NCBI GenBank assembly: GCA_020638035.1
Contig: JACKJI010000009.1
Location: 15,081-79,080 of the forward strand
From: Hyphomicrobiaceae bacterium
GTDB taxonomy: Bacteria; Pseudomonadota; Alphaproteobacteria; Rhizobiales; Hyphomicrobiaceae
Length of the DNA stretch: 64,000 nucleotides
Direction of reading: 5' to 3'
Made by a program: the position numbers and the translations under genes. Shown here one piece after another: positions 1 to 64,000 of the stretch. Below the pieces are notes generated by a model. That model did not search any database, was not told the DNA's origin, and was given only the letters and a program-made list of their open reading frames with translations. Each line of letters begins with the position of its first letter. Positions within the stretch are counted from its first letter, which is position 1.

Positions 1-1
1 T

Positions 2-235
2 CAGTTCCTTGCCGAGGCCATTGTGCTGTCGCTGTTCGGCGGACTGATCGGCATCGTCCTGGGTCTCAGCCTCGCCGGCCTCGGCACGATGGTTCTGCAG
101 GTCCCATTTACGGTCGATCCAAGCATCGTGCTGCTCGCATTCGCGTTCTCGGCTCTGGTCGGCATCGTGTTCGGTTACTTCCCTGCCCGCCAGGCCGCAC
201 GATTGAATCCGATCGAAGCATTGCGACATGAGTAA
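2..235 (+). CDS. ABC transporter permease, FtsX/MacB family, C-terminal end (5' part outside window)
   Basis: The frame is open from the window edge. QFLAEAIVLSLFGGLIGIVLG...FPARQAARLNPIEALRHE matches the conserved last TM and C-terminal motif of MacB-type permeases. Stop TAA at 233-235. Confidence 0.75.
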   Translation, partial: QFLAEAIVLSLFGGLIGIVLGLSLAGLGTMVLQVPFTVDPSIVLLAFAFSALVGIVFGYFPARQAARLNPIEALRHE

Positions 236-785
236 CCTCGAGGATCGCATGGCGACACTGATCCGTTTCATGATCTGGGCAATCCCGGCTCTCGGCTTGT
301 TCGCATGCGCGCCCAATCTCGCTCCATTTGCAGGACCTGGATCGGGGCGCGGAAATTTCTCTGAGACCGACCGAATATTTCTGATGTCTTCCGCCACATG
401 GGACAGCAACCATGACGGCGCAACCACATGTGACGAGTGGCGGAACTATCTGGTCGAGCTGTTGGAAAGCTCGGACACGTCGCGAGATGGCACCCTTGGC
501 CAGGATGAGTTCGCTGCCTTCGCCCGCACAGACCGGCTCTTCGCGGTCGCCGATTTTGCATTCTGGGATGCCGATCACGACGGCAAGATCACGCGCGCGG
601 AACTGGTAGAGCGGCCCAATCCGGCATTCTCCATCCTCGACCTCGACAAAGACTGTGTCTTGACGACCGCGGAGATCTCGGCCGCCCGATCGCTACAGGC
701 TCCACCAGACGCGCCGCCTGGAGGCCCGCCGGGCGGTAGACCGGGTGGTGGCGGGCCTCCAACCAATTGGCGCACCTCGACATGA
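228..785 (+). CDS. EF-hand calcium-binding domain protein, probable lipoprotein
   Basis: Four EF-hand loops: DSNHDGATTCDEW, DTSRDGTLGQDEF, DADHDGKITRAEL, DLDKDCVLTTAEI. Lipobox-like LGLFAC near the N-terminus and a Pro/Gly-rich tail. ATG 228 overlaps the upstream stop; ATG 249 is an alternative start. Confidence 0.7.
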   Translation: MSNLEDRMATLIRFMIWAIPALGLFACAPNLAPFAGPGSGRGNFSETDRIFLMSSATWDSNHDGATTCDEWRNYLVELLESSDTSRDGTLGQDEFAAFARTDRLFAVADFAFWDADHDGKITRAELVERPNPAFSILDLDKDCVLTTAEISAARSLQAPPDAPPGGPPGGRPGGGGPPTNWRTST

Positions 786-912
786 GTCGCACGCGCCAGA
801 CCGATCCAGCCTGCGAACTGCGAGACGACGCACGGGAGCCGGCGCCTTGCAGGGATCAGTCGTCAGAACCACGGAGTGAGCGAAAATTCTATTAGGTTAG
901 GACAGCCCGGAA

Positions 913-1614
913 ATGCATTTCTACAAGCGAGAACGACTCATAGTGCTCATAGACGGCCTGCATATGCGGTCCGTCGAACGCGCGCTCGGAATACACATCG
1001 ACTTTGCCCGCATGCGATCTCATTTCCAGGCCGGAGCGTACCTGGTGGGGATGATCTATTATACGCCGCTTGCGCCGCAACAGGGCGAAGATCCCTTGCG
1101 TCGGCTGGTGGACTGGCTCGCCTACAATGGCTATCAGGTCGTCACACGTCCGGCCCGCCACTACGTCGACCACGATGGAAAGAACCGCCTCCGCGGCGAC
1201 ACGCGCGTGGCTCTCGCCGTCGATGCCATGGCCCTTGCCCCGGCAGCAGACCATTTTGTCATGATCGCCGGGCACAGCGATTTCGCCCATCTCGCCGAAG
1301 CGCTGCAGATTCAAGGCAAACGCGTGTCCGTGCTTTCAAGCATGCAAACCCTCATTGCCGACGAGTTGCGACGCACAGCCAACCAGTTCATCGAAATTGA
1401 AACCCTGCTCCCCGATTTCGACATGGCGGCAAGCGCCAACGACGTTGGCAGGGAAGCGGTGGCGCCCGATGGGAACACACACACTCATCTTGCACCTGGA
1501 AACGAATCGTCTTCCGAGGCAACCATTGTCGAACGCCGCAAGCGTGTGCCACGACTTCCCCGCAGCAGCGCGCGTACCGGCAGAAGGAGCGACAAGGAAG
1601 ACCCATCTCCATGA
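913..1614 (+). CDS. NYN/LabA-like (PIN-like) domain protein
   Basis: LIVLIDGLHM...VALAVDAMALA...FVMIAGHSDFAHLAEALQIQGKRVSVLS is the typical NYN-domain layout with conserved acidic residues. The overlapping 876..1400 ORF is Arg-rich and not protein-like. Confidence 0.7.
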   Translation: MHFYKRERLIVLIDGLHMRSVERALGIHIDFARMRSHFQAGAYLVGMIYYTPLAPQQGEDPLRRLVDWLAYNGYQVVTRPARHYVDHDGKNRLRGDTRVALAVDAMALAPAADHFVMIAGHSDFAHLAEALQIQGKRVSVLSSMQTLIADELRRTANQFIEIETLLPDFDMAASANDVGREAVAPDGNTHTHLAPGNESSSEATIVERRKRVPRLPRSSARTGRRSDKEDPSP

Positions 1615-1810
1615 CGCATCTTGGGGCAACACCCTCGATAGAGGAGGCACCGTCGAACAGCCGAGACTGAGTGCCTCGGTGCTGCCCGACACGTACAACC
1701 GCGCAGCATGCTCCGATCGCAGGCTTCGATTCTGCTGCTGCCCTCGGCTCATCGGAACTGATTCGGCCGAATGAGGACGGCATCCGCCGATCACGACGGC
1801 GGCCCCGGCC

Positions 1811-2164
1811 TCAGACATGCTCCACATAGTTCCTGAGCGCGCGGATCCGTGTGCGATAGATGCGGTTGAGGCAGCCGACATGAGCGCCACATGCATTGCG
1901 ATCCTGGAGCCATTCCCTCTGCTCAGCGCGCAGCCATTCAGTCTGCTCGAAATAGCCAGCCCTGACGAGTGCACGTCGGTACCAGCTGTCGAGACGCTCA
2001 TCGAGCGCGCCGATGCGCTGGTTGGAACACACCGTCTGCTCGGCGTCGTTCAAATCTTCGTAACCCATGCAGCTGAAGGATGCGGCGGAGGCGGGGCTGG
2101 TGAGGGCGGAAACGGCGGCGGCAACCACAATGGCTGCGGTAATGGATCGCAAAGGCATCGTCAT
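1811..2164 (-). CDS. DUF1311 / LprI-like lysozyme-inhibitor family secreted protein
   Basis: Signal peptide (AAAVSALTSPASA). Family pattern C...L..LDERL..WY......L...QREWL..R..C with conserved Cys residues. Confidence 0.65.
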   Translation of the reverse strand: MTMPLRSITAAIVVAAAVSALTSPASAASFSCMGYEDLNDAEQTVCSNQRIGALDERLDSWYRRALVRAGYFEQTEWLRAEQREWLQDRNACGAHVGCLNRIYRTRIRALRNYVEHV

Positions 2165-2344
2165 CGAAAGGGCTCCGGATTTCGGTGGCGGGGTTCAGCA
2201 TGTGACCAGCCCACCATTACCTCTCGCGCCTGAACGCCCTGTGACCCCTGTGTTCATCAGCAATTCAGCTTGGAAAGAGCGCCAGCTTGGTGCTCAAATG
2301 CCGGCCCCACCAAGACGTCCTCCAGACCACGAGATGAGATCAGA

Positions 2345-3307
2345 ATGGCCAAACCCACCCTGTGGATCACACGCAAGCTCTCCGACGCCACCGAACAGCG
2401 CGCCGCTCGTGATTACGATGTAATCCTGAACCCGGAGGATCGCGTCTATTCGGGCGATGAAATCGTCGCCATGAGCGGCAGAATCGATGCGATCCTGCCC
2501 TGTCATTCCGAGATCTTCTCCAGGGACGTCGCCGCCCGCCTGTCAGACCGGGTGAAGATCATCGCCAACCACTCCGTCGGCGTCGACCATTGCGACCTCG
2601 CCGCTCTCAAGGCTCGCGGCATCGTCGTTACCAACACACCCGATGTCTTGTCCGACGCCACTGCCGAAATCGCGCTCCTGCTGATGCTCGGCGCTGCACG
2701 CCGCGCCAGTGAAGGCGACCGGCTCGTGCGCACCGGCCAATGGACGTCGTGGAGCCCCTCGTTCATGGTCGGCCGGCAGTCGACAGGCAAGAAGCTCGGC
2801 ATCGTCGGCATGGGCCGCGTCGGCCTGGCGGTAAGAAAGATCGTTACCGGGCTCGGCATGGAGATCCACTATTCGAATCGCCGCCGCCTGCCTGCGGAGA
2901 CGGAAGACGGCTCCATCTATCACGACACCGTGGAGGATCTGCTCGGCGCGGTCGACATCGTGTCCCTCAACTGCCCGTCGACGCCGGAAACGCTGAATCT
3001 GATGGACGCGAGGCGCATCGGCCTGATGAAGCCCGGCGCGATCCTCGTCAACACGGCACGCGGCAACCTGATTGACGAGGCGGCGCTGATCGACGCGCTG
3101 AAGCGCGGGCACCTCTTCGCCGCCGGTCTCGACGTGTTCAAGACCGAGCCCGGCGGCAATCCGGACCTCGCCAAGCTCGATAATGTCTTCCTGCTGCCGC
3201 ACATCGGCTCGGCGACCCGGGAGACGCGCAACGCAATGGGCTTCCGCGCGCTCGACAATCTCGATGCGTTCTTCGCCGGACAAACGCCGCGCGACCGGCT
3301 GGTCTAG
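2345..3307 (+). CDS. D-isomer-specific 2-hydroxyacid dehydrogenase (glyoxylate/hydroxypyruvate reductase-like)
   Basis: NAD-binding GIVGMGRVG and catalytic-region LLPHIGSAT motifs. Start chosen at ATG 2345 (MAKPTLWITRKL) rather than the ORF-track maximum at 2270. Confidence 0.85.
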   Translation: MAKPTLWITRKLSDATEQRAARDYDVILNPEDRVYSGDEIVAMSGRIDAILPCHSEIFSRDVAARLSDRVKIIANHSVGVDHCDLAALKARGIVVTNTPDVLSDATAEIALLLMLGAARRASEGDRLVRTGQWTSWSPSFMVGRQSTGKKLGIVGMGRVGLAVRKIVTGLGMEIHYSNRRRLPAETEDGSIYHDTVEDLLGAVDIVSLNCPSTPETLNLMDARRIGLMKPGAILVNTARGNLIDEAALIDALKRGHLFAAGLDVFKTEPGGNPDLAKLDNVFLLPHIGSATRETRNAMGFRALDNLDAFFAGQTPRDRLV

Positions 3308-3416
3308 ATTGGCTTCCAGGCGATCAGAAACGCCTGGAGCCGCACCAGATGAGACGCTTCGGCGAGTGGTGATGCGGTGGGGCGCGCGCGACGCGCTCGG
3401 CAGGAGCTTCGTGTTT

Positions 3417-4247
3417 TCAGCCTGTCCGGCAAGCCATGCACCCGCCTTCCACGTATCCGCCCCCGTCCCCGGCGGCAACCGGTGCACCGCAGGCATGGCA
3501 GAGCTTGAAGGGGGATTGTGCGAGACCGTGGCCGACCGCCACCCGCTCGTCGAACACGTAGCAGGCGCCGCGCCACAGGCTCTCGGCCTCCGGCACCTCC
3601 TCCAGGTACCTTAGGATGCCGCCCTGGAGGTGGTAGACTTCCTCGACGCCCAGCGCCTTCACATACGCCGTCGCCTTCTCGCAGCGGATACCACCGGTGC
3701 AGAACATGGCGATCCGTTTGGGCGGCATCCCACCCGCGGCAAGCCGGGTGCGCATCCATCCAGGGAATTCGCGGAAACTGCGCGTGCCGGGGTCCTCGGC
3801 ACCAGCAAACGTGCCGATGCCGACCTCGTAGGCGTTGCGCGTATCGATCAGCACCGTATCGGGATCGGCGATCAGTGCGTTCCAATCGCTGGGCGCCACG
3901 TAGGTGCCGACCGACTGCAGCGGATCGATCCCCTCGACCCCCATAGTCACGATCTCGCGCTTGAGCCGCACCTTGAGCCGGCCGAACGGCATCGTCTTCG
4001 TGTGCGAGAACTTGACGTCGACATCGGCGAAACCGGGAACGACGCGGATTGCCGCGAGGACCTCCTCCAGTCCGCTTCGCGATCCTGCGATCGTGCCGTT
4101 GATGCCTTCGGCCGCCAACAGAAGCGTGCCCTGGACGCCATTAGCCGCCGCTACCTCGCGCAGCGGCGCACGGAATGCAGCAAAATCCGGCCACCGCGCG
4201 AAGCGGTAAAGTGCGGCCACAGAAATATTTTGTAACTCGTCCGACAT
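3417..4247 (-). CDS. trhO: Rhodanese-domain tRNA uridine(34) hydroxylase family (UPF0176/YceA)
   Basis: ALYRF N-terminal domain, rhodanese active-site loop [11 protein letters not shown] and a Cys-rich C-terminus (CHACG). Start at ATG 4247 ([16 protein letters not shown]). Confidence 0.75.
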
Positions 4248-4572
4248 GCGATCCGCATAGCGCCAAGCGCTCTGGTCAGCAAGCCCATGCGCCCATCCCG
4301 GCGTGCGTCCATTGCCTGAATTGCGGCCCTGCGGGTGTCGGCAGGTGCGCATCGGCCCGCCCGCACCACTTCATGAGTACTGTGGATAGCTTCCTCTGGA
4401 TCGTGCTGGCTGCCCCCTCGACATGTGACTTTCATGTCGCATGCACATTTCTGGACACGCGGCAGGCTTGACCCATCTTTGCATGTGAACCGAATCACAC
4501 GATCGTCCAGAATCGTTGCAGTTCACTGCAGTCCGACGCTGGTCACTGCAGTCCAAAATGGAGATCAGGACA

Positions 4573-4662
4573 ATGGCAGCAGCGAAGAAGGCTCCGGCAA
4601 AGAAGGCAGCCCCGGCGAAGAAGGCCGCGGCAAAGAAGCCGGCAGCGAAGAAGAAGAAGTAA
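4573..4662 (+). CDS. 29-aa Lys/Ala-rich basic microprotein (histone H1-like AKKA repeats)
   Basis: Not in the ORF track because it is under 60 aa. The ATG at 4573 is preceded by GGAGATCAGGA. Translation is MAAAKKAPAKKAAPAKKAAAKKPAAKKKK with stop TAA at 4660-4662, and a stem-loop follows. Confidence 0.5.
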   Translation: MAAAKKAPAKKAAPAKKAAAKKPAAKKKK

Positions 4663-4712
4663 TCTTCCCATTCGCACTTCTTTCGGCCCTGGCCCTCCAG
4701 CGGTCGAGGCGT

Positions 4713-4745
4713 CGGGCACCCCTTGAGGGTGCCCGAATTGCATTT
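4713..4745 (+). terminator. Rho-independent-like stem-loop after the microprotein
   Basis: CGGGCACCC (4713-4721) pairs with GGGTGCCCG (4727-4735) around a 5-nt loop. It is followed by AATTGCATTT. Confidence 0.5.
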
Positions 4746-5001
4746 GGGCAACCAGCCCGCGTCCGCCGCCTCGCCGATCTACCCGCAGCCCCACACCAGC
4801 CGGCAAAGCTTTGCCACCCCTTCGGGTGGCCACGATATCGCGTGGCTCTCTCCGGTACGATCTGCTATTGCGGGCGGCGAAATCGGCATGCAAAAGAGGC
4901 CGGCAAGCTATCCGCAGCGCCGTGCTGGCGACTAGGCCTCGTACCGGCAACCACGCCGCCACACACCGCTCCCGCCCACCAATCAAGACGGAGATCTCCC
5001 G

Positions 5002-5412
5002 ATGAGCCGCGCCGACACCCAGACCCTGATCCAGAGCTACTACGATGCCTTCAATCGCGGTGACAGCAATGCCATGCTTGCCTTCCTCTCCGAGGACGTC
5101 ATTCACGACGTCAACCAGGGCGAGCGGCGCATCGGTCTCGACAAGTTCAAGGCGTTCAATGCGCGCATGGACCACCACTATAAGGAGCGGCTGGAGAACA
5201 TCTCCATCATGGTGAACGAGGACGGCACCCGCGCCGCTGCCGAGTTCAACGTGCACGGCACCTATCTCAACACCGACAGCGGCCTGCCCGAAGCCAAGGG
5301 GCAGACCTACGTGCTCCCCGCCGGCACCTTCTTCGCCATTCGCGACGGCAAGATCGCCCGCGTGACGACGTATTACAATCTGACCGACTGGATCGCCCAG
5401 GTCGCTGGCTGA
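5002..5412 (+). CDS. SnoaL-like / NTF2-fold (ketosteroid isomerase-related) protein
   Basis: The N-terminus IQSYYDAFNRGDSNAMLAFLSEDVIHDVN and the length (136 aa) are typical of the SnoaL-like family. Confidence 0.65.
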   Translation: MSRADTQTLIQSYYDAFNRGDSNAMLAFLSEDVIHDVNQGERRIGLDKFKAFNARMDHHYKERLENISIMVNEDGTRAAAEFNVHGTYLNTDSGLPEAKGQTYVLPAGTFFAIRDGKIARVTTYYNLTDWIAQVAG

Positions 5413-5452
5413 CCCAGTACCGGGCGCACCTGCTCCGCCTTGCGCAAGGACT

Positions 5453-5818
5453 TTGCCCATGCTCGTGACGATGCTCAAATGCAAGCTGCATCGCGCCACC
5501 GTGACGGAGTGCGACCTGCACTACGAGGGCTCGATCTCGATCGACGAGAAGTTGATCGAGGCGGCCGGCCTCCTCATCAACGAGCGCGTCGAGATCTACA
5601 ACATCGACAACGGTGAACGCTTTGCCACCTACGTGATCAGGGGTGAGCGCGGCTCGGGCGTCATCGGCCTCAACGGCGCCGCCGCTCGCAAGGCCTGTGT
5701 CGGCGACAAGCTCATCATCTGTGCCTATGCACAGATGAGCGAGGAGGAGGCACGCGCCCACGAGCCCAGCATCGTCATCCTCGGCAAGAAGAACCGGATG
5801 GAGAAGGCCAAGACATGA
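5453..5818 (+). CDS. panD: Aspartate 1-decarboxylase
   Basis: MLKCKLHRATVTECDLHYEGSISID contains the self-processing G-S site and the conserved N-terminus. Start is ambiguous between ATG 5453 and 5459. Confidence 0.9.
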   Translation: MPMLVTMLKCKLHRATVTECDLHYEGSISIDEKLIEAAGLLINERVEIYNIDNGERFATYVIRGERGSGVIGLNGAAARKACVGDKLIICAYAQMSEEEARAHEPSIVILGKKNRMEKAKT

Positions 5819-6405
5819 AACTCGAGGTGACCTCGCTCACGGGCGATGCCATCCGCGAAGTTCTGCCCGATCTCGCGCAGCTTCGTATGATCGTGTTTCG
5901 CGACTGGCCCTACCTCTATGACGGCACGCTGGAGTACGAGGAGCAGTACCTCGCCACGTTCGCCGCCGCCCCCGGTGCTGTCTGCGTCATCGCCCGCGAC
6001 GGCGATCGCATTGTCGGGGCGTCGACCGGCCTGCCGATGATTCACGCCGACGAGGAATTCAAGGGGCCGTTCACGGCTGCCGGCTACGACATCGCGCAGG
6101 TCTTTTATTGCGGCGAGAGCGTGCTGCTGTCCTCTCATCGCGGTGGCGGTGTCGGCCACGCATTCTTCGATCACCGCGAGGCCCAGGCGCGCCGCCTCGG
6201 CGGCTTTCGCCATTCGACGTTCTGCCGGGTCGTCCGTCCCGACGATCACCCCCTGAAGCCGAAGGACTATCGCCCGCTCGATGCGTTCTGGACGAAGCGC
6301 GGCTATGCACCCGTTCCGGGACTCATTGCGCACTACGACTGGAAGGACATCGACCAGGACGGCGAGACCACCAAGGAACTGCAATTCTGGCTGAGGGAGC
6401 TGTGA
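5815..6405 (+). CDS. GNAT family N-acetyltransferase
   Basis: Acetyl-CoA-binding-like segment LLSSHRGGGVGHAFFDHREAQARRLG. The start overlaps the panD stop (ATGA). Confidence 0.6.
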   Translation: MKLEVTSLTGDAIREVLPDLAQLRMIVFRDWPYLYDGTLEYEEQYLATFAAAPGAVCVIARDGDRIVGASTGLPMIHADEEFKGPFTAAGYDIAQVFYCGESVLLSSHRGGGVGHAFFDHREAQARRLGGFRHSTFCRVVRPDDHPLKPKDYRPLDAFWTKRGYAPVPGLIAHYDWKDIDQDGETTKELQFWLREL

Positions 6406-6410
6406 GCCAG

Positions 6411-7319
6411 ATGCGTGACACCTTGCGCGTGGCTGCTGCGCAGTATCCCATCGATGCCGTGCCAAGCCTTGATGCTTGGAACGAAAAGATCGCCCGCTGG
6501 GTGAAGAATGGCGCCGAAACCGGGGCCGAACTGCTGGTCTTTCCCGAATATGGCGCCATCGAGCAGGCACACGCGCTCGGTCCGTCCGTCTATCAGGACC
6601 TCGACGCCACCCTCGCCGCCATCGCCGATCTCGCCGACGCGCGCGTGGCAGTGCACGCCGAGCTGGCCCGCCGCCACGGCGTCCACATTCTCGTCGGCTC
6701 AGGCCCCAAGCGCCGCGCCGACGGCCGCTACGTGAACGCGGCGCAGCTCGTCACGCCCACGGGGGGCATCGGCGAACAGGAAAAGCTGATCCTGACGCCG
6801 TTCGAGCGCAACTGGAACATGATGGCGGGAGAGGAGATCCGCGTGTTCCGCACCGCCATCGGAAACATCGCCATTGCGGTTTGCTACGATAGCGAGTTCC
6901 CCTATCTCGCCCGCGCCATGGCCCGGGCCGGGGCGGAGATCCTGCTGGTGCCACAGTGCACCGAGCGCGTCTCGGGCAACTACCGGGTCCGCACCGGCGC
7001 CATGGCCCGCGCACTCGAAAACCAGTTTGCCGCCATCACCAGCCCGACCATCGGCGACGCGGTCTGGTCGGCGGCCGTCGATTACAACAATGGCGCCGCC
7101 GGCGTATTCGTGCCGGCCGAGCAGGGTGTCTCCGATACCGGCGTGCTGGCCGAGGGCCGCATGAACGAGCCGGGCTGGATCACCGCCACCGTTGACATGA
7201 ACAGCCTGCGCCGGCTGCGCTCGGGCGGCGAGATGCGCAATTTCACCGATTGGCTGGAGCAGCCGGGCGCGGCGGCGGCGGAAAGCAGCGCACGCGTCAG
7301 GATCGTCGATCTCGCCTGA
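6411..7319 (+). CDS. Carbon-nitrogen hydrolase (nitrilase superfamily) protein
   Basis: MRDTLRVAAAQYP start, catalytic Glu context LLVFPEYG and catalytic Cys context IAVCYDSEFP. The track ORF from 6108 is an out-of-context extension across the GNAT gene. Confidence 0.8.
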   Translation: MRDTLRVAAAQYPIDAVPSLDAWNEKIARWVKNGAETGAELLVFPEYGAIEQAHALGPSVYQDLDATLAAIADLADARVAVHAELARRHGVHILVGSGPKRRADGRYVNAAQLVTPTGGIGEQEKLILTPFERNWNMMAGEEIRVFRTAIGNIAIAVCYDSEFPYLARAMARAGAEILLVPQCTERVSGNYRVRTGAMARALENQFAAITSPTIGDAVWSAAVDYNNGAAGVFVPAEQGVSDTGVLAEGRMNEPGWITATVDMNSLRRLRSGGEMRNFTDWLEQPGAAAAESSARVRIVDLA

Positions 7320-7530
7320 TCCTTCACAGCGCCACTCAGACCGACCCGTTCGATCAGCGCCGCAGGCTTTTCACGCTGAGCCGCATACACTTCAGCTCTA
7401 CGATTTCTAGAGCAGGTCCGACTTTGGTGGAATCACTTCCACGATCGTGGCCTGCTCCAAGATCTTGTTTGAGAGACTGAGTCACGCCTTCGATCGAAGC
7501 CCAAGCGTTTCCATCTCAGACGATCAGGCT

Positions 7531-8292
7531 CTAGTCCAGCGCGTAGGTGACAGTGACCCGCGCCGAGATCTCCTGCGAGCCCTCGGCGATCGGCACGCCC
7601 TCAGCCATCGCCGCGCGCGCCAGCATCGGACCGCGCGGCGCCACGTGCACCGTTTCCTCTGAGATCACCAGCACCTGGCCGAGCCGTGCCCCGGCGGCGT
7701 TAGCGTAAAGGTCGGCGCGCTGGCGCGCGTTGGCTATCGCGTTCCGCCGCGCCTCGTCCTTCAGCGCTTCGGCATCAGCGATAGCGAAGGACAGACCGCC
7801 AATCCGGTTGGCGCCGACCGAAACGATCTCATCGAGCATGGGGCCCAGTTGCGCAAGCTCCCGCACCACAATGGCGACGTCGTTGGAAACGCGATAGCCA
7901 TCGATCGTCGGCGGCTTGCCATCCTTGGTGTGCACATAGCGCGGTGAGACATCGAAATTCGTCGTCTGGATGTCATCGGCAGGAATGCCCCGCGCTTTGA
8001 GACCGCCGATCAGCGCATCCATGGCCCCCGAGTTGGCCTTGAGCGCCTCTTTGGCCGTCGCCGCCTCACTGACGACGCCGAGCGAGATCCGCGCCATGTC
8101 GGGTCGGGCCGCCACCTTCCCCTCGCCCGTGACCGTCACCTGCCGCTGCATGCGCCCTGCCTCCGATCGCTCCAATCGCGCCTCCTGTGCCCGTCCCTCC
8201 GTCGCCGAAGCCAGTGCAACCCCGACGCCCAGCGCCACCGCGAGTCCGGGCATGATCCACGCCGTCAGGACACCTCCGCGATATGGGGGCAT
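7531..8292 (-). CDS. SIMPL domain (BP26/OMP28-like, DUF541) periplasmic protein
   Basis: VTVTGEGKVAARPDMARISLGVV...YRVSNDVAIVVREL...ARVTVTYAL matches the SIMPL family pattern. Start set at ATG 8292 (MPPYRGG), followed by a signal-like segment. Confidence 0.75.
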   Translation of the reverse strand: MPPYRGGVLTAWIMPGLAVALGVGVALASATEGRAQEARLERSEAGRMQRQVTVTGEGKVAARPDMARISLGVVSEAATAKEALKANSGAMDALIGGLKARGIPADDIQTTNFDVSPRYVHTKDGKPPTIDGYRVSNDVAIVVRELAQLGPMLDEIVSVGANRIGGLSFAIADAEALKDEARRNAIANARQRADLYANAAGARLGQVLVISEETVHVAPRGPMLARAAMAEGVPIAEGSQEISARVTVTYALD

Positions 8293-8465
8293 GGCTCGAT
8301 CTCCTCGCAAACTCCGCCTACTTGGAAGCTCATGACGCGGCGGACGGCCGGACAATGATGCTCCAACGCGCTTCTTGCACCGGATCGGGGTGAAATGGCG
8401 GCAAACGATGTTTCGCCCGGCCACCGGGATCTGGTATGAAGGCGCCCCCGGCCGACACATGGCCC

Positions 8466-8541
8466 GGGCCCGTAGCTCAATGGTTAGAGCTGGCGGCTCA
8501 TAACCGTCTGGTTGCAGGTTCGAATCCTGCCGGGCCCACCA
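8466..8541 (+). tRNA. tRNA with CAT anticodon (elongator Met or lysidine-modified Ile2)
   Basis: Hand-folded 76-nt cloverleaf: GGGCCCG/CGGGCCC acceptor, GCTC/GAGC D-stem, GGCGG-CTCATAA-CCGTC anticodon arm, GCAGG-TTCGAAT-CCTGC T-arm, ACCA end. The G1:C72 pair excludes an initiator tRNA. Confidence 0.9.
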
Positions 8542-8586
8542 CTACTGATGTCGCGCACCTGTTGTTCATGAAATAGCGACCAACGC

Positions 8587-8964
8587 TCAACTATCCGCCT
8601 CGATCACTGCCACGCGCTCGCCGGCATGCGCTGATCTGAGAGCGGTCACATCGTCGAGGGCCTGCGCCCACACGTTGCACGGGCTTGCCAATCGGATCTC
8701 GCCGTTACGCGAAATCGGCGTCGGCCCGAAGCCAATCGCGATGGCATCACCGTCGGGCCAGAAAGCAATTTCACCAGCTTCCACCACATCGCGCGCATCG
8801 GCCTCCGGTGTCACCGTGACAGGCGTCGCGAAATAGACCTCCTGCCCCCAGGTCTGCGCCGTGGCGTAAATCGGCAGCGCCCGCCAGATGCGGTCCGCGG
8901 TTGCCGTGTCGCGCAACCTCGCGCGTAGCGCCACATCACCGATGCGTATCAATATCTCCCGCAA
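8587..8964 (-). CDS. Cyclophilin-like fold protein (small, DUF3830-type)
   Basis: Family pattern: L.DT.TA..IW.ALP....A..WG.E.YF......E......V..G.IA.WP.G.A.AI.FGPTP.S. Confidence 0.6.
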
Positions 8965-9039
8965 CGTCTCCTCCCCTGGTCGCCGGTCAGTCCGGTCTCA
9001 TTGTCATTGCCGCGCATCACGATGCAGATCAGCATCGCG

Positions 9040-9525
9040 TCACCTTTGGCGCATACCCTCTCCCGGCCTGCGCAACAGCGACACTTTTTCACCCACCCGC
9101 ACGCCCTGCAAGACCTTCACGTCACCAAGTGCGGTGGCAAAGACATTGACCGGAGCCGGCATGCGCATCTCACCTGGCCGCGAGATCGGCGTCGGCCCGA
9201 AGGGAAGGATGATGCGCCGTTCCTCGCTCCACAGGCAGATGTCGCCCGGCCGCGCCATCAGCCGCGCCGTCCGGTCCCGGCCCGACGCGATCGGAATCTC
9301 GACGTGGATCGCCTCTCCCCAGGGCTCGGCCACACCGAAGAGCGGCAGCGCCGCCCAGATCCGCTCGGCCGTCGCCGTTGCCGCAAGCGCCGCTTCCAGT
9401 TCGATGCGTCCTGCCCGGATCAGAATGACACGTGAGCCCGGGCCATGCTGCACGGCGGTTGCTTCGGGTGCGGCGGCACGCCTGGCAACTGGATCGGATC
9501 GGTGTCGTAGAATATCGGTCGGCAT
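9040..9525 (-). CDS. Cyclophilin-like fold protein, tandem paralog
   Basis: Same pattern as 8587..8964 (ATAERIWAALPLFGVAEPWGEAIHVEIP...GDICLWSEERRIILPFGPTPIS). The start is uncertain; ATG 9525 was chosen and an in-frame GTG lies further downstream. Confidence 0.55.
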   Translation of the reverse strand: MPTDILRHRSDPVARRAAAPEATAVQHGPGSRVILIRAGRIELEAALAATATAERIWAALPLFGVAEPWGEAIHVEIPIASGRDRTARLMARPGDICLWSEERRIILPFGPTPISRPGEMRMPAPVNVFATALGDVKVLQGVRVGEKVSLLRRPGEGMRQR

Positions 9526-9603
9526 GGCCCATCGCACAAAACGAAACGGGCGCCCATGAGGCGCCCGCTTCACAACGAATGACAAGTAGAATTGATCACA
9601 CGA

Positions 9604-10836
9604 TCAGGCTGGCGCCCGGCCGAACACCAACACCGCATTGAGGCCGCCGAATGCGAACGAGTTGGACATCGTATAGCGCACATTGAGGCTGCGGCCGGTG
9701 TTGGGCACATAATCGAGATCGCACTTGGGATCGGGATCTGTGAAGCCGATCGTCGGCGGCACCCAACCTTCGTTGATCGCCTTGATGCACACTCCTGCCT
9801 CGACGCCGCCGCCCGCACCCAGGAGATGGCCGTGCATCGACTTGGTGGAGGAGATCGCCATCTTGTAGGCGTGTTCGCCGAAGACGTCCTTGATGGCGTT
9901 GGTCTCGTTGACGTCGTTGAGTGCCGTCGCCGTGCCGTGCGCGTTGAGGTAGTCGATCTCAGACGGATCGAGGCCGGCGTCATCCAGCGCGAACTGCATG
10001 GCCGAGCGTGGGCCGTCGATGTCCGGGTTGACCATGTCCTTGCTGTCGGACGACATGCCAAAGCCCATGAGTTCGGCCAGGATCGTGGCGCCGCGCCGCT
10101 TGGCGTGCTCCAGCTCCTCCAGCACCAGAATTCCGGCGCCTTCGGCCAGAACCGTGCCGTTGCGCCGCTTGGAGAATGGGAAGCAGCCATCCGGAGAAAG
10201 CACGCGCATGGCCTGCCATGTCCGCATCGAGCCGTAAGTGAGCACGGCTTCCGATGCGCCCGCCACACCGACGTCGCAGAGGCCGTTGCGAATGTAGTCG
10301 TAGGCGAGGCCGATCGCATGCGTCGCCGTCGAGCAGGCCGAACAGGTCGCGAATGTCGGTCCCTTGATGCCGTATTCGATGCCCACGTGCGCGGACGCCG
10401 ACGAGCCGATGATGCGCAGCAGTGTTAGCGGGTGCGTGGCGCGCTTGTTGTGGATGAAGAGATCGCGATAGGCCGTCTCGACCGTCGAATATCCGCCGGC
10501 GCCAGAGCCGATGATGCAGCAGGAACGATAGGGGTTGGAATAGGGTGTCGGTAGCCCCGACATCGCCCAGGCTTCATCCGCCGCGCGGCCAGCAAACCAC
10601 GAATACCGCTCGCCGTACTGGATCTTCTTGCTTTTGACGTGCACAGCGGGATCAAAGCCTTTGATCTCGCCAGCGATATGGATGTAGAGGTCATCGAGAT
10701 TGAAGTTCTCGATACGGCTGACGCCGCACTTGCCCTCTTTCATCGACGCCCAGGTTTCTGTGCTGTCGAGACCGATCGGTGTGACCATGCCAAAGCCGGT
10801 CACCACGACGCGGCGCAAGCCGTCCGCTCTTTTCAT
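9604..10836 (-). CDS. Beta-ketoacyl-ACP synthase, KAS I/II (FabF/NodE-like)
   Basis: Active-site Cys context TCSACSTATHAIG, His contexts YLNAHGTAT and SMHGHLLGAGG. 410 aa. Confidence 0.85.
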   Translation of the reverse strand: MKRADGLRRVVVTGFGMVTPIGLDSTETWASMKEGKCGVSRIENFNLDDLYIHIAGEIKGFDPAVHVKSKKIQYGERYSWFAGRAADEAWAMSGLPTPYSNPYRSCCIIGSGAGGYSTVETAYRDLFIHNKRATHPLTLLRIIGSSASAHVGIEYGIKGPTFATCSACSTATHAIGLAYDYIRNGLCDVGVAGASEAVLTYGSMRTWQAMRVLSPDGCFPFSKRRNGTVLAEGAGILVLEELEHAKRRGATILAELMGFGMSSDSKDMVNPDIDGPRSAMQFALDDAGLDPSEIDYLNAHGTATALNDVNETNAIKDVFGEHAYKMAISSTKSMHGHLLGAGGGVEAGVCIKAINEGWVPPTIGFTDPDPKCDLDYVPNTGRSLNVRYTMSNSFAFGGLNAVLVFGRAPA

Positions 10837-10944
10837 ACACGTACTCTACGATCGAGGCGGCACCAGCGCCGCATTGTAAATGGACCAAGCGCGGGTGCGG
10901 TCACCAGCGACATCGCCGGACAGGCCGCCCACGCGCAATCTACA

Positions 10945-11220
10945 TCAGGCCTTGGCGGCGTCTGCCGACGCCGAATTCTGGGAGATCAGCGCCTTCACGC
11001 GATCAACGACGGAACCGACCGTCTTGAAATCCTCAACGTCCTCGTTGGCATTGTAGGGGATCTCGATCTGGAACCTGTCCTCGATGTCGAATACGATCAT
11101 CGCAAGATCGAGGGACTCGATTTTCAGATCGGTGAGAGGTGTCGACAGGCTGATGTCGTCACGCGGTTCCTTCATGTGCTTCTTGAGGATCTCGATGATC
11201 TTGGTCGCGACGTCGTCCAT
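10945..11220 (-). CDS. Acyl carrier protein (dedicated, NodF/AcpXL-like size)
   Basis: Start ATG 11220 is preceded by GGAGAACGAG. Phosphopantetheine Ser lies in LKIESLDLAMIVFDIEDRF. 91 aa, directly upstream of the KAS gene. Confidence 0.8.
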   Translation of the reverse strand: MDDVATKIIEILKKHMKEPRDDISLSTPLTDLKIESLDLAMIVFDIEDRFQIEIPYNANEDVEDFKTVGSVVDRVKALISQNSASADAAKA

Positions 11221-11612
11221 CTCGTTCTCCTGTCCGTGCCATCGGGCATAACGGATCGCTGTTACTCTGTTCGTACTAGGCACGTGCTGCCCTGCAAACA
11301 AGCTGGGGCCGTCCTTATACTTAAACCACGAAGCCGTCCAGCATGGGCATTTGCGGCAAAACTAGCAACGACTTCCAAGCAAGCCTCGTGCCGGCATGGG
11401 AGGGCACAGCCCCCCGAGCGGCAGGGTGGAAACAATGTTGTGATACCTCATCATGTTCCCAGCCTCTCCTAGTCGAAAGTCATGAAAAAGTGTTCAATAC
11501 TATCTACATGGCCTGTCTTGCATCTGCGTCGCGGCACTTCGACGGCGGGCCCGAAAATACAATGAATGTCCGGCCCTGCCAGCCTTAGCGGACCGGACCG
11601 GGAGGCCAGCAG

Positions 11613-13352
11613 ATGACCATGTCGAACCCCGCCCCTCAGGCGGGCATTGATGCCAACCCGCGGTGGCTCAACTCCTATCCTCAAAATATCGAGTGGCGTC
11701 AGATATTTACCCCAGCTCCTCTGTATGCGTTGCTGGACCGTGCGGTTGCACGCCATGCGACCCGGCCTGCGACCAATTTTCTAGGGCGCACGCTGACTTA
11801 TTCCGAACTTGGTCAAAGGGTCGAGCGAGCCGCAGCGGGACTACAGCGGCTAGGCGTGCGCAAGGGCACAAAGGTCGGTCTCTTCCTGCCCAATTCTCCG
11901 ACCTTCATCATCTTTTACTATGCGGTGCTGAAAGCCGGCGGCATCGTCGTCAACTACAACCCCCTCTATACGCTCGATGAGCTCGCGTTCCAGATTCGGG
12001 ACAGCGAAACCGAGATCATGGTGACGCTCGACCTGAAGCTCCTGTTCGACAAGGTGGAGGCCTTGTTGAAGGACGGCGTCCTGGCCAGGGCAGTCGTCGC
12101 CCCTTTCACCAGCCTGCTACCGGGCACCAAATCCGTTCTCTTCCGCCTACTGAAGGGTAAGGAGCTGGCCCACCCGTCGGCCTCGCCGATACGTGACCGC
12201 ATTACGACCGAGGGCCAGGTGATGACCGACCAGGGTCCGCGCATGCCGGTGCCGATCGACCCGGAAAGGGACATCGCCGTGCTCCAATATACGGGTGGCA
12301 CGACCGGCACGCCGAAGGGAGCCATGCTGACCCACGCCAACGCCTACGTTAACGTGCTTCAGGTGGCGAGTTGGGCGCCCGACCTGAAAGACGGCGAGGA
12401 GCGGGTGATGGGCGTGCTGCCGTTCTTCCACGTTTTCGCAATGACGGTCGTTATGAATTTCGGCGTCGCCAAGGCTGCCGAGATGGTCATCATGCCGCGT
12501 TTTGTTCTCAACGACGCGCTGAAGCTGATCAACCACACGCGGCCCACCGTGATGCCGGGCGTACCGACGCTCTTTAACGCCATCATGAACCACCCCAAGA
12601 TCAAGAGCTTCGATCTGTCCTCGTTGAAGTTCTGCCTGTCGGGCGGCGCACCATTGCCGATCGAGGTCAAGCAGAGGTTCGAAACACTGACGGGCTGCAA
12701 GGTGGTCGAAGGTTACGGGCTTTCCGAATCGTCGCCTGTCGCCACCTGCAACCCGATTGAGGGCAAGATCAAGTCCGGCTCGATCGGCATTCCGCTGCCG
12801 GCGACCTTCATCTCCCTGCGCGACCTTGATGACGCAGACAAGGAAGTACCCCACGGCGAAAAGGGTGAAGTCTGCATCAAGGGGCCGCAGGTTATGCTCG
12901 GCTACTGGAACCGGCCTGCCGAAACCGCCGCGGTCTTCACTTCGGACGGCTTTCTTCGCACCGGCGACGTTGCCCGCATGGATGACGACGGCTTCTTCGC
13001 CATCGAGGACCGTATCAAGGATCTCATCATCTGCTCGGGCTACAACGTCTATCCTCGGCAGATCGAGGAACGCATCTATGAGCATCCAGCCGTCGAGGAA
13101 GTAACCGTCATCGGCATCAAGGACGAATATCGCGGCGAAGCACCCAAGGCCTTCATCAAGCTCAAATCGGGCGCCCAGGCGAGCGCCGAAGACATCATGG
13201 CACACCTGGAGAAAACTCTCTCCAGAATCGAGCTGCCAGCAGCCATTGAATTCCGCGACAGCCTGCCCAAGACGATGATTGGCAAGTTGTCCAAGAAGGA
13301 GCTGAAGCAGGAGGAGGCGGCACGCGAGGCGGCCGCCCGCAAGACCGGATGA
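11613..13352 (+). CDS. Long-chain fatty acid-CoA ligase (AMP-binding family)
   Basis: AMP-binding motif LQYTGGTTGTPKGAMLTH, plus TGDVARMDDDGFF and IGKLSKKEL C-terminal motifs. Confidence 0.85.
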   Translation: MTMSNPAPQAGIDANPRWLNSYPQNIEWRQIFTPAPLYALLDRAVARHATRPATNFLGRTLTYSELGQRVERAAAGLQRLGVRKGTKVGLFLPNSPTFIIFYYAVLKAGGIVVNYNPLYTLDELAFQIRDSETEIMVTLDLKLLFDKVEALLKDGVLARAVVAPFTSLLPGTKSVLFRLLKGKELAHPSASPIRDRITTEGQVMTDQGPRMPVPIDPERDIAVLQYTGGTTGTPKGAMLTHANAYVNVLQVASWAPDLKDGEERVMGVLPFFHVFAMTVVMNFGVAKAAEMVIMPRFVLNDALKLINHTRPTVMPGVPTLFNAIMNHPKIKSFDLSSLKFCLSGGAPLPIEVKQRFETLTGCKVVEGYGLSESSPVATCNPIEGKIKSGSIGIPLPATFISLRDLDDADKEVPHGEKGEVCIKGPQVMLGYWNRPAETAAVFTSDGFLRTGDVARMDDDGFFAIEDRIKDLIICSGYNVYPRQIEERIYEHPAVEEVTVIGIKDEYRGEAPKAFIKLKSGAQASAEDIMAHLEKTLSRIELPAAIEFRDSLPKTMIGKLSKKELKQEEAAREAAARKTG

Positions 13353-13792
13353 CACGGATGGAGCACAACAATCACACAGACTGTGCATCCGAGCACAATG
13401 CAACCGAAGCGGACCGCACCTACTCCATCGGCCAACTCGCCGAAGAGTTCCAGATCACGACACGCGCAATCCGATTCTATGAGTCACGCGGCTTGATCCA
13501 GCCGCAGCGCGAAGGGACGAACCGCATCTACTCGCGCCGCGACCGTGGCCGCCTCGCCATCATCCTTCGCGGCAAGAACCTCGGCTTCACGCTGGAGGAT
13601 ATTGCCGCGTATCTGGAACTCTACTCCGTCGACCGTTCACAACGCACGCAGACCGAGATGCTGCTCGACAAGGTCGAGGCCGCCATCGCCGACCTCAACC
13701 GCAAGAAGGCAGATCTTGCGCGCACCTTGAACGATCTCAAGGTGCTACGCGCCGAGTGCACGGCCTTTCTCAAGACCGTCGACAAAACCTGA
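13349..13792 (+). CDS. MerR family transcriptional regulator (LiuR-like)
   Basis: HTH segment YSIGQLAEEFQITTRAIRFYESRGLI followed by a coiled-coil tail. The start overlaps the upstream stop. Confidence 0.8.
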   Translation: MTRMEHNNHTDCASEHNATEADRTYSIGQLAEEFQITTRAIRFYESRGLIQPQREGTNRIYSRRDRGRLAIILRGKNLGFTLEDIAAYLELYSVDRSQRTQTEMLLDKVEAAIADLNRKKADLARTLNDLKVLRAECTAFLKTVDKT

Positions 13793-13823
13793 CGGGGGAC
13801 CGACGCCGCGTCTCGGCCGCGGC

Positions 13824-15143
13824 TCAGCGATAGAGATCCGCGCGTGTCGGTGGCAATGGTGAGGGGCGTTTCGCGCTCTTGGAGCAGAGCGTCTGAAAGA
13901 GCCGCGCCGTGCCTCGCTCGAAAGCGAGCGCGCAACCTGCCAGATAAGCCACGTAGATCCTGTATTTCGCTTCACCGACAAGCGCGATCGCTTCCGACTT
14001 GCGAGCCATTAGCCGCTGGCACCACATCTCACAGGTGCGGGCGTAGTGCATGCGCCAGCCTTCGACATCGTGCACTTCGAAGCCGGCCAGTTCCATCTCC
14101 GCCACCGTATGGCCGATGTCATCGAGGGCGCCACCGGGAAAGATATACTTGGCGAGCGCCCGCTGCTCTGGCCGTAGCCGCTCTGGCAAAAGTCGCCCCT
14201 TGTTCCGCTTTGCCTTGCGCGAGATGGCATGGTTGAGGAACAGGCCGTCCTCCGCCAGAAGCGAGCGGATCTTTCGCATGTAGTCTGGGATGTTTTTCAG
14301 ACCGATCGCCTCGTACATGCCGACAGATGCGATCTTGTCATAAGTGCCCGTCGCATTGATGTAGTCGACGAGTTCGAACGTCACCCTGTCTTCCAGACCG
14401 AGCCGCTTCACCTTCTCGCGCGCATAGGCGAGCTGCTCTTGCGACAGCGTGATGCCATGCGCCTTGACGCCATAGTTCTGTGCCGCGTGGCACACGAGAC
14501 CGCCCCAGCCCGAGCCGATGTCGAGGAATTTCTCACCCGGCTTCAGCCTCAGTTTGCGGCACACCATGTCGAGCTTGTTCTTCTGCGCGGTTGCCAGGTC
14601 CTGGCCCCAGTCATGGAAGTAGGCACAGGTGTAGACCATCTGCTCGCACAGGAAGAGAGCATAGAAATCGTTCGACAGGTCATAATGGAATTGTATGTAG
14701 TCCTTGTTGTCGTCGCCCGCGCGGGCGTTGCCGACAATATCGCCGGCGAATGCACCCTGTTCCCTCGGCGCGGCACCGGGCGCGAACAGGAACGGTGACA
14801 GTCGCTGAGCTGCCTTGAGAATATCGCCGCCCTTGAGTTTCACCGAGCGCCCGCGCCGGTTGATCTGCCGGCCCAGGTCAAGAATCGAGCCACCGGCCAG
14901 GTCGATACGCTTGTCGACGTAGTGACGGATGATCGTATCGAGTGATGGCCGCCGCAGCGTCGAGGCGATGACGCCCGGATCGGCGATGACGATCTCAAGC
15001 GGTCCGGCCGCCGAACCGCCCAGCGGAACGCGCGAGCCATCCCACAGCCGAACGAAGGCATCGATGCCGAGCACCGGGGCGAGTTCATCGATCAGCCGCC
15101 GTGCCGCCGCTAGCCTTTTGTCGTCGGCGCCGCCTCTAGACAT
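13824..15143 (-). CDS. cfa: Cyclopropane-fatty-acyl-phospholipid synthase family SAM methyltransferase
   Basis: QFHYDLSNDFYALFL, SAM-binding FLDIGSGWGGL and HDVEGWRMHYARTCEMW are family hallmarks. Confidence 0.8.
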   Translation of the reverse strand: MSRGGADDKRLAAARRLIDELAPVLGIDAFVRLWDGSRVPLGGSAAGPLEIVIADPGVIASTLRRPSLDTIIRHYVDKRIDLAGGSILDLGRQINRRGRSVKLKGGDILKAAQRLSPFLFAPGAAPREQGAFAGDIVGNARAGDDNKDYIQFHYDLSNDFYALFLCEQMVYTCAYFHDWGQDLATAQKNKLDMVCRKLRLKPGEKFLDIGSGWGGLVCHAAQNYGVKAHGITLSQEQLAYAREKVKRLGLEDRVTFELVDYINATGTYDKIASVGMYEAIGLKNIPDYMRKIRSLLAEDGLFLNHAISRKAKRNKGRLLPERLRPEQRALAKYIFPGGALDDIGHTVAEMELAGFEVHDVEGWRMHYARTCEMWCQRLMARKSEAIALVGEAKYRIYVAYLAGCALAFERGTARLFQTLCSKSAKRPSPLPPTRADLYR

Positions 15144-15484
15144 CGAACCTCCGTTGATTGCTGAGCAGGATCAGCGCGCAACACATAGCGAATGCCGACG
15201 CCCTTGTCTTTGCGTCGCTGCGAGCACGTGTTGACGAAAAAGATAGGCCCCATGCCAGCGTGGCACATCAGCCTCACAGAGGTGTGGCAATATGGACGCC
15301 CGCGACCCGGTACACGCTAGGGCAGCCGCAGCGCAGGTGCTTAGCTACCCGCGCGGATTTCGCAACCCTCCTGTCGAACGGCGGCCACCGCTCACGGAAC
15401 AGCCCCCTACTCCATAACTCGTCTGACAGTGACCCGACGACACCCGCATGCGTCCAAAACACGCCCCGCGGAAGGCGCGCAAGT

Positions 15485-17461
15485 TCAGCGTGTCATCGCC
15501 GGCATCCCGCGCAAATAACCGACAATGCTTCGTTGATCCACGAGCGCACGCAGATCGCGCTTGATCGCATCGGGATACGACTTCAGATCTTCGGCCGCAC
15601 CCGGGTGTTGCAGATTTCCGGTGACATACGCGTGACCGTTGATGTCGCTGTAGACACCAAGCCCGGTATTCTCGGCACCGGCAGGGGCTGAAAAGATGCG
15701 CACCGCCATTCGTGTATCGATGTCGACAGCCCAAGTGAAATTGTTGAGGTGATTATTGGAGTCCTCGCCGACGAAAAGCGTCCGCATGACATCCGAGTAG
15801 CGAATATTGTCAGGGTTGGCGATCCGCTCGGTGTCACACTTGTCGTAGCGACCTACCTTTGCATTCTTTGGTTGGCGCGCGCCGTGGATCAGCACCTTCA
15901 TATCCGTCGCGACCCAATCACTATCGATAAGGCCCCCGTCAGTGTCCTTCTGGCCGCCGCTCATCGCGCTCTCATAGACGGCGCCGCAGACGAGATCCTT
16001 CTGATCACCCGAAAGAGCAATGTCGTCACGTGGCCGACTGGCATTCTGGCCATCGATCATGCCTTTCCGGATAAAGCTCATGGCTGTGTAGAGTTTCTTG
16101 TCCGCGGCGTTGTGAGCTTGGCCTTCCATTTTCGTGAATTCTGTCGTGGCCCCACGCCAAGCGGCATATCGGCGGGTTTCGAGAAAAGCTGCTGCCTTTT
16201 CCATTCCGGGCTTGAGTCGATAATAGGTCAAACCGGTCGCTCCGCCCGTACCGCTGTAAACGTAAAGCGGCCTCGACTCGCTCGCCCCCTCAGGCACGGC
16301 CTTCGCAGCATCCGCTCCCGCCGTCTCCCATATGTCTGAGAAGCGAATGCCACTGGCGACGAGCTGCCGGATCTCCGCATCCGTCGCATGTCCGAGCCGG
16401 ATCCATTCAAGGCGCGCGGCGCCGAAGTCGACAGCACTCGACTGCACCCAGCGAGCGGCATAGAGCACGCCAGCCGAGAGATCCTCCGGCTTGTCGGCGA
16501 CAAACATCGCGCGAATGACGTCATCGCCATCATCGCCGAAATAGACCGTGCGGCGATCAGGCATCACCTCGCCGTGCTCAAAGGCAAGTCGCCCCATCGC
16601 AAAACGCTTTGCAACCGAAGTGGTCCCATCCCCGCCGACCTTGACTTCTACAATGTGACCGTAGTCATAGGGGTTCGCACCACCTTCCGCAGCCGTCTTT
16701 CCCAACGTGCCGAGGTAGAGGTTCATCGCATCGAGGGGCCGTTGCTGGAACGCTTGCGCGTCGGGCTCGTATTCCTCGCTGCCAAGGTGCGTCATCCAGG
16801 GCGAAATCGAGCTGTTACAGGGTATCCAGAGCCCCTGCACCGATGCCATGTCGATCGTCTTGAGCGCGACGGGGCTGAGCGCGCCGGTTGCCGGGTCCTG
16901 ATCGATCGTTGTCAGATTCATGGACATCGGAAGCTGACCGTATAGCTCGACCGGCGGCTTCGTGGGATCGACGTTAGTCGCTTCGGTTGCATATTCGACG
17001 TGATTGACCATGAACAGCGTGTGCCCCGCGACACCAGCGGCTTTGGAGCCCGGCACATTGAGCAGCGACGTCCCATCGGCTCCCGCCGCGGCAAAGGGAC
17101 CACGAGCGCGACCGTCTTCGGTCGCCGCACTCTCGAGGATAGGTGCGCCGGTCTTGTCGACGACGAGCCCTGCATAGCCGCCTGACAGAAAGTCGCCCGA
17201 CCGATGCAAGATCTCATAGCTCAAGGGAAACGAGCGCTCACTACCGTCTGCCAGCGTAACAATCGCCTGCGAGCGCGTGTACGGCTGCGTCATCTCCATA
17301 GCGGTGGCGGGCGGTGGCGTCGCCGTAAAGCGGATGTGTTTGATCTGCAGGGGGCTCGTTGACGCTTCGAGCTGTGGCGGCGCTGATTGCTGAGCACAGG
17401 CAACGCCGGCACTGATAGTTGCAAGAGCACCCATCACAACGATCGAAGAAAATCGGCACAT
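15485..17461 (-). CDS. PhoX-like (DUF839) secreted phosphatase family protein
   Basis: Signal peptide MCRFSSIVVMGALATISAGVACA. C-terminal NPDNIRY...GAENTG...NLQHPG resembles the PhoX/DUF839 hallmark (PDN...QHPG). The 107-aa upstream extension in the track ORF was rejected. Confidence 0.6.
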   Translation of the reverse strand: MCRFSSIVVMGALATISAGVACAQQSAPPQLEASTSPLQIKHIRFTATPPPATAMEMTQPYTRSQAIVTLADGSERSFPLSYEILHRSGDFLSGGYAGLVVDKTGAPILESAATEDGRARGPFAAAGADGTSLLNVPGSKAAGVAGHTLFMVNHVEYATEATNVDPTKPPVELYGQLPMSMNLTTIDQDPATGALSPVALKTIDMASVQGLWIPCNSSISPWMTHLGSEEYEPDAQAFQQRPLDAMNLYLGTLGKTAAEGGANPYDYGHIVEVKVGGDGTTSVAKRFAMGRLAFEHGEVMPDRRTVYFGDDGDDVIRAMFVADKPEDLSAGVLYAARWVQSSAVDFGAARLEWIRLGHATDAEIRQLVASGIRFSDIWETAGADAAKAVPEGASESRPLYVYSGTGGATGLTYYRLKPGMEKAAAFLETRRYAAWRGATTEFTKMEGQAHNAADKKLYTAMSFIRKGMIDGQNASRPRDDIALSGDQKDLVCGAVYESAMSGGQKDTDGGLIDSDWVATDMKVLIHGARQPKNAKVGRYDKCDTERIANPDNIRYSDVMRTLFVGEDSNNHLNNFTWAVDIDTRMAVRIFSAPAGAENTGLGVYSDINGHAYVTGNLQHPGAAEDLKSYPDAIKRDLRALVDQRSIVGYLRGMPAMTR

Positions 17462-17675
17462 GTGAATTCCGTTCCGAAGATGTTCCGATAATCCCTGCGC
17501 AGCCGCCACCACGCCACTGCGGCACGCTCGGGCTTCTGATGAATGACGACACACGACCAGCCCCGACGCCATCAGGCCGACAGCTCGATCAACATCCGGC
17601 CGACGATCGATTTGACGCGCAGTGCGATCCGGGCTGCGACTGGAAATCACGCGAGTCTGGGAGTTCAAGTCTCGA

Positions 17676-17933
17676 TCAATACCGGATCTCTTCGCGGCGC
17701 GCACCGCTGAGCGCTCGTCTGCCTCGTTCAATCTGTTCCAAACAGATCTGCCGCTTGCGAACCAGTTCGACCCTCTCGGCAAAGCTTTCGACGCGTTCGA
17801 TCTTGTCTTCGAATTTCTGCTTCTTGCTTTCGAGGCGGTCCAGCAGGTCCTCGAGTTCTCTCGCGCGCCTGCCCTTGCTCAGGTCCGGCTCCAGCAACCG
17901 GTCGAGTTTCTCCAGGATCTTGCTTGTGCGCAT
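17676..17933 (-). CDS. Small coiled-coil protein, unknown function (paralog A)
   Basis: Start ATG 17933 (MRTSKILEKLDRLLE...) lies downstream of GGAAGG. It is charged with a heptad-like composition and aligns with 18369..18734. Confidence 0.5.
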   Translation of the reverse strand: MRTSKILEKLDRLLEPDLSKGRRARELEDLLDRLESKKQKFEDKIERVESFAERVELVRKRQICLEQIERGRRALSGARREEIRY

Positions 17934-18368
17934 GCGCACCGCCTTCCGCCATTTCCAGCCGCGTCGAGCGGGACGCGCGGCCGCCAGTCGAATCGACCAG
18001 CACGAGCGCATCCAAAATTCAGTTGGATCATCGGCATGAGGAGGCACCCCAAGGCACTGCAGACCGAGACTCTGCAGCAGAAAACCCTAAGAAGCAAACT
18101 CAGCCAACGACAGCAACATTCCACCGGCGCATGCCCCGGCGGAGTGCCAGCCTGCATCTATCAATCAGAAGAAATCTAGCGTGCGAATTTGAAGCCACGA
18201 TGACAGATCAACGATGTGGCGCCCACGTGGAATCGCTTCTTGGCGCTCCGGCTCCCGCGTCCACAAGCCACGCGCCTGCCAGAAACCCCAACGATCCAAG
18301 TATTCATTCTGGGCAATAGCGATCGCTCGACTTGGCTCCACCCGGAGCCAGACGTTCGTTCTCGTGTA

Positions 18369-18734
18369 TCAGTGCCGCAGTGTCCGCGCCGCGCCCTCAG
18401 GCTTCGGCACGTTGCTCTCACTCTTTGCACCGTCCTCGCTCGCGGATTTGTTCTTGTCCTTACCGACAGGCTTTGCGCTTTTGGCCACGCTCGCGGGCTT
18501 CGCGGACTCTGGCTTCAACGCTTTTCTACCCTTGGCAAGCTCGACGTCACAGGCCTCGATCTTCTGGCCGAGCTTCTTCCTCTCGCCGTCGACGTTCTTG
18601 GCCTTCGATTCGTACTTCTTTTTCTTCTTGCCCAGCTCATCGACAAGCTTATGGATCTTCTCGCTGCGCTTCTTTTGTCCCGGCTCAGTGTCGAGCGCGG
18701 TCTTTAGCTCTTGCATGATCTTTTTGAGGCGCAT
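18369..18734 (-). CDS. Small coiled-coil protein with Lys/Ala/Ser-rich tail, unknown function (paralog B)
   Basis: MRLKKIMQELKTALD... with a GGAG 9 nt upstream. Shares MRxxKI..L...L, a KKxK(F/Y)E(D/S)K block and a C..(Q/E)(I/L).(R/K)GR(R/K)AL block with paralog A. Confidence 0.55.
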   Translation of the reverse strand: MRLKKIMQELKTALDTEPGQKKRSEKIHKLVDELGKKKKKYESKAKNVDGERKKLGQKIEACDVELAKGRKALKPESAKPASVAKSAKPVGKDKNKSASEDGAKSESNVPKPEGAARTLRH

Positions 18735-19216
18735 CTATTAAACTCCGCATGAAACTGCATTGGCATTAGCCATACGCAGGACGAACCGAGTACGATTAAC
18801 AGTCTCCCATGAAGCTTTTGCGACAGTTATGCGACAGGCGGGCTAGGCTAGAAAATCGGCAATTCAGGATGCCACCCCGTTGCCGCGATGCAGTCTCCGA
18901 ACGTCCGTTGTGAGACCATTGCGCATTGCAACCTCGCGCAAACACGCATCGCAACAGGTGACGCCGGGCTCGGCCCAGGTGTAGCACCAGAAACGGCATC
19001 CGATGGTTAGTCCACCACCCCACCCAAGAGCACTCTAATTCTGCCCATCCTATCAGGACATTAGGCACCACTACCGCGACTCCGGGCATTGGCAATGCGT
19101 GTCTGCGTGACCGTTGGCGCGCTCCTTTGCGAGAATGAGCCTTGCCGCTGGATTATCATCCAATTGGCCGACGTTGACCGCCAGCCGCTACCACTCGCCG
19201 GTCCGGAGATGACCTG

Positions 19217-20614
19217 ATGACTCTACGGCCTGACCCAACATTCCATGCCTCCCCGAGATTGGCCATGGACGCGCCCCAAGAGGCCTACTGCTACACGTTG
19301 CTGCTGAGCGCGGACCCGTCCAAGCCTGACGCTCTTGCCGTCGTCGACCTCAATCCCAAGTCTCCGACCTACAGCCAGGTCGTTCACACGTTGGAGATGC
19401 CCTTCAAGGGTGATGAGTTTCATCATTTCGGATGGAACGCCTGCTCCTCCGCACTTTCCCCTTTGTCCGCGCATGCTTTCGTCGAGCGACGATATCTCAT
19501 CATCCCGGGGCTCCGATCCTCACGCATCTACGTCGTCGACACCAGGCCGCACCCGACACAGGCCAAAATCCACAGGATCATCGAGAGCAGCGAGGTGCTG
19601 AGAGAAACAGGATATTCGCGCACACACACGGTGCACTGCGGGCCCGAAGGTGTCTACATCGGCGCACTCGGCGGAACGGGCGCGAATGGCATGGGTGGTC
19701 CGCCCGGCCTGTTCCTCATGGACTGCCAGTCATTGGATATCATCGGCCGATGGGAGAAGGAACAAGGGCCGCAGCGCATGTACTATGATTTTTGGTGGAA
19801 CCTGCCGCGCGATTACATGGTTGCAAGCGAATGGGGTCTTCCAATTCAATTCGAAAGCGGTCTCGTCAAGGACGACCTTCTGAACAATCGTTATGGGCAC
19901 CATCTCCACTTCTGGGGACTGCGAAGCAGGCGCCACCTTCAAGCCATTGACCTGGGTGCGAACTACCAGATGGTGCTCGAAGTGCGCCCCGCACATGATC
20001 CTAGCAAGGAGTACGGTTTTGCCGGTGTCGTTATCAACACGGCAACGCTTGAGGGATCGGTCTGGACGTGGTGGCGCGAAGGGGGACGGTTCCACGCCAA
20101 GAAGACGATTTCCATCCCGGCCGAACCCTGTCCCAATGATCGCCTGCCGGAGATTCTCAAAGGATTTGGCGCTGTGCCGCCGCTCCTTGCGGATCTGGCT
20201 CTTTCAATGGATGACCGCCTTCTTTTCGTGTCCTGTTGGGGGACGGGAGAGGTACGCCAGTATGACGTGAGCGATCCTTGGCGGCCGGTACTTGTCAGCC
20301 AGTTGTGGCTCGGTGGCATCGCGCGGCGCACCCGGCACCCCAACGGGAAGTCATTTCCAGGCGGACCGCAGATGCTGGAGCTCAGCCTCGATGGAAAACG
20401 GATCTATTGGACAAATTCGTTCTACTCTACGTGGGACGATCAGTTCTACCCTGGTGGGGTTTCCGGCATCCAGGTCATGGCGCATGTGCGGGGACGTGGC
20501 CTCGAGTACGCCAAAGATTTCTGGGTGACCGCTCCTGATGGTTATCGCGCACACCAGATCCATCTGGAAGGTGGGGACTGCTCGACGGATTCCTTCTGCT
20601 ACCCGTCAACATAG
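19217..20614 (+). CDS. Selenium-binding protein 56 (SBP56/SELENBP1) family, methanethiol oxidase-type, no signal peptide
   Basis: Full-length similarity to SELENBP1: HHFGWNACSS, SSRIYVVD, HTVHCGPEG, GGPQMLELSLDGKRIYWTNSFYSTWDDQFYP and a C-terminal GGDCSTDSF. GGAG lies 8 nt before the ATG. Confidence 0.85.
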   Translation: MTLRPDPTFHASPRLAMDAPQEAYCYTLLLSADPSKPDALAVVDLNPKSPTYSQVVHTLEMPFKGDEFHHFGWNACSSALSPLSAHAFVERRYLIIPGLRSSRIYVVDTRPHPTQAKIHRIIESSEVLRETGYSRTHTVHCGPEGVYIGALGGTGANGMGGPPGLFLMDCQSLDIIGRWEKEQGPQRMYYDFWWNLPRDYMVASEWGLPIQFESGLVKDDLLNNRYGHHLHFWGLRSRRHLQAIDLGANYQMVLEVRPAHDPSKEYGFAGVVINTATLEGSVWTWWREGGRFHAKKTISIPAEPCPNDRLPEILKGFGAVPPLLADLALSMDDRLLFVSCWGTGEVRQYDVSDPWRPVLVSQLWLGGIARRTRHPNGKSFPGGPQMLELSLDGKRIYWTNSFYSTWDDQFYPGGVSGIQVMAHVRGRGLEYAKDFWVTAPDGYRAHQIHLEGGDCSTDSFCYPST

Positions 20615-20616
20615 AT

Positions 20617-21285
20617 ATGGTCGGCATGGATTGGACAGTCGCAGGGCTCTGGGGAGTGGTTGCTCTCAGTGGCGTCTACCACGGAGCCAATCCTGCCATG
20701 GGTTGGCCGCTTGCCGTGTCAGCCGCACTCATGGATCGCACGCCGAGTTCCTTGGCATCCGCATTCTGGCCGCTTGCCGTCGGCCACTTCCTTGCGATGC
20801 TTGTCGTCGTGCTTCCTTTCGCTTTGGTCGTCTCACTCGTCGAATGGAAGTTCCAGATCCGGATCGCTGCGGCGCTCACTGTTATGACGTTCGGGGTCTA
20901 CCGACTTCTCATGCCTCGTCACCCCCGGGCCTTGTCGCGAATACCGCCGTCGCAGCTTGGACTGTGGTCCTTCATGGCTGCGCTCGCACATGGTGCCGGA
21001 CTGATGATCCTCCCGATCTATCTCGGCATTTGCACCTCCGACACCTTGACGCCTGGACATGAAGCCGCCCGCCGCCTGCTGGAAACGCATCTCGCTCTGG
21101 CCGGATTTGTTTCCGCCGTCCACACACTTACGATGGTTCTTACGGGCGGGCTGATGGCATGGCTCGCATATCGCTACCTCGGTCTGAGTTTCATCGCACG
21201 CTCGTGGTTCAACCTGGACGCGGTGTGGGCATCAAGCCTCATCGCAGTCGGCGCGCTCTCTCTCTTTCTGACGCTACTGGGTTAA
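20617..21285 (+). CDS. Polytopic membrane protein with conserved His residues, unknown function
   Basis: The ATG is 2 nt after the SBP56 stop. About 6 hydrophobic segments, with His in or near them (YHGANP, VGHFLAM, LAHGAGLM, AVHTLTM). Confidence 0.6.
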   Translation: MVGMDWTVAGLWGVVALSGVYHGANPAMGWPLAVSAALMDRTPSSLASAFWPLAVGHFLAMLVVVLPFALVVSLVEWKFQIRIAAALTVMTFGVYRLLMPRHPRALSRIPPSQLGLWSFMAALAHGAGLMILPIYLGICTSDTLTPGHEAARRLLETHLALAGFVSAVHTLTMVLTGGLMAWLAYRYLGLSFIARSWFNLDAVWASSLIAVGALSLFLTLLG

Positions 21286-21295
21286 GGGCACATCG

Positions 21296-21709
21296 TCAGC
21301 GCGAGGGGTTGTCTTGCATTCCCGGGTCGATTGGTGTCTCCACATGTCCGCCTGCATCGGCCCAGTCCTTGAATGCTCCGAGGTTGTAAACATTCGGATA
21401 GCCCATCTCCAACAACACCTTGGCGCTCAGCACAGAACGACCACCCGAGGCACAATAGAGAATGTAGGTCCTTTCCCTGGAGAATGCCTGATCATGATAT
21501 TTGCAGCTCGGGTCGGCGCGGAACTCAAGCATGCCCCGCGACACATGGATGGCGCCTGCGATCTTGCCGGTTTTCTCGACCTCAGGAGCGTCCCTGACGT
21601 CAACCACAACAGCTCCGGATTCGGAGATGAGTTGCTCCGCTTTCAACCGGTCGATACGCGGCACCAGCGTTTCCGCACTGCTGATCATGTCCGATACACT
21701 CTTGGTCAT
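21296..21709 (-). CDS. Single-domain rhodanese (sulfurtransferase)
   Basis: Active-site loop YCASGGRS. Start ATG 21709 (MTKSVSDM) is preceded by AGGAA. Confidence 0.8.
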   Translation of the reverse strand: MTKSVSDMISSAETLVPRIDRLKAEQLISESGAVVVDVRDAPEVEKTGKIAGAIHVSRGMLEFRADPSCKYHDQAFSRERTYILYCASGGRSVLSAKVLLEMGYPNVYNLGAFKDWADAGGHVETPIDPGMQDNPSR

Positions 21710-21749
21710 GTACTGTTCCTTCGCTGATTGATCGTTGCCTGGCGCGGGC

Positions 21750-22151
21750 TCAATCATCGGCGCCAACGTGTAATCGATAGGCATCCGCGGTCATCAGAGA
21801 CTGATGATCGATGGCGGAATCGAGAGTGATGCGGATGAGCCAACCGGCGCCGTAACAGTCGCTGTTGGTCAGCGCCGGATCGCCTTCGAGCTCTACATTG
21901 CAAGCAACGATAGTTCCATCCGCCGGAGCGACGAGATCCGAAACGACCTTGGCCGCCTCTATCGTGCCGAACGCGACACCGGCGCTGATGCGCTGCCCAG
22001 CCGCCGGCAGAGAGACACCAACGACGTCACCCAGTTGATCCTGGGCGAAATGGCTGACACCAATGACGGCACCGCCGGGCTCAGCACGTTCTTGAATCCA
22101 GAGATTTTCCGCATGGTAGAGCCGGTCGTCCGGGAATTTCGATGATGCCAT
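21750..22151 (-). CDS. Glycine-cleavage H-like lipoyl-carrier protein (GcvH/LbpA-like)
   Basis: Lipoyl-lysine motif TIEAAKVVSDLVAPADG plus a WLIRI C-terminal motif. Start ATG 22151 (MASSKF). Confidence 0.75.
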   Translation of the reverse strand: MASSKFPDDRLYHAENLWIQERAEPGGAVIGVSHFAQDQLGDVVGVSLPAAGQRISAGVAFGTIEAAKVVSDLVAPADGTIVACNVELEGDPALTNSDCYGAGWLIRITLDSAIDHQSLMTADAYRLHVGADD

Positions 22152-22310
22152 CAGAGGGGACTGCCTTGTCGGTGTTGGGTGTCGCACGCACGCTTAGGCG
22201 CTGCCATGAACCTGGGTCGAGGGAGCCTCAACGCACCGCAGCGAAGTGCACGGCTCGGAAGGCGCGTTGGAGCGATCGCCTCCCGTGTGACTATGGCTGC
22301 ATGAACCTCG

Positions 22311-22853
22311 TCACTCCGCCGCAGCGCCGAGGCTCAACGACTGACCGTTGGCGCTGACCTTGCCGACCACCTCGATCGGACGTTGCAGCGTATCAAGAAC
22401 GGGGCAGTGGCTCTCAACGGCTTGAACGAGTGTTCTGATCTGTTCGGCTGATGCCGAACTCTGGATCAATGTCTCGTAGGAAATTTTCGAGTATCCAGCC
22501 GGCACATTCGGATCGAGCGCGAACAATCCCTTGAGGTCTAGGTGTCCCTTCAGGTTGCATTTCACTGAATCAAGCGGGATTCCCATGACCGCGGCATAGG
22601 CGCTGTACATGACTTCCTGACAGGTGCCGAGCGCGACAAGAATGAGTTCGACCGGGTTCATGCCGGTGTCACCGCCTGCAAGCTCGGGCGGCTCGTCGGT
22701 TATCAAAGGCGGAAAATTACGTACGGTCGCCTTGCACCTGACGTTCTCGACCAGTTCGGTGTCGGCACGGAAAATGACCTTGGATGCATTCGGACTGTTC
22801 TGAATGCCCTCGATCGTCTTGAGCAAGGCTGACTTCACTTGATCCTGGGACAT
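22311..22853 (-). CDS. OsmC/Ohr family peroxiredoxin-like protein
   Basis: Two conserved Cys contexts (ALGTCQ and VESHCPV). Start ATG 22853 is preceded by AGGAGAGGAA. Confidence 0.75.
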   Translation of the reverse strand: MSQDQVKSALLKTIEGIQNSPNASKVIFRADTELVENVRCKATVRNFPPLITDEPPELAGGDTGMNPVELILVALGTCQEVMYSAYAAVMGIPLDSVKCNLKGHLDLKGLFALDPNVPAGYSKISYETLIQSSASAEQIRTLVQAVESHCPVLDTLQRPIEVVGKVSANGQSLSLGAAAE

Positions 22854-22956
22854 GGCGTTCCTCTCCTGCATTTTTCACTTTTTTCAGGAGACGATTACGC
22901 CACGTCGCACCAGTCCTCACAATTCGGGCCACTACCACCGAAACATAGTGGTTTCC

Positions 22957-23601
22957 CTAGCTGGACCGCTTTCCCTCCACCATCGCGGCCACCGGTTCGC
23001 ATTCCAATCTGGACAACATCTTGACCAGATGAACCACGCTGCGTGCGCCCATCTTGGCCATCATGTTCGCGCGATAAACCTCTACCGTCTTGCCGCTCAG
23101 TCCCAGTTCGTGTGCGATCTGCTTGGTGGACTTTCCAGATCCGACCAGTACCGCAATCTCCCGCTCTCGTCGTGTGAGTTGCCCGAAGAGAGAGCGAACC
23201 TTCTTGTCTTGGGCCCATTCAAGCCAGGCGCGCTGCGCCATCTGCAAGGCGTGCTCGGTCCGCTCGATCAGGGCCTGATCGTTGTAGGGCTTCTGGAGGA
23301 AGTCGACGGCTCCGGCGCGCATGGCGCGAACCGCCATCGGCACATCACCATGCCCCGTGACCATGATGATCGGCAGGCGCCAATCGCGCTGTTGCACTTC
23401 GCGCTGAAGTTCCAATCCACTCATGCCAGGCATACGTACATCAAGTATGAGGCACGCCGGCTCACCGGAATAGTCCTCAAGGAATTCGCTGGCCGAGCCA
23501 TAACAGACGACCTCGTGCCCAACAGATTCGAGAAGCCAGCGCAGTGACTCGCGTGCTGCTGCGTCGTCGTCCACCACCAGGACCGAACCTTTATGGTTCA
23601 T
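22957..23601 (-). CDS. Response regulator, FixJ/LuxR (NarL) family
   Basis: Receiver domain ([24 protein letters not shown]) plus a LuxR HTH ([44 protein letters not shown]). Confidence 0.9.
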
Positions 23602-24902
23602 TGCAACACCAGGTGCTCGCCGAGGGGCGGCAATTCGAATGCGAAGGACAACCCCTGCCCTGCTTCATGTTGCGCAGCCGACAGATTGCCGCCGTGTGCC
23701 TCTACGATCGACCGACATATGGATAGTCCCATGCCCATGCCGGCCTGCTTGGTCGTGAAGAACGGTGTGAAGAGCTTGCCAATCTCGTCGGGCGGAAGTC
23801 CCGGGCCGGTGTCATCGATGCAGACCCTCGCCATTCCGGTCGATGCGGTGCTTGTGGTGATCCTCATTCTCCGCTGACTCGCAGGAACACATTCCATCGC
23901 TTCAAAGCCGTTGCGAACGATGTTGAGCACCACCTGCTCCAGCTGCGTCCGCTCTCCCAGAACGACAGGCAGGTTGCTGGCCAGCTCACATTCAATGACG
24001 ACGTGTTGAGCGCGCGCCTCGATCTCCGCAATCGATAGGACCTGCCCCACAACATCGTTCATAGACAAGCTCGATACCGTTTCGCCCTCCTTGGATATGA
24101 ACCCGCGCAGGCTGCGGATAATGTTCGCGGCACGTTCCGCTTGCGCGCACACATGCTCCATCGCTGCCGCTACGTCTGCATTCGCCGGACTTCCGCGCAA
24201 TCGTAGGTGCGCACCCCTGGAGTAGTTGGCAATAGCGGTGAGAGGCTGGTTCAGCTCGTGCGCAAGCATTGTCGCAAGTTGCCCCATGGTGTCCATGCGG
24301 GACGCGTGAGCCAACTCGCGATATTCCCGTCTCAGGTGCTGCTCATAGAGCTTTTGCGCACTGATGTTGCGGGTGATCGCCAGGATCGCCGTCACATTGC
24401 CGTCGCCGTCCATCAGCGGCGCGGCGTGAGTTTCCATCCATAAGCGCCGCTTCTTGAGAGAGATGATCTCGAACTCAAGCTTCTTGACCGCCCCGGCATA
24501 CACGGCGTCGGTGAGCAAACGGTAGGCCGGCGCAAAATCGGGAGCGACGAGATCGTAGACAGAAATCCCGATCACCTCGCCCCGCTCATCAGCCTCGACC
24601 AGCCGCAGCCCAGCGGGGTTCATCTCCAGAATTGTGCCATCCCTCGAATGGACTTTGACGCACTCCGGTTCTGTTTCGATGATCTGCCGGAGGTGTCTTT
24701 CGTTCTGTGCAAGCCGGGCTTCGGCAACGTGACGTTCGGCAACCTCTTTCTCGAGAATCGCTTTGGCGGACCGCAATCTCGCATTCAGTCGGGCAACATA
24801 GATCATCACGGCTGCCGCAAGCACTACGAACACCGCGCAAAAAGACTGCCAAAGCCCCAATATAGGCAAGTCCGAAACAATCTCGTTCGCGTTCATTTTC
24901 AT
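23598..24902 (-). CDS. PAS-domain sensor histidine kinase (FixL-like architecture)
   Basis: N-terminal TM segment, PAS region, H-box [11 protein letters not shown], and G-boxes DTGPGL and GMGMGLSI. The stop overlaps the response regulator start (ATGA). Confidence 0.85.
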
Positions 24903-24977
24903 AGCCTATAGATCTATTCTTCCAACCTATTTATGACGATCCTTCCGGGATGTTTGGACGCGGCATTGCTTCGTGGA

Positions 24978-24991
24978 TTGATTTATATCAC
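24978..24991. promoter_or_regulatory. FNR/FixK-type box TTGAT-N4-ATCAC
   Basis: TTGATTTATATCAC matches the TTGAT-N4-ATCAA consensus at 9 of 10 positions. It lies 76-89 nt upstream of the kinase start codon in an AT-rich intergenic region. Confidence 0.45.
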
Positions 24992-25060
24992 GCAGAGCTA
25001 ATGGCGTAACGCACTTGATGTCATAAAATTGCGAATTTGATTCCGCGGAACTGATGCGCT

Positions 25061-25100
25061 CCTTCAAACAAGGAGGGAGCAAGACAGTGCTTGCTCCCTC
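25061..25100 (-). terminator. Rho-independent-like terminator downstream of the porin gene
   Basis: An 11-bp stem, GAGGGAGCAAG (25073-25083) with CTTGCTCCCTC (25090-25100), around a 6-nt loop. On the minus strand it is followed by CTTGTTTGAAGG. Confidence 0.5.
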
Positions 25101-25259
25101 AGTCGATGCTGGAATGACGCTAGCTTGGGTGAGCGCCCGTCCGTCAGGGGGAGGCAGACGCGCCAGTCCAACAATTCGTTCTGACTGCCGACGCGAAACC
25201 GCGTTCACGGCAATACGACGTCTTCGCATGGCCTCTTGCAGCCAGGATGTGGCTTCCGC

Positions 25260-26651
25260 TTAGAACGCGATCAGACCACCCACTGTCACGATGTGCAGAT
25301 CATCGAGGTTGTCGAATGCGCCAACAACACCAGGCCCCGACATGTTGGGATCGTAGCTCTTGTAGTTGAGCCAAAGCGACATCGCCGCCGCATCGATTTC
25401 CTGGACTACACCCAGTCCCCACTGGGTGAGCTTGCTGCCGCTGACGCCAAAGGCCGTCAGCGCAGGATGGTACATGTCATCACGCACGCCATACTCACCG
25501 TAGAGTACCGTGTGGCCGAGAGACGACCACTTCCTCCGGAGACCGGCCTTGATATACCAGTTGTGTCCGCTCGGCTGATTGGCCGTGAAAGCCGCCCCCA
25601 ATGCAGGATCAAAGACGTTGTTGTTGTCCTCGATTCCGTAGGCACCATAGAGGAAGAGCCCAGATGCCGTGTGGTGAACGAATGCACCGATCTGGAAATA
25701 GTCGGAGTCGAGGTGAACGGGATGGAATGCCGTGAGCCCGGTGACGATATCAAAGCCCGTGAATTGACTTTCATCCCCGTGATGTGAATAGGCCGCTGCG
25801 ACCGCAAGCTTGATGCCGTTGAACTCTCCCGCATAGCGCAGCGCGACATCCCAGAAGTCATCCTCACCCCAACTCGCTGAGACCGAAAACCCGCCAAATG
25901 TTGGCGAATCGTAGCGAACTGCGTTGGTCGGTATGCCGTCGCAGTCGCCCGCAACAGGCAGCGCTGTCGAACCGCACCACATCAAGGCTCCCGTCGGGAA
26001 CCCGGTTCCATTCGGCAGCACGAGCTGCGTGCCGTTACGCGACAGGTTGATGGCCATGCCGTCGAGAGGAACCCAATTGGCCATGACAAGCGAACCCGAT
26101 CCGTCGACGAGCGCGGCGGCGTGTTGCGATGCCTGCGGGATGAGACCAACACTCACCTGTCCAAGCCGCGTGCTCTTCAGAAACCAGAACGAATAGAGCA
26201 GATCGACCGCGCTGCTGGCCAAGGCGCCATTACCGTTGACGATGCGCAATGCCGAAGGTCCGTCATCACCGAAGCGGGAGTTTCCGGCCGTCAAGGGGTC
26301 CGACGAATTGACTTCAACTTGAATGACGTATCCAGCCGACCACTCAGGGCTAATCGTCGCTGCTCCGGTCAGCTTGAAGTGCGAGTTCAGGGTCGATCCC
26401 ACACCCGTGACGTAGACGTTACTTGCAGCGCCGTTGTCATACCACATCACCTGCTCGGCCACCCATCCTGTGATGGCGAGCGATACCTTGCGATTTCCCT
26501 TGCGCGCTGTCGTAGCTTCAAGTTCGGCTACGCGCTCCTCCAAATCCGCACAGCAGTCCCCACCGAGGTCGGCGGCCTTCACCGCGTGGCCTGCTATAGC
26601 TGTACTCAGAATCCCCCCGAGTGCTGTTGCACAAAGCAAGAGCTTGTTCAT
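25260..26651 (-). CDS. Alphaproteobacterial porin (Porin_2 family)
   Basis: Signal peptide, CCADLEERVAELEATTARKGNRKVSL N-terminal coiled segment typical of Bradyrhizobiaceae porins, alternating beta-strand pattern and a C-terminal ...GGLIAF. Confidence 0.85.
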   Translation of the reverse strand: MNKLLLCATALGGILSTAIAGHAVKAADLGGDCCADLEERVAELEATTARKGNRKVSLAITGWVAEQVMWYDNGAASNVYVTGVGSTLNSHFKLTGAATISPEWSAGYVIQVEVNSSDPLTAGNSRFGDDGPSALRIVNGNGALASSAVDLLYSFWFLKSTRLGQVSVGLIPQASQHAAALVDGSGSLVMANWVPLDGMAINLSRNGTQLVLPNGTGFPTGALMWCGSTALPVAGDCDGIPTNAVRYDSPTFGGFSVSASWGEDDFWDVALRYAGEFNGIKLAVAAAYSHHGDESQFTGFDIVTGLTAFHPVHLDSDYFQIGAFVHHTASGLFLYGAYGIEDNNNVFDPALGAAFTANQPSGHNWYIKAGLRRKWSSLGHTVLYGEYGVRDDMYHPALTAFGVSGSKLTQWGLGVVQEIDAAAMSLWLNYKSYDPNMSGPGVVGAFDNLDDLHIVTVGGLIAF

Positions 26652-27205
26652 CGTTTCGATCCCCTTGTTGTGCTGCTGCGCCGTGCCCCTGGCCTGTCAG
26701 CAGAATTTTTCGCCGTTGTTGAAACCCACAATCACCAGCGCCAGGCCACTGCAAAACGAAAGAAGATCTGGACGGTGCCGGCATGCGAGAAAGGCATGCT
26801 ATTTATGCGGACTTGGCACGAACAACGACAACACGAATCCATGGTTTTGGAGCAATGTGCTTTTCCCTCTGTGCCTTGGTCGTTACACAAATTTTTCAGG
26901 CAAATAACTGGCTCGGCCCGCGGCTATAGAAGGCATTTCATCCGCAAATGAATCGCGATTATTCATTCATGATTGTTATGGGTGTTTGCTCTTTTCACGT
27001 GCGGTCAACCAATGTCGAAGACGAATCGTTGCGGCCTGGATCTGCCAGCAGGCAAATGCGCGCCACGCGATCATCTACGTCTCGGGCAATGTGCCGATCC
27101 CCGAGAAGGTGGATGTCATGCCAGCGGGTAGAGGCATTCACGCGAGCCGTTCGCGCCGGCGCGTAAACCTGAATTGGAATTTGAGGCCACGCGGCGCAGG
27201 AGCGC

Positions 27206-28339
27206 TCAACGCTTGCTGGCGTCATCGCCGTCGAGGGATCGCAGGAATGCGGCGAGCGCTGCCTTCTCATCGGCGGCGAGGTTCAGGCGCACCAGATATC
27301 CGTTGTTGCCAAAATTGGCAGCCGAGCCGCTGCTGTAGTATTCGATCACGTCATCAAGTGTGGCGATTGAACCATCGTGCATATACGGGGGCGTGCGCGA
27401 AACATTGCGGAGACTCGGTGTCTTGTAGGCCCAGCGGTCACTCTCCTTGAGCGTTACTTCAAAGCGGCCGACATCGTTCCGAGGCTTCTCGCCGAAAGCG
27501 TCAATCGTCTCCAGAGACATTTTGGTCTCCACGCCTGGCGCAAGTGGAATGACGTATTCACGTTCCGGTCGCATCGCCGCGCGGTATCCGATTCCGGTGT
27601 TGTGGAACTGATGATCGGTAAGGAGCGCCGAGTCCGGCTCGATGCGGTGGCAGCCGCTGCAGCCGCCTTTGCCGGTGAAAATACGAAATCCAGCAACCTC
27701 CTGTTCGTTCAACAGGTCTTTCTCGGTTCCGTAATACCAGCGGTCGAAGCGCGAGTTCGCAGAGAGCAGTGTCGCCTCGAACGAAGCAATCGCGTCACCG
27801 ACCGAGCGGACTGAAATGCCTTCGCCCGGATAGACCTGCTCGAATTGCACCGTGTAATCCTCAAGCGCACCGATGCGATCGAGGACATGTCCCATGGACG
27901 GATTGGCCATCTCGTCCTCGGCGAGGAGAGGTAGCCATGCTTGCAGATCAAGACGGGATTCACGACCGTCATGAAACAGAGAGCGTTGATAGACGACGTT
28001 GAGCAGCGACGGCGAATTGCGCCTGATCGTGCGCCCCTCCATGCCTATGGCTTTCTTCGACTGCGTCGATGCGAACGCATCCTCCTCAAGATGGCACATG
28101 GCGCATGAAAGCGTATTGTTGAAGGACAGCCGGCGATCGAAGAACAGCCTTCGACCCAATGCGACCTTGGCGACGGAAACGTTCGCGAATTTCAAGGGAA
28201 GCGCTGGCAAACCAAGGGGCACGATAAGTTCCGCGCGCCTTCGCCCGTTCGATGAGGCGTCTCCAGCGCTGAGCGTCTCCGCCAAGGCTGCTCCTGCACA
28301 CACAACGATCATCGACAGAATGACTAGCCTGAATGTCAT
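27206..28339 (-). CDS. Di-haem cytochrome c peroxidase / MauG family
   Basis: Two CxxCH motifs (CAMCH, CSGCH) and a signal peptide beginning at MTFRLVILSMIVV (ATG 28339). Confidence 0.85.
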   Translation of the reverse strand: MTFRLVILSMIVVCAGAALAETLSAGDASSNGRRRAELIVPLGLPALPLKFANVSVAKVALGRRLFFDRRLSFNNTLSCAMCHLEEDAFASTQSKKAIGMEGRTIRRNSPSLLNVVYQRSLFHDGRESRLDLQAWLPLLAEDEMANPSMGHVLDRIGALEDYTVQFEQVYPGEGISVRSVGDAIASFEATLLSANSRFDRWYYGTEKDLLNEQEVAGFRIFTGKGGCSGCHRIEPDSALLTDHQFHNTGIGYRAAMRPEREYVIPLAPGVETKMSLETIDAFGEKPRNDVGRFEVTLKESDRWAYKTPSLRNVSRTPPYMHDGSIATLDDVIEYYSSGSAANFGNNGYLVRLNLAADEKAALAAFLRSLDGDDASKR

Positions 28340-28349
28340 GGCCGGCACC

Positions 28350-28903
28350 TCACGGCTTGGCTCCATCGATTGCTGGCAGGTCCCCGTGTTCGATCAGCAG
28401 AGTACGAATATCGCTTTCGATAACGTCGGGCGTCACGAAGGCTGAGGAATAGATTTCCCGCACCCATGATCTCTTGTCGATGAGATAGAATTTGACTTGG
28501 TGGCTTACGGTTGTCGTTGCATTGCCGTTGGCGTCGAGATCTCGCGCCGCAGCTTGGCCAAAGCTCTCGATGATCGAGCCCAGAAAGCTATCCGACCATG
28601 TGGTCAGGAAGTGCCAGGGTGCTATGCTCTGCGTCGCTCGGCGTCCAGCAGCAAAGATTTCCAATCGCTCTGGTGTGTCGACACGGGGATCGAGGCTGAT
28701 GAGCACCAATCGTACCTTATCGTGGAAATCGGCGTTCTTCTTGACCAGATCGTGGACCGTCTCGAACATCGACCAGATGGACGGGCAACCCTCCGGGTCC
28801 CGGCAGGTCGAGTAGAAGAAGCTCAAGAGCGTGATCTTATCGCTCGTGTATGTGGACAGCCTGTGCGGCCACCATGCGTTGTCCTCCAGCACCCAAGTGC
28901 TGG
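28350..28903 (-). pseudogene. SCO1/SenC-family copper chaperone, 5'-truncated by IS insertion
   Basis: Thioredoxin-fold SCO pattern (ITLLSFFYSTCRDPEGCP...LVLISLDP..DTPE...YLID). The frame stays open up to the IS end at 28904, with no start codon or signal peptide left. Confidence 0.7.
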
Positions 28904-28969
28904 TGACCTGCCCCAGGGTTTTCGGACCATCGATAACTTGAGAGACTGGCCTCCGAATCGGAGGACGGC

Positions 28970-29233
28970 ATGCGCAAGAGCAGGTTCCGGGACGAGCAGA
29001 TGGTGGCGATCCTTCGCGAGGCGGATCGCGGGACTGTCGGCGAGGTTGCGAAGAGGCACGGCATCAGCGAGCAGACGATCTACACGTGGCGCAAGCGCTT
29101 CGGGGCGCTGCAGTCAGACGACGTGCGCCGTCTGAAGCAGCTCGAAGCGGAGAATGCGCGGCTGAAGAAGCTCGTCGCCGAGCGCGATCTCGAGATCGAG
29201 GTGATGAAGGAGATCGCCGCAAAAAAATGGTGA
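28970..29233 (+). CDS. IS3-family transposase OrfA (HTH)
   Basis: MRKSRFRDEQMVAILREADRG...TIYTWRKRFG plus a leucine-zipper tail. It ends at the AAAAAAA-TGG-TGA slippery site. Confidence 0.9.
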   Translation: MRKSRFRDEQMVAILREADRGTVGEVAKRHGISEQTIYTWRKRFGALQSDDVRRLKQLEAENARLKKLVAERDLEIEVMKEIAAKKW

Positions 29234-30180
29234 GCGTGCCGGCTCGCCGTTCGCAGGTGGCGTACGCGACAGGGCATGGCCTGTCGCAGCGGCGGGCTTG
29301 CACGCTGATCGGAGTGGGGCGGTCGGCGTTGCGGTATCGATCGACGAAGGCGGAGACGGATGCGCCGGTGCTGGCGCGGATGGCGGCGCTCGCCGCGCAG
29401 TATCCGCGCTACGGCTATCGTCGGATCGCGATCTTCCTCGAACGGGAAGGGCATGTGATGAGCTTCGGCCGCTGCCATCGCCTGTGGCGACTGGCGAAGC
29501 TTCAAGTGCCGCGCAAGCGGCCGAGAAAGCGCATCGCGACGGGCCGTCCGCGCCCGAACGCGCCGACCGGTGCGAACCAGGTGTGGAGCTACGACTTCGT
29601 GTTCGACTGGTGCGCCAACGGTCAGCAGCTGAAGTGCCTCACCGTCACCGACGAGTGGACGAAAGAGGGTCTGGCGATCGAGGTCGATGGCCGCATCCGC
29701 TCGGGCCGCGTGATCGAGGTGCTGTCGCGGCTCGTCTCGGAGCGCGGCGCGCCGCTGTATCTGAGGTCCGACAACGGGCCCGAGTTCGTGTCGCGGGCGC
29801 TGCTGAAGTGGATCGTCGGTCAGGGCATCGGGTGCGCGTTGATCGATCCGGGCAAGCCCTGGCAGAATGGCGCGACCGAGAGCTTCAACGGCAAGTTCCG
29901 CGACGAGTGCCTGTCGCTGGAATGGTTCCGCTCGCGGGCCGAAGCAAAGGTCGTGATCGAGACGTGGCGGCGCCACTTCAACGAGGTGCGGCCGCATTCG
30001 AGCATAGGCTACATGACGCCGGCCGCGTTCGTGGCAAGACTGAAGGAGCAAGACGCAGCGCCCGTGCCGGCGACGGGCCGGATCGCTGCGGTATGTGGGG
30101 CCTCCGCGCTCCGCCCCGTCGCGCAACCGCCTCGCAAGAGGCAAACAGCAAAAGCAACGAGGGCTGATCTCTCAAGCTAA
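29227..30180 (+). CDS. IS3-family transposase OrfB (DDE integrase core), expressed as OrfAB by -1 frameshift
   Basis: YPRYGYRRI, NQVWSYDFV, SDNGPEF, PGKPWQNGATESFNGKFRDECL and RPHSSIGYMTPAAF are IS3/IS407 DDE hallmarks. It lies in the -1 frame relative to orfA. Confidence 0.9.
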   Translation: MVSVPARRSQVAYATGHGLSQRRACTLIGVGRSALRYRSTKAETDAPVLARMAALAAQYPRYGYRRIAIFLEREGHVMSFGRCHRLWRLAKLQVPRKRPRKRIATGRPRPNAPTGANQVWSYDFVFDWCANGQQLKCLTVTDEWTKEGLAIEVDGRIRSGRVIEVLSRLVSERGAPLYLRSDNGPEFVSRALLKWIVGQGIGCALIDPGKPWQNGATESFNGKFRDECLSLEWFRSRAEAKVVIETWRRHFNEVRPHSSIGYMTPAAFVARLKEQDAAPVPATGRIAAVCGASALRPVAQPPRKRQTAKATRADLSS

Positions 30181-30208
30181 ACGTGGTCCGAAGAAATTGG
30201 GCAGGTCA

Positions 30209-30973
30209 CCGCAACCGTTGGTTCTCGGAACTATCGGCCAGCTTGTACTGCTGCCTTTTGCCGGCCTGCTCATCGCACACACGGCCGTCCCCTCGCCAAT
30301 CCTCGCCACTTGTCTACTGCTGCTTGCCGTTTCACCAGGCGGCGGCATTTCGAACTATTACTGCTACCTTGGGCGTCTCAACGTGTTTCTCTCAGCCGCC
30401 ATCACGTTCGTCGGTACGCTCGTTTCATTTCTCACGATACCAAGCTTCATGTGGATCTTCCCGTCACTCGAAGGGCATGCATCTGCATTTGCAGCCCTCC
30501 CTGTAGGTCTCATCGTGAAGCAGCTACTGATCTTGATGGTCATGCCGATGATGATAGGCGTGGCGGTGAAACATAGGTTTCCACTAGCAATCGAGGCCTA
30601 TGGCACACACCTCCGAAGCGCATCGAACCTAGCAATCGCCGTGATCCTTGCACTGGCCGTCTGGTCTGCCCACGCGAGTATTCTCGCGCATTTCAACGAA
30701 ATCCTGCTGATCGCCGCGTCGTTCCTATTTGCCGCCGTCATGATCGGCTGGCTACTCGGCCGAAGCCTCAGCCCAGACTCTCAATCGGTCTTGATTATCG
30801 AATCGGGAACGCGAAACGTGGCCGTCGCTTTGCTCCTCGGTAGCGAGGTTCTAACGACAGAGAGCCTACCGGTCCACGCGGGCTTCCTGTCCGTATACTT
30901 CATCTTCGAAGTCGTCTTCATGATGCTTTTTGCACGCAGACAGGCCCTACGCAGCAGCCCGCTCCAAACATAG
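30209..30973 (+). pseudogene. Bile acid:sodium symporter (BASS/SBF-like) family transporter, 5'-truncated at the IS end
   Basis: GQLVLLPFAGLLIA...LLLAVSPGGGISNYYCYLGRLNV matches BASS core helices. The frame runs straight out of the IS right end. By comparison with family architecture, about 50 N-terminal residues are missing. Confidence 0.65.
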
Positions 30974-31337
30974 TCCAACTTTGGCAGTGAATTTCTCGGA
31001 GGTTGCGATGCTCGATACTCGGGCCATCAGTCGACATTGGCAATTTTCGAGCTTACGTCTCTCCAGCGCCGTCAGTCTCGGCCACGATTTGTAGTCCCTC
31101 TAAAATCGTTTTGGGCAAGAACAGGGACGATCCGAACGCTCGATGCGGACAGAGGGACTGTAACGGCGCATCTTCCGACCCGGTGACGGGCAACGTGCGC
31201 GGCACCATCATGACCTAGCCATTTTGGCGCGTCCAATATCATCCCCATGTCGCAAAATGATAGGTTTCTGCACTTGGCGTTTGCCGCATTCAATGACAGA
31301 ATAACCCAGTACCAATTGAAAATCTGGACTCGGAAAA

Positions 31338-31793
31338 ATGAAATACTCTCTTCCTTTACCTGCGCTCCTTTGCGCAACAATGATGACTATCAGCAGTGCT
31401 GCTTTTGCTGAGAGCGAGATTGCCAAGAAGGCCATTGCCAAAGCTGATGCCATGGTCGACACGGTCATGGACGCATGCGATACAGACCTCAAGAAATATT
31501 GCAGTCAGGTCACCCCCGGCGAGGGGCGGCTGGTGCTTTGCATGATGGCGCACGAGGACAAAATCAGCGATCAGTGTTTCGGCGCGATGTTCGATGCCGC
31601 TGACGGGATCGAGTTTTTTGTCAGCGACCTGAAACGTGCCGCGGACGTGTGTGAATCAGACATCGAAAAACTTTGCGACAAGGTCGAGCCGGGCAAGGGA
31701 CAAATTGCGCAATGTCTCGTCGACAACAAGGCGAAGGTATCTCCCGACTGCGGCGCAGAACTGGCCGACATCGAAGCGCGCCTCAAACATTAG
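31338..31793 (+). CDS. Secreted cysteine-rich repeat protein (bacterial Cys-rich repeat family)
   Basis: Signal peptide, then two units of C..D..K(Y/L)C..V.PG.G.....C.......S..C (CDTDLKKYCSQVTPGEGRLVLC...SDQC and CESDIEKLCDKVEPGKGQIAQC...SPDC). Confidence 0.7.
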   Translation: MKYSLPLPALLCATMMTISSAAFAESEIAKKAIAKADAMVDTVMDACDTDLKKYCSQVTPGEGRLVLCMMAHEDKISDQCFGAMFDAADGIEFFVSDLKRAADVCESDIEKLCDKVEPGKGQIAQCLVDNKAKVSPDCGAELADIEARLKH

Positions 31794-32353
31794 GCACAGT
31801 TGAAAGGGCTCGTGTCGCAAAACGGAAGAAAGATTGCCGTTAGCGGAGATCTCGGCCCTGCATCGCCAGGATTGCGCCGTCCGGCGTGCGGGGGACAAGG
31901 AGATAAACCTCTAACGCTGGCAAATTCCATAAGCCACATCCCCTCGCCCCACGAAATGACAAGGCTCGGCCGGCGAGAAGCCCGGATTGTCCGCTCGCAA
32001 CTCATCACGACCATCGAATGCGTGCTTCATCTCGCGCATCGATTTGAATTGTCAAAAATTTTACAATTCCAAATAGGGATCAAACACTGTTTTTCACAGT
32101 CAGCGCAACCAATTGACCAAATCAAATCGCACCCTTCGAGCCCGACAAAACCCGAACGTTGACATTGGATGATGGCAAACCCGTTGCCTCAGGGGCACTC
32201 GCCCCCAAAAACCTTTGCAGCGACATTGGAATGCCTCACGCGGCAGAAGATTGCCGTCTAAAATGCACCGATTGGAATCGGACCTGGAATTACTGCTCAA
32301 GCGTCCCGAGTTCGCGCGTCCCGGACGCCTGAATCCTCACCTGAGGTCAATAA

Positions 32354-33220
32354 ATGATCAGAAACATATCCAATTGCGCAGTCTGGCTCGCGGGAGCTTT
32401 GATGTGGCAAGCCGCCGCCACTGCCCCGGTCGCAGCCGCTGATTTAGGTGGCGGACCCGCAGACCGCATCGTTGAGGACGCACCTCCGCCCGCCCGTGGT
32501 TGGTCGCTTGATTTCTCCGTGAACGGTTGGCTGCCCTGGATGAAGGGGGACGCCGTTGTTCCGGGCGCTGTGCAGGATGTTGCTGTCAATCTTGACGTGG
32601 CGCCCACGGATGTTCTCGGATCTCTGGATTGGTCCAAGTTGCCAGTCTGGATGAGCTACGTCGAGCTTCGCAACGGTCGCTTTGCGGTCTTCAATGATAT
32701 TGTCTATGCAGCGCTTTCGGATTCGGCTGGTTTCGAAGGCAGGTTCCTGAAGGGCCGTATCAACGCCGACGTTGAACTTGCCATCGTTGAGCTTGGAGCA
32801 AGCTATGCGATTTGGCAGTCCGGTGGAACGGGAGCAAGCGCGACATCCGCAATCGATATTTTGGCGGGCGGCCGGTACTGGTATCAGAGCCTCGCGCTAG
32901 ACTTGGCGGTTGGCAACATCAACGTGGCCCGATCGGGTTCTATCGATTGGGTTGATCCATTCATCGGCCTCCAGTTGCGACAGACGGTTGCTCCCGGACA
33001 ATCACTCCTGGTGCGAGGTGACATTGGCGGATTTGGTGCCGGCAGCGATTTCACATGGCAGGCCATCGCCAAATATAACTTAGAGCTGCGTCGTATCGGG
33101 TCCACGACGATCGACGCTTTCATTGGCTATCGCGCCCTGTCTGCGGACTATACCGAAGGCGGGTTCCAATACGATGCGATCATGCATGGGCCGATGATGG
33201 GAATCACGTCCAAGTTCTGA
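32354..33220 (+). CDS. Outer-membrane beta-barrel protein, unknown family
   Basis: Signal peptide ending AAA-DL, alternating hydrophobic beta-strand pattern, aromatic girdle residues and a C-terminal ...GITSKF. Confidence 0.6.
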   Translation: MIRNISNCAVWLAGALMWQAAATAPVAAADLGGGPADRIVEDAPPPARGWSLDFSVNGWLPWMKGDAVVPGAVQDVAVNLDVAPTDVLGSLDWSKLPVWMSYVELRNGRFAVFNDIVYAALSDSAGFEGRFLKGRINADVELAIVELGASYAIWQSGGTGASATSAIDILAGGRYWYQSLALDLAVGNINVARSGSIDWVDPFIGLQLRQTVAPGQSLLVRGDIGGFGAGSDFTWQAIAKYNLELRRIGSTTIDAFIGYRALSADYTEGGFQYDAIMHGPMMGITSKF

Positions 33221-33460
33221 TCCACGCGAAACAGATCGGCGCGCGAGCACGCGCCCGAGGAGTTGGGTTGTTGCGAGACCGCCCAGTCTGCAGGGCGGTC
33301 CGAATGGGCACAAGCCGAACGGTTGCGATCAACGCATGACCCGCCAGTCCCGCGTATCTTGCCGATTTTGGAAATCGACAAACGTGCGGATCAACATAGC
33401 GGGCCCCTGCCATGGCCAATACTCATTGGCCAAATCCAGACGTGACCTTGCAGGTGCACT

Positions 33461-33973
33461 CTAGTTCAGCTTCAAGGTCAGCCCCGCAATACCAACCGCA
33501 AGATTGATGCCCGTCTGCCCCTGCACACTCAGAGGCTGCAGAACGACGGAGTCTTTGGATCCACCGATCAGCGTATTCGCTCCTGCACCAATACCTATGG
33601 ATGCATCTGCAGAAAGCCCTCCATACTTGCCCGCCAGCGCCTCTCCGGGAAGTTCCGTGGTCGATCCCAGAACTGTCCAGACCATGACGCTTGGGCCCTT
33701 GATCCCGATATCGAGACCCAACTTCGTAATAGTCGCCGTGTACGCGTGCTTGGGATTCTTCTTGCCGGCTGGATTGTAGGAACAGGCCAGAGTCTGTTTC
33801 GATCCGAGGATCAAACCGACCGTACCCTTGCCTTTGCACGTCAGGGTTCCGGCCACCACCTTGTTACTCTGTGCCATTAAGGATGTTGGAGACAGGGCGA
33901 CCAGCGCCGCGCAAATCCCGGCGCCCAGCCAACACCTGACCACATCAATCGATGTTTGCATTTTCATCATCAT
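33461..33973 (-). CDS. DUF992 domain secreted protein
   Basis: Signal peptide. GTLTCKGKGTVGLILGSKQTLACSY...YTATITKLGLDIG...WTVL...GANTLIGGSKDSVVLQPLSVQGQTGINLAVGIAGLTLK matches the DUF992 pattern. Confidence 0.7.
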   Translation of the reverse strand: MMMKMQTSIDVVRCWLGAGICAALVALSPTSLMAQSNKVVAGTLTCKGKGTVGLILGSKQTLACSYNPAGKKNPKHAYTATITKLGLDIGIKGPSVMVWTVLGSTTELPGEALAGKYGGLSADASIGIGAGANTLIGGSKDSVVLQPLSVQGQTGINLAVGIAGLTLKLN

Positions 33974-34015
33974 ACTCCCTACCCTATGCGGAATGAGCAG
34001 TGCCCTGCTCTTGTG

Positions 34016-34470
34016 TTACGTCATCGGTGCCAAATACGAGCGACCTCGGTTGAATTTCGTGTCGAGTGCCTTCAATAGCGAAGCATCACGACCATAGATG
34101 TCTTTGTGGAAGTGCACTCCATCGTCGAATGACGGGTCGACTGTCCAATACAGCAATAACACGGGCAGCGGCTTCGGCAGCGCTATGCTTCGCATTTTCC
34201 CGGTTGAAACGATAGCATCAATCCGGAAATGGTCCCAACCCAGACGGTCCTGCAGTATCAGCTCGGCAAGTTTCAGCATGTCCAGCAGCCTGACATGTTG
34301 ACGACCGAAATGCCATCCAATGCAGACTCGTTGGGATGCCACTTCCGGCAGGTGAAGCCGCGGCCGCCCGACTTCTGCTTGTGGGATTCCGCTGCCGGCC
34401 GGTAGGGTCGCGAAGGCGCGAATATCCTTGCAATATGTCCTGCTCCGCCTTCATCGATGTACACTGAGGC
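34016..34470 (-). pseudogene. YcbB-type L,D-transpeptidase, C-terminal remnant
   Basis: LKLAELILQD..GW....IDAIVSTGKMRSIALPKPLPVLLLYWTV...DGVHFHKDIYGRDASLLKAL is the conserved tail that follows the YkuD catalytic motif. The upstream catalytic region is only recognisable in shifted frames, and no N-terminal domains remain. Confidence 0.5.
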
Positions 34471-35103
34471 ATGACCGAAGACCAAAGACGCTACGCCCCC
34501 GCAACGGCACGCAATCGAGAACCGATCCTGGCTGTCCTGCAATGCCATCTGCCATCACAAGGGCTGGTGTTGGAGATCGCCAGCGGAACCGGCGAGCATG
34601 CCACGTACTTCGCTCAGTCCTTCGGGCCGGGCCTGGTTTTCCAGCCGACCGATCCCGATCCAGCCGCCAGGACCAGCATCGACGCGTGGACGGCGGCACT
34701 TGGCTTGACGAACGTGCACCCCGCCTTCGAACTCGATGCAACTTGCGAAGCTTGGCCAGTCACCGCCGCCGACGCGGTGCTCGCCATCAACATGGTGCAC
34801 ATCTCACCTTGGGCGGCGACTGAGGGGCTCGTGCGCGGGGCCGCCCGGATACTGCCTGCAGGTGGTCTGCTCTATATCTATGGACCTTATCGTTTCGGAG
34901 GGCGCCACACAGCGCCGAGCAACGAGGCCTTCGATACCGATCTGCGAAGCCGAAATCCTGAATGGGGTGTTCGCGATGTCGAGGCCGTGGCGGAGTTGGC
35001 GAGGGCCAACGGCTTCTGCAAACCGATCATTGAGCAGATGCCGGCGAACAATCTGTCTCTGGTATTTCGACGTCTTCCGTACGAGGGCACATTCCAACAG
35101 TGA
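34471..35103 (+). CDS. DUF938 family SAM-dependent methyltransferase-like protein
   Basis: APATARNREPIL..L......VLEIASGTGEH..YFA.....L.FQPTD...INM.HISPW....GL......L..GG.L..YGPY matches the DUF938 pattern. Confidence 0.75.
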   Translation: MTEDQRRYAPATARNREPILAVLQCHLPSQGLVLEIASGTGEHATYFAQSFGPGLVFQPTDPDPAARTSIDAWTAALGLTNVHPAFELDATCEAWPVTAADAVLAINMVHISPWAATEGLVRGAARILPAGGLLYIYGPYRFGGRHTAPSNEAFDTDLRSRNPEWGVRDVEAVAELARANGFCKPIIEQMPANNLSLVFRRLPYEGTFQQ

Positions 35104-35682
35104 CCATCCCCTCCCATATCAGCCCGCATCTCTTCCTCAACGAGGCCCTCACGGAGACAGGTCTTGTGGGCAGCCGGCTGTGTTTCGCTGCGATGACAAC
35201 CCTTCGCCACATGGGCGAGCAGGGCGGAATAGGGCTGACCCAGTCGGGCGCGGTCAATTGCAAGTTCGTCACATGGACCGTCGATCAGTTCAATTGGCCG
35301 GGCTACACGACTGAAGAGCTCTATACCGTGCTCAACGAAGACGACGTCCCGCCGCTCTGCTACCTGCACGAGCCCTTTGCGCTGTGCAAAGCTGATCCGC
35401 CACATCAAGGGTACGGCTCGGCTGACCAGAGCAGGCAAAGCTTTCCTCGATGACCATGGACGTCTCCAGGCGCTGCTGTTCGAGACGTTCTTCACCAAGT
35501 TCGATTTCGCCGCACATGAGCGCTGGCCAACAGAGATGCCAGACGCCGATACGTTTCATTTCCTGGGGGTGATCCGGAACCGGTTGGCCGACTGGGTACC
35601 CTATCCAGAATTCGCCGGCTGGTGCCTCCCGATCGATGCGCTGCCGGCGCAGCGTGGAACTCCCGAAGAAGACGCTACATGA
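35100..35682 (+). pseudogene. Hypothetical gene split by a frameshift near 35380-35400
   Basis: Two overlapping ORFs (35100..35453 and 35377..35682) read as one protein if a single frame change is allowed (...CYLHEPFALCKA / LIRHIKGTARLTRAGKAFL...). Confidence 0.4.
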
Positions 35683-36757
35683 TGGCCTAGTTTTAGGGGG
35701 CTAAGACAGCATGGTCAGTTTTACGGCTTGGATTATGTTGCGAAGTATTGATCCGCCATAATCGGTCCGCACGATTGCGGGTTCAGTCGTGCAATCAGGA
35801 TACATTCAAGCGCCCAACAGAGTTGTTCGCTACTATAAGACCGAAATCTTGGTGCGAACGAACGATGGTCGATTGGTGAGCGCTTCGAGTTGGCGACAGA
35901 CGCCACCGGCAAAGGGTGCGCCGATTGCCATACAGGAGCGCATAGGTCTGTTCGGAACCCGAACATATGTTGAAATTGGCGAGTAATGACCGCTTCGGCC
36001 CAGACTGAGGGGGCTGGACAGCCCGGCTTTTGATGACGTGCGGCCTTGGCGTCTTCCGGTCTGAAATTCCCTTCCGGTAACCGCGTCGTGGCATGGATCG
36101 TTCTCCCCTTGGTCTCACGCCAGGGGAGCTTGCGGAAAGAGTGGTGCAACGGCGTTACGTTGCTCACCCCGAGGGGTTCGGCCACATTTTGTGGTCGAAC
36201 CACCACCTCGCCACCTTCTTCTTCCTCTTGGGCTTACTGTATCCGATTGCGGCTTTCGGAAAATGGTTCTGCCTATGTCGTGGTCAGTTGTGTGGTGGTT
36301 TTGCCGTGCATGCGAGGGCGTCAGCAATCTCGATGGTGCGGCTCGTTGGCCGCAGCTCTTCGGCGGGGGCTCTGCTCCCTGCTCCCCCGGAGTTTCAAAG
36401 AACGTGAGGCGTTGAAGTGTATACAGGTTGAATTGTGGGCAGTGGAGTAGGCGGTGGCAGCAGCACGCGGTAGGTTGGTTCCACGGTACAGCCTGGAGAG
36501 GCGATGACCGTGAACGTGAGGGCGCTCCATTACGCTTCGGCAGGGGCGCTTTCTACTTGCGTTGCGGGGTGTGTCACGGGACGGCAGCTATCAGTTGAAC
36601 GGCGTGAGTGCTGTCCGGAGCCCCGGACAGGTCATGCTGACCCCAAGCCGCTATCCTGCCGATTCGCAACACGAATGTTGCGTGTTCGCATTGAGAACCG
36701 CTTGGCTCTCAATTTGTAGAAATCGAGTTGGCCCGTCCCTACCATTGGATGCGGATT

Positions 36758-38029
36758 TCACTCAGCATAATCAGGTGGCTTTGCATGCCAGCGATAGCCG
36801 GCCTTGCCCTTTTCGAAGCCATAAGCGAACAGCTTGCGCATATAGGCCTTGTCGAATGGTCCTGAGTAGAGTGTCGTGAAATCGTCGCCGATAAAGGCAA
36901 GATTGAATCCAACGCCGTCGCGCTTGGTCTCCAGATAGATACGATAGGAATCGTTGACGCCAGAGCTAGCGATCATCGTCGACACAGTTTGCCCGACAAT
37001 TGAAAGCGTTTGCCTCTTGACGGTATCTTCGGGCGGCGAAAGCCGTCCGTTGCGGATCACATATGCGCTGCGTTTCCTCTTGAGCCCCATCTTCTTGTCG
37101 AGCCACTTCAGGCTGAACGAAGTTGGGTATAGGAATGACTGCGCCACCGCGCCGCCATCGACGTGCATCTCCTGATAGCGGTGGCCGTCAACGACAATGT
37201 CCAGCATCACCGGCGGAAATACACCGGGTAGCGCGGCAGAGGCCATCAACACATCAATGATCAGTTCACGGGCCCGTGGATCGCCACTCTTGGCTAGCGC
37301 GCCGATATTCCAGACGACTGACTGCGATTGGTCGAGATTGGTCGTGGCAATAAGGAGCAGGCGCCCTTTGTCGTACTCCTCGCCGATGCGTCGCACCATT
37401 TCTTGATCAAGATTCCGGGCGATAAGTTTGCGCAACGGGGTCGTGTCCGTCATTGCATCATCGGCGAGTGCGGCAACGATTACAGGGCGCTTGGTGAATA
37501 TGTCTTCGGCACTGACGTCTGTGTAGACCGCTTTTAGCCTCGCATCATATTCGGGCCCGAGAAACGCGAAGGGTGCAGATAGTGCGCCTGTTGAAATGCC
37601 TGTCACGATCGCAAAGGTTGGACGGTCTCCACGCTCCGTCCAACCGAGGAGCAGACCTGCTCCGAAGGCACCGTCATCGCCGCCGCCGGAGATGGCAAGA
37701 TAGTCACTCTGGTTCGGCGGCGAGTTGAGTTGGCCGGCGGCAAGGGCCCTCTGTCCCTTGGCAGCCACCGCGTGTGCAAGCGCCTGAACTTTTTCCTTGT
37801 CACCATTCATGTAGAAGCGGGCATCAACGATGCCGAGCGGCGCGGCTTCAGCCGCCTTCGCCAACGGCACTGCCGGTAGGCGGACGGACGTCGCAGCACA
37901 CCCCGAGACCATTCCGGCCAACACGAACATCATCGAAGCCCACGACAAGTGGAACCACAGTCTCGACGGAATCTGCAATGCGGATCGTTCAACGTGGTGC
38001 GCAACGGCTTTCGTGCAGGCCATTGGCAT
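36758..38029 (-). CDS. Patatin-like phospholipase, probable lipoprotein
   Basis: Oxyanion ISGGGDDGAFGAG and nucleophile GISTGAL motifs, with a lipobox LAGMVSGC. Start is uncertain: ATG 38029 was chosen and the track maximum is 38089. Confidence 0.8.
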   Translation of the reverse strand: MPMACTKAVAHHVERSALQIPSRLWFHLSWASMMFVLAGMVSGCAATSVRLPAVPLAKAAEAAPLGIVDARFYMNGDKEKVQALAHAVAAKGQRALAAGQLNSPPNQSDYLAISGGGDDGAFGAGLLLGWTERGDRPTFAIVTGISTGALSAPFAFLGPEYDARLKAVYTDVSAEDIFTKRPVIVAALADDAMTDTTPLRKLIARNLDQEMVRRIGEEYDKGRLLLIATTNLDQSQSVVWNIGALAKSGDPRARELIIDVLMASAALPGVFPPVMLDIVVDGHRYQEMHVDGGAVAQSFLYPTSFSLKWLDKKMGLKRKRSAYVIRNGRLSPPEDTVKRQTLSIVGQTVSTMIASSGVNDSYRIYLETKRDGVGFNLAFIGDDFTTLYSGPFDKAYMRKLFAYGFEKGKAGYRWHAKPPDYAE

Positions 38030-38064
38030 GCTGCGACTTCCCGTGAATAAAATTCGGTTGCGCC

Positions 38065-39162
38065 TCATCGGCTGATGTAAGTCTTCCACTGACCTTCTGT
38101 AACGTCCCGTCGCTTTCCCTTCGTCGCCGCGTCTTCGACAATCACGTTGAAGTCGGGACCGGAACGTGTCTCCGGCCCAGCGGCGAAATCGGTGACCACC
38201 AATGTAGTTCCGGTCCGCAACCTGCTCGCCACCTCAATGGCTCCCGCTTTGTCGACAACTTCGATCCGACCAAGAGTTTCGTCGTTCCAGCGGTCCAGGG
38301 ACTGACCTTTTCGTGGCTTGCCCGCAAAACCGAATGCTGCCCACTGGATCGAGGTGCCGTCGGGGCTAGGTCCCAGCAGGCTGTAAAGGTGATTTCCCAA
38401 TGGCCGCGTGGGATCTTTGATCACGATCGAAGTCTCGAATTGGATCTTTCCGTTGGTCATCACATAAGCCTTGCGATCGGCGCTGGAGACGAGGATCGTT
38501 GACATGTCCTGGTTCTCCGGCAGCGTCGCGCCCTTCGCCTTCGCAACTGCCGCTTGTGCCGCCTCGGTTGCATCATTCGATAGGATCAGTCCAGGATTGA
38601 CTAGGTCGCTGTGACGAGTCTTCTGGTCGGCGATGATGACCGGCGTGCCGAGGTGGGTCACCGAATAAAGATGCCTGGAGAATTCCATAGGCAGGCGGAT
38701 ACATCCCATTGACGCTGGGTAACCCGGCAGATTCCCCGCGTGTATTGCAATGCCTTGCCAAGTGAGCCGCTGCATGTTTGGCATCGGGGCATTGTTATAG
38801 GTGCTGGAGAAATGCCGCTCTCGCTTTTGCAGGATCGTGAATACGCCAGTGGGCGTTCGCTTTCCCTTCTTTCCAGTCGAGCTGCTGGACACGCCGATCG
38901 CAACTCCATTGCGATAGACGTGCGTCAGTTGCTCCGCAAGCGATACGACGATTACGACCGGACCTTCAGGCGATAGTTCGGGCCGCCAGATATACTCACC
39001 AGGCCGCAGAGACCGAATGGCGGGAGCCGGCTTGTTAATGGAAGCATTGTTCCGAGAGGCAGCAGCCGCATTTTGTTCGCAGGCCAGAATGATGCTGACG
39101 ATGAGCAACAAACTTGCTGCTGTTCGGGTCAGATCGGGAATTGAAAGGCGGGACTGGAACAT
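38065..39162 (-). CDS. L,D-transpeptidase (YkuD domain) family protein
   Basis: Signal peptide. Catalytic IAIHAGNLPGYPASMGCIRLP (H...S.GC.R). Confidence 0.8.
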   Translation of the reverse strand: MFQSRLSIPDLTRTAASLLLIVSIILACEQNAAAASRNNASINKPAPAIRSLRPGEYIWRPELSPEGPVVIVVSLAEQLTHVYRNGVAIGVSSSSTGKKGKRTPTGVFTILQKRERHFSSTYNNAPMPNMQRLTWQGIAIHAGNLPGYPASMGCIRLPMEFSRHLYSVTHLGTPVIIADQKTRHSDLVNPGLILSNDATEAAQAAVAKAKGATLPENQDMSTILVSSADRKAYVMTNGKIQFETSIVIKDPTRPLGNHLYSLLGPSPDGTSIQWAAFGFAGKPRKGQSLDRWNDETLGRIEVVDKAGAIEVASRLRTGTTLVVTDFAAGPETRSGPDFNVIVEDAATKGKRRDVTEGQWKTYISR

Positions 39163-39210
39163 CTACTGGCAGCTCTTGTGGGGTGAATTATCACGTCTAA
39201 GGCAATAGTC

Positions 39211-40059
39211 TTACCGACCGCTATTGAGGTGGGATTCCAGTTCCACCTTCAGACCGGGACGCAGCAGATGATCGGGATTGGGAAATTCAGCCCAAACCTC
39301 CAACTTCTGTGTGTTGACGCCAAACTGAAAGCCACCGGAGATGAGGCGGCCCTTGTGTGGATATTCGCTGCCATCAGGAAGCTTGAGCGTTAGCTCTATA
39401 TTCTTGAGAGTCTGCTCATCTGACTTCGTCACCTGCCGACGACCAACATAGACGTCGAATGGAGCCTCAACTGCGACCCGCATCGGATCAAGTTGGACGA
39501 TGCGGGCGAGCTTGCTGTCCTTTTCGCGCTTCAGGAACGTCCCCTCCGGCATCAACGGCGCGCTCATTATGCCGTCAAACGGTGCATAGAGTTTGAGCTC
39601 CAGTATGGTGAGTTCAGCTACTCGGACAACCGTCTCTGCTTCCCCAACGTCAGCTGCAGCGATGTCTCTCTCCGCTTTTGCCTGTAGCAGCTGAAGTTCG
39701 GAGGCGGCGTCCTTCTTGCGCAACGTCTGCTTGCCGGAAAGCACAGCTTCGGCCAGCTGCAACTTGGCCTTGGCACGCTCCAGACGCGCTCTTTCGATCT
39801 TTAGCTGCAGTTCCTTTTCCGTCGGCATGAACTCGAAGAGCAGATCCTTCTTCTTCACGAACTGCCCCGGCTTAAAGTGAACCGATTGCAGCAGTCCATC
39901 AACGCGAGGTGCGATGTCTGCCTCTCTCGCAGGAACGAGCACGCCAGAATAGCGAGCTGAATTCGCGTTTGAGTCGCCCGCTGTCTGGGCCGATGTCGAG
40001 CCGTGTATCAGGAACAAGCTGCATGCGGCCCAAACGATGCACGCATAAGTCGACCTCAT
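39211..40059 (-). CDS. HlyD/RND-adaptor (membrane fusion protein) family protein, no cognate pump nearby
   Basis: Signal peptide from ATG 40059. Barrel-sandwich VPAREADIAPRVDGLLQSVHFKPGQFVKKKDLLFEF, a coiled-coil hairpin, then LYAPFDGIMS. Confidence 0.7.
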   Translation of the reverse strand: MRSTYACIVWAACSLFLIHGSTSAQTAGDSNANSARYSGVLVPAREADIAPRVDGLLQSVHFKPGQFVKKKDLLFEFMPTEKELQLKIERARLERAKAKLQLAEAVLSGKQTLRKKDAASELQLLQAKAERDIAAADVGEAETVVRVAELTILELKLYAPFDGIMSAPLMPEGTFLKREKDSKLARIVQLDPMRVAVEAPFDVYVGRRQVTKSDEQTLKNIELTLKLPDGSEYPHKGRLISGGFQFGVNTQKLEVWAEFPNPDHLLRPGLKVELESHLNSGR

Positions 40060-40111
40060 GGCAAGGATCCTAACACGGGATGGATACGTGGTTTGGATGG
40101 CATGACTCTCA

Positions 40112-41434
40112 TCAGGTCCAAACCTTTTCAAATACCCTATAGAGGTTGCCGCCCAGGAACTTGCTGCAATCCGCTTCCGAATAACCCTTCTCAAGCAGCT
40201 TATCGACAAGCGCGGCGATAATCTGGTCTGGCGCGGGCGTCGGCACGCCCTTGGCTGACATTGCGCGCATGATGCCGCCATCCGGAAACAGCAGTTCGCC
40301 AAGCGGCCCCTGACCACCAATGGCTGTCTGGGTGACGTCTGGTATCCAGTCTGAACCGTAGCCGACATGATCAATTCCTATCAGACTGACGATATGATCG
40401 ATATGCCGGAACAAGACATCGGTGGTCACGATGTCGGGGTTTGATGCGTCCACGAAGGCGCCCACGGTGTTGATCGAACAGACACCGCCGCTCGCGCCGA
40501 TCGCCTTGATCAGCTCGTCCGAATGGCTGCGCGGATAATCTCGGATCGCTTTGGCGACCGAATGCGATGAGATTACTGGTTTGGTGCTGCGCTCTATAGC
40601 ATCCAAGGCCGAGCGCTCTGCGGTATGGCTGACGTCGACAACCATACCGTAGTGGTCGTAAGCGTCGATCAGCAGTTTGCCGAGGCCTGTGAGACGCCCA
40701 TTGTCCGGTTCGAAACATCCGTCCGCAACGGTATTGCGAGTGTTGTAGGCCAACAGGCAATAGCCGTAGCCGAGTTGCCGCCACAGTCCAACCTTGCCAG
40801 GATCGCCGCCGAATATCGCCGTGCCCTGGTGGGTGAAGAACATGCCGAGCTTGTTCTCGGCGGTCGCGGCATCGATGTCCTTCGTGGTTCGTACGATTTT
40901 ATACTTATCTGGGCGCTCGCTGATTTTCTTCAGGTAGAACTGCAGCGACTTCGCGATACCACCGAGGCTGGTGTCGAGCGCGTCTGCCGACGGACATGCT
41001 GCAATCGCCTTGAAGCCGGCTGCCTTCAGCCTGTCCATGGTTTCGTGGAATTCCGGTGCTTCCGGCGACGACCACTGCGTTGGCCACACACCAGAAAACA
41101 GCGAATCTATGGTTATCGACTTTTTGACGATCTGCTTGGCACGGTCCGACGAGGGGTATTTATGCAGACGTTGCGGAATCTTCGAGTAATCAGGGCCGCG
41201 GTCGCAGATGCCTTCGGGGTTCGCGATATTCGGCAGCAGATCGCCCGCTCGCGCCTTTTCGGGTGCCAAGTTCATCGCCGCCGCCGTGCCAACCATCGAG
41301 CCGGCCGCTGCTGAGAAAAAAGTCCGGCGGTTGACACTTGATGCCGCCTCGACTTGAGAGCTCTCGCCTTCTGTTACGGTTGACTTGTCGATCTCGATCG
41401 AAATAGATTCTGCATTGATGTCGCGGTTGCTCAT
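40112..41434 (-). CDS. Peptidase M19 (renal-type membrane dipeptidase) family, Tat-exported
   Basis: AAGGAG lies 6 nt before ATG 41434. Twin-arginine signal NRRTFFSAAAG. M19 motifs DVSHTAE, PVISSHS, RSHSDE and GGVCSIN. Confidence 0.8.
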   Translation of the reverse strand: MSNRDINAESISIEIDKSTVTEGESSQVEAASSVNRRTFFSAAAGSMVGTAAAMNLAPEKARAGDLLPNIANPEGICDRGPDYSKIPQRLHKYPSSDRAKQIVKKSITIDSLFSGVWPTQWSSPEAPEFHETMDRLKAAGFKAIAACPSADALDTSLGGIAKSLQFYLKKISERPDKYKIVRTTKDIDAATAENKLGMFFTHQGTAIFGGDPGKVGLWRQLGYGYCLLAYNTRNTVADGCFEPDNGRLTGLGKLLIDAYDHYGMVVDVSHTAERSALDAIERSTKPVISSHSVAKAIRDYPRSHSDELIKAIGASGGVCSINTVGAFVDASNPDIVTTDVLFRHIDHIVSLIGIDHVGYGSDWIPDVTQTAIGGQGPLGELLFPDGGIMRAMSAKGVPTPAPDQIIAALVDKLLEKGYSEADCSKFLGGNLYRVFEKVWT

Positions 41435-41495
41435 TCCATACTCCTTGACGGTCAACTAAGACGTGCTGCTTCCGGCACCCACTTTGTTGCGAATT

Positions 41496-42365
41496 CTAGC
41501 GATTCAGAAGTTTGGCAAACGGGTTCTCCACGACAGGCGTCACCGTGTAGCGGAACATGAACTGGGGCCCGAAGGCGTCGGGCTGTTCGATGTAGTAGTC
41601 GAATGTCAGCGAATGCTTGACCGGTTGCCCGTCGCCGGCAGCCGTCTGACTGAGAGTGAGGTTGAGTGGGATGGTCCAATTCTGGTTGACCCAGTCGTAG
41701 GAAAATTTCGGAATTGAGCCGATCGTTACACCGCCCCCGAGAAAGTAGATGCCCCCGAACTGCAGAGCGGTGACAGAATAGTCCCTGTCGCCCCAGCCCG
41801 CGACGTCCCATTGATGGGACGGGAATAGAATGACGATACCCTGAGATGATGCCTGACCGAGCAGCAGTTCTGGACCCAACCTGAATTGCTTGCCCGCGAA
41901 GTCACTGTTTGTCGCGGTTGGCACCGTAACCAGTGAGCCGACCGCCCAAATGAACCCGGATTTTTCCGTTCGCCCGATGGCAAGATCGAAACCGATGTCG
42001 CCAACTCCAAAAGTGGCGTCTCGAAAGTCGTCCCTTTGGAAATCATAGATTGGCTGGTTGAAAAGGAGAGGGACGGCGGGCCGCCAGAAAACAGTAGTGC
42101 CTTGCGCATCGATTGGGAATGGCAGAATCGGCTGGAACAATAGCGAATATGAGAATTGATCATTTGCTCCGGGCAGGTTGCCTTTGTACCAGGTAAAGCC
42201 GTTCTCGAAATTGAGAGACGCCAGAGGCGTGTTTGGATTCGACAGCGACTTTGCGACTTCGTCGGCGCTGGCCTGGCCAGAGGTTTGTGCCAACGCGGGC
42301 CGCGACGAGAAATTCGTCGCAAGAACTACCATTGATAAAAATGCATAGCCCAGACAATGCTTCAT
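41496..42365 (-). CDS. Outer-membrane beta-barrel (MetA-pathway/transporter-like) protein
   Basis: Signal peptide ...RPALA-QT, then SNPNTPLASLNFENGFTWYKG and repeated beta-strand pattern. Confidence 0.5.
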   Translation of the reverse strand: MKHCLGYAFLSMVVLATNFSSRPALAQTSGQASADEVAKSLSNPNTPLASLNFENGFTWYKGNLPGANDQFSYSLLFQPILPFPIDAQGTTVFWRPAVPLLFNQPIYDFQRDDFRDATFGVGDIGFDLAIGRTEKSGFIWAVGSLVTVPTATNSDFAGKQFRLGPELLLGQASSQGIVILFPSHQWDVAGWGDRDYSVTALQFGGIYFLGGGVTIGSIPKFSYDWVNQNWTIPLNLTLSQTAAGDGQPVKHSLTFDYYIEQPDAFGPQFMFRYTVTPVVENPFAKLLNR

Positions 42366-42397
42366 CTTTTCCCCCAAACGAACTCACGCGGCCAGCC

Positions 42398-42926
42398 TCA
42401 ATTTCGTTTGAGCTTTAGGCCAGTGATGCCGGCTACGATGGAGAGGCCGGTCAGTCCCTGCGCGCTCAGCGGCTGCAGCACGACAGAGTTCTTCGAACCT
42501 CCTAAAATAGCATTCGCGCCCGCACCAAGTCCGATCGCCGCACTAGCGGAGACGCCTGCATAGTTCCCCTGCAGCGCCCCTTCGGGCAAATCGACCTTGA
42601 TGCAAGGATGCCCCAGATTACTGTTGTTGGTCTTTTGATGCCGATGTCGAGACCGATCTTCGTAACTGTGGCGGTGTAGTGGCGTACGGCACCCTTGCCA
42701 GCAGGCTTGTAAGCGCCATTCAGCCTCGTCTTAGAGCCAATAATCAAACCGACCCCGCCCTTGCTTTTGCACGTTTGCGTGCCGGCATTGATGTTGGTGG
42801 TTGGCTTATTGTCAGCCGTATTTGCTAGTGGGGTGGTAGTTGCGAGGCGGTAACGGCGAAGCAGGCAACCGCCGCCAAGGCGGCCAATCGGCCATGCGGC
42901 GCCAGTGGAAATAGACGATATGGCAT
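42398..42926 (-). pseudogene. DUF992 paralog, inactivated by at least two frameshifts
   Basis: The signal-peptide frame from ATG 42926 stops at a TAG. The mature part (TQTCKSKGGVGLIIGSK...YTATVTKIGLDIGIK) and the C-terminal part (GANAILGGSKNSVVLQPLSAQGLTGLSIVAGITGLKLK) lie in two further frames. Confidence 0.7.
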
Positions 42927-43105
42927 AGTCAACTTCCCTTGGTTCAATACGTTTCGACTTGGTTGATGTCGCTCCGATCGCAGTGATTACCCGTCGACAA
43001 ACAGGAAAACTCCAACATCCATGATCAACGATAGACGCAGCCTAGACAGAGACCTCATTCGGAACGCAGGAGGCGCCGGGGTTTGTTCCCCGGCGCACAC
43101 TGAGA

Positions 43106-43486
43106 TCAGAACAGGCAATTGAGGTCGTGTTCGGCGCACGCAGGCAAATCGCCCCGATTGCAACGGTAGGCAAGCCGACCGCAATAGTTTCTGTGGCCGG
43201 CCGCGGCTGCGGTGCCAATGACAACTCCGGCTGCAATCCCAGCAGCCAGAGCTCCTTTGTGATGATGCCGATGACGATGCGGACGATGCGGACGATGCGG
43301 TCGATGTGGTCGGTGACCAGCGCCAGGCCGTCCGGGTTTTTTGACCAGGACGAGACCGCTGTTGCCAATCTGCGATTTCCCAAGCACTGAAGTCAGCCCT
43401 GTCGCATTTATGGCACCAGCATTGGATGCCGGTCCTGAAATCGACATGGCACATGCTGCGATGATGGCAACAAGAATCTTCTTCAT
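43106..43486 (-). CDS. Small secreted His-rich protein with (HRP)4-HRHRHHH tract
   Basis: Signal peptide MKKILVAIIAACAMSISGPASNA. A central tract GHRPHRPHRPHRPHRHRHHH is encoded by 9-bp tandem repeats at 43261-43317. A hydrophobic Gly/Ala segment and a 4-Cys C-terminus follow. Confidence 0.6.
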   Translation of the reverse strand: MKKILVAIIAACAMSISGPASNAGAINATGLTSVLGKSQIGNSGLVLVKKPGRPGAGHRPHRPHRPHRPHRHRHHHKGALAAGIAAGVVIGTAAAAGHRNYCGRLAYRCNRGDLPACAEHDLNCLF

Positions 43487-43563
43487 CTGTTTTCTCTTCT
43501 TTCCATTTCTTGAGATGCGGATGCGCAACGTGAATTCGAAGCAAACGAGCGTCTTTTCGTTGG

Positions 43564-44631
43564 CTATTTGTCAGTCCGCAGCAGCTCGACGCGTCGATTA
43601 AGCGCGCGACCTTGCAAAGTCGCGTTGTCATCCTTCGGCTTGGTCGCTCCGAAGCCGCTGGTTGTCAGCCGATCGGCCTTGATGCCTTCCTTAACGATCG
43701 CCTTGGCAACCGAGTCCGCGCGCTGAGCGGAGAGTTTGAGATTGTAGTCAGGCGTGCCAATCGAATCGGTGTGGCCATTGATCTGAAGGGTCCAATTTGG
43801 ATTGTTCTTCAGTGTCAGCGCGATGTCCTTTATGAGCGCCTTGGCGCTCGGCCGCAGCGTTGCTTTGTCGAAGTCAAAATGGATGCCGTAGACGTCATAC
43901 TTGCGCACCGTTGCAAGCGACTGCTCCATTGCCGACTTCATCGACGCGCCCGCTGTCACCCTGACGATCCGCTCGACGCGCGGTTCCTGTTCCCAGCTGA
44001 ACTGGATCGTGCTCTGGATCAGCAGGGGGTTTTCCTTGACATCTGCGAAGAAGAACTCACCTGTCCCAGACTTCGTGCCGCTGCCGAACGTGCCGGTAGC
44101 CTGGATGACGCTGACATCCTGGATCTGATTTTCGATAATCAGGGGAATCTTGATCCCCTTCTGCTTCACTGTCAGCTTTCCATCAAGCGCCGACATTTTC
44201 TCGTCATAGACGATACGAAGCTGCGTGTGCCCCGTATTCCTCAATTCCAGCAGAGCCGTGCTGGATATGCCCAGCGACGTCGCACGCGGGATTGCCTGAG
44301 GCATCTTTGCCGAGTAACCCAGCACGTAGGTCTTGGCGAACTCGCGATCCGCGACGGAAATTTCCCGCTTTACGAAGAGACCTCGTGTGCTGGAGTAATC
44401 GATCCTGATCGTATTATCGTTGACATTAGTGAAGGTCACACGCGCTTCAGCATCCGGTCCGTACCGGTTGGCGAAGGCGTAGTCGAGTTGCGCTCCCACA
44501 TGCGGCGCTAGAGGTCCAGCATATTTCTGAGCGTTGCCCGGGCTCCCGACACTGATCACAGTCAATGCCAAGACAGACATCACAGTTGTGCGCGCTCTTA
44601 GCGCGTACGCATCCCTTTTCATTCGGTTCAT
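43564..44631 (-). CDS. OmpA-family (peptidoglycan-binding C-terminal domain) protein
   Basis: C-terminal FDFDKATLRP....L..IA..L..NP.....I.GHTDS.G...YNL.LS..RA..V......G......T.G.G...P......QGRALNRRVEL. Confidence 0.85.
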   Translation of the reverse strand: MNRMKRDAYALRARTTVMSVLALTVISVGSPGNAQKYAGPLAPHVGAQLDYAFANRYGPDAEARVTFTNVNDNTIRIDYSSTRGLFVKREISVADREFAKTYVLGYSAKMPQAIPRATSLGISSTALLELRNTGHTQLRIVYDEKMSALDGKLTVKQKGIKIPLIIENQIQDVSVIQATGTFGSGTKSGTGEFFFADVKENPLLIQSTIQFSWEQEPRVERIVRVTAGASMKSAMEQSLATVRKYDVYGIHFDFDKATLRPSAKALIKDIALTLKNNPNWTLQINGHTDSIGTPDYNLKLSAQRADSVAKAIVKEGIKADRLTTSGFGATKPKDDNATLQGRALNRRVELLRTDK

Positions 44632-44721
44632 CCCCCCATTGGAATTTGCAATCTGTGTCCCCTATTTCCCTAACTTCCACCTCCCATCGGCGTTGCGCCG
44701 CAGTCTCTGCATGGCTCAGAC

Positions 44722-44807
44722 TCACGTTTGTCGCGCTTGAGCAACCGGATCTAACGAGTTGCGTGACGCCCGGCGCCTGTGGGATGCCGGTGGTTCGCCA
44801 ATCCAAC
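44722..44807 (-). pseudogene. Detached 3' end (last 27 codons) of the IS-split AraC-family gene
   Basis: Removing the IS and one copy of the CAAC duplication joins ...FTRSYSR to WIGEPPASHRRRASRN...stop (TGA at 44722-44724). This restores the canonical AraC C-terminal F.R.F.R..G..P..(Y/H)R motif. Confidence 0.7.
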
Positions 44808-44835
44808 TGACCTGCCCAATTTCTTCGGACCACGT

Positions 44836-45789
44836 TTAGCTTGAGAGATCAGCCCTCGTTGCTTTTGCTGTTTGCCTCTTGCGAGGCGGTTGCGCGACGG
44901 GGCGGAGCGCGGAGGCCCCACATACCGCAGCGATCCGGCCCGTCGCCGGCACGGGCGCTGCGTCTTGCTCCTTCAGTCTTGCCACGAACGCGGCCGGCGT
45001 CATGTAGCCTATGCTCGAATGCGGCCGCACCTCGTTGAAGTGGCGCCGCCACGTCTCGATCACGACCTTTGCTTCGGCCCGCGAGCGGAACCATTCCAGC
45101 GACAGGCACTCGTCGCGGAACTTGCCGTTGAAGCTCTCGGTCGCGCCATTCTGCCAGGGCTTGCCCGGATCGATCAACGCGCACCCGATGCCCTGACCGA
45201 CGATCCACTTCAGCAGCGCCCGCGACACGAACTCGGGCCCGTTGTCGGACCTCAGATACAGCGGCGCGCCGCGCTCCGAGACGAGCCGCGACAGCACCTC
45301 GATCACGCGGCCCGAGCGGATGCGGCCATCGACCTCGATCGCCAGACCCTCTTTCGTCCACTCGTCGGTGACGGTGAGGCACTTCAGCTGCTGACCGTTG
45401 GCGCACCAGTCGAACACGAAGTCGTAGCTCCACACCTGGTTCGCACCGGTCGGCGCGTTCGGGCGCGGACGGCCCGTCGCGATGCGCTTTCTCGGCCGCT
45501 TGCGCGGCACTTGAAGCTTCGCCAGTCGCCACAGGCGATGGCAGCGGCCGAAGCTCATCACATGCCCTTCCCGTTCGAGGAAGATCGCGATCCGACGATA
45601 GCCGTAGCGCGGATACTGCGCGGCGAGCGCCGCCATCCGCGCCAGCACCGGCGCATCCGTCTCCGCCTTCGTCGATCGATACCGCAACGCCGACCGCCCC
45701 ACTCCGATCAGCGTGCAAGCCCGCCGCTGCGACAGGCCATGCCCTGTCGCGTACGCCACCTGCGAACGGCGAGCCGGCACGCTCACCAT
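44836..45789 (-). CDS. IS3-family transposase OrfB (copy 2)
   Basis: The translation is identical to the copy 1 OrfB frame. The A7 slippery site lies at 45789-45795. Confidence 0.9.
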   Translation of the reverse strand: MVSVPARRSQVAYATGHGLSQRRACTLIGVGRSALRYRSTKAETDAPVLARMAALAAQYPRYGYRRIAIFLEREGHVMSFGRCHRLWRLAKLQVPRKRPRKRIATGRPRPNAPTGANQVWSYDFVFDWCANGQQLKCLTVTDEWTKEGLAIEVDGRIRSGRVIEVLSRLVSERGAPLYLRSDNGPEFVSRALLKWIVGQGIGCALIDPGKPWQNGATESFNGKFRDECLSLEWFRSRAEAKVVIETWRRHFNEVRPHSSIGYMTPAAFVARLKEQDAAPVPATGRIAAVCGASALRPVAQPPRKRQTAKATRADLSS

Positions 45790-46046
45790 TTTTTTGCGGC
45801 GATCTCCTTCATCACCTCGATCTCGAGATCGCGCTCGGCGACGAGCTTCTTCAGCCGCGCATTCTCCGCTTCGAGCTGCTTCAGACGGCGCACGTCGTCT
45901 GACTGCAGCGCCCCGAAGCGCTTGCGCCACGTGTAGATCGTCTGCTCGCTGATGCCGTGCCTCTTCGCAACCTCGCCGACAGTCCCGCGATCCGCCTCGC
46001 GAAGGATCGCCACCATCTGCTCGTCCCGGAACCTGCTCTTGCGCAT
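45783..46046 (-). CDS. IS3-family transposase OrfA (copy 2)
   Basis: The 87-aa translation is identical to 28970..29233. Confidence 0.9.
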   Translation of the reverse strand: MRKSRFRDEQMVAILREADRGTVGEVAKRHGISEQTIYTWRKRFGALQSDDVRRLKQLEAENARLKKLVAERDLEIEVMKEIAAKKW

Positions 46047-46112
46047 GCCGTCCTCCGATTCGGAGGCCAGTCTCTCAAGTTATCGATGGTCCGAAAACCC
46101 TGGGGCAGGTCA

Positions 46113-47095
46113 CAACGGCTGTAGCTTCGAGTAAACGAAGTCTCATTGGAGAATCCGACCTGTCTTGCCACGTCCTTCAGAGGTGTTTTCGAATGAGTGA
46201 CAAGCGCGGTAGCAACCTCGCGCCTCACGTCGTCCTGGAGGGCGCGGAACGAGGTCCCATGAGCAGCAAGTATTCGCTGGATGCTGCGGCGACTGGTTTT
46301 GCAGGCGTCGGCCAGCTTCGTGAGGTCGAATTCCTTGTCAGCGATGTTCAGCCGGATCGTTGCTCGCACGAATGCGAGCGTCATTTCATCGGATCGGGGC
46401 TGGTCAGGTCGATCACCTTTGTCGTTGTTTGCCGACCAGTTCAAAGAAAACGCCGCCGTCAGCCAGCGAGGAGGAAATGTGATCGACAGTGCAGTCTTAG
46501 GTGAGCGAACCAATGCTTGCGCGGGAAGGAGATCGGGGGGCACGCCCTCGATGGAAGGCGCCGAAACGATAAATTGGCGGGCATCGAAGACGCTCCCAAG
46601 CCCGGACCGGAACACAGTTGCGTAGAAGGCAACGCCGACTGCATCAGCCTGGGGTGTTGGCCTGTCTATTGTGCGGGTACGTTTGATAGAGAAGACTGCC
46701 GCCCGCTGGGTGACATTCAGGGAATAGTCGACATTGTCGAACTGTCGTCCGGTTTCAACGATCGCGCTCACCAAGAAATCTCCAAGAGTCTTGGAGGCGG
46801 CGGACTCCAACAAGGTCGGCACTCCCTTGAGGGCGATATCACGCGCAATACCCCCGCAAAAATAGGCGTCGCCCAATGTAGTGGCCATATCCTCGAAGAC
46901 CGCATAGAGAGTAGCTGCTTCGACGAGGTGGTTTGGCTCGCTCAGCACCTCAATCGGTATCCGATTTCGGTGCAAGAGCGCGTGAATATTTCCACCGCGA
47001 GCAACGAAAGGCTTCGCTAACAGCTGCAAGAGTATCGCGCGGGAAAATTTTGGTTCGACCTTTGCTTTCATGTGTTCCAAATACACTCGATACAT
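46113..47095 (-). pseudogene. AraC-family transcriptional regulator, 3' end disrupted by IS copy 2
   Basis: C-terminal HTH region (LADACKTSRRSIQRILAAHGTSFRALQDDVRREVA...LKDVARQVGFSNETSFTRSYSR) runs directly into the IS terminus. Confidence 0.75.
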
Positions 47096-47283
47096 TCATT
47101 GCGTGCGTAAAACCTGCCGGAGCAGCGGGAAAACCTTGCTTGGTGCGCCTGGATTCTGATGCGGCTGGCGCAAAAAGCAAAGGATGTTCGCTTCACCGTT
47201 CTCAATTGCCGCTAAGCTTACCAAGCAAAACTGTCTGCCAGCACAATCCGAGCGGCAGCCACAGCTCCAGGGGGGGGAATCGC

Positions 47284-49272
47284 ATGTCCAACAAGATGTT
47301 TGTCTGCAGAAAATTCAACTCCTCCGCTGTTGCTCTGACGGCTGCAGTAATTACAACCGTCGTATTTCCGACCACGGGGGTAGCACAAACCTCTACGGCT
47401 CCCACCATGAGGGCAGCGCAGAGCTCTGCGGCTGATTTCGATCTTGTCATTATAGGTGGTCGGGTCATGGACCCGGAGACCAAGCATGACGCCGTTGCCA
47501 ATGTCGGCATCCGGGGCGGCAAGATCGCCGCGATCACCAAGAACAGGATTGCTGGCAAGGAGACGATCGACGCCAAGGGTCTCGTGGTGGCGCCCGGTTT
47601 CATCGACACGCATTTCCACTGGACGCGACCGCTCGGCTACAAGCTTGCATTGCGTGATGGGGTGACCACAGCGATGGACCTTGAGGCTGGTACCTTCGGC
47701 CCGAAGGTTGGCGAATGGTACGACATGCACAAGGGCAGGTCTCAGGTGAATTATGGCACGGCATCGGGGCACGAGTTCGCCAGGGCGGCAGTGTTGGACG
47801 GATTTTCCGAAGGACTGGACGCTCCTGCCTCAATCCTGAAGGGCCGTGCCGGCAAAGGATGGAGCGATGGCATTTTGACACTTGAGCAAGGCAACCTCCT
47901 GCTTGGGCATATTGACGAAGGCCTGCGCCTTGGCGCTCTGGGCGTGGCCTCGACGGTTGGCTATTTCCCGGGCGCTACGGCGCGCGAGATGTTCGAGGTG
48001 CAGCGTGTGGGCGCATATTATGGCCGCTTCACTTCCGTGCACTCTCGCTACACACCAGGTACGGCCACGACTGAAGCGAATGGTGCGCAGGAAATACTTT
48101 TGAATGCCGTGGCGCTTGGAGCGCCAGCGGTCATCAATCACTACAACAATCCAGGCTGGGAACTCGTACAGGAGATGCTGGTGCGCCTCCGTGCGAAGGG
48201 ATTCAATGTCTGGGGCGAATACTATCCTTATGCTGCGGGCTCTACCACCATCAACGCAGCCTTCATCCGGCCGGAGACCTGGGTCGACAAGCTCGGCAAC
48301 AAATATGAGGAGACTCTTCAGGATCCAATGACCGGCAAGTTCATGACGCGGGATGAGTATGAAAAAGTCGTCAAAGAGGAGCCGACAAAACAAATCGTAC
48401 TCTACAAGATGCCGCCGGACGACATTCCCAAATGGGTCGCTATGCCTGGCGTGGTGGTGGCCAGCGATGCGATGCCGGTTCCGGGCGGATGGGATCAATT
48501 CGCCTGGGACACGCCATTCGAGAAGCTTCCTAACATGCACCCGCGCGCTGCCGGCACGCATGGAAAGTCGCTGCGGCTTGCGCGAGAATCTCACATTCCG
48601 CTCATGCAGGTGCTGGCAACATTCAGTTACAATCCTGCCAGGTATCTCGGCGACACCGGGCTGAAGGCTATGCGGGAGCGTGGACGACTGCAGAAAGGAA
48701 TGGTGGCCGATATCGCGATTTTCGATGCCGATAAGGTCCGTGACAATGCGACCTATCTCAAGGGCACGCTACCGACGACAGGCATTCGCCATGTCCTGGT
48801 CAACGGTCAGGTTGTCGTGCGGGACGAGACTGTCCTGCCCAACGTCTTCCCCGGTCAGCCGATCCGCTTTTCGGTGGAAAAAAAGGGAAGGTTCCGCCCG
48901 CTTGATGTGAGGAGCTGGGAAAGTAGGTTCCTGGCCGCACCGACAGGCTTCCATGGGCTCAGCCCTTATGGGGATCTCAATTCGCCGCCGCCGGCTCCGG
49001 GAAAGAAATCATCGCTGCCGGAGTCCGCTCCTGTTACGCAGGCCTCGTCTTCCCAATTGAAGCCAGGCAGTACGAATGCGCTCGAAGCGAGCGATGGCAC
49101 CTCCACGTCTATTGTAATCGCGACAGGTTCGGGAAAACCAGATGTCAGCAAGCGCGCGGCGTGGCTTTCGCCGCGTAGCAAGATCAACTGGCCGGCAGAG
49201 GCTGAGGCCATTTTCTGTCCCATCCATGCAAGATGGGAAGGGCCGGACGCTCAGAACCTGCATCTGCGGTGA
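47284..49272 (+). CDS. Secreted amidohydrolase, N-acyl-D-amino-acid deacylase-like, with about 130-aa C-terminal extension
   Basis: Signal peptide from ATG 47284. DLVIIGGRVMDPE...IDAKGLVVAPGFIDTHFHW metal-binding start of the amidohydrolase fold. Collinear with the downstream paralog. Confidence 0.75.
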   Translation: MSNKMFVCRKFNSSAVALTAAVITTVVFPTTGVAQTSTAPTMRAAQSSAADFDLVIIGGRVMDPETKHDAVANVGIRGGKIAAITKNRIAGKETIDAKGLVVAPGFIDTHFHWTRPLGYKLALRDGVTTAMDLEAGTFGPKVGEWYDMHKGRSQVNYGTASGHEFARAAVLDGFSEGLDAPASILKGRAGKGWSDGILTLEQGNLLLGHIDEGLRLGALGVASTVGYFPGATAREMFEVQRVGAYYGRFTSVHSRYTPGTATTEANGAQEILLNAVALGAPAVINHYNNPGWELVQEMLVRLRAKGFNVWGEYYPYAAGSTTINAAFIRPETWVDKLGNKYEETLQDPMTGKFMTRDEYEKVVKEEPTKQIVLYKMPPDDIPKWVAMPGVVVASDAMPVPGGWDQFAWDTPFEKLPNMHPRAAGTHGKSLRLARESHIPLMQVLATFSYNPARYLGDTGLKAMRERGRLQKGMVADIAIFDADKVRDNATYLKGTLPTTGIRHVLVNGQVVVRDETVLPNVFPGQPIRFSVEKKGRFRPLDVRSWESRFLAAPTGFHGLSPYGDLNSPPPAPGKKSSLPESAPVTQASSSQLKPGSTNALEASDGTSTSIVIATGSGKPDVSKRAAWLSPRSKINWPAEAEAIFCPIHARWEGPDAQNLHLR

Positions 49273-49448
49273 GAAGGGTGCGGTGGTAACTTCAATATTC
49301 GGAAAGCGGCTTTCGTAGACACTCGTTGAAAGCGATGTGAACCACCAAAACAGGAAGCGTGCGTCCATCGTGGCGCACCAGTAGCATCCCTGTCCAGGTA
49401 ACTATCACCAAGACTACAGAGGACCTGATCACGCATCAGTGCAGAACC

Positions 49449-51125
49449 ATGGCAAAGAATGAAATCAATCGTCGGGAGTTTAATGCTGGCATGGCCACGA
49501 CCGTCGTAGCCGCCAGTGCCGCGAGCCAAGCACTGGCACAGACCGCGGAGCCTTTTGACCTCGTGATCCGGGGTGGGCGCGTCATGGACCCAGAAACCAA
49601 TTTCGACAAAGTGGCGAATGTCGGTGTCCGTAAAGGCCGGATCGTTGCCATCACGACCGAAACTCTCAACGGCGGGCGCCAGATCGATGCGAGCGGACAT
49701 GTCGTGGCGCCGGGCTTCATCGACACCCACTACCACTGGCCGCGGCTGATGGGGAACAAGCTGGCGCTGCGCGACGGGCGCACGACGGTGATGGACCTGG
49801 AAATGGGCACGCTCGGTACGAAGGTGAACGACTGGTATGCTGCGCGTGCTGGCCAGACCCCCCTCAACTTCGGATGTGCATCTTGTCACGAATTCGCACG
49901 GGCATTCGTTCTTGACGGCATTACCACGACCGATACGCCTGAGGCCTTGAACCATCGCGGTTCGAAGAAGTCTGGCTGGTCCTCGACCCGGCCGACCCTC
50001 GAGCAAGGCAACGAAATCCTCCGGGTGATCGACGCCGGGTTGACTGCAGGCGCGATCGGGATGGGCTCCACTCTCGGCTATATGCGCGACGGTACCTCGG
50101 CGCGGGAGGTGTTTGAACTTCAGAAGCTCGCTGGACTTTATGGGCGTCCCTCTGCCTTCCACTTCCGCTATACGCCTGGCACCGACACGATGGAATCCAA
50201 CGGCATCCAGGAGATGCTGGCAAATGCCGCAGCGCTCGGCGCGCCTGCCATCGCCTGCCACTTCAACAACCCTGGCTATAATCTGGTGCACGAACTTCTG
50301 GTGCGGATGCGTGAGCGTGGCATGAATGTGTGGGGCGAGCTTTATCCCTATGCCGCCGGGTCTACAGCAATCAATGCCGTATTTCTCGAACCGGATGTCT
50401 GGGTGAAGCAGCTTGGCTACAAGTACGAAGAGACGATCCAGGATGCGTTGACAGGTGAATATTACACCGAAAAGACGCGTGCAGAAATGATCAAGAAGGA
50501 GCCGGCAAGGCTCGTGCAAGTCTATAAGATGCCCGAGTCGACTATCGTCGATTGGCTGAAGTTGCCGGGCGTCGCCATCGCCTCTGATACGATGCCGATC
50601 ATCGATCCCTCGATCACATGGGACACGCCGTATGAGGACCTGCCCAACAGCCATCCGCGGGGAGCGGGTTCGTTCGCGCGTGCATTGCGGATCGGTCGGG
50701 AATATAAGATTCCGCTCATGCAGACTATCGCACAACTCAGCTACAATTCGGCTCTGCCGTTGGGAAAGACCGGGTTGAAAGCGATGCAGGAGCGCGGCCG
50801 GATGCAGGAGGGCATGGTTGCCGACATCACCATTTTTAATCCCGAAACAGTGACCGACAATGCAACATACGCGAAGGGGACACTCCCTTCGAGCGGCATT
50901 CCTTTCGTTATCGTCAACGGCGTCGTGGTGGTGGAGAACTCCCAGGTTCTGAAGAACGTCAATCCCGGCCAGCAAATCAGACACGATCCGCGCGAAACCC
51001 TGCGGCAGCCGATCGACGTCGACGCCTGGACGAGATCCTATTACGTCGTGCCGAAGGACTTCGGCGGCGGTGTGCCGGATACGCAGCCGGTTTACGACAA
51101 GAACGTGATCCGTTGCTGTGAATGA
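49449..51125 (+). CDS. Tat-exported amidohydrolase, N-acyl-D-amino-acid deacylase-like (tandem paralog)
   Basis: Twin-arginine signal INRREFNAGMATTVV. DLVIRGGRVMDPE...IDASGHVVAPGFIDTHYHW. Collinear with 47284..49272 along the whole catalytic domain. Confidence 0.75.
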   Translation: MAKNEINRREFNAGMATTVVAASAASQALAQTAEPFDLVIRGGRVMDPETNFDKVANVGVRKGRIVAITTETLNGGRQIDASGHVVAPGFIDTHYHWPRLMGNKLALRDGRTTVMDLEMGTLGTKVNDWYAARAGQTPLNFGCASCHEFARAFVLDGITTTDTPEALNHRGSKKSGWSSTRPTLEQGNEILRVIDAGLTAGAIGMGSTLGYMRDGTSAREVFELQKLAGLYGRPSAFHFRYTPGTDTMESNGIQEMLANAAALGAPAIACHFNNPGYNLVHELLVRMRERGMNVWGELYPYAAGSTAINAVFLEPDVWVKQLGYKYEETIQDALTGEYYTEKTRAEMIKKEPARLVQVYKMPESTIVDWLKLPGVAIASDTMPIIDPSITWDTPYEDLPNSHPRGAGSFARALRIGREYKIPLMQTIAQLSYNSALPLGKTGLKAMQERGRMQEGMVADITIFNPETVTDNATYAKGTLPSSGIPFVIVNGVVVVENSQVLKNVNPGQQIRHDPRETLRQPIDVDAWTRSYYVVPKDFGGGVPDTQPVYDKNVIRCCE

Positions 51126-51129
51126 GTGC

Positions 51130-51325
51130 AGGTGTATCCGCGAGAGCGTTAGTTAGTGGAAGTATAAATTCCACCGTGGCCGTGTCGAAGCAAGCTTGAT
51201 CCCTGCCCGACGGTTCAAGGGACTCTGGTGGCAGCGCATAGCCATGTTGCCGAAGCCCTTGAGCCGACCGAAGTTACGTTCGATCCGAGCGTTTGTCTTA
51301 GCCCCCTAGAACTAGGCCATCATGT
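51130..51325 (-). mobile_element. Degenerate IS5-family transposase C-terminal remnant
   Basis: The minus-strand frame reads ...GAKTNARIERNFGRLKGFGNMAMRCHQSPLNRRAGIKLASTRPRW..stop. This resembles the (Y)K.RN.IER.F..LK.FR..ATRY.K......A...LA..R.W tail of IS5-type transposases. In-frame stops lie upstream and no N-terminal part remains. Confidence 0.4.
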
Positions 51326-51684
51326 TTCGACCTTTGAACATGGGCATCGGCGGGGCGGTCCATTTTTCAACCTTTCAGTCCAACATGTCCGGACATGACC
51401 GCTGAACCGTGTGCGGCGCACAAAGTTCAGGCGCACGTGCACAATCCGTGCGCGTCTTGGTGGCGATATATCGCGGAGGAAAAATTCTAAGCTGTTGTTT
51501 TGTATGAACATAATGACTTGGCATGGAACCTGCTGAAGAGAGCATGCTGGCCTGCTACTGATGGCGAACCAGCTCTCGCAGACGCTTGCGGATCGAGTGA
51601 CGGACTTCCAGTCCGGCAGACCGCGCGTCTGAATTCCCGTCACCCGGTTCAAAGCGCACTTCAATCAGTGTCAAAGGGTGACTC

Positions 51685-52482
51685 ATGTCTACTGATACAA
51701 CGACGGCCGACATCAAAGGCAACAAGGACCTCATCATCAAGAACCAGGCCATGCTGGCGGCGAACGCTTCTGCGCTCGGTGAGAACCGCGACATGCTCGT
51801 GGCCAACCATGAGATTCTTATCGAGAACAAGTCCGTCCTCAGCCAGAACAAGCGCACGCTGGACAGCAACGCCGATACGCTTTCCAGCAATCATGCGATG
51901 CTCGAGAGTAACAAGCGGTCGCTTGCCGACAATCATGCGATGCTCGAAGGTAACAAGTCGACGATCAACAGCAACGCGCTGACCTTGAAGAGCAACGCAA
52001 CAGCCCTGGCCGGCAATTGCGCCGCATTGGCCGAGAACCACGATCTCCTCGTCGCAAATCATGCGACCTTGGACGGCAACAAGACCGCGCTCAGCGAGAA
52101 CCACACACTGCTCGCCGCCAACCGTTCAGCGATCAGCGAGAACAGTGCCGTTCTGAAGGGCAACGCGGCCGCGATTTCCAGCAACAAGGCGGTGATTGCT
52201 GCCAATAACGAACTTCTGGAGTCCAATCACGGTCTTCTCGAGAGCAACAAGGCCACTCTGGAGAGCAACTCTGCCAAGATCGCCACGAACTACGAGATCA
52301 TCGCTGGTAATTCGGCGACTATGAAGGCGAACAAGGCGGCGATCGAAGCCAATTCTGACGCGCTGGCGTCGAACCATGGACTTCTCGAATCCAATCGCCT
52401 GATGCTCAAGGCCAACAACGAGATGTTGAAATCGAACAATGCGCTGTTGCTCAAGATCGCGGCAGCCGTTGGCGTCCTCTGA
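51685..52482 (+). CDS. Heptad-repeat protein: 35 consecutive xNxxx(L/I/M)x units, unknown function
   Basis: AAGGG lies 6 nt before the ATG. Translation is an 11-aa head, 35 uninterrupted heptads (Asn 35/35 at position 2, Leu/Ile/Met 35/35 at position 6) and the tail KIAAAVGVL. There is no signal peptide and no Pro. Confidence 0.65.
   Translation: MSTDTTTADIKGNKDLIIKNQAMLAANASALGENRDMLVANHEILIENKSVLSQNKRTLDSNADTLSSNHAMLESNKRSLADNHAMLEGNKSTINSNALTLKSNATALAGNCAALAENHDLLVANHATLDGNKTALSENHTLLAANRSAISENSAVLKGNAAAISSNKAVIAANNELLESNHGLLESNKATLESNSAKIATNYEIIAGNSATMKANKAAIEANSDALASNHGLLESNRLMLKANNEMLKSNNALLLKIAAAVGVL
51718..52452 (+). repeat. 21-nt periodic coding repeat (35 units) underlying the heptad protein
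   Basis: The periodicity is visible in the translation of both strands. The minus-strand ORFs 51661..52104 and 52126..52632 show mirrored repeats. Confidence 0.8.
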
Positions 52483-52702
52483 GTGAACGCTCACCGAACA
52501 CAAGCGATCGCGCGCTGACGTTGGCGCATGCGTGTCGCAACAGCGCCATCGCACTCCAGCGATTGCGCATTCTGCATGAAGAGGACGTCGCGCCGCTGAC
52601 GACGGCCTCTTCCGGCTGCTGCTGGCCACCAACCTTCTCGATCAATCCGAGCTACCGGCCGCGGCCGGAGCACTCACCCTGTCATGTCCAGGAGCGATGC
52701 CC

Positions 52703-53959
52703 ATGGCGTCCATGAGCGCAATTATGAAATCCGGACACCCGAAGACACTCTTCGCGGCGTTCCTCTACTTCGACTTCTGCTTTGCCGTATGGGTGTTGAA
52801 CGGTGCTATGGCGCCCTTCATCACCGAATATTTCAAGCTTACTCCGTCGCAAACGGGCTTCATGATCTCGGTTCCGATCATGGCGGGCGCCCTTATGCGG
52901 CTGCCACTGGGCATTCTCGCGCAATACATCGGGCGCAAGAATGCAGCCATCACCGAGATGGTACTGATCATGATTGCCATGGCGTACGGTTACTTCGTCG
53001 TCACCACCTACAATGAGGTGATTGCGATGGGCGTACTGCTCGGCATCGCGGGGGCGTCATTCGGCGTTGCGCTGTCCCTCGGCTCGGGCTGGTTTCCGCC
53101 GCAGTTCAAGGGCCTGGCCATGGGGATCGCCGGTGCCGGCAATTCCGGCACCGTTCTCGCTGTGTTGCTGGCGCCGCCCATCGCGACTGCCTATGGGTGG
53201 AAGACCGTCTACGGCCTTGCCGGCTTGGCCATGGCGCTGCCTCTGCTCGTCATGATCTTCATGGCGAAGGAGCCGCCGGACCGCGATCACGCCCACACGA
53301 TCAAGGATCAGATCAAGTGCCTGTGGGAAAAAGACGGTTGGGCGTTTAACCTCGTCTACATCATCACGTTCGGCGGGTTCATTGGGCTTTCGAGCTTCCT
53401 GCCGACCTTCTTCTACGAGCAGTTCGGTGTGACCAAGGTGGAGGCCGGCCAGTTGACCATGCTTGCCGCGTTGATGGGCTCGGGAATACGCATCGTGGGC
53501 GGATACGCATCCGATCGGCTAGGCGGCATCCTGGTCTTATCGGTCGTGCTGCTGGTCGCAATTGCAGGTCTACTTGCAACAAGCACTGCGCCGAACATCG
53601 TCATCACAACGACTCTGTTTATGGTGTGCTTCGCCGCACTCGGTGCCGGCAACGGCGCGCTGTTTCAGCTCGTACCGCTGCGCTGGCCTGCGACGACGGC
53701 TGTGGCCGGAAGCATGATTGGCGAGGTGGGTGCCCTTGGCGGCTCCATCGTGCCGCTGGCCATGGGGTTCTCGAAGCAATACACCGGCAGCTTCTCGGCT
53801 GGCTTCGCATTCTTCGCGGGCTTTGCCTTGGTCGTGCTGCTGGTTCTGCGGTATTTCCAGCGTCAATGGGTGGGCAAGTGGGTCGGCCCAAATGGTCGCG
53901 TACTCGCGCCGGCACCGTCGCCTGTACATGCCATGGGCCATTCACCTGCATCGGCGTAA
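52703..53959 (+). CDS. narK: MFS nitrate/nitrite transporter (NNP family)
   Basis: 12-TM MFS pattern. FLYFDFCFAVWVLNGAMAPFI and GALMRLPLGILAQYIGRKN are NNP-family signatures. ATG 52703 is preferred (AGGAG 8 nt upstream) over ATG 52697. Confidence 0.7.
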   Translation: MASMSAIMKSGHPKTLFAAFLYFDFCFAVWVLNGAMAPFITEYFKLTPSQTGFMISVPIMAGALMRLPLGILAQYIGRKNAAITEMVLIMIAMAYGYFVVTTYNEVIAMGVLLGIAGASFGVALSLGSGWFPPQFKGLAMGIAGAGNSGTVLAVLLAPPIATAYGWKTVYGLAGLAMALPLLVMIFMAKEPPDRDHAHTIKDQIKCLWEKDGWAFNLVYIITFGGFIGLSSFLPTFFYEQFGVTKVEAGQLTMLAALMGSGIRIVGGYASDRLGGILVLSVVLLVAIAGLLATSTAPNIVITTTLFMVCFAALGAGNGALFQLVPLRWPATTAVAGSMIGEVGALGGSIVPLAMGFSKQYTGSFSAGFAFFAGFALVVLLVLRYFQRQWVGKWVGPNGRVLAPAPSPVHAMGHSPASA

Positions 53960-54023
53960 GCTGCGAACCTCTGCACAGGGCGGGCCTGCAGGCTCGCCCT
54001 GAGTAACTGCATAAAGGACTCGT

Positions 54024-54614
54024 ATGGTCATCGAAGCAAACATGAAGATTGCTGTGATCGACGACGATCCGACGCGGTTCATCGTCGTCGAAAACGGTCT
54101 TAGAGAAGCTGGCTACACCAACGTGATCCACATCAAGGAGCGCGTTGGCCTTTTGCAGGCCGTGAATGCGTTGATGCCTGACGTCATCATCATCGATCTA
54201 GGGAACCCGAATCGGGACGTGCTGGAGCAAGCCTTTCACATGAGCCGGATCGTGCCGCGTCCGGTCGTGATGTTTGTCGATGATGCCGACATGGAGACGA
54301 TCAGCACGGCGGTCGATGCGGGCGTCTCCGCTTACATCGTGGACGGTCTCAAGAAGGAGCGTGTCAAAGGCATCCTCCAGGAGGCTGTGCTGCGTTTTCG
54401 TGCATTCGCGGCCATGAAGGGGGAGATCGCATCACTGCGAACGCAGCTCGAGGAACGCAAGACGATCGAGCGCGCAAAGGGGATCCTCATGGAGGCCAAA
54501 GGGCTCACGGAGGATGAAGCCTATCAGGTGCTGAAGAAACAATCGATGGCGATGAACAAGAAGATAAGCGAGATCGCCGCGGCCATTGTCATGACTTCGG
54601 ACATGCTCAAATGA
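54024..54614 (+). CDS. nasT: ANTAR-domain response regulator (nitrate assimilation antiterminator)
   Basis: Receiver domain plus ANTAR (LEERKTIERAKGILMEAKGLTEDEAYQVLKKQSMAMNKKISEIAAAIV). Adjacent to a NasS-like gene. Confidence 0.8.
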   Translation: MVIEANMKIAVIDDDPTRFIVVENGLREAGYTNVIHIKERVGLLQAVNALMPDVIIIDLGNPNRDVLEQAFHMSRIVPRPVVMFVDDADMETISTAVDAGVSAYIVDGLKKERVKGILQEAVLRFRAFAAMKGEIASLRTQLEERKTIERAKGILMEAKGLTEDEAYQVLKKQSMAMNKKISEIAAAIVMTSDMLK

Positions 54615-55651
54615 CGATAGATGTTCGCATTGGCTTTGTACCGCTTGTCGACGCGGCTCTTCCAATTCTCGCCCACGAGCTGGGTTTCGATCGCCGCAAC
54701 GGGACCCATTTCATTCTCCAGAAGGAAGCCTCGTGGGCCACTATTCGTGACAAATTGCAGTTCGGACTGGTCGACGCTGCGCATTTTCTCGCTCCTGCGG
54801 CCATCGCCGTGTCGCACGGTGTGGGTCATGTAAAAGTGCCTCTTACCGTTCCCGTCGCGCTTGGTTGGAACGGAAATGCCATCGTCGTGGCGCCGTGGCT
54901 GGCGGACGAAATCTTTGCCAAGGCAGTTGGCGCCGTATCAGACCCAACCGTTACGGCAAAGGCTCTTCACGCTATTTTTTCTGAAAGACAATCGGCAGGG
55001 TTGCGGCCACTGCGGTTTGGTATTGTCTATCCGTTCTCCAGCCACACGTTCTTGCTGCGCCACTGGATGCATCTCGGCGGCTTCCCTGATGGCGCCGACG
55101 TGCCACTGGATGTCGTGCCGCCGCCGTTCATGGCCGATAGTCTACAGCAAGGTTACATCGACGGCTTCTGCGTCGGCGCACCTTGGGGGCAACAGGCAGT
55201 GCGCCAGGGCTCAGGACGAATGCTGCATTTGAGCGTAGAGCTCGTGAAAGATTGTCCAGAAAAAGTGCTGGCATTCCGTTCGGGCAGCATCACTGACAAT
55301 ACAATACCCTGGCAGCAGGTGGTCCGCGCCACCATGGATGCGTCGCGTTGGCTGGAGAAGAGCGAGAACATCGCAGAGGCCGCGCGCCTTCTCGCGCAGC
55401 CGGAATACTTAGGCATCGCGCATACGGATATCGAGGACATCCTCTCTGGACACCCCGGTCCTTCTTGCCCGTCGGACTTGCGAACGGTTGCGAGCTCTAT
55501 TCGGCTCGATCCCGAAACTCTGAAACCAACTCGCAAGGACGAGGAACTGATCATCGGCTGGATCAAGGAAATCGATGTGGCAAGTCTGGGGCCCGCTAGC
55601 CACAAGGTCTACCGGCCGGACTTGTTCGAGCAGGCCCTGGCAAATACTTAG
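54611..55651 (+). CDS. nasS: NrtA/NMT1-like nitrate-nitrite sensor protein, cytoplasmic
   Basis: No signal peptide. Periplasmic-binding-protein-like fold signature (IRIGFVPLVDAA.....E.GF......ASW......L..G..DAAH.LAP). The start overlaps the nasT stop. Confidence 0.7.
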   Translation: MTIDVRIGFVPLVDAALPILAHELGFDRRNGTHFILQKEASWATIRDKLQFGLVDAAHFLAPAAIAVSHGVGHVKVPLTVPVALGWNGNAIVVAPWLADEIFAKAVGAVSDPTVTAKALHAIFSERQSAGLRPLRFGIVYPFSSHTFLLRHWMHLGGFPDGADVPLDVVPPPFMADSLQQGYIDGFCVGAPWGQQAVRQGSGRMLHLSVELVKDCPEKVLAFRSGSITDNTIPWQQVVRATMDASRWLEKSENIAEAARLLAQPEYLGIAHTDIEDILSGHPGPSCPSDLRTVASSIRLDPETLKPTRKDEELIIGWIKEIDVASLGPASHKVYRPDLFEQALANT

Positions 55652-55918
55652 GTAACGCCTAACCAAACTGGACTCGATTTCATAGTGTGGACTCGTTAGG
55701 AGGCACATTGCCGACTGCCATCCCACACCTGACGCTGCACGGCCTCGGGCCGGGCGGCGAAGGGGGCAACGGCGAACATGGATCGAATCCAACCATCACG
55801 TCGGTAGTTCTTCGATAGGCAGGTACACTAGTGTCACCAACACTGGGTGAACCAATCCCACATGTGGGAAGACGCGACCTGATGCGATGCAGCATGCTTT
55901 TGAAAACAAAAGTCTGCC

Positions 55919-55999
55919 CCTGTGAAGGGTTTCGGATGCCGGCCCGCCGCGCCGGTGGTCGCCGTCATCATGGGGCCGGCATCCGAAACCCTTCACAGG
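55919..55999. repeat. Perfect 27-bp inverted repeat with 27-nt spacer (long hairpin)
   Basis: CCTGTGAAGGGTTTCGGATGCCGGCCC (55919-55945) is the exact reverse complement of 55973-55999. It is intergenic between nasS and the protease gene. Confidence 0.85.
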
Positions 56000-56172
56000 A
56001 ACTGCCGAACGCATCTTCACGTACAGTGCGCCGCAAAACGGTTGCGTCATGCCCGTTGCCGAAGTTGTTCCGAGAGATTGGGGGGCGGTTTCTCGTAATT
56101 CTCGCTGGTTCAGCCTATCGTATCCACGACGCATCTGTCGGAACATCGTGTGCAACCGGAACGGAATGAAGA

Positions 56173-56904
56173 ATGCTGGAATCCATCCTGCTGACGGCAA
56201 CACGGGTTCTCACATTCGCTGGACAACGACCATTGACGAATGCAAGCGGCTTCTTCTTCGAGCGCGACGGCAAGCTGTTCCTCGTAACGAGCCGGCATGT
56301 CGTGTTCGATGAGCCAAGCAAGCATTTCCCTGATCGCATCGAAATTGAACTTCATAACGATGCAGAAAACCTGTCGGCATCAACTTACTTTTCGATTCTG
56401 CTCTACCGTCACGGCAAGGCGGCGTGGCGTCAAGGTTCAGACTCTGCAGGCGAGATTGATGTTGCTGCTATTGAATTGGACAGATTCGCACTTCCAAAGT
56501 CGGCCATCTTCAATGCGTTCTCCCCAGGGCACATTTATGGGCCGCACGAGGAAGTTGAGATCGGAAGTTCCCTTCTTGTGGTGGGCTTCCCACTAGGCTT
56601 TCACGACACGCTGCATCATATGCCTGTCGTGCGCCATGCCGCGCTGGCGTCATCATTCGGATTGCGCTTCCAAGGGGAGGGCTACTTCCTTACGGATGCC
56701 CGCACCCACAGCGGTACCAGTGGTGCGCCAGTTGTGATCAAGCATTCCCGGCTCGACAAGGTGGACAATGGGCTGCCGTGGAAACTACTCGGAGTTCATT
56801 CCGCTCGCCTGGACGTTGGAACACGCAATATCAAGATTGACGAGGCCCTCGGCCTCAACTGCGCCTGGTATGCCGACATTTTGATGACATTGACGAGGAC
56901 CTGA
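56173..56904 (+). CDS. Trypsin-like serine peptidase (S1/chymotrypsin fold), no signal peptide
   Basis: Catalytic triad contexts TSRHVV (His), IDVAAIEL (Asp) and GTSGAPV (Ser). The N-terminus is not hydrophobic. Confidence 0.7.
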   Translation: MLESILLTATRVLTFAGQRPLTNASGFFFERDGKLFLVTSRHVVFDEPSKHFPDRIEIELHNDAENLSASTYFSILLYRHGKAAWRQGSDSAGEIDVAAIELDRFALPKSAIFNAFSPGHIYGPHEEVEIGSSLLVVGFPLGFHDTLHHMPVVRHAALASSFGLRFQGEGYFLTDARTHSGTSGAPVVIKHSRLDKVDNGLPWKLLGVHSARLDVGTRNIKIDEALGLNCAWYADILMTLTRT

Positions 56905-56927
56905 CCCGGCAACGGCAACTGCGCATG

Positions 56928-57182
56928 CTAGGTGAGTGCGCGTGGTCGGTGAGGTGCGAGTCGAGGGCGCAAGGCCTGGAACGCGCGACGCATGTGCACT
57001 TCACAGTAAGGTGCGCCATCGCTTCTGTGCTTGCCGCAAAAGTGAAAATCCTGCTGTTGGGGGTCGCCGATCGGCCAACGGCAGTCAGCTGGCATAAGCG
57101 TCTCGACCGACTTCCGCTCGTTGACCGGGATGTCAAGGTCGTCGTTCTGCGGCAGTGTCGGGGGATGTTTCTTGCTATTCAT
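56928..57182 (-). CDS. GcrA-family C-terminal-domain-only protein
   Basis: CRWPIGDPQQQDFHFCGKHRSDGAPYCEVHMRRAF matches the conserved GcrA C-terminal motif. The protein is only 84 aa, so the N-terminal DNA-binding domain is absent. Confidence 0.6.
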   Translation of the reverse strand: MNSKKHPPTLPQNDDLDIPVNERKSVETLMPADCRWPIGDPQQQDFHFCGKHRSDGAPYCEVHMRRAFQALRPRLAPHRPRALT

Positions 57183-57343
57183 AATGCAGCATACACCAAA
57201 GCGAAGCGACAAGCGTGCGACTACTTGGAGCAGTGACGATCAAGCCCAAGCGGAGCGGATTACACTGCTAGACTGTCACCCTTTGCGTGTCATTGAGGCG
57301 GCGACGATATCGCACCAAGGGTCTCAGCCGCCGCCCGATCAGC

Positions 57344-57559
57344 TTAATGAAGTGTTACAAAGCCAGCAGTTGCACCGTTGAAATGCGAGCGTTCCAGATC
57401 ATCGAGGAAGGCATTCAATTCGCGTGTGTTCATGTGGCGGACGTCGTACCACCGACCGAGGCTCTCGACGACGATGCAATCGCACATGGTCGGCGTGGGC
57501 TCATCCTTGAGAAATGATGCCTCGGCCTCGGTTATGGAAATGGCCTTGTGATATCTCAT
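57344..57559 (-). CDS. Hypothetical protein
   Basis: The 71-aa ORF has balanced composition, but no clear RBS and no recognisable motif. Confidence 0.3.
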   Translation of the reverse strand: MRYHKAISITEAEASFLKDEPTPTMCDCIVVESLGRWYDVRHMNTRELNAFLDDLERSHFNGATAGFVTLH

Positions 57560-57842
57560 GGAACAGCGTTAGCACGCCGCAACTGCACCGTCGATACGCT
57601 GGTCGACACGCCTTAGGAAGACGATTCCGTGTGCCACGCTCAACTGGCGCTGCGCCCTTGTGTGAACACATAGTAGTCTCTATATGTAGCTCATCGAATC
57701 TGCTGGACACACTGTCCGCTTTGCACTGACCAAGTCAGGCGCGCGTTCAAAAAACCCCGCACATATCGAAAAAGCAGGATGACTGCGCGCATCAAGGCGA
57801 GCGGTCATCCGTGAGCATTCATTGCCATATCAAGGACATCTC

Positions 57843-58052
57843 ATGGACAAGGGTACCGTCAAGTTCTTCAATCATCAGAAGGGCTTTGGCTTCATCGCTC
57901 CTGACAACGGAGGCAAGGACGTCTTCGTTCACGTTTCTGCACTGGAGCGCGCCGGTGTGCACAACTTGGCCGAAGGGCAAAAGGTCAGCTACACAACCGA
58001 AGAGGACCGGCGCTCCGGCAAGATCGCAGTTGCGTCGATCGAGCTGGCGTAA
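57843..58052 (+). CDS. cspA: Cold-shock protein (CSD)
   Basis: [34 protein letters not shown] carries the RNP1 and RNP2 motifs. A strong terminator follows. Confidence 0.9.
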
Positions 58053-58081
58053 GCGTTGTGCTCGCCAGCTTCAACTCATGG

Positions 58082-58117
58082 AGAGCCACCCCGACAAGGG
58101 GTGGCTCTTATTGCTTG
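58082..58117 (+). terminator. Rho-independent terminator of the cold-shock gene
   Basis: AGAGCCACCCC (58082-58092) pairs with GGGGTGGCTCT (58098-58108) around a 5-nt loop. It is followed by TATTGCTT. Confidence 0.75.
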
Positions 58118-58180
58118 CGCATGAACCGTCTCGAATTCGCGGTACGGTTTTCCGAAATCCTACGGCCGCAGGAGGCGAAC

Positions 58181-58381
58181 ATGGCACTCCATCGCTACAA
58201 AATCGGGCAGGCTTTGAATTTTTCACCAGGACGCATGGGGCATATGCAGGCAGACCGCACGTGCAAGGTCACACGACTATTGCCGGCCGATGAAAGCGGC
58301 GTTCCTCAATATCGCATTCAATGCACCTCAGAGCCCGTTGAACGTGTTGCCAACGAGAATTCGCTCACTCGCAAGGCTTGA
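58181..58381 (+). CDS. Small conserved hypothetical protein
   Basis: GGAGG lies 5 nt before ATG 58181. 66 aa: MALHRYKIGQALNF...YRIQCTSEPVERVANENSL. Confidence 0.5.
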   Translation: MALHRYKIGQALNFSPGRMGHMQADRTCKVTRLLPADESGVPQYRIQCTSEPVERVANENSLTRKA

Positions 58382-58732
58382 AAGGCGCCATGTCGATTTA
58401 CCCTGATCGAGGGGCTTGCGTGACGAATTGAACGGTAAGACCTCAAGAGCACCGGGGGGCGTCGCTACCACTGCAGTGAGCGAGTTCGGCTGCAATGTTA
58501 CTTGCATTTGTTGCCTTCCGCCGAATTTCGAACCGTTACACGACAAATCATGGTAGTTTGAAAAACTTCGTCGATGCGCGGCAGCCGAAACTGCATTCTT
58601 CTTATCAGATGTTAGTCTCAGCCAACATCATAGAATAGCGAAGAGCCGCACAGACCTGCCCCTGATGCTGGGCAGTAAAAGCAGTCGCTGGTCCAAGCGA
58701 CTGGACACGGGCCACAGCCTAGAAAGATCAAT

Positions 58733-58984
58733 ATGTCCGATGCCTTGACCTGCGCGCGAACGGCGCGCGGAACGAAACGCCGTTGTCCGTCTTGTGAGAG
58801 GCCGTTCTACGATCTTGAACGCGCGAATGTCGCATGCCCTTACTGTGGTGAGGCAGTTAGGCCAGTCAACCGAGGCAAGCCCGACGCAACCGTTGGCAAG
58901 CAACAACGCAACCGCGTGAAGTGGGCGATTTCAGCGCCAATTGAACCAACCGAAACGCACGAGCTGGCTGCCAACGATGATTGA
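58733..58984 (+). CDS. FYDLN_acid (TIGR02300) family zinc-ribbon protein
   Basis: GTKRRCPSCERPFYDLERANVACPYCG matches the family signature, including the eponymous FYDL motif, and an acidic tail follows. Confidence 0.75.
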   Translation: MSDALTCARTARGTKRRCPSCERPFYDLERANVACPYCGEAVRPVNRGKPDATVGKQQRNRVKWAISAPIEPTETHELAANDD

Positions 58985-59031
58985 GCGGGGATGTGATTGT
59001 TCGAGCGAACAACTGCATTCAGGAGATCCAA

Positions 59032-59811
59032 ATGGCACGTTTCACTATCGCTGGGACGGCCAGCGTTTGGTTGTTGGTCGTCGGTTCTATGTATTGTTGC
59101 GCGGGCACTGTTCGAAGCGGACCTGCTGAAGGCGATATACCGGTGAACGCTGTGTCACGCAGCTACGGTGCGGGGTGGACTTGCGCGAAAGGATTTCGAC
59201 GTCAAGACGACCAATGCGACGCCATCAAACTTCCTTTAAATGCCTATTTCACCAGATCGTCGTACGGCACGGGGTGGGATTGCAGGCATGGATACTATGT
59301 CGATGGAGATCACTGCAGCGCCATAGTTGTTCCTGAGAACGGCTACCTCGACGGTTCGCAATACAGCGACGGATGGCGTTGCCATCGAGGTTATTCAAAA
59401 ATAGACGGCAGGTGCATTGCCATCGTCGTTCCGAAAAACGCATTTCTGTCTGATTCTGCCTATGGCAGAGGCTGGGAGTGCGAGCGAGGTTATCGCCTAT
59501 CTCCTTCCGGTTGTGATCTGATAGTCATCCCGGCAAATGCCTACGCTGACTCAAGAGGGTATGGGCCTGGATGGCGATGCAAGCGCGGGTACATTCAATC
59601 CGATGATCTGTGCGTACAGATTCACATTCCCCAGAATGCGTACCTCGTAACGGATGGCAATGATTGGAAATGTGATCGCGGATATCGCAGGAACGGAAAC
59701 GCTTGCGATACGGTTGTCCTGCCGGAAAACTCATACTTGAGTCGATCAGGCGACGGCTGGGCTTGCCAGAGGCCTTACCGGATTCGTGGTGACCAGTGCA
59801 TCGAGCCCTAG
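59032..59811 (+). CDS. Secreted protein of eight tandem 31-33-aa Cys-rich repeats
   Basis: Signal peptide, then 8 units of (V/I/L)P.NAY(L)....YG.GW.C.RGY......C..I (2 Cys per unit). AGGAG lies upstream of ATG 59032. Confidence 0.65.
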   Translation: MARFTIAGTASVWLLVVGSMYCCAGTVRSGPAEGDIPVNAVSRSYGAGWTCAKGFRRQDDQCDAIKLPLNAYFTRSSYGTGWDCRHGYYVDGDHCSAIVVPENGYLDGSQYSDGWRCHRGYSKIDGRCIAIVVPKNAFLSDSAYGRGWECERGYRLSPSGCDLIVIPANAYADSRGYGPGWRCKRGYIQSDDLCVQIHIPQNAYLVTDGNDWKCDRGYRRNGNACDTVVLPENSYLSRSGDGWACQRPYRIRGDQCIEP

Positions 59812-59860
59812 CGAGGCGGGGCACGGCTCGTCGACACTGGCCGGAATTCCCACATTATCA

Positions 59861-60085
59861 TTAGATTGTGGCCGGATACGTCAGTGACGCGGGGATCTGC
59901 TTGTGCAATCGGCCGGAACAGTTGGCAACGTAGAGTGTGGCGCGCCGAGAAAGAGCGTGCGCACGCGCAAAAGCCAATCCGTGCGCCCGCATCTTGAATG
60001 ACAGTCTGGGCAGGCTTCTTCTGCCGCCTCCGACGACCCACCAGCCATCCTTGCCTTGCGTCAGCGTTACTGGATTGGTTTTCAT
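59861..60085 (-). CDS. DUF2188 domain protein
   Basis: MKTNPVTLTQGKDGWWVVGGGRRSLPRLSFKMRAHGLAFARAHALSRRATLYV fits the DUF2188 pattern (..GW.V......R....F.T...A...AR..A......L.V). Start chosen at ATG 60085. Confidence 0.5.
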   Translation of the reverse strand: MKTNPVTLTQGKDGWWVVGGGRRSLPRLSFKMRAHGLAFARAHALSRRATLYVANCSGRLHKQIPASLTYPATI

Positions 60086-60120
60086 CTTTGGCTCCAACAT
60101 CGCTCCCAGAGTGACCAGCG

Positions 60121-60252
60121 CTAGTAGGCGGTAACGCCGAACACCACCAGCACAATCATCGAAAAAGCCGAGGCAGTTGCGAGCGCCCAACCAAGCAAGA
60201 TCAAACGCTGCATTTGAGCGCTTGAAGGGTGCGAAATGGCATAATTTGACAT
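60121..60252 (-). CDS. 43-aa single-TM microprotein
   Basis: AGGAA lies 6 nt before ATG 60252. MSNYAISHPSSAQMQRLILLGWALATASAFSMIVLVVFGVTAY has one clear TM segment. It lies directly upstream of the DUF2188 gene. Confidence 0.4.
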   Translation of the reverse strand: MSNYAISHPSSAQMQRLILLGWALATASAFSMIVLVVFGVTAY

Positions 60253-60714
60253 CGGTTGTTCCTGACAAATGTTTTGCGCGACCGCATTGAAGGATTTCGT
60301 TGATCGAGCCATGCAGAGCCGATCGATCAAAATCCTTTAGCGTAGACGCGGATCAAGTGTGAGCTGCTGGCCGTGAAGGAGTGGCACAGCTTTCCTGGCT
60401 CAAAGAATGTTGCTGAACCGGATTGCAATTAGCGCGGCGGCTATGCGCGAACCTTCTTATGCGCGGCGATTATCCATAATCGCTCCAAGCCATCCAAAAG
60501 CCAACCTACGCGCTCTTGGTCGTGAAGTCGACGGCGATTCCTTCTCCGCTCATCACGTTTAATTGCGTCGTCTCGGTAAAGCCTCGTGGATTGACGATGC
60601 GGCTTGGGCGGATGGATGACCGCGGATTTGTTAACGACCTTGAGTTAGCCTGTTGTGTTACCCGCAGAGGCTGGTGGCAGGAAATCGGCGACGACGGCGC
60701 CTGCGGAGAAAAAT

Positions 60715-60918
60715 ATGACAACTTTCCTGATTTGGCTTGCGGGAGCGGCTCTTGTTGTCGCCTGCTTGGCGTTTACCTTTCACCGCACGAATGCGTCACA
60801 AGATCGTCGTGCAGCAGAGTTCGCAACAAAGCGTGCGCGGTTCGCCCGCGCGCCAGTTGTTCCCGAAGTCGGCGACACATTCAAGCGTCGTCCCAAGGTC
60901 GCCTTCGGTCGTCGTTGA
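60715..60918 (+). CDS. 67-aa single-TM basic protein
   Basis: GGAG lies 6 nt before ATG 60715. The N-terminal TM segment (TTFLIWLAGAALVVACLAFTF) is followed by an Arg/Lys-rich tail. Confidence 0.4.
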   Translation: MTTFLIWLAGAALVVACLAFTFHRTNASQDRRAAEFATKRARFARAPVVPEVGDTFKRRPKVAFGRR

Positions 60919-61189
60919 TACCTTGTCGATCGCGATGCGCTGGCATATCAGGCAGGAACGGTCCTCATCGTCATGTTCAACTCGCGGCGCCACAGCGTGA
61001 ACGGGTTCCGAGCCGTCAATCGTTTCGGGGAACGCGAACGTCTGATCCTATAGAGCGCGCTCGACCATCTCTTCCCCTTATGCTGCGACTGCTCAGGACG
61101 GCTTAGGGTCAGACTCGACGGTCGGTAACCATCTCACGGAAGATCTGGTCCGAAACCTGGCGTCAGAACAGCGAGTTGCCGCTGCAGGC

Positions 61190-61645
61190 TTGGCTTCAGC
61201 ACTCGGGTTCCCCAGCGCGGACCACAACCTGCCAATTCTTGTATTGCCGATCACAGCCGAACTTCGGCGTTGCGGCAAAGGCAAACGCATGATCATCGGC
61301 GAATCCATGGCAGAAACGATCGATCCGACATTGGTGCGGCTGATCCAGGAGGCTTTCGCCATCCGCGGTGCCGTTTTGGCCGATACGCGCGAGACACTGA
61401 ACGAGATCACGGCGCGTCGCGGCGGGAGCAACGGCTATCTCACTGCTCTGATGCGCTTCACATACCTCGCACCGAGCATCATTGACGATACCCGGCGCGG
61501 TCGGCAGCCGCCGGAGCTGAGCGCGAAGCGGCTGTTGAGAACTTCGGCCGGCCTGCCCCTCGATTGGCCGTCTCAGCGTGCGCACCTGAAGTTCGCCTCG
61601 GGGGCAGCCAGTCGCGAAGAGAGAAATTCGACCCGCCCCCAATAG
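61190..61645 (+). pseudogene. C-terminal fragment of a serine-recombinase (resolvase/invertase) family protein
   Basis: ...LIQEAFAIRGAVL....ETLNEITARRGGSNGYLTALMRFTYLAPSIIDDTRRGRQPPELSAKRLLR...LPLDWPSQRAHLKF matches the conserved tail of large alphaproteobacterial recombinases. The catalytic N-terminal domain is absent, and the frame begins at a TTG. Confidence 0.6.
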
Positions 61646-61803
61646 CCGCGTCTGAGATATAGGGTCCCGGCCGGCCTCCGTCGGACGCCATTGCCGTCTC
61701 TGGCCCAGGCCCAGCAACCGCTATAACGACACCCCACGGAAATAGCGCCACTTTTGGCGAGCCCAGACACAGGCGGCAGATTCCCTGAAATCGACGGAAT
61801 GGC

Positions 61804-61878
61804 TGGCTGGGGCGGGAGGGTTCGAACCTCCGCATGGCGGAATCAAAATCCGCTGCCTTACCACTTGGCTACGCCCCA
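61804..61878 (-). tRNA. tRNA-Gln (TTG anticodon)
   Basis: Hand-folded 75-nt cloverleaf: TGGGGCG/CGCCCCA acceptor with the U1:A72 pair typical of tRNA-Gln, GCGGA-TTTTGAT-TCCGC anticodon arm, GGAGG-TTCGAAC-CCTCC T-arm, GCCA end. Confidence 0.9.
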
Positions 61879-62569
61879 ACAGCACCGGCCCGGTATGGTC
61901 GCCGGCGCAGCGCGGGCGCACCATAATCGAGCACCCCCCGACCGGCAATCCCCGACAGCAAGCCGCAGGCAAAAGCTCCTGGATACGCTTGCGCATACCC
62001 CAGGAAGGCTTCCCCGTGGCCAGCCGTGATCAAGAATCGAGGAGGCCAGAACAGGCAGATTCAATCAACTCCTCGATCACACAGGGACAGCACCGATGTC
62101 GCCATCGTCGGCTTTCTCAAGCAGTCCCGCCGGATAATTGCCCTGACAACCTGGCTTGCACGGACTGTCGCAGTCGCGATATCGCAGAACCACAGAGGAG
62201 ATCGGCACGGCATCGGCGACATGGATAGGAGACTGGACCCAATCCTGCCCAGGTCCTGGGCATGCTACCCGGCTGCTCGTGACATGGCGATCCACCGCGT
62301 GCCGCAAAAACAAGCACACAATTCGCGGAACGATCCCCGAATCCAGGCGTTGAGTACCAGCCACATAATGGTCAGGCGCCACTGCGCGATGGAGCCACGT
62401 GCCCGCCGTCACGGCAATACCGCAACACGGCCACCCGAGCCGACGTCCTGCCCCCAGGCCTGTTCCGCTTTTGATCCGTCTTGCTGAGGTTTGCCTTGAC
62501 GGTCGCGAGCGGCTAGGTTTCGCCACCCTCGCTCTTGCGAATATATCCGTGTCCAACCGGAGCCACACG

Positions 62570-63172
62570 ATGACATTCAAGCTTCCCGAACTTCCCTATG
62601 CCTACGAGTCTCTGGCCCCCTACATGTCCGCCGAGACACTCCAGTTTCATCACGATAAGCATCATCAGGCCTACGTCGACCAGGCCAACAATCTCGCTGG
62701 TGAAGGCTCCAAGTATGCCGGCAAGTCGATCGAGCAGATCTGCCAGGAGGCATTCGCCGCCAAGGACCAGCCGGTGATCAACAATGTCGGCCAGCACTAC
62801 AATCACATCCACTTCTGGCAGTGGATGAAGAAGGGCGGCGGCGGCAACAAGCTGCCCGGATCGATCGAGAAGCTCGTCACAGCCTACGGCGGCTACGACA
62901 AGATGCGCGCCGACTTCATCGAAGCCGGCAAGACCCAATTCGGCTCGGGCTGGGCATGGTTGGCCCTGAAGGACGGCAAGCTCGTGGTCATGAAGACGCC
63001 CAACGGCGAGAACCCGCTGATGCACGGCGCCAGCCCGATCCTCGGCTGCGACGTCTGGGAACACAGCTATTACATCGATTATCGCAATGCGCGGCCGAAG
63101 TACCTGGAAGCCTTTGTCGACAATCTCATCAACTGGGACCACGTCGCCGCCCTCGCCGAAGGCAAGGTCTGA
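62570..63172 (+). CDS. sodB: Fe/Mn superoxide dismutase
   Basis: MTFKLPELPYAYESLAPYMSAETLQFHHDKHHQAYV and DVWEHSYYIDYRNARPKYL metal-ligand motifs. Confidence 0.9.
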   Translation: MTFKLPELPYAYESLAPYMSAETLQFHHDKHHQAYVDQANNLAGEGSKYAGKSIEQICQEAFAAKDQPVINNVGQHYNHIHFWQWMKKGGGGNKLPGSIEKLVTAYGGYDKMRADFIEAGKTQFGSGWAWLALKDGKLVVMKTPNGENPLMHGASPILGCDVWEHSYYIDYRNARPKYLEAFVDNLINWDHVAALAEGKV

Positions 63173-63198
63173 GGCTTCGACCGAATAACCGACATGGA

Positions 63199-63240
63199 GA
63201 AAGGCCGCCTGCACGTCGCAGGCGGCCTTTCCACTTTTCC
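63199..63240. terminator. Bidirectional stem-loop between sodB and the convergent cytochrome c gene
   Basis: GAAAGGCCGCCTGC (63199-63212) pairs with GCAGGCGGCCTTTC (63218-63231). CACTTTTCC follows on the plus strand. Confidence 0.7.
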
Positions 63241-63305
63241 GTGGTGCCACGAAGCCATACGCGGCACACCCAACGATGCGCGGACAAGACCCTGTGCGCG
63301 GCTAC

Positions 63306-63677
63306 CTACTTCCCAGACGGCGCTAGGCTGTCGAGATGAGCGATGATCCTCGATCTCTGCGGGCTCGAATACGAACACCGGCATGTCAGGATGGCCTGAG
63401 ACGATGCCTTCCGACAGCGCCTCGGCAGATCTCGCTGGGGTGGCGCTGTAACGACGTCGCGGAACGGTGGCGCTTTCTCATGCGGGCTCTTGTCGTCCAT
63501 GCCGATGGCATGGCAGCGCGCGCACTTCTCCTGCACGATCTTCAGCCCGGCTTCGGCGAGTTTGGCCTGCTCGGCCTCATCGCCTGTGCGCTCAGCCACG
63601 ACAATCGTCGGCAGTGCAAGGACAGCCGCGACAAAACACGCACCCACCACGGTCGCCGTGACGAACAATCGTTTCAT
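63306..63677 (-). pseudogene. Small soluble c-type cytochrome with compensated double frameshift
   Basis: Signal peptide and CARCH haem site are in frame. The conserved AEALSEGIVSGHPDMPVFVFEPAEIED block is only readable in another frame between about 63425 and 63345. The original frame then resumes with IIAHLDSL. Confidence 0.55.
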
Positions 63678-63792
63678 GTAACGCCTCGCATTGGCCATTG
63701 CCGCACGGACGAGAATGCACCGCGGCTGGTCCAACGTAACCTTGCCACTTCGCCGCGCACTGCGCACTTGTCACCGCGCTCCGGCCGCCGCC

Positions 63793-64000
63793 TTACCGCC
63801 GCAATCCCAGCGAACGCATAATGATATTTTTTACGATGGTCGCGATCGAGCGCGAGACGGAGCGCTGGAACTCCTTGGCGACCATCGTTCCCATGCCCTG
63901 GTTCTTGCGGCCCGTGGCAGGATTGGTGCCACCGAAGATGACGTCGGTCCACCCGCCGCCTTCCGAGCCCGCTTCCGCTGCCGCCTGCTCTGTGCGTTTG
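63793..64000 (-). CDS. HerA-like helicase / DUF853 (YjgR-type) ATPase, C-terminal end (5' part outside window)
   Basis: The minus-strand frame is open to the window edge and ends ...MVAKEFQRSVSRSIATIVKNIIMRSLGLRR-stop. This resembles the basic C-terminal tail of DUF853 proteins. Confidence 0.5.
   Translation of the reverse strand, partial: KRTEQAAAEAGSEGGGWTDVIFGGTNPATGRKNQGMGTMVAKEFQRSVSRSIATIVKNIIMRSLGLRR

Follow-up and report, generated by a model that had tools for sequence, protein, structure and literature searches.

The window analysed here is a stretch of 64,000 nt from a Hyphomicrobiaceae bacterium (GCA_020638035.1, contig JACKJI010000009.1, positions 15,081 to 79,080, forward strand). 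It contains the features listed below, where the start codons of the OsmC, GcvH-like and rhodanese genes (22853, 22151 and 21709) were set by alignment with homologues.

19217..20614, plus strand: SBP56-family protein, 465 aa (Pfam SBP56, 544 bits)
20617..21285, plus strand: polytopic membrane protein, 222 aa (no family match in Pfam or NCBIfam)
21296..21709, minus strand: single-domain rhodanese, 137 aa (Pfam Rhodanese, 61.8 bits; start by homology)
21750..22151, minus strand: GcvH-family lipoyl carrier, 133 aa (Pfam GCV_H, 110 bits)
22311..22853, minus strand: OsmC-superfamily thiol protein, 180 aa (Pfam OsmC, 66 bits; start by homology)
22946..22959, no strand: palindrome TAGTGGTTTCCCTA, TAGGG-N4-CCCTA with one mismatch (conserved among relatives)
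22957..23601, minus strand: response regulator of the FixJ/NarL family, REC and GerE/LuxR HTH domains (FixJ and TtrR model scores)
23598..24902, minus strand: sensor histidine kinase, PAS/HisKA/HATPase_c (Pfam domains, NCBIfam scores)
25260..26651, minus strand: porin, Porin_4 (69% identical to the porin of locus L004, from Filomicrobium)
27206..28366, minus strand: MauG-like di-haem cytochrome c peroxidase (Pfam CCP_MauG, 161.7 bits)
28350..28901, minus strand: SCO1/SenC copper chaperone gene, first 63 codons missing (tblastn)
28903..30208, plus strand: IS3-family insertion sequence, 1306 bp (blastn; transposase ORFs)

All five minus-strand genes from kinase to rhodanese, described in an earlier, sequence-only reading of this DNA, are present, including the ATGA overlap of the regulator start with the kinase stop, and the rhodanese stop (21296) and the membrane gene end (21285) are indeed 10 bp apart. 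The earlier reading had placed the genes in one run with short gaps; the kinase/regulator overlap stands, but a single unit is unlikely. The homology-placed starts leave gaps of 103, 159 and 40 bp (regulator-osmC, osmC-gcvH and gcvH-rhd, respectively), and the genes most likely form two units, hk-rr and osmC-gcvH-rhd, because osmC has a promoter region of its own, which carries the conserved palindrome. The porin gene sits between mauG and the kinase gene, and a terminator hairpin 3' of it (25073-25100) is kept in five loci.

The palindrome, which overlaps the regulator stop codon and lies 93 bp ahead of the osmC start, is the sole site in the window with at most one mismatch. It recurs in alpha- and betaproteobacterial relatives, 105-130 bp ahead of osmC. 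Within the same tolerance, 11 of the 78 regions upstream of osmC contain it, compared with 0.46% of random 350-bp windows; Thiobacillus has a related palindrome some 200 bp ahead of mtoX. Judged by this conservation, it is a probable operator of the osmC promoter, recognized by the regulator; it counts against this assignment that only 16 of the 45 loci adjacent to a two-component system, and having a scannable upstream region, feature it with up to two mismatches.

A pair formed by a PAS kinase and a FixJ-type regulator usually adjoins the osmC cluster among relatives. The kinase has one N-terminal membrane helix, followed by cytoplasmic PAS, HisKA and HATPase_c domains; the PAS domain bears a conserved EPECV motif, and 96% of 46 orthologues share Cys81. 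The earlier assignment to the FixL/J type is correct for the regulator architecture and for the kinase core, FixL matches in PDB being limited to kinase residues 154-429, but the analogy with oxygen sensing is not supported: the kinase scores 210 bits with the NCBIfam FixL model (cut-off 850), and its PAS domain matched no FixL haem domain among solved structures. The regulator scores 223.5 bits with the FixJ model (cut-off 255) and 166.5 bits with TtrR. The FNR/FixK-like box proposed upstream of the kinase, found with one mismatch at 24978-24991, is neither enriched (3 such sites in the window, 1.35 expected) nor conserved, being absent from the equivalent position in the four closest related loci.

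The cluster had also been described as converging on the methanethiol oxidase gene, but the data do not support this gene as the canonical oxidase. The SBP56 protein encoded there scores 88.8 bits with the NCBIfam MtoX model, far from the cut-off of 650, and 547 bits with 2ECE; it shares only 22% identity with L004 MtoX and has no evident signal peptide. By similarity it is assigned to the cytoplasmic SELENBP1-like or archaeal type, not to MtoX. Its gene is convergent with the rhodanese gene also in L009, L010, L012 and L013, and the membrane gene which follows it stands beside a cytoplasmic SBP56 in these four loci and in L053.

Remnants of a canonical oxidase cluster are found instead beyond the porin gene. 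MauG, which serves as maturation partner in mtoX operons, is here 56% identical to its L004 counterpart. The tblastn match to SCO1 spans residues 64-239 of 241 and stops at 28901, while the IS, of which a 100% identical inverted copy lies at 44808-46113 (blastn, 1306 bp), starts at 28903. Related loci L010, L012, L013 and L092 carry an intact mtoX-SCO1-mauG-porin-hk-rr arrangement; canonical mtoX, expected upstream of SCO1 as in these relatives, is absent here, at the IS cut point. The window holds the same locus as its relatives, with SCO1 cut by an IS element and mtoX absent from its position.

The link with methanethiol oxidation, already proposed from the sequence, holds when relatives are surveyed, and the co-occurrence with the SBP56 family is found. 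Among 80 species-level loci carrying the same OsmC subfamily, 44 are fully flanked, and 22 of these have mtoX-SCO1-mauG within 10 kb, against less than 1% expected under random placement. The linkage takes at least six arrangements, found among alpha-, beta- and gammaproteobacteria; the kinase and mauG genes of L004 share 4 bp, and in Methylophaga thiooxydans an osmC/lipoyl-lpd pair is divergent from mtoX MDMS009_768. A single M. thiooxydans RNA run has very high mtoX depth; in it, osmC unitigs attain 7,700-9,800 and the flank 509, contig depth being a poor measure of expression. In the published M. thiooxydans transcriptome, a dihydrolipoamide dehydrogenase stands at 1007 on DMS and at 15 on methanol; MDMS009_809 is the putative osmC-adjacent lpd. 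Conversely, the module accompanies only 2 of the 12 fully flanked mtoX loci taken from metagenomes, and mtoX therefore does not need it.

These figures bear on the view that the genes form a general module against oxidative stress, controlled by a redox-sensing two-component system and close to SBP56/mtoX by inherited synteny and with no specific functional tie. Such a module would fit the roughly one quarter of the 80 loci devoid of any partner gene, several having OsmC only, its absence from most mtoX loci, and the LysR-type gene which, in place of a two-component system, adjoins osmC in Methylophaga. We hold this view to be very improbable, since the linkage is kept through varied arrangements, three proteobacterial classes and unrelated genome contexts, which argues for selection over inheritance; moreover, several lineages have the kinase gene within the mtoX operon or divergent from it, and osmC depth was raised in the RNA run with high mtoX expression.

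The OsmC-like protein is predicted to adopt the OsmC/Ohr fold (AF2 prediction and Foldseek). Cysteine conservation had been noted correctly, but for two residues only: three are invariant in the subfamily, Cys40, Cys78 (in the LGTCQE helix) and Cys150 (HCPV). With both catalytic-position Cys invariant and this predicted fold, the protein looks catalytically competent. It scores 88.3 with OsmC_like_Se (cut-off 95) and 16 with the OsmC subfamily model (cut-off 85.8) of NCBIfam, also misses the SACOL1771 cut-off and has no match to the Ohr model; its nearest PDB entry, the uncharacterised 2OPL, has no second Cys.

Lipoyl proteins accompany this subfamily. A lipoyl carrier, in the form of a GcvH-like gene or of a lipoyl domain fused N-terminally to dihydrolipoyl dehydrogenase (Lpd), is encoded no more than 4.5 kb from OsmC in 53 of the 80 loci; in 42, an Lpd follows within 4.5 kb downstream. 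The usual order is osmC followed by lpd and the GcvH-like gene, or by a lipoyl-fused Lpd: Filomicrobium features osmC-lpd-gcvH-rhd, Rhodocyclales osmC and then lipoyl-Lpd, and in Methylophilus (L070) a lipoyl synthase gene is found within the cluster. All adjacent flavoproteins tested scored 429-488 bits, above the curated cut-off of 408.8 for dihydrolipoyl dehydrogenase. This co-travel reads as the signature of a lipoyl-dependent OsmC/Ohr system. According to PMC5384416, OsmC is functional in a lipoamide/Lpd/NADH assay, and lipoylated L and H proteins were suggested as possibly required to support the Trichomonas enzyme.

In the window, the GcvH-like protein carries lipoyl-Lys68 within IEAAKVVSDL, an E-x-x-K motif previously described as intact and now borne out by the invariance of E65 and K68 in 33 orthologues. 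The sequence-only reading had taken this protein for an LbpA-type carrier, which, together with the rhodanese, would serve sulfane-sulfur oxidation, OsmC separately handling peroxide. The intact lipoyl-Lys, the almost constant pairing of rhodanese and GcvH-like genes and the activity of LbpA in a DMS-degrading Hyphomicrobium, as given in PMC6067878, are in line with this scheme, which we nevertheless judge improbable. LbpA is defined by where its gene lies, in hdr-like clusters, and by a strictly conserved pair of Cys, which GcvH lacks; the window yielded no hdr-like genes, and the two Cys of the present protein are not conserved among its orthologues. It passes the NCBIfam GcvH subfamily cut-off (121.1, cut-off 117; equivalog 110.5, cut-off 115.85), its best PDB matches are GcvH proteins, and in many relatives an Lpd-fused lipoyl domain replaces it directly after osmC. 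Its identification as LbpA is not supported; by analogy with known lipoyl-dependent Ohr/OsmC peroxidases, a role as lipoyl reductant of OsmC is the better reading.

The interpretation which we favour, and regard as moderately probable, is that the module is a regulated, cytoplasmic, lipoic-acid-dependent thiol redox system accompanying methanethiol oxidation, in which OsmC reduces hydroperoxide; most likely, it detoxifies reactive by-products of this oxidation via lipoic acid. The membrane-anchored kinase, responding to a presumed signal and endowed with a non-haem PAS domain with a conserved Cys, would phosphorylate the FixJ/NarL-type regulator, which would bind TAGGG-N4-CCCTA and switch on the separate osmC-gcvH-rhd transcript. 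We infer that electrons flow from NADH, through Lpd, to lipoyl-Lys68 of the carrier and from there to the Cys78/Cys150 pair; Lpd, encoded in-cluster in most relatives, would here be supplied from elsewhere in the genome. OsmC would then reduce H2O2 or an organic peroxide deriving from SBP56/MtoX-catalysed methanethiol oxidation, peroxide handling by OsmC still being, as first proposed, the best guess.

Several observations count against this relay. No lpd gene is found in the cluster or in the whole 64-kb window, the OsmC subfamily is remote from characterised enzymes, the third invariant Cys (Cys40) is not accounted for, and OsmC/Ohr enzymes prefer organic hydroperoxides. Furthermore, the module proteins lack signal peptides, whereas MtoX is periplasmic according to PMC5739008, and the responses to H2O2 reported for Methylophaga are catalase and AhpC.

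The rhodanese was correctly described as a single-domain protein with the loop CASGGRS; its catalytic residue, Cys86, is invariant in 16 cluster orthologues, and the gene is present in 17 of the 18 loci with a GcvH-like gene. A possible role is the handling of sulfane sulfur: using the same dihydrolipoyl carrier, it would dispose of sulfane sulfur formed from H2S and oxidants or, alternatively, repair persulfidated or methylthiolated Cys on OsmC. In Bradyrhizobium, a close homologue of this rhodanese adjoins a CMD/AhpD-family gene.

The steady presence of a rhodanese also fits a different terminal reaction, the reduction of organosulfur disulfides, trisulfides or persulfides (dimethyl disulfide, dimethyl trisulfide, CH3-S-SH, protein persulfides), in which electrons would pass from NADH through Lpd and lipoyl-GcvH to OsmC/rhodanese, and methanethiol and sulfide would be returned to the oxidase pathway. 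The genes near the module belong with organosulfur compounds and not with general stress: mtoX is found in half of the loci, T. thioparus has flavocytochrome c sulfide dehydrogenase together with an NMT1-type ABC transporter, Methylobacter a luciferase-like monooxygenase plus an acyl-CoA-dehydrogenase-like gene, and Methylophaga a metallo-beta-lactamase along with a FadL-type channel; the extra invariant Cys and the distance from proven peroxidases point the same way. We know, however, of no OsmC-superfamily member acting as a disulfide or persulfide reductase, and the canonical peroxidatic and resolving Cys positions are both kept, so that this reaction appears rather unlikely, and hydroperoxide reduction remains our preferred reading.

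Compared with known systems, the window resembles the mtoX-SCO1/senC-mauG cluster of Hyphomicrobium sp. VS (PMC5739008) in keeping mauG and a SCO1 remnant, in the order seen in relatives, the close ones having mtoX directly upstream; it differs in the absence of mtoX and the IS-cut SCO1. The conserved context published by Eyice et al. 2018 (PMC5739008) ends at SCO1 and mauG and does not include the kinase/regulator pair or the osmC-lpd-gcvH-rhd module. A module combining a two-component regulator with OsmC, lipoyl carrier and rhodanese recurs beside mtoX in many bacteria, and no paper containing both 'mtoX' and 'OsmC' was found in the searchable literature. With LbpA/sHdr (Cao et al. 2018, PMC6067878) it shares a small GcvH-like lipoyl-Lys protein whose gene is not part of a glycine cleavage operon, and an origin in a group of organisms able to degrade C1 sulfur compounds; it differs in having OsmC and Lpd as partners, with no conserved Cys pair, nearby hdr-like genes or dedicated lipoate ligase present here.

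With FixL/FixJ the pair shares a kinase core (DHp and catalytic domain) closest to FixL and the REC plus LuxR-type HTH architecture; both proteins, however, fall below the equivalog cut-offs, the PAS domain, with no match to a FixL haem domain among solved structures, bears the EPECV motif instead, and the proposed FixK/FNR box is not conserved. The electron path proposed here is that of the Mycobacterium tuberculosis AhpC/AhpD/DlaT/Lpd relay, which runs from NADH through Lpd, a lipoyl protein and a thiol protein to peroxide; there, the terminal proteins are AhpD/AhpC rather than OsmC, and the carrier is the pyruvate dehydrogenase E2 rather than a dedicated H-type protein.

A further likeness is with the lipoyl-dependent peroxidase systems of Xylella, in which Ohr works with lipoylated proteins and Lpd, and of Trichomonas vaginalis, with its hydrogenosomal OsmC, both two-Cys enzymes of the same superfamily; here, genes for a lipoylated carrier and, in relatives, Lpd adjoin osmC, and the carrier suggested for Trichomonas is likewise the glycine-cleavage H protein. 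The primary study behind the Trichomonas work is said to be Nyvltova 2016. The present OsmC belongs, in contrast, to a distinct subfamily, with three invariant Cys and scores below the OsmC/Ohr model cut-offs, and lpd is missing in the window. In bacteria, its partners share a dedicated operon that often includes a rhodanese gene and sometimes one for lipoyl synthase; this operon is placed under its own two-component system, with a conserved predicted operator, and is linked to methanethiol oxidase genes.

The five minus-strand genes described in the sequence-only reading were all recovered as ORFs, and Pfam and NCBIfam searches assigned to each the domains that had been claimed:

24902-23598, minus strand: sensor kinase with PAS, HisKA and HATPase_c domains
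23601-22957, minus strand: regulator with REC and GerE domains
start at 22853, minus strand: OsmC-family gene, start reset by alignment with the proteins of a syntenic locus
start at 22151, minus strand: GcvH-like gene (GCV_H family, lipoylation motif IEAAKVVSDL), start reset by the same type of alignment
start at 21709, minus strand: single-domain rhodanese gene (loop CASGGRS), start reset by alignment with syntenic-locus proteins

The overlap between kinase and regulator genes is as first described, the regulator ATG lying within the kinase stop (ATGA), while the last three starts were moved, so that the gaps preceding osmC, the GcvH-like gene and the rhodanese gene become 103, 159 and 40 bp. 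The 10 bp reported between the rhodanese stop and the end of the opposite-strand gene, which encodes a 222-aa membrane protein and follows the SBP56 gene, were likewise found. A strong terminator-like hairpin (25073-25100), located 3' of the upstream porin gene, is kept in four related loci, from which it follows that the kinase gene is served by a promoter region of its own.

A protein search produced more than 700 relatives of the OsmC-like protein, with identities of 84% in Hyphomicrobiaceae and of 57-66% in Beta- and Gammaproteobacteria and Nitrospirota. The survey of neighbours, restricted to one genome per species, returned 221 relatives, from which 80 loci were kept and scored by tblastn; 44 of them have at least 9 kb on both sides of osmC.

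Neighbours of osmC among the flanked loci and among all loci kept
Lipoyl carrier (GcvH-like, or lipoyl domain on Lpd) by osmC: 31/44 flanked loci, 53/80 all loci
Lpd by osmC: 24/44 flanked loci, 42/80 all loci
Kinase/regulator pair by osmC: 23/44 flanked loci, 45/80 all loci
Rhodanese by osmC: 11/44 flanked loci, 18/80 all loci
MtoX-type SBP56 at most 10 kb from osmC: 22/44 flanked loci, 27/80 all loci

The osmC-adjacent flavoproteins that were tested all pass as dihydrolipoyl dehydrogenases by the curated model (429-488 bits, cut-off 408.8), and in Methylophilus a lipoyl synthase gene is found between gcvH and lpd. In Filomicrobium (locus L004), genes for an mtoX-type SBP56, SCO1, mauG, kinase, regulator, osmC, a 472-aa pyridine-nucleotide disulfide oxidoreductase, gcvH, rhodanese and a porin lie on one strand. 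In Rhodocyclaceae, osmC is directly followed by a 596-aa fusion of a lipoyl domain with an oxidoreductase of the Filomicrobium kind, and the regulator and kinase genes converge on the fusion gene. One Hyphomicrobiaceae MAG features kinase, regulator, osmC and rhodanese, then a convergent membrane gene and cytoplasmic SBP56, gcvH being missing. Across relatives, OsmC and Lpd are the constant partners of the GcvH-like gene, osmC, lpd and rhd being its conserved neighbours, and the place of the carrier can be taken by a fusion of a lipoyl domain to Lpd, a pattern which matches the known lipoyl-dependent OsmC/Ohr mechanism.

The carrier itself had been taken for a protein of the LbpA type. LbpA proteins sit in hdr-like clusters and contain two strictly conserved Cys, near the N-terminus and near the C-terminus, which are absent from GcvH (Cao et al., PMC6067878). 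No hdr-like genes were found among the neighbours or the other large ORFs scanned in the 64-kb window, nor in the related loci examined, and the only Cys of the window protein, at positions 84 and 99, fall in columns mostly occupied by Val and Pro in 33 orthologues. What the two proteins have in common is the lipoyl-attachment Lys (K68 in IEAAKVVSDL, invariant in the same 33 orthologues), whereas the hdr-like context and the Cys pair belong to LbpA only, and the assignment is not supported. The best solved relatives are all GcvH; among curated models, the score exceeds the cut-off of the PRK01202 subfamily (121.1 vs 117) and falls narrowly below that of the TIGR00527 equivalog (110.5 vs 115.85). 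As no gcvT or gcvP was found among the ORFs scanned in the window, the gene is not, by context, a glycine-cleavage gene.

The OsmC-like protein matches PF02566 well above threshold (66 bits vs 27.5), and its AF2 model (pLDDT 71.6) retrieves the OsmC and Ohr structures 2OPL, 1LQL, 1UKK, 1QWI and 1N2F; as modelled, the fold is that of OsmC/Ohr, at a moderate model quality which confirms the fold and leaves Cys40 and the catalytic Arg not placeable. Both Cys noted at the outset, C78 (LGTCQE, at the peroxidatic position of the central helix) and C150 (SHCPV, at the H-x-C-P-type resolving position), are invariant in alignments of 19 and of 81 sequences, and so is a third one, C40. R45, E54 and E80 are also invariant; residues 46-63 are modelled with pLDDT below 50, and the active-site geometry is not judgeable there. 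Scores are below the cut-offs of TIGR03562 OsmC (16.1 vs 85.8) and TIGR03563 (24 vs 166), and the curated Ohr model is not matched; the highest-scoring curated model is NF041052, OsmC-related (seleno)protein (88.3 bits, below its cut-off of 95). The subfamily fails all curated OsmC, Ohr and SACOL1771 models, its closest solved structure, GSU2788 (2OPL), is uncharacterised and devoid of the second Cys, and the third Cys is unexplained, so that the substrate is one that we infer: the presence of Lpd, lipoyl carrier and lipoyl synthase genes beside osmC in relatives suggests lipoyl-dependent reduction of hydroperoxides.

The association with methanethiol oxidase, which the sequence-only reading had proposed to check around SBP56 genes, is borne out by the survey, an MtoX-type SBP56 gene lying within 10 kb of osmC in 22 of the 44 flanked loci. 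A 20-kb interval represents about 0.5% of a 4-Mb genome, hence a co-location of 50% is far above chance. The linkage has outlasted many rearrangements: the mtoX operon is upstream of the module on the same strand in Hyphomicrobiaceae and Filomicrobium, convergent and 3-9 kb downstream in Thiobacillus (T. thioparus DSM 505 among others), in divergent orientation to the kinase gene in Rhodocyclales, in divergent orientation to osmC, with a LysR-type gene in between, in Methylophaga thiooxydans DMS010 (locus L068), and downstream, past genes for a metallo-beta-lactamase and a FadL-type channel, in other Methylophaga. Conversely, the module is present at only 2 of the 12 metagenome mtoX loci that are flanked by 8 kb or more on each side; at a third one, the contig L092 ends after the regulator gene. 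The OsmC subfamily is thus far more dependent on an mtoX context than mtoX is on the OsmC subfamily.

The three Hyphomicrobiaceae MAGs L010, L012 and L013 and the contig L092 share the order mtoX, SCO1, mauG, porin, kinase, regulator, osmC, gcvH, rhd, ending with the convergent membrane gene and a cytoplasmic SBP56, and the window holds the same locus. Here, homology to SCO1 starts from residue 64 and ends at 28901, the gene being cut at codon 64 by a 1306-bp IS3-family IS (28903-30208); an identical inverted copy is found at 44808-46113, and the two bracket about 14.6 kb. Such a pair could mediate inversion or act as a composite element. Neither an mtoX-type gene nor lpd was found in the whole 64 kb, no mtoX or SCO1 5' end was found in the window beyond either IS copy, and a tblastn search of the 159-bp osmC-gcvH gap and of the rest of the window revealed no lpd remnant. 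The second IS copy abuts a 404-aa minus-strand ORF (45881-47095), which at its 3' end extends into IS sequence. At 62399-63172, an Fe/Mn superoxide dismutase ORF features about 58 extra residues ahead of the SOD domain, which may be an export signal or reflect a mis-set start.

The SBP56 gene on which the module converges had been regarded as the methanethiol oxidase gene, but it is not of the MtoX type. The protein is full length (Pfam SBP56, 544 bits; archaeal SBP56 structure 2ECE, 547 bits), scores 88.8 bits against the NCBIfam MtoX model, with a cut-off of 650, and is 22% identical to the Filomicrobium MtoX; on inspection its N-terminus has no evident signal peptide, and the gene is followed by the membrane protein gene, not by SCO1. 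Human SELENBP1 is reported to be a methanethiol oxidase, and by analogy the same activity is plausible for the window protein. The 222-aa polytopic membrane protein (20617-21285) has no Pfam or NCBIfam match, features paired HGA(N/G) motifs and always follows a cytoplasmic-type SBP56 in the five loci L009, L010, L012, L013 and L053; it may be a transporter serving the latter.

The two-component system had been described as FixL/J-type. This holds for the FixL-like kinase core and the FixJ/NarL-like regulator; it does not hold at the level of the equivalogs, both scores being below the cut-offs (209.9 vs 850 for FixL, 223.5 vs 255 for FixJ). Matches of the kinase to FixL structures cover residues 153-431 only, no FixL haem-domain entry was retrieved at E <= 1e-6, and the PAS domain features a conserved EPECV motif and no haem pocket; the likeness to FixL is thus confined to the kinase core. 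A FNR/FixK-like box had also been noticed upstream of the kinase gene (24978-24991, one mismatch). Scanning for TTGAT-N4-ATCAA gave 3 sites in the window vs 1.35 expected, and the box is absent at the four closest loci; it is treated as a chance occurrence. A different palindrome, TAGGG-N4-CCCTA, is found 105-130 bp before the osmC start in alpha- and betaproteobacterial loci: with at most one mismatch, it occurs in 11 of 78 osmC upstream regions vs 0.46% of random 350-bp windows, and two-component genes are adjacent in 16 of the 19 regions with at most two mismatches. The window copy (22946-22959) overlaps the regulator stop codon and is the sole site with at most one mismatch in 64 kb, two-mismatch sites being at chance level; none was found upstream of the cytoplasmic SBP56. 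In four Thiobacillus-type loci, a related palindrome, AAGGGTAAACCCTT, precedes mtoX by about 200 bp. TAGGG-N4-CCCTA is likely to be the operator of the regulator.

Other osmC contexts were recorded. In T. thioparus DSM 505 (locus L023, 1347-12820), a palindrome-like site and an NMT1-type ABC transporter come after the kinase/regulator pair; next are an additional, small OsmC-like gene (135 aa) and another gcvH, which scores above both GcvH cut-offs, and osmC-lpd-gcvH-rhd closes the series. A flavocytochrome c sulfide dehydrogenase gene separates the latter from the convergent mtoX operon. In the methanotroph Methylobacter (locus L075, 10533-12853), osmC precedes a luciferase-like monooxygenase gene and an acyl-CoA-dehydrogenase-like one, a pairing which recalls sulfone and sulfonate monooxygenase systems, with no mtoX within 10 kb; ORFs of similar sizes (368 and 397 aa) are found in L082. 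In two loci, from Methylophaga and a related gammaproteobacterium, osmC is followed by a metallo-beta-lactamase-fold gene, which in one (L055, 10681-14670) precedes a FadL/TodX-type outer-membrane channel and mtoX (the other being L057, 10673-13457). The sulfide dehydrogenase and NMT1-type transporter of T. thioparus and the monooxygenase pair of Methylobacter are organosulfur-flavoured contexts as well.

The rhodanese matches PF00581 (61.8 bits), has a six-residue active-site loop and a C86 (in CASGGRS) invariant in 16 orthologues, and by domain and catalytic Cys is predicted to be a single-domain sulfurtransferase. In 17 of its 18 occurrences among the 80 loci, a GcvH-like gene lies alongside. 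Beyond the cluster, its nearest homologues, which are from Bradyrhizobium and Faunimonas, showed no sulfur-oxidation context. In Bradyrhizobium (L089 and L090, 5362-6396), a rhodanese 63% identical to that of the window directly follows a CMD/AhpD-family gene (faint Pfam match) under an AraC-type regulator; here, too, this rhodanese type is paired with a thiol-peroxidase-like protein. A UPF0176/TrhO-type ORF of the window (3417-4352; Pfam UPF0176_N match only) is unrelated to the cluster rhodanese.

The steady presence of the rhodanese, along with the organosulfur genes, speaks for a real rival of peroxide reduction, in which the OsmC-like enzyme would be a disulfide or persulfide reductase. 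T. thioparus reportedly has an NADH-dependent dimethyl disulfide reductase activity, to which no gene is assigned. A more specific version, which we consider rather improbable, would have OsmC-like protein, lipoyl-GcvH, Lpd and rhodanese form an NADH-dependent reductase of organosulfur disulfides or persulfides (e.g. dimethyl disulfide, methyl hydropersulfide), identical to the T. thioparus enzyme, while the PAS kinase and its regulator would be a dedicated methanethiol or sulfide sensor, controlling the module and mtoX through the AGGG-N4-CCCT palindrome.

Expression data come from M. thiooxydans DMS010, whose L068 locus is mto-cluster 2 (465-aa MtoX, MDMS009_768; 164-aa SCO1, MDMS009_894; coordinates exact once the scaffold is reversed). 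In one public RNA run, Logan contig depth, a poor measure of expression, to be taken as a rough and only supporting signal, was 17,000-98,000 for the mtoX unitig and 7,700-9,800 for the osmC unitigs, with a mean of 509 for the downstream 17.9-kb contig; three other runs were flat (41-95). The M. thiooxydans study reported values of 1007 on DMS vs 15 on methanol for the dihydrolipoamide dehydrogenase MDMS009_809, 7.67-fold up in the proteome; a peptide search of the supplements of that paper gave no match identifying it with the osmC-adjacent lpd. Among the most DMS-induced transcripts were MDMS009_862 and MDMS009_906, whose annotations are those of the metallo-beta-lactamase and FadL/TodX genes of L055. 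For the window organism, the RNA search gave only metatranscriptome contigs with 5-11% of words.

In DMS and DMSP turnover, the oxidation of methanethiol is a key step, and its products, H2O2, H2S and formaldehyde, are all reactive. If peroxide reduction through the lipoyl carrier is true, the recurrent accessory module would provide candidates for the survival of sulfur oxidisers and methylotrophs against their own methanethiol oxidase, and would represent a bacterial version of the lipoyl-dependent OsmC system which is encoded by an operon and has an H-type carrier of its own. To our knowledge, mtoX regulation is known for roseobacters only, where the regulator is of the IclR type; with a dedicated sensor kinase and regulator, and an operator that can be recognised, regulation of the pathway outside roseobacters would become directly testable.

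In the paper defining mtoX, the conserved context consists of SCO1 and mauG only (PMC5739008), and the two-component genes and the osmC module are not part of it. No searchable paper contains both "mtoX" and "OsmC". The proposed mechanism would be of a known kind, that of lipoyl-dependent OsmC/Ohr systems. OsmC is active in an assay with lipoamide, Lpd and NADH, and it has been suggested that lipoylated L and H proteins may be needed for the peroxidase activity of Trichomonas OsmC (PMC5384416): the suggested carrier is an H protein, and that of the window is GcvH-like as well. The new elements would be a dedicated operon, in which osmC is joined by genes for Lpd, an H-type carrier, a rhodanese and in some cases LipA; a dedicated two-component system with a candidate operator; and the recurrent tie to methanethiol oxidase.

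Follow-up and report, generated by a model that had tools for sequence, protein, structure and literature searches.

What does a protein built almost entirely of asparagine-containing heptads do immediately upstream of a nitrate transporter gene? The question is raised by gene X, an open reading frame (ORF) in a stretch of 64,000 nucleotides from a Hyphomicrobiaceae MAG that was analysed here as a whole (the window). We asked whether X is a real protein, what fold it is likely to adopt, and what its neighbours suggest about its role.

Gene X encodes an unbroken run of asparagine heptads

Gene X is made up of the following parts.
51685..52482, + strand: gene X, an all-heptad Asn-at-d protein of 265 aa (stop codon counted in the coordinates)
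51685..51717, + strand: hydrophilic N-terminal cap MSTDTTTADIK (M[ST][DE]xxx[IL]E in relatives)
51718..52452, + strand: 35 heptads without interruption (aa 12-256), register c-d-e-f-g-a-b, with N at d and L/I/M at a
52453..52479, + strand: C-terminal cap KIAAAVGVL, which with the last heptad forms the signature N-x2-LL-x2-I-x-A-x2-G

Our translation agreed with a preliminary description of the locus, which had reported a 265-aa ORF with 35 unbroken heptads. Asn was located at unit position 2, corresponding to d, in 35/35 heptads, and position 6, corresponding to a, was hydrophobic in all 35 (L26/I8/M1). The sole canonical hydrophobic core layers were those of the C-terminal cap (L at a, I at d, L/V at a). 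As had also been described, the translation contained no Pro and no signal peptide; Trp, Phe and membrane segments were likewise missing, and the hydrophilic N-terminus makes a signal peptide not apparent. We infer that X is a small cytoplasmic protein. Its composition was 50% A/L/E/M/K/Q/R, 3.8% Gly and 14% beta-branched or aromatic residues, and the GC3 of 0.77 versus a GC2 of 0.40 is coding-like.

Relatives of gene X are under purifying selection

Relatives were located by DNA-pattern scans that used three heptads plus the C-terminal cap as the pattern. About 70 related loci were found in Acetobacteraceae, Rhodospirillales, Beijerinckiaceae, Polaromonas, Halothiobacillus, Verrucomicrobiota and Bacteroidota, mostly in MAGs from lichen, peat, soil and glacier. 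A protein-based genome scan returned zero relatives, and the protein databases contained just 3-4 family entries, with wrong boundaries, among ~15 billion predicted proteins. In the plasmid collection, megablast with the gene X locus gave zero matches and tblastn with gene X gave just one YadA-like and one collagen-like match, and a PDB sequence search with the X protein alone gave nothing significant. The family has no entry in Pfam or NCBIfam, in line with the earlier placement of X outside any curated family. X appears to have gone unnoticed, being almost never present in gene calls or protein databases.

The family rods were 10-39 heptads long, in proteins of 87-291 aa, and their lengths stepped by whole heptads only (10, 11, 15, 23, 26, 27, 29, 30, 34, 35, 38 and 39). 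The register was unbroken throughout all ~70 loci, the C-terminal signature was kept in every member across four phyla, and a GGAGG Shine-Dalgarno (SD) sequence preceded the start codon in most loci. In 38/38 long-form loci there was a single open frame, which was that of gene X. The unbroken pattern in ~70 independent loci, together with this one open frame, excludes chance. The dN/dS among orthologs was 0.11-0.61 with a median of 0.26, and substitutions were zero at d and 13% at a, where they were conservative. Gene X is a real protein under purifying selection. TRF detected only one 21-bp stretch in two copies that were 80% identical, so the repeats are not the product of recent DNA duplication; with the median dN/dS, this upheld the earlier view that they are selected.

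The family profile, comprising 1146 heptads, had L71/V13/I11/M5 % at a and N at d. Position g was L28/T18/A17/V12/M9 %, with L/V/M/I together at about 53%; position e was A 23%, H 21%, S 20%, K 12% and T 3%, with N also occurring; and position c was A29/S24/G21 %, without a conserved turn Gly. Asn made up 15% of residues and was encoded by 438 AAC versus 60 AAT codons.

There is next to no chance that X derives from a trimeric autotransporter adhesin (TAA) as a fragment or pseudogene, or that it is a spurious ORF in repetitive DNA. TAA stalks were the best database matches, but complete start-to-stop ORFs with SD sequences were kept in ~70 loci, the dN/dS was well below 1, and the genomic position was conserved. 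The YadA_anchor domain (PF03895) was missing from X and nine relatives in Pfam scans that revealed it in the positive controls P0002, P0094 and P0011; since anchor, signal peptide and head are all missing, the fragment reading was ruled out. A gene on the antisense strand was also rejected, as the antisense translation had no protein-collection match and only the sense frame was open in all loci. One further candidate, L078, which joins an NtrC-like protein with the final 50 aa of X, was judged to be a chimeric 1.2-kb contig.

X is predicted to form a helix with an asparagine core

AF2, run on the monomer, predicted one helix over residues 3-262 (pLDDT 91.9), with a predicted length of about 36 nm. 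This prediction and the register count were consistent with the helical, coiled-coil-like protein with L/I at a and Asn at d that had been described, for which a structure prediction had been proposed as a check for a non-helical fold. Foldseek found zero matches to the single-helix model in the PDB, as expected for a lone helix. Comparison of the family profile with solved structures gave the TAA trimeric stalks NadA (4cjd, E 5.5e-4) and EibD (2xzr, E 3e-3) as the best, though weak, matches.

A different fold, the left-handed beta-roll seen in the ice-binding protein of Lolium perenne (Pfam PF21300, PDB 3ULT), is extremely unlikely. PF21300 was the only domain in the Pfam scan of X, at 31.7 bits versus a cut-off of 30; it matched 9/9 family members tested (best E 1e-11), and the profile matched PDB 3ult weakly (E 0.4). 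The two proteins do share a 7-residue period, an Asn per unit and many small residues, and it is this periodicity and composition that accounts for the match. The ice-binding beta-roll unit is xxNxVxG, whereas X has the spacing N(i)-hydrophobic(i+4), no turn glycines (nor is a turn Gly conserved in the family), a helix-favouring composition and a predicted all-helical structure (pLDDT 92); moreover, X is bacterial and tied to anion transporters. The beta-roll, and with it an ice-binding fold, was ruled out by the predicted helix, the composition and the motif spacing.

In its predicted helix, X has the hydrophobic-a/Asn-d register of the N@d motif of trimeric coiled coils. Hartmann et al. reportedly described this motif as anion-coordinating in 2009, and a GCN4 N@d variant is said to coordinate nitrate in PDB 2WQ3; our literature search returned no report of nitrate in such layers. 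N@d layers of trimeric coiled coils hold a central chloride (PMC13580157; PMC12933892), and single sites are estimated to bind chloride weakly, with an affinity of about 0.1-1 M (PMC12933892). Thr follows the Asn at e in roughly half of the N@d motifs of TAAs, giving [I/V]xxNTxx (PMC13580157), versus 3% Thr at e in the X family, in which a is mostly Leu rather than Ile/Val. As e is not Thr, the polar network may differ from that of TAAs. With g hydrophobic in ~53% and small residues at c/e, a wider bundle could fit equally well.

Long runs of Asn layers are not confined to X. The preliminary description knew of no family with 35 such layers in a row, which proved an overstatement: 37 of the 40 heptads of the Brucella microti TAA BMI_I1862 are N@d (PMC13580157), and an exhaustive search for consecutive Asn-at-d units found 87 in P0002, which has a YadA anchor, 112 in the ankyrin protein P0003, and 46, 37, 35 and 32 in others. 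The stalks of SadA, BMI_I1862 and P0002 resemble X in their long unbroken heptad runs with hydrophobic a and Asn d, and TAAs also have a C-terminal element that sets the register, which is the anchor in TAAs and the hydrophobic cap in X. Unlike TAAs, X lacks a signal peptide, a head, a neck and a YadA beta-barrel anchor. It ends nine residues past the last heptad, and the whole protein, 87-291 aa across the family, is the rod alone. X further differs in carrying A/H/S/K rather than Thr at e and mostly hydrophobic residues at g, and in being, by inference, cytoplasmic and encoded in nitrate-assimilation operons, not adhesin loci. The X family would be the first to consist of Asn-core heptads only and to be free-standing and apparently cytoplasmic.

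Gene X is linked to anion transporter genes

Three genes follow X in the window, in the order X-narK-nasT-nasS.
52697..53959, + strand: narK-type MFS nitrate/nitrite transporter (Pfam MFS_1, E 4e-36)
54024..54614, + strand: nasT, response-regulator receiver plus ANTAR antiterminator (Pfam ANTAR, E 9.5e-22; Response_reg, E 6e-9)
54611..55651, + strand: nasS, NMT1-like nitrate-binding partner of NasT (Pfam NMT1_2, E 1e-62)

The start of narK is 214 nt past the stop codon of X, close to the ~220 bp given earlier, and the Pfam domains agree with the assignment of nasT-nasS behind it. The nasS product is identical to MCC0008008.1 of a Hyphomicrobiaceae MAG. Neither nasA nor nirBD was present within the 64-kb window. 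In relatives, X opens a nitrate-assimilation operon of the form X-narK-...-nasA-nirBD.

The preliminary description had called a link to nitrate speculative and proposed looking for homologs that co-occur with narK or neighbour anion-related genes. The link had been understated and is the best-supported part of that description. Among the ~70 loci, narK was the next gene downstream of X, within 700 nt, in 43/43 long proteobacterial forms, and a divergent nasR was located upstream of X in 35/38 long-form loci. The window NarK shares only about 25% identity with its counterparts behind X in other lineages, and the window pairs X with NasS/NasT, where relatives have NasR; the X-narK linkage thus survives a swap of both transporter subtype and regulator. 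In the short Bacteroidota forms, a divergent TauE/SafE permease (PF01925, E 4e-20) adjoins 13/15 loci, which is a second, independent tie of X to an anion transporter. A transporter neighbour was not found for the Verrucomicrobiota members L002 and L031. A nitrate transporter beside some members and another anion transporter beside others suggests that X binds such anions.

To our knowledge, described nas operons start with transporter or reductase genes, and our literature search found no paper that ties Asn-heptad proteins to narK or nas operons. X would add an undescribed first gene, proposed to be nitrate-induced, to the nas operons of Acetobacteraceae, Beijerinckiaceae, Polaromonas, Halothiobacillus and the Hyphomicrobiaceae MAG. 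The X loci resemble the Klebsiella nasR/nasF-leader system (PMC3369931) in the divergent NIT-ANTAR regulator and, in relatives, in the nitrate transporter, nasA and nirBD downstream. They differ from it in the extra first cistron before narK, and the window also in having NasS/NasT in place of NasR.

The transporter linkage also bears on whether X is a general stress or structural protein, such as a filament or a LEA-like protectant against desiccation or cold, that is merely co-regulated with nitrate genes in bacteria of lichen, peat and glacier. The mostly lichen, peat, soil and glacier origin of the MAGs fits such a protein, as do the repetitive, hydrophilic, helical character of X and the Pfam match to an ice-binding family. 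Nevertheless, narK adjoins X in 43/43 loci and the gene is, in relatives, inside a probably NasR-controlled transcription unit, the TauE tie is independent, and LEA proteins have no invariant Asn at d. A stress protein is therefore improbable.

Putative promoter and leader of gene X

The non-coding stretches on either side of X contain the following features.
51519..51534, + strand: sigma-54 (-24/-12) promoter-like site TGGCATGGAACCTGCT, a consensus match about 150 nt 5' of the start codon
51535..51684, + strand: 5' leader of gene X, with one candidate hexaloop hairpin and an SD-like AAGGGTG at 51674-51680
52483..52696, + strand: spacer of 214 nt between gene X and narK, with several hairpins

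An IS remnant had been claimed to the left of gene X. ORFs in 50977-51664 had no Pfam match and the region had no plasmid-collection match; in place of an IS remnant, this stretch carries the sigma-54 promoter-like site. The same motif, of the type TGGCAC-N5-TTGCA, recurred 130-210 nt ahead of the first heptad in every relative that has a nitrate context and sufficient sequence on the 5' side.

The leaders of 24 relatives contained two hexaloop hairpins with A at loop position 1 and G at position 4. The 17 pairs of these dual hairpins were 95% paired and 8 pairs had compensatory changes, values that were reached by 0/500 shuffles, and the hairpins match the definition of the ANTAR RNA target (PMC3369931). 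An anti-SD CCUCC was located 5' of the SD sequence in 25/35 leaders. Relatives' leaders are like the Klebsiella nasF leader, in which two hexaloop hairpins (A1, G4) are followed by a terminator-like or SD-sequestering hairpin. In the window, a lone candidate was seen at 51546-51573 (GCUGG-CC-UGCU-[ACUGAU]-GGCG-AA-CCAGC, hexaloop A1/G4), and an Rfam scan of 51000-54100 gave zero family matches. The spacer between X and narK is 30-105 nt in most relatives. The first 60 nt past the stop codon of X had a median MFE of -26 kcal/mol, with z < -2 in 24/38 loci, owing to a strong GC-rich hairpin.

These features invite the reading that X is mainly a regulatory ORF: translation of its 30-40 evenly spaced Asn codons would sense the status of Asn-tRNA or glutamine and tune narK and the downstream genes, the peptide itself being unimportant. 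X is first behind the regulated leader of a nitrogen-assimilation operon, Asn at 15% of residues is encoded mostly by AAC (438 vs 60 AAT), and a hairpin separates X from narK. We consider this very unlikely all the same. A fully hydrophobic a, a mostly hydrophobic g and a cap kept across phyla indicate selection at the protein level, which a codon sensor does not need, and 87-291 aa is far longer than known leader peptides of tens of codons. In addition, the regulated ANTAR hairpins stand 5' of the ORF in relatives and do not overlap its codons as in attenuation leader peptides, and the Bacteroidota members lie beside TauE, outside a nitrogen operon.

A possible role in anion binding

Among the roles suggested in the preliminary description, an anion-loaded rod is the one that we favour. 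On the evidence of heptad pattern, predicted helix and gene neighbourhood, X is quite possibly a cytoplasmic, probably trimeric rod in which Asn rings would hold oxyanions, acting as a buffer or sink beside the transporter. Judging by how N@d layers are known to behave, the helix would assemble into a parallel, probably trimeric coiled coil, whose register would be set by the three hydrophobic core layers of the C-terminal cap. In each d layer the Asn side chains would then point inwards to the axis as a ring, and such rings hold a buried anion in solved trimers. With an Asn ring at every d layer, the rod would have about 35 axial anion sites (10-39 in relatives), and folding may be coupled to anion occupancy. 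X would be expressed solely under nitrogen limitation with nitrate or nitrite available, and the hairpin past the stop codon in most relatives may lift expression of X above that of the downstream genes. X could act in the cytoplasm as a sink or buffer, or as a hand-over partner, for those oxyanions that the adjoining transporter moves, presumably nitrate/nitrite beside NarK and a sulfur oxyanion (sulfite or related) beside TauE/SafE in Bacteroidota. At 21 residues per site X would be a costly buffer, which counts against the buffer role.

More tentatively, X may be the founder of a new class of soluble cytoplasmic 'anion rod', in which 10-39 Asn rings bind threefold-symmetric oxyanions cooperatively and binding is coupled to folding, making an ultrasensitive buffer, store or hand-over device that works with NarK or TauE.

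X might also work through protein-protein contact with the transporter or the assimilation enzymes, as a coiled-coil scaffold or regulator that, for instance, gates NarK or organises NasA/NirBD, with the Asn core providing conditional or reversible folding and not anion storage. The synteny of X fits such a role equally well, the most conserved segment is the C-terminal cap, which could be an interaction or membrane-association motif, and TAA-derived designs rich in N@d fold conditionally (PMC13580157). The cap is, however, nearly identical beside NarK type 1, NarK type 2 or TauE, which argues for an intrinsic structural role and not a partner-specific interface, and the spread in rod length, 10-39 heptads, would be surprising in a defined docking scaffold. 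We regard a scaffold as rather unlikely.

In adhesins, the N@d motif is thought to be an export aid; by comparison, the genomic context of X points to N@d anion binding as the selected function. If this is true, the anion rod is an overlooked component of nitrate assimilation, and the reading gives a testable hypothesis on how intracellular nitrate and nitrite are handled. For annotation, the sole Pfam model that fires on the X family is a structurally inappropriate antifreeze beta-roll.

The Asn-heptad gene in the window

The ORF was present with exactly the translation reported in the preliminary description: MSTDTTTADIK is followed by 35 heptads without stutter, and the protein ends in KIAAAVGVL. 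Unit position 2 is Asn in 35/35 heptads, and position 6 is Leu (26), Ile (8) or Met (1) in 35/35. Pro is absent, as had been noted, and so are Trp and Phe; the N-terminus is hydrophilic, in agreement with the reported lack of a signal peptide. Codon positions (GC3 0.77, GC2 0.40) are as usual in coding sequence. The units had been held not to be recent duplicates, and their DNA was indeed diverged, with Tandem Repeats Finder giving only one 2-copy, 80% identical 21-bp stretch. The proposed narK-nasT-nasS order downstream was also found, with narK starting 214 nt past the stop and NasS identical to MCC0008008.1 (Hyphomicrobiaceae MAG). The IS remnant described on the left could not be confirmed.

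Features of the window around the Asn-heptad gene
45881-47095, minus strand, AraC-type regulator upstream of the 588-aa amidohydrolase ORF
46933-49272, second amidohydrolase, upstream of the 588-aa ORF
49251-50984, antisense ORF of 577 aa, overlapping the 588-aa ORF almost completely
49359-51125, plus strand, amidohydrolase ORF of 588 aa
51519-51534, sigma-54 -24/-12 consensus match
51685-52482, plus strand, Asn-heptad gene, 265 aa
downstream of narK, nasT (receiver and ANTAR)
after nasT, nasS (NMT1-like)

A conserved family under purifying selection

Among 5.8 billion clusters, a word-indexed search picked out one relative (protein match P0001), and a four-sequence profile gave three matches. 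Exhaustive phmmer against 1.84 billion representatives returned chiefly long repeat proteins, together with three small relatives whose ends resemble that of the window protein (LLLKIAAKLGL, LLEAILAKLG and a noisy copy). We also scanned DNA with a degenerate pattern combining three heptads of the form N-x3-[hydrophobic]-x2 with the signature of the C-terminus, N-x2-LL-x2-I-x-A-x2-G; it matched once in the window and never in shuffles. This pattern detected 43 loci (42 real) among genomes taken one per GTDB species and 33 loci (about 27 real) in JGI metagenomes.

At every family locus the heptad register was unbroken, d was Asn and essentially invariant, and a was always L/I/V/M. Lengths differed by whole heptads only (10, 11, 15, 23, 26, 27, 29, 30, 34, 35, 38 or 39), 30 being the commonest. 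The sense frame was the only open one in 38/38 loci of the long forms, the proteobacterial members with many heptads, and a GGAGG Shine-Dalgarno preceded the start codon at most family loci. In a set of 15 orthologs, each of 30 units, dN/dS was 0.11-0.61 (median 0.26), and substitutions affected no d position, 13% of a and 34-46% elsewhere. The unbroken register, single open frame, Shine-Dalgarno and dN/dS therefore show that the gene codes for a protein and that purifying selection maintains its periodic structure; the earlier suggestion that the pattern was selected is borne out by the median dN/dS, the unchanged d and the register. By eye, the 39-heptad loci L005, L022, L036 and L070, compared with the 30-heptad L016 and L033, seem to have gained a second, tandem copy of a block of nine heptads (63 aa), with …NSAAIKGNA..VAAN.K.L..N…SRNASLLTENKAT… present twice, which suggests that rod length evolves by whole-block duplication with the register kept.

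The roughly 70 loci found by DNA pattern contrast with only four entries (P0001, P0031, P0033 and P0034) among about 15 billion predicted proteins, all with wrong boundaries, fusions or noisy sequence. Exact look-up of seven family members in that collection found 0/7. Antisense gene calling was rejected as the cause of the gap, since the antisense translation is also absent from the collection. At L003 (1088-2188; P0033), a relative is apparently joined to a purple-acid-phosphatase-like metallophosphoesterase at the enzyme's GNHD motif, which runs on into GNHDLLEGNH heptads shortly before the contig ends; the fusion may be genuine, or the assembler may have joined two sequences at a shared k-mer. 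On the 1.2-kb metagenome contig L078 (1-1210), which matches window 52332-52608 at 100%, an NtrC-like response regulator with a sigma-54 AAA+ activator reads in frame with the last ~50 residues of the Asn-heptad protein. This is probably a chimeric assembly; were it genuine, an NtrC-type gene would stand beside a truncated copy.

Predicted fold and the Asn-layer motif

AlphaFold2, run with a small alignment, predicted residues 3-262 as one continuous helix (mean pLDDT 91.9), so the coiled-coil reading came through this check for a non-helical prediction. The family profile (1146 heptads) had L71/V13/I11/M5% at a, N at d, L28/T18/A17/V12/M9% at g, A/H/S/K/N at e and A/S/G at c. Only the last heptad and the tail hold canonical hydrophobic core layers (L at a, I at d, L at a). 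Compared over four phyla, this stretch is better conserved than any other, and it would nucleate the bundle and set its register. The protein is conserved, and it is predicted to be helical with an unbroken heptad.

The sole Pfam match, just over threshold for the window protein and 9/9 orthologs, was PF21300, a grass antifreeze beta-roll. A beta-roll is nevertheless very improbable, given the helical model, a helix-favouring composition (50% A/L/E/M/K/Q/R, 3.8% Gly), a motif spacing that places a hydrophobic residue at N+4, and the absence of turn glycines. The match arises because Asn and small residues recur every seven residues in both, and it is likely to produce false annotations; PF21300 is already a precomputed domain of P0001.

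Neither Pfam nor NCBIfam has a model of the family. A profile of nine orthologs weakly matched the trimeric autotransporter adhesin stalks NadA (4cjd, E 5.5e-4) and EibD (2xzr, E 3e-3). The preliminary description recognised no family with 35 consecutive Asn layers, but such a run is not unprecedented. The Brucella microti adhesin BMI_I1862 has 37 heptads with Asn at d within a 40-heptad stalk, and crystal structures show chloride centred in each such layer (Hartmann, Hernandez Alvarez, Martinez-Goikoetxea and Lupas 2026, PMC13580157). Our protein search gave consecutive runs of 87 in P0002, which has a YadA anchor, and 112 in the ankyrin protein P0003, and runs of 46, 37, 35 and 32 in further proteins. 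The structural motif is therefore already known and shared with the adhesins; unlike them, the Asn-heptad protein lacks signal peptide, head and anchor, and what is unusual is a protein made of the motif alone. There is next to no chance that it is an adhesin fragment or a spurious ORF, given the missing anchor, the complete conserved ORFs and dN/dS well below 1.

Association with anion transporters

Long forms were found in Acetobacteraceae, Rhodospirillales, Beijerinckiaceae, Polaromonas, a lichen betaproteobacterium and Halothiobacillus. Within 700 nt downstream, 43/43 long-form loci with enough sequence had a narK-type MFS gene, and 35/38 had a divergent nasR (NIT-ANTAR regulator) upstream; nasA (~2.4 kb) and nirBD (~4.1 kb) followed where contigs extend that far. 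This adjacency, within a NasR-controlled unit, makes a general stress or structural protein unlikely. The window carries a variant arrangement with nasT-nasS, and its NarK is only ~25% identical to those of other loci; the association therefore persists across transporter subtypes and ANTAR systems.

The short forms (10-11 heptads; Puia, Ferruginibacter, peat and soil metagenomes), which are from Bacteroidota, had no nitrate genes in their vicinity; at 13/15 loci a TauE/SafE anion permease (PF01925, E 4e-20) was their divergent neighbour. Co-occurrence with narK/nasST, which had been suggested as a check, was upheld for narK in the long forms, with nasR rather than nasST as the usual partner, but not in the short forms or at two Verrucomicrobiota loci, which have neither narK nor TauE/SafE as neighbour. 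The gene shares a transcript, or at the least a locus, with anion transporters, and narK and TauE/SafE are two independent links. A coiled coil regulating or scaffolding the transporter would also fit such neighbours; we consider it rather doubtful, as the C-terminal cap is essentially identical whichever transporter adjoins.

Putative promoter and leader

At every nitrate-context locus for which upstream sequence exists, a sigma-54 -24/-12 match (TGGCAC-N5-TTGCA type) was found, 130-210 nt before the first heptad. In 24 non-redundant leaders there was support for two hairpins with loops of six nucleotides (A1, G4: A at loop position 1 and G at position 4), the ANTAR substrate as defined by Ramesh et al. 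(PMC3369931), with 95% of cells paired and compensatory changes in 8 pairs; these values were reached by 0/500 shuffles, and slid controls were far lower. In addition, a conserved GUGCCUCC 3' of the second hairpin can pair with the GGAGG Shine-Dalgarno in 25/35 leaders, spanning an internal GC hairpin, with a U-run next in Polaromonas. This suggests translational sequestration besides, or instead of, termination. The relatives' genes thus sit behind putative sigma-54/ANTAR control, and the promoter match, hairpins and Shine-Dalgarno pairing together mark each of them as first cistron behind a nitrate-responsive antitermination/sequestration switch. In the window leader a single candidate A1/G4 hairpin (51546-51573) was recognised, and a second could not be clearly made out. 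That the ORF regulates through its Asn codons is decidedly improbable, given protein-level constraint at a, g and the cap, and the TauE context.

In relatives' leaders, two elements flank the second hairpin (alignment A2 columns 47-50 and 87-95): GCAC, which never varies, and UGUGCCUCC, which hardly does. GCAC can pair with GUGC, and CCUCC with the downstream GGAGG.

Directly 3' of the stop, most long-form loci have a strong GC-rich hairpin (median MFE -26 kcal/mol; z < -2 in 24/38), which may stabilise or partly terminate a transcript of this gene only, leaving its product in excess over NarK. Within the first 60 nt it usually forms a perfect 8-14-bp stem, whose structure is kept while its sequence varies by lineage, with T-rich tails in Polaromonas and Halothiobacillus. 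This hairpin is missing from the window, whose longer 214-nt spacer (52483-52696) instead has several smaller hairpins.

Proposed function

Anion coordination is the only known chemical property of the Asn-at-d motif, and because of this and the two transporter links we infer an anion-handling role. The protein would be a parallel, probably trimeric coiled coil whose stacked Asn rings hold anions on the axis, with folding coupled to occupancy. In the cytoplasm it could act as a sink or buffer for nitrate/nitrite, or as a partner that hands them over, and, with TauE, handle a sulfur oxyanion instead. Nitrate and sulfite are both threefold symmetric and would suit a threefold Asn ring, and PDB 2WQ3 reportedly has nitrate in such a layer. 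Several points temper this reading: position e is not Thr, the hydrophobic g could give a different oligomer, and the Verrucomicrobiota members lack an adjacent transporter. Single-site chloride affinity, estimated to be weak (about 0.1-1 M; PMC12933892), also counts against an anion role. No paper linking a similar protein with nas operons was found in the literature. If true, the anion-rod function would be of a new class and would add a missing component to what is known of bacterial nitrate handling.

Degrons of the ssrA type finish in LAA. Most proteobacterial family members end in ...KLGVAA, a feature that is not universal (GVL in the window, LGI/LGL in Bacteroidota), and by analogy regulated proteolysis of the unfolded protein is conceivable.
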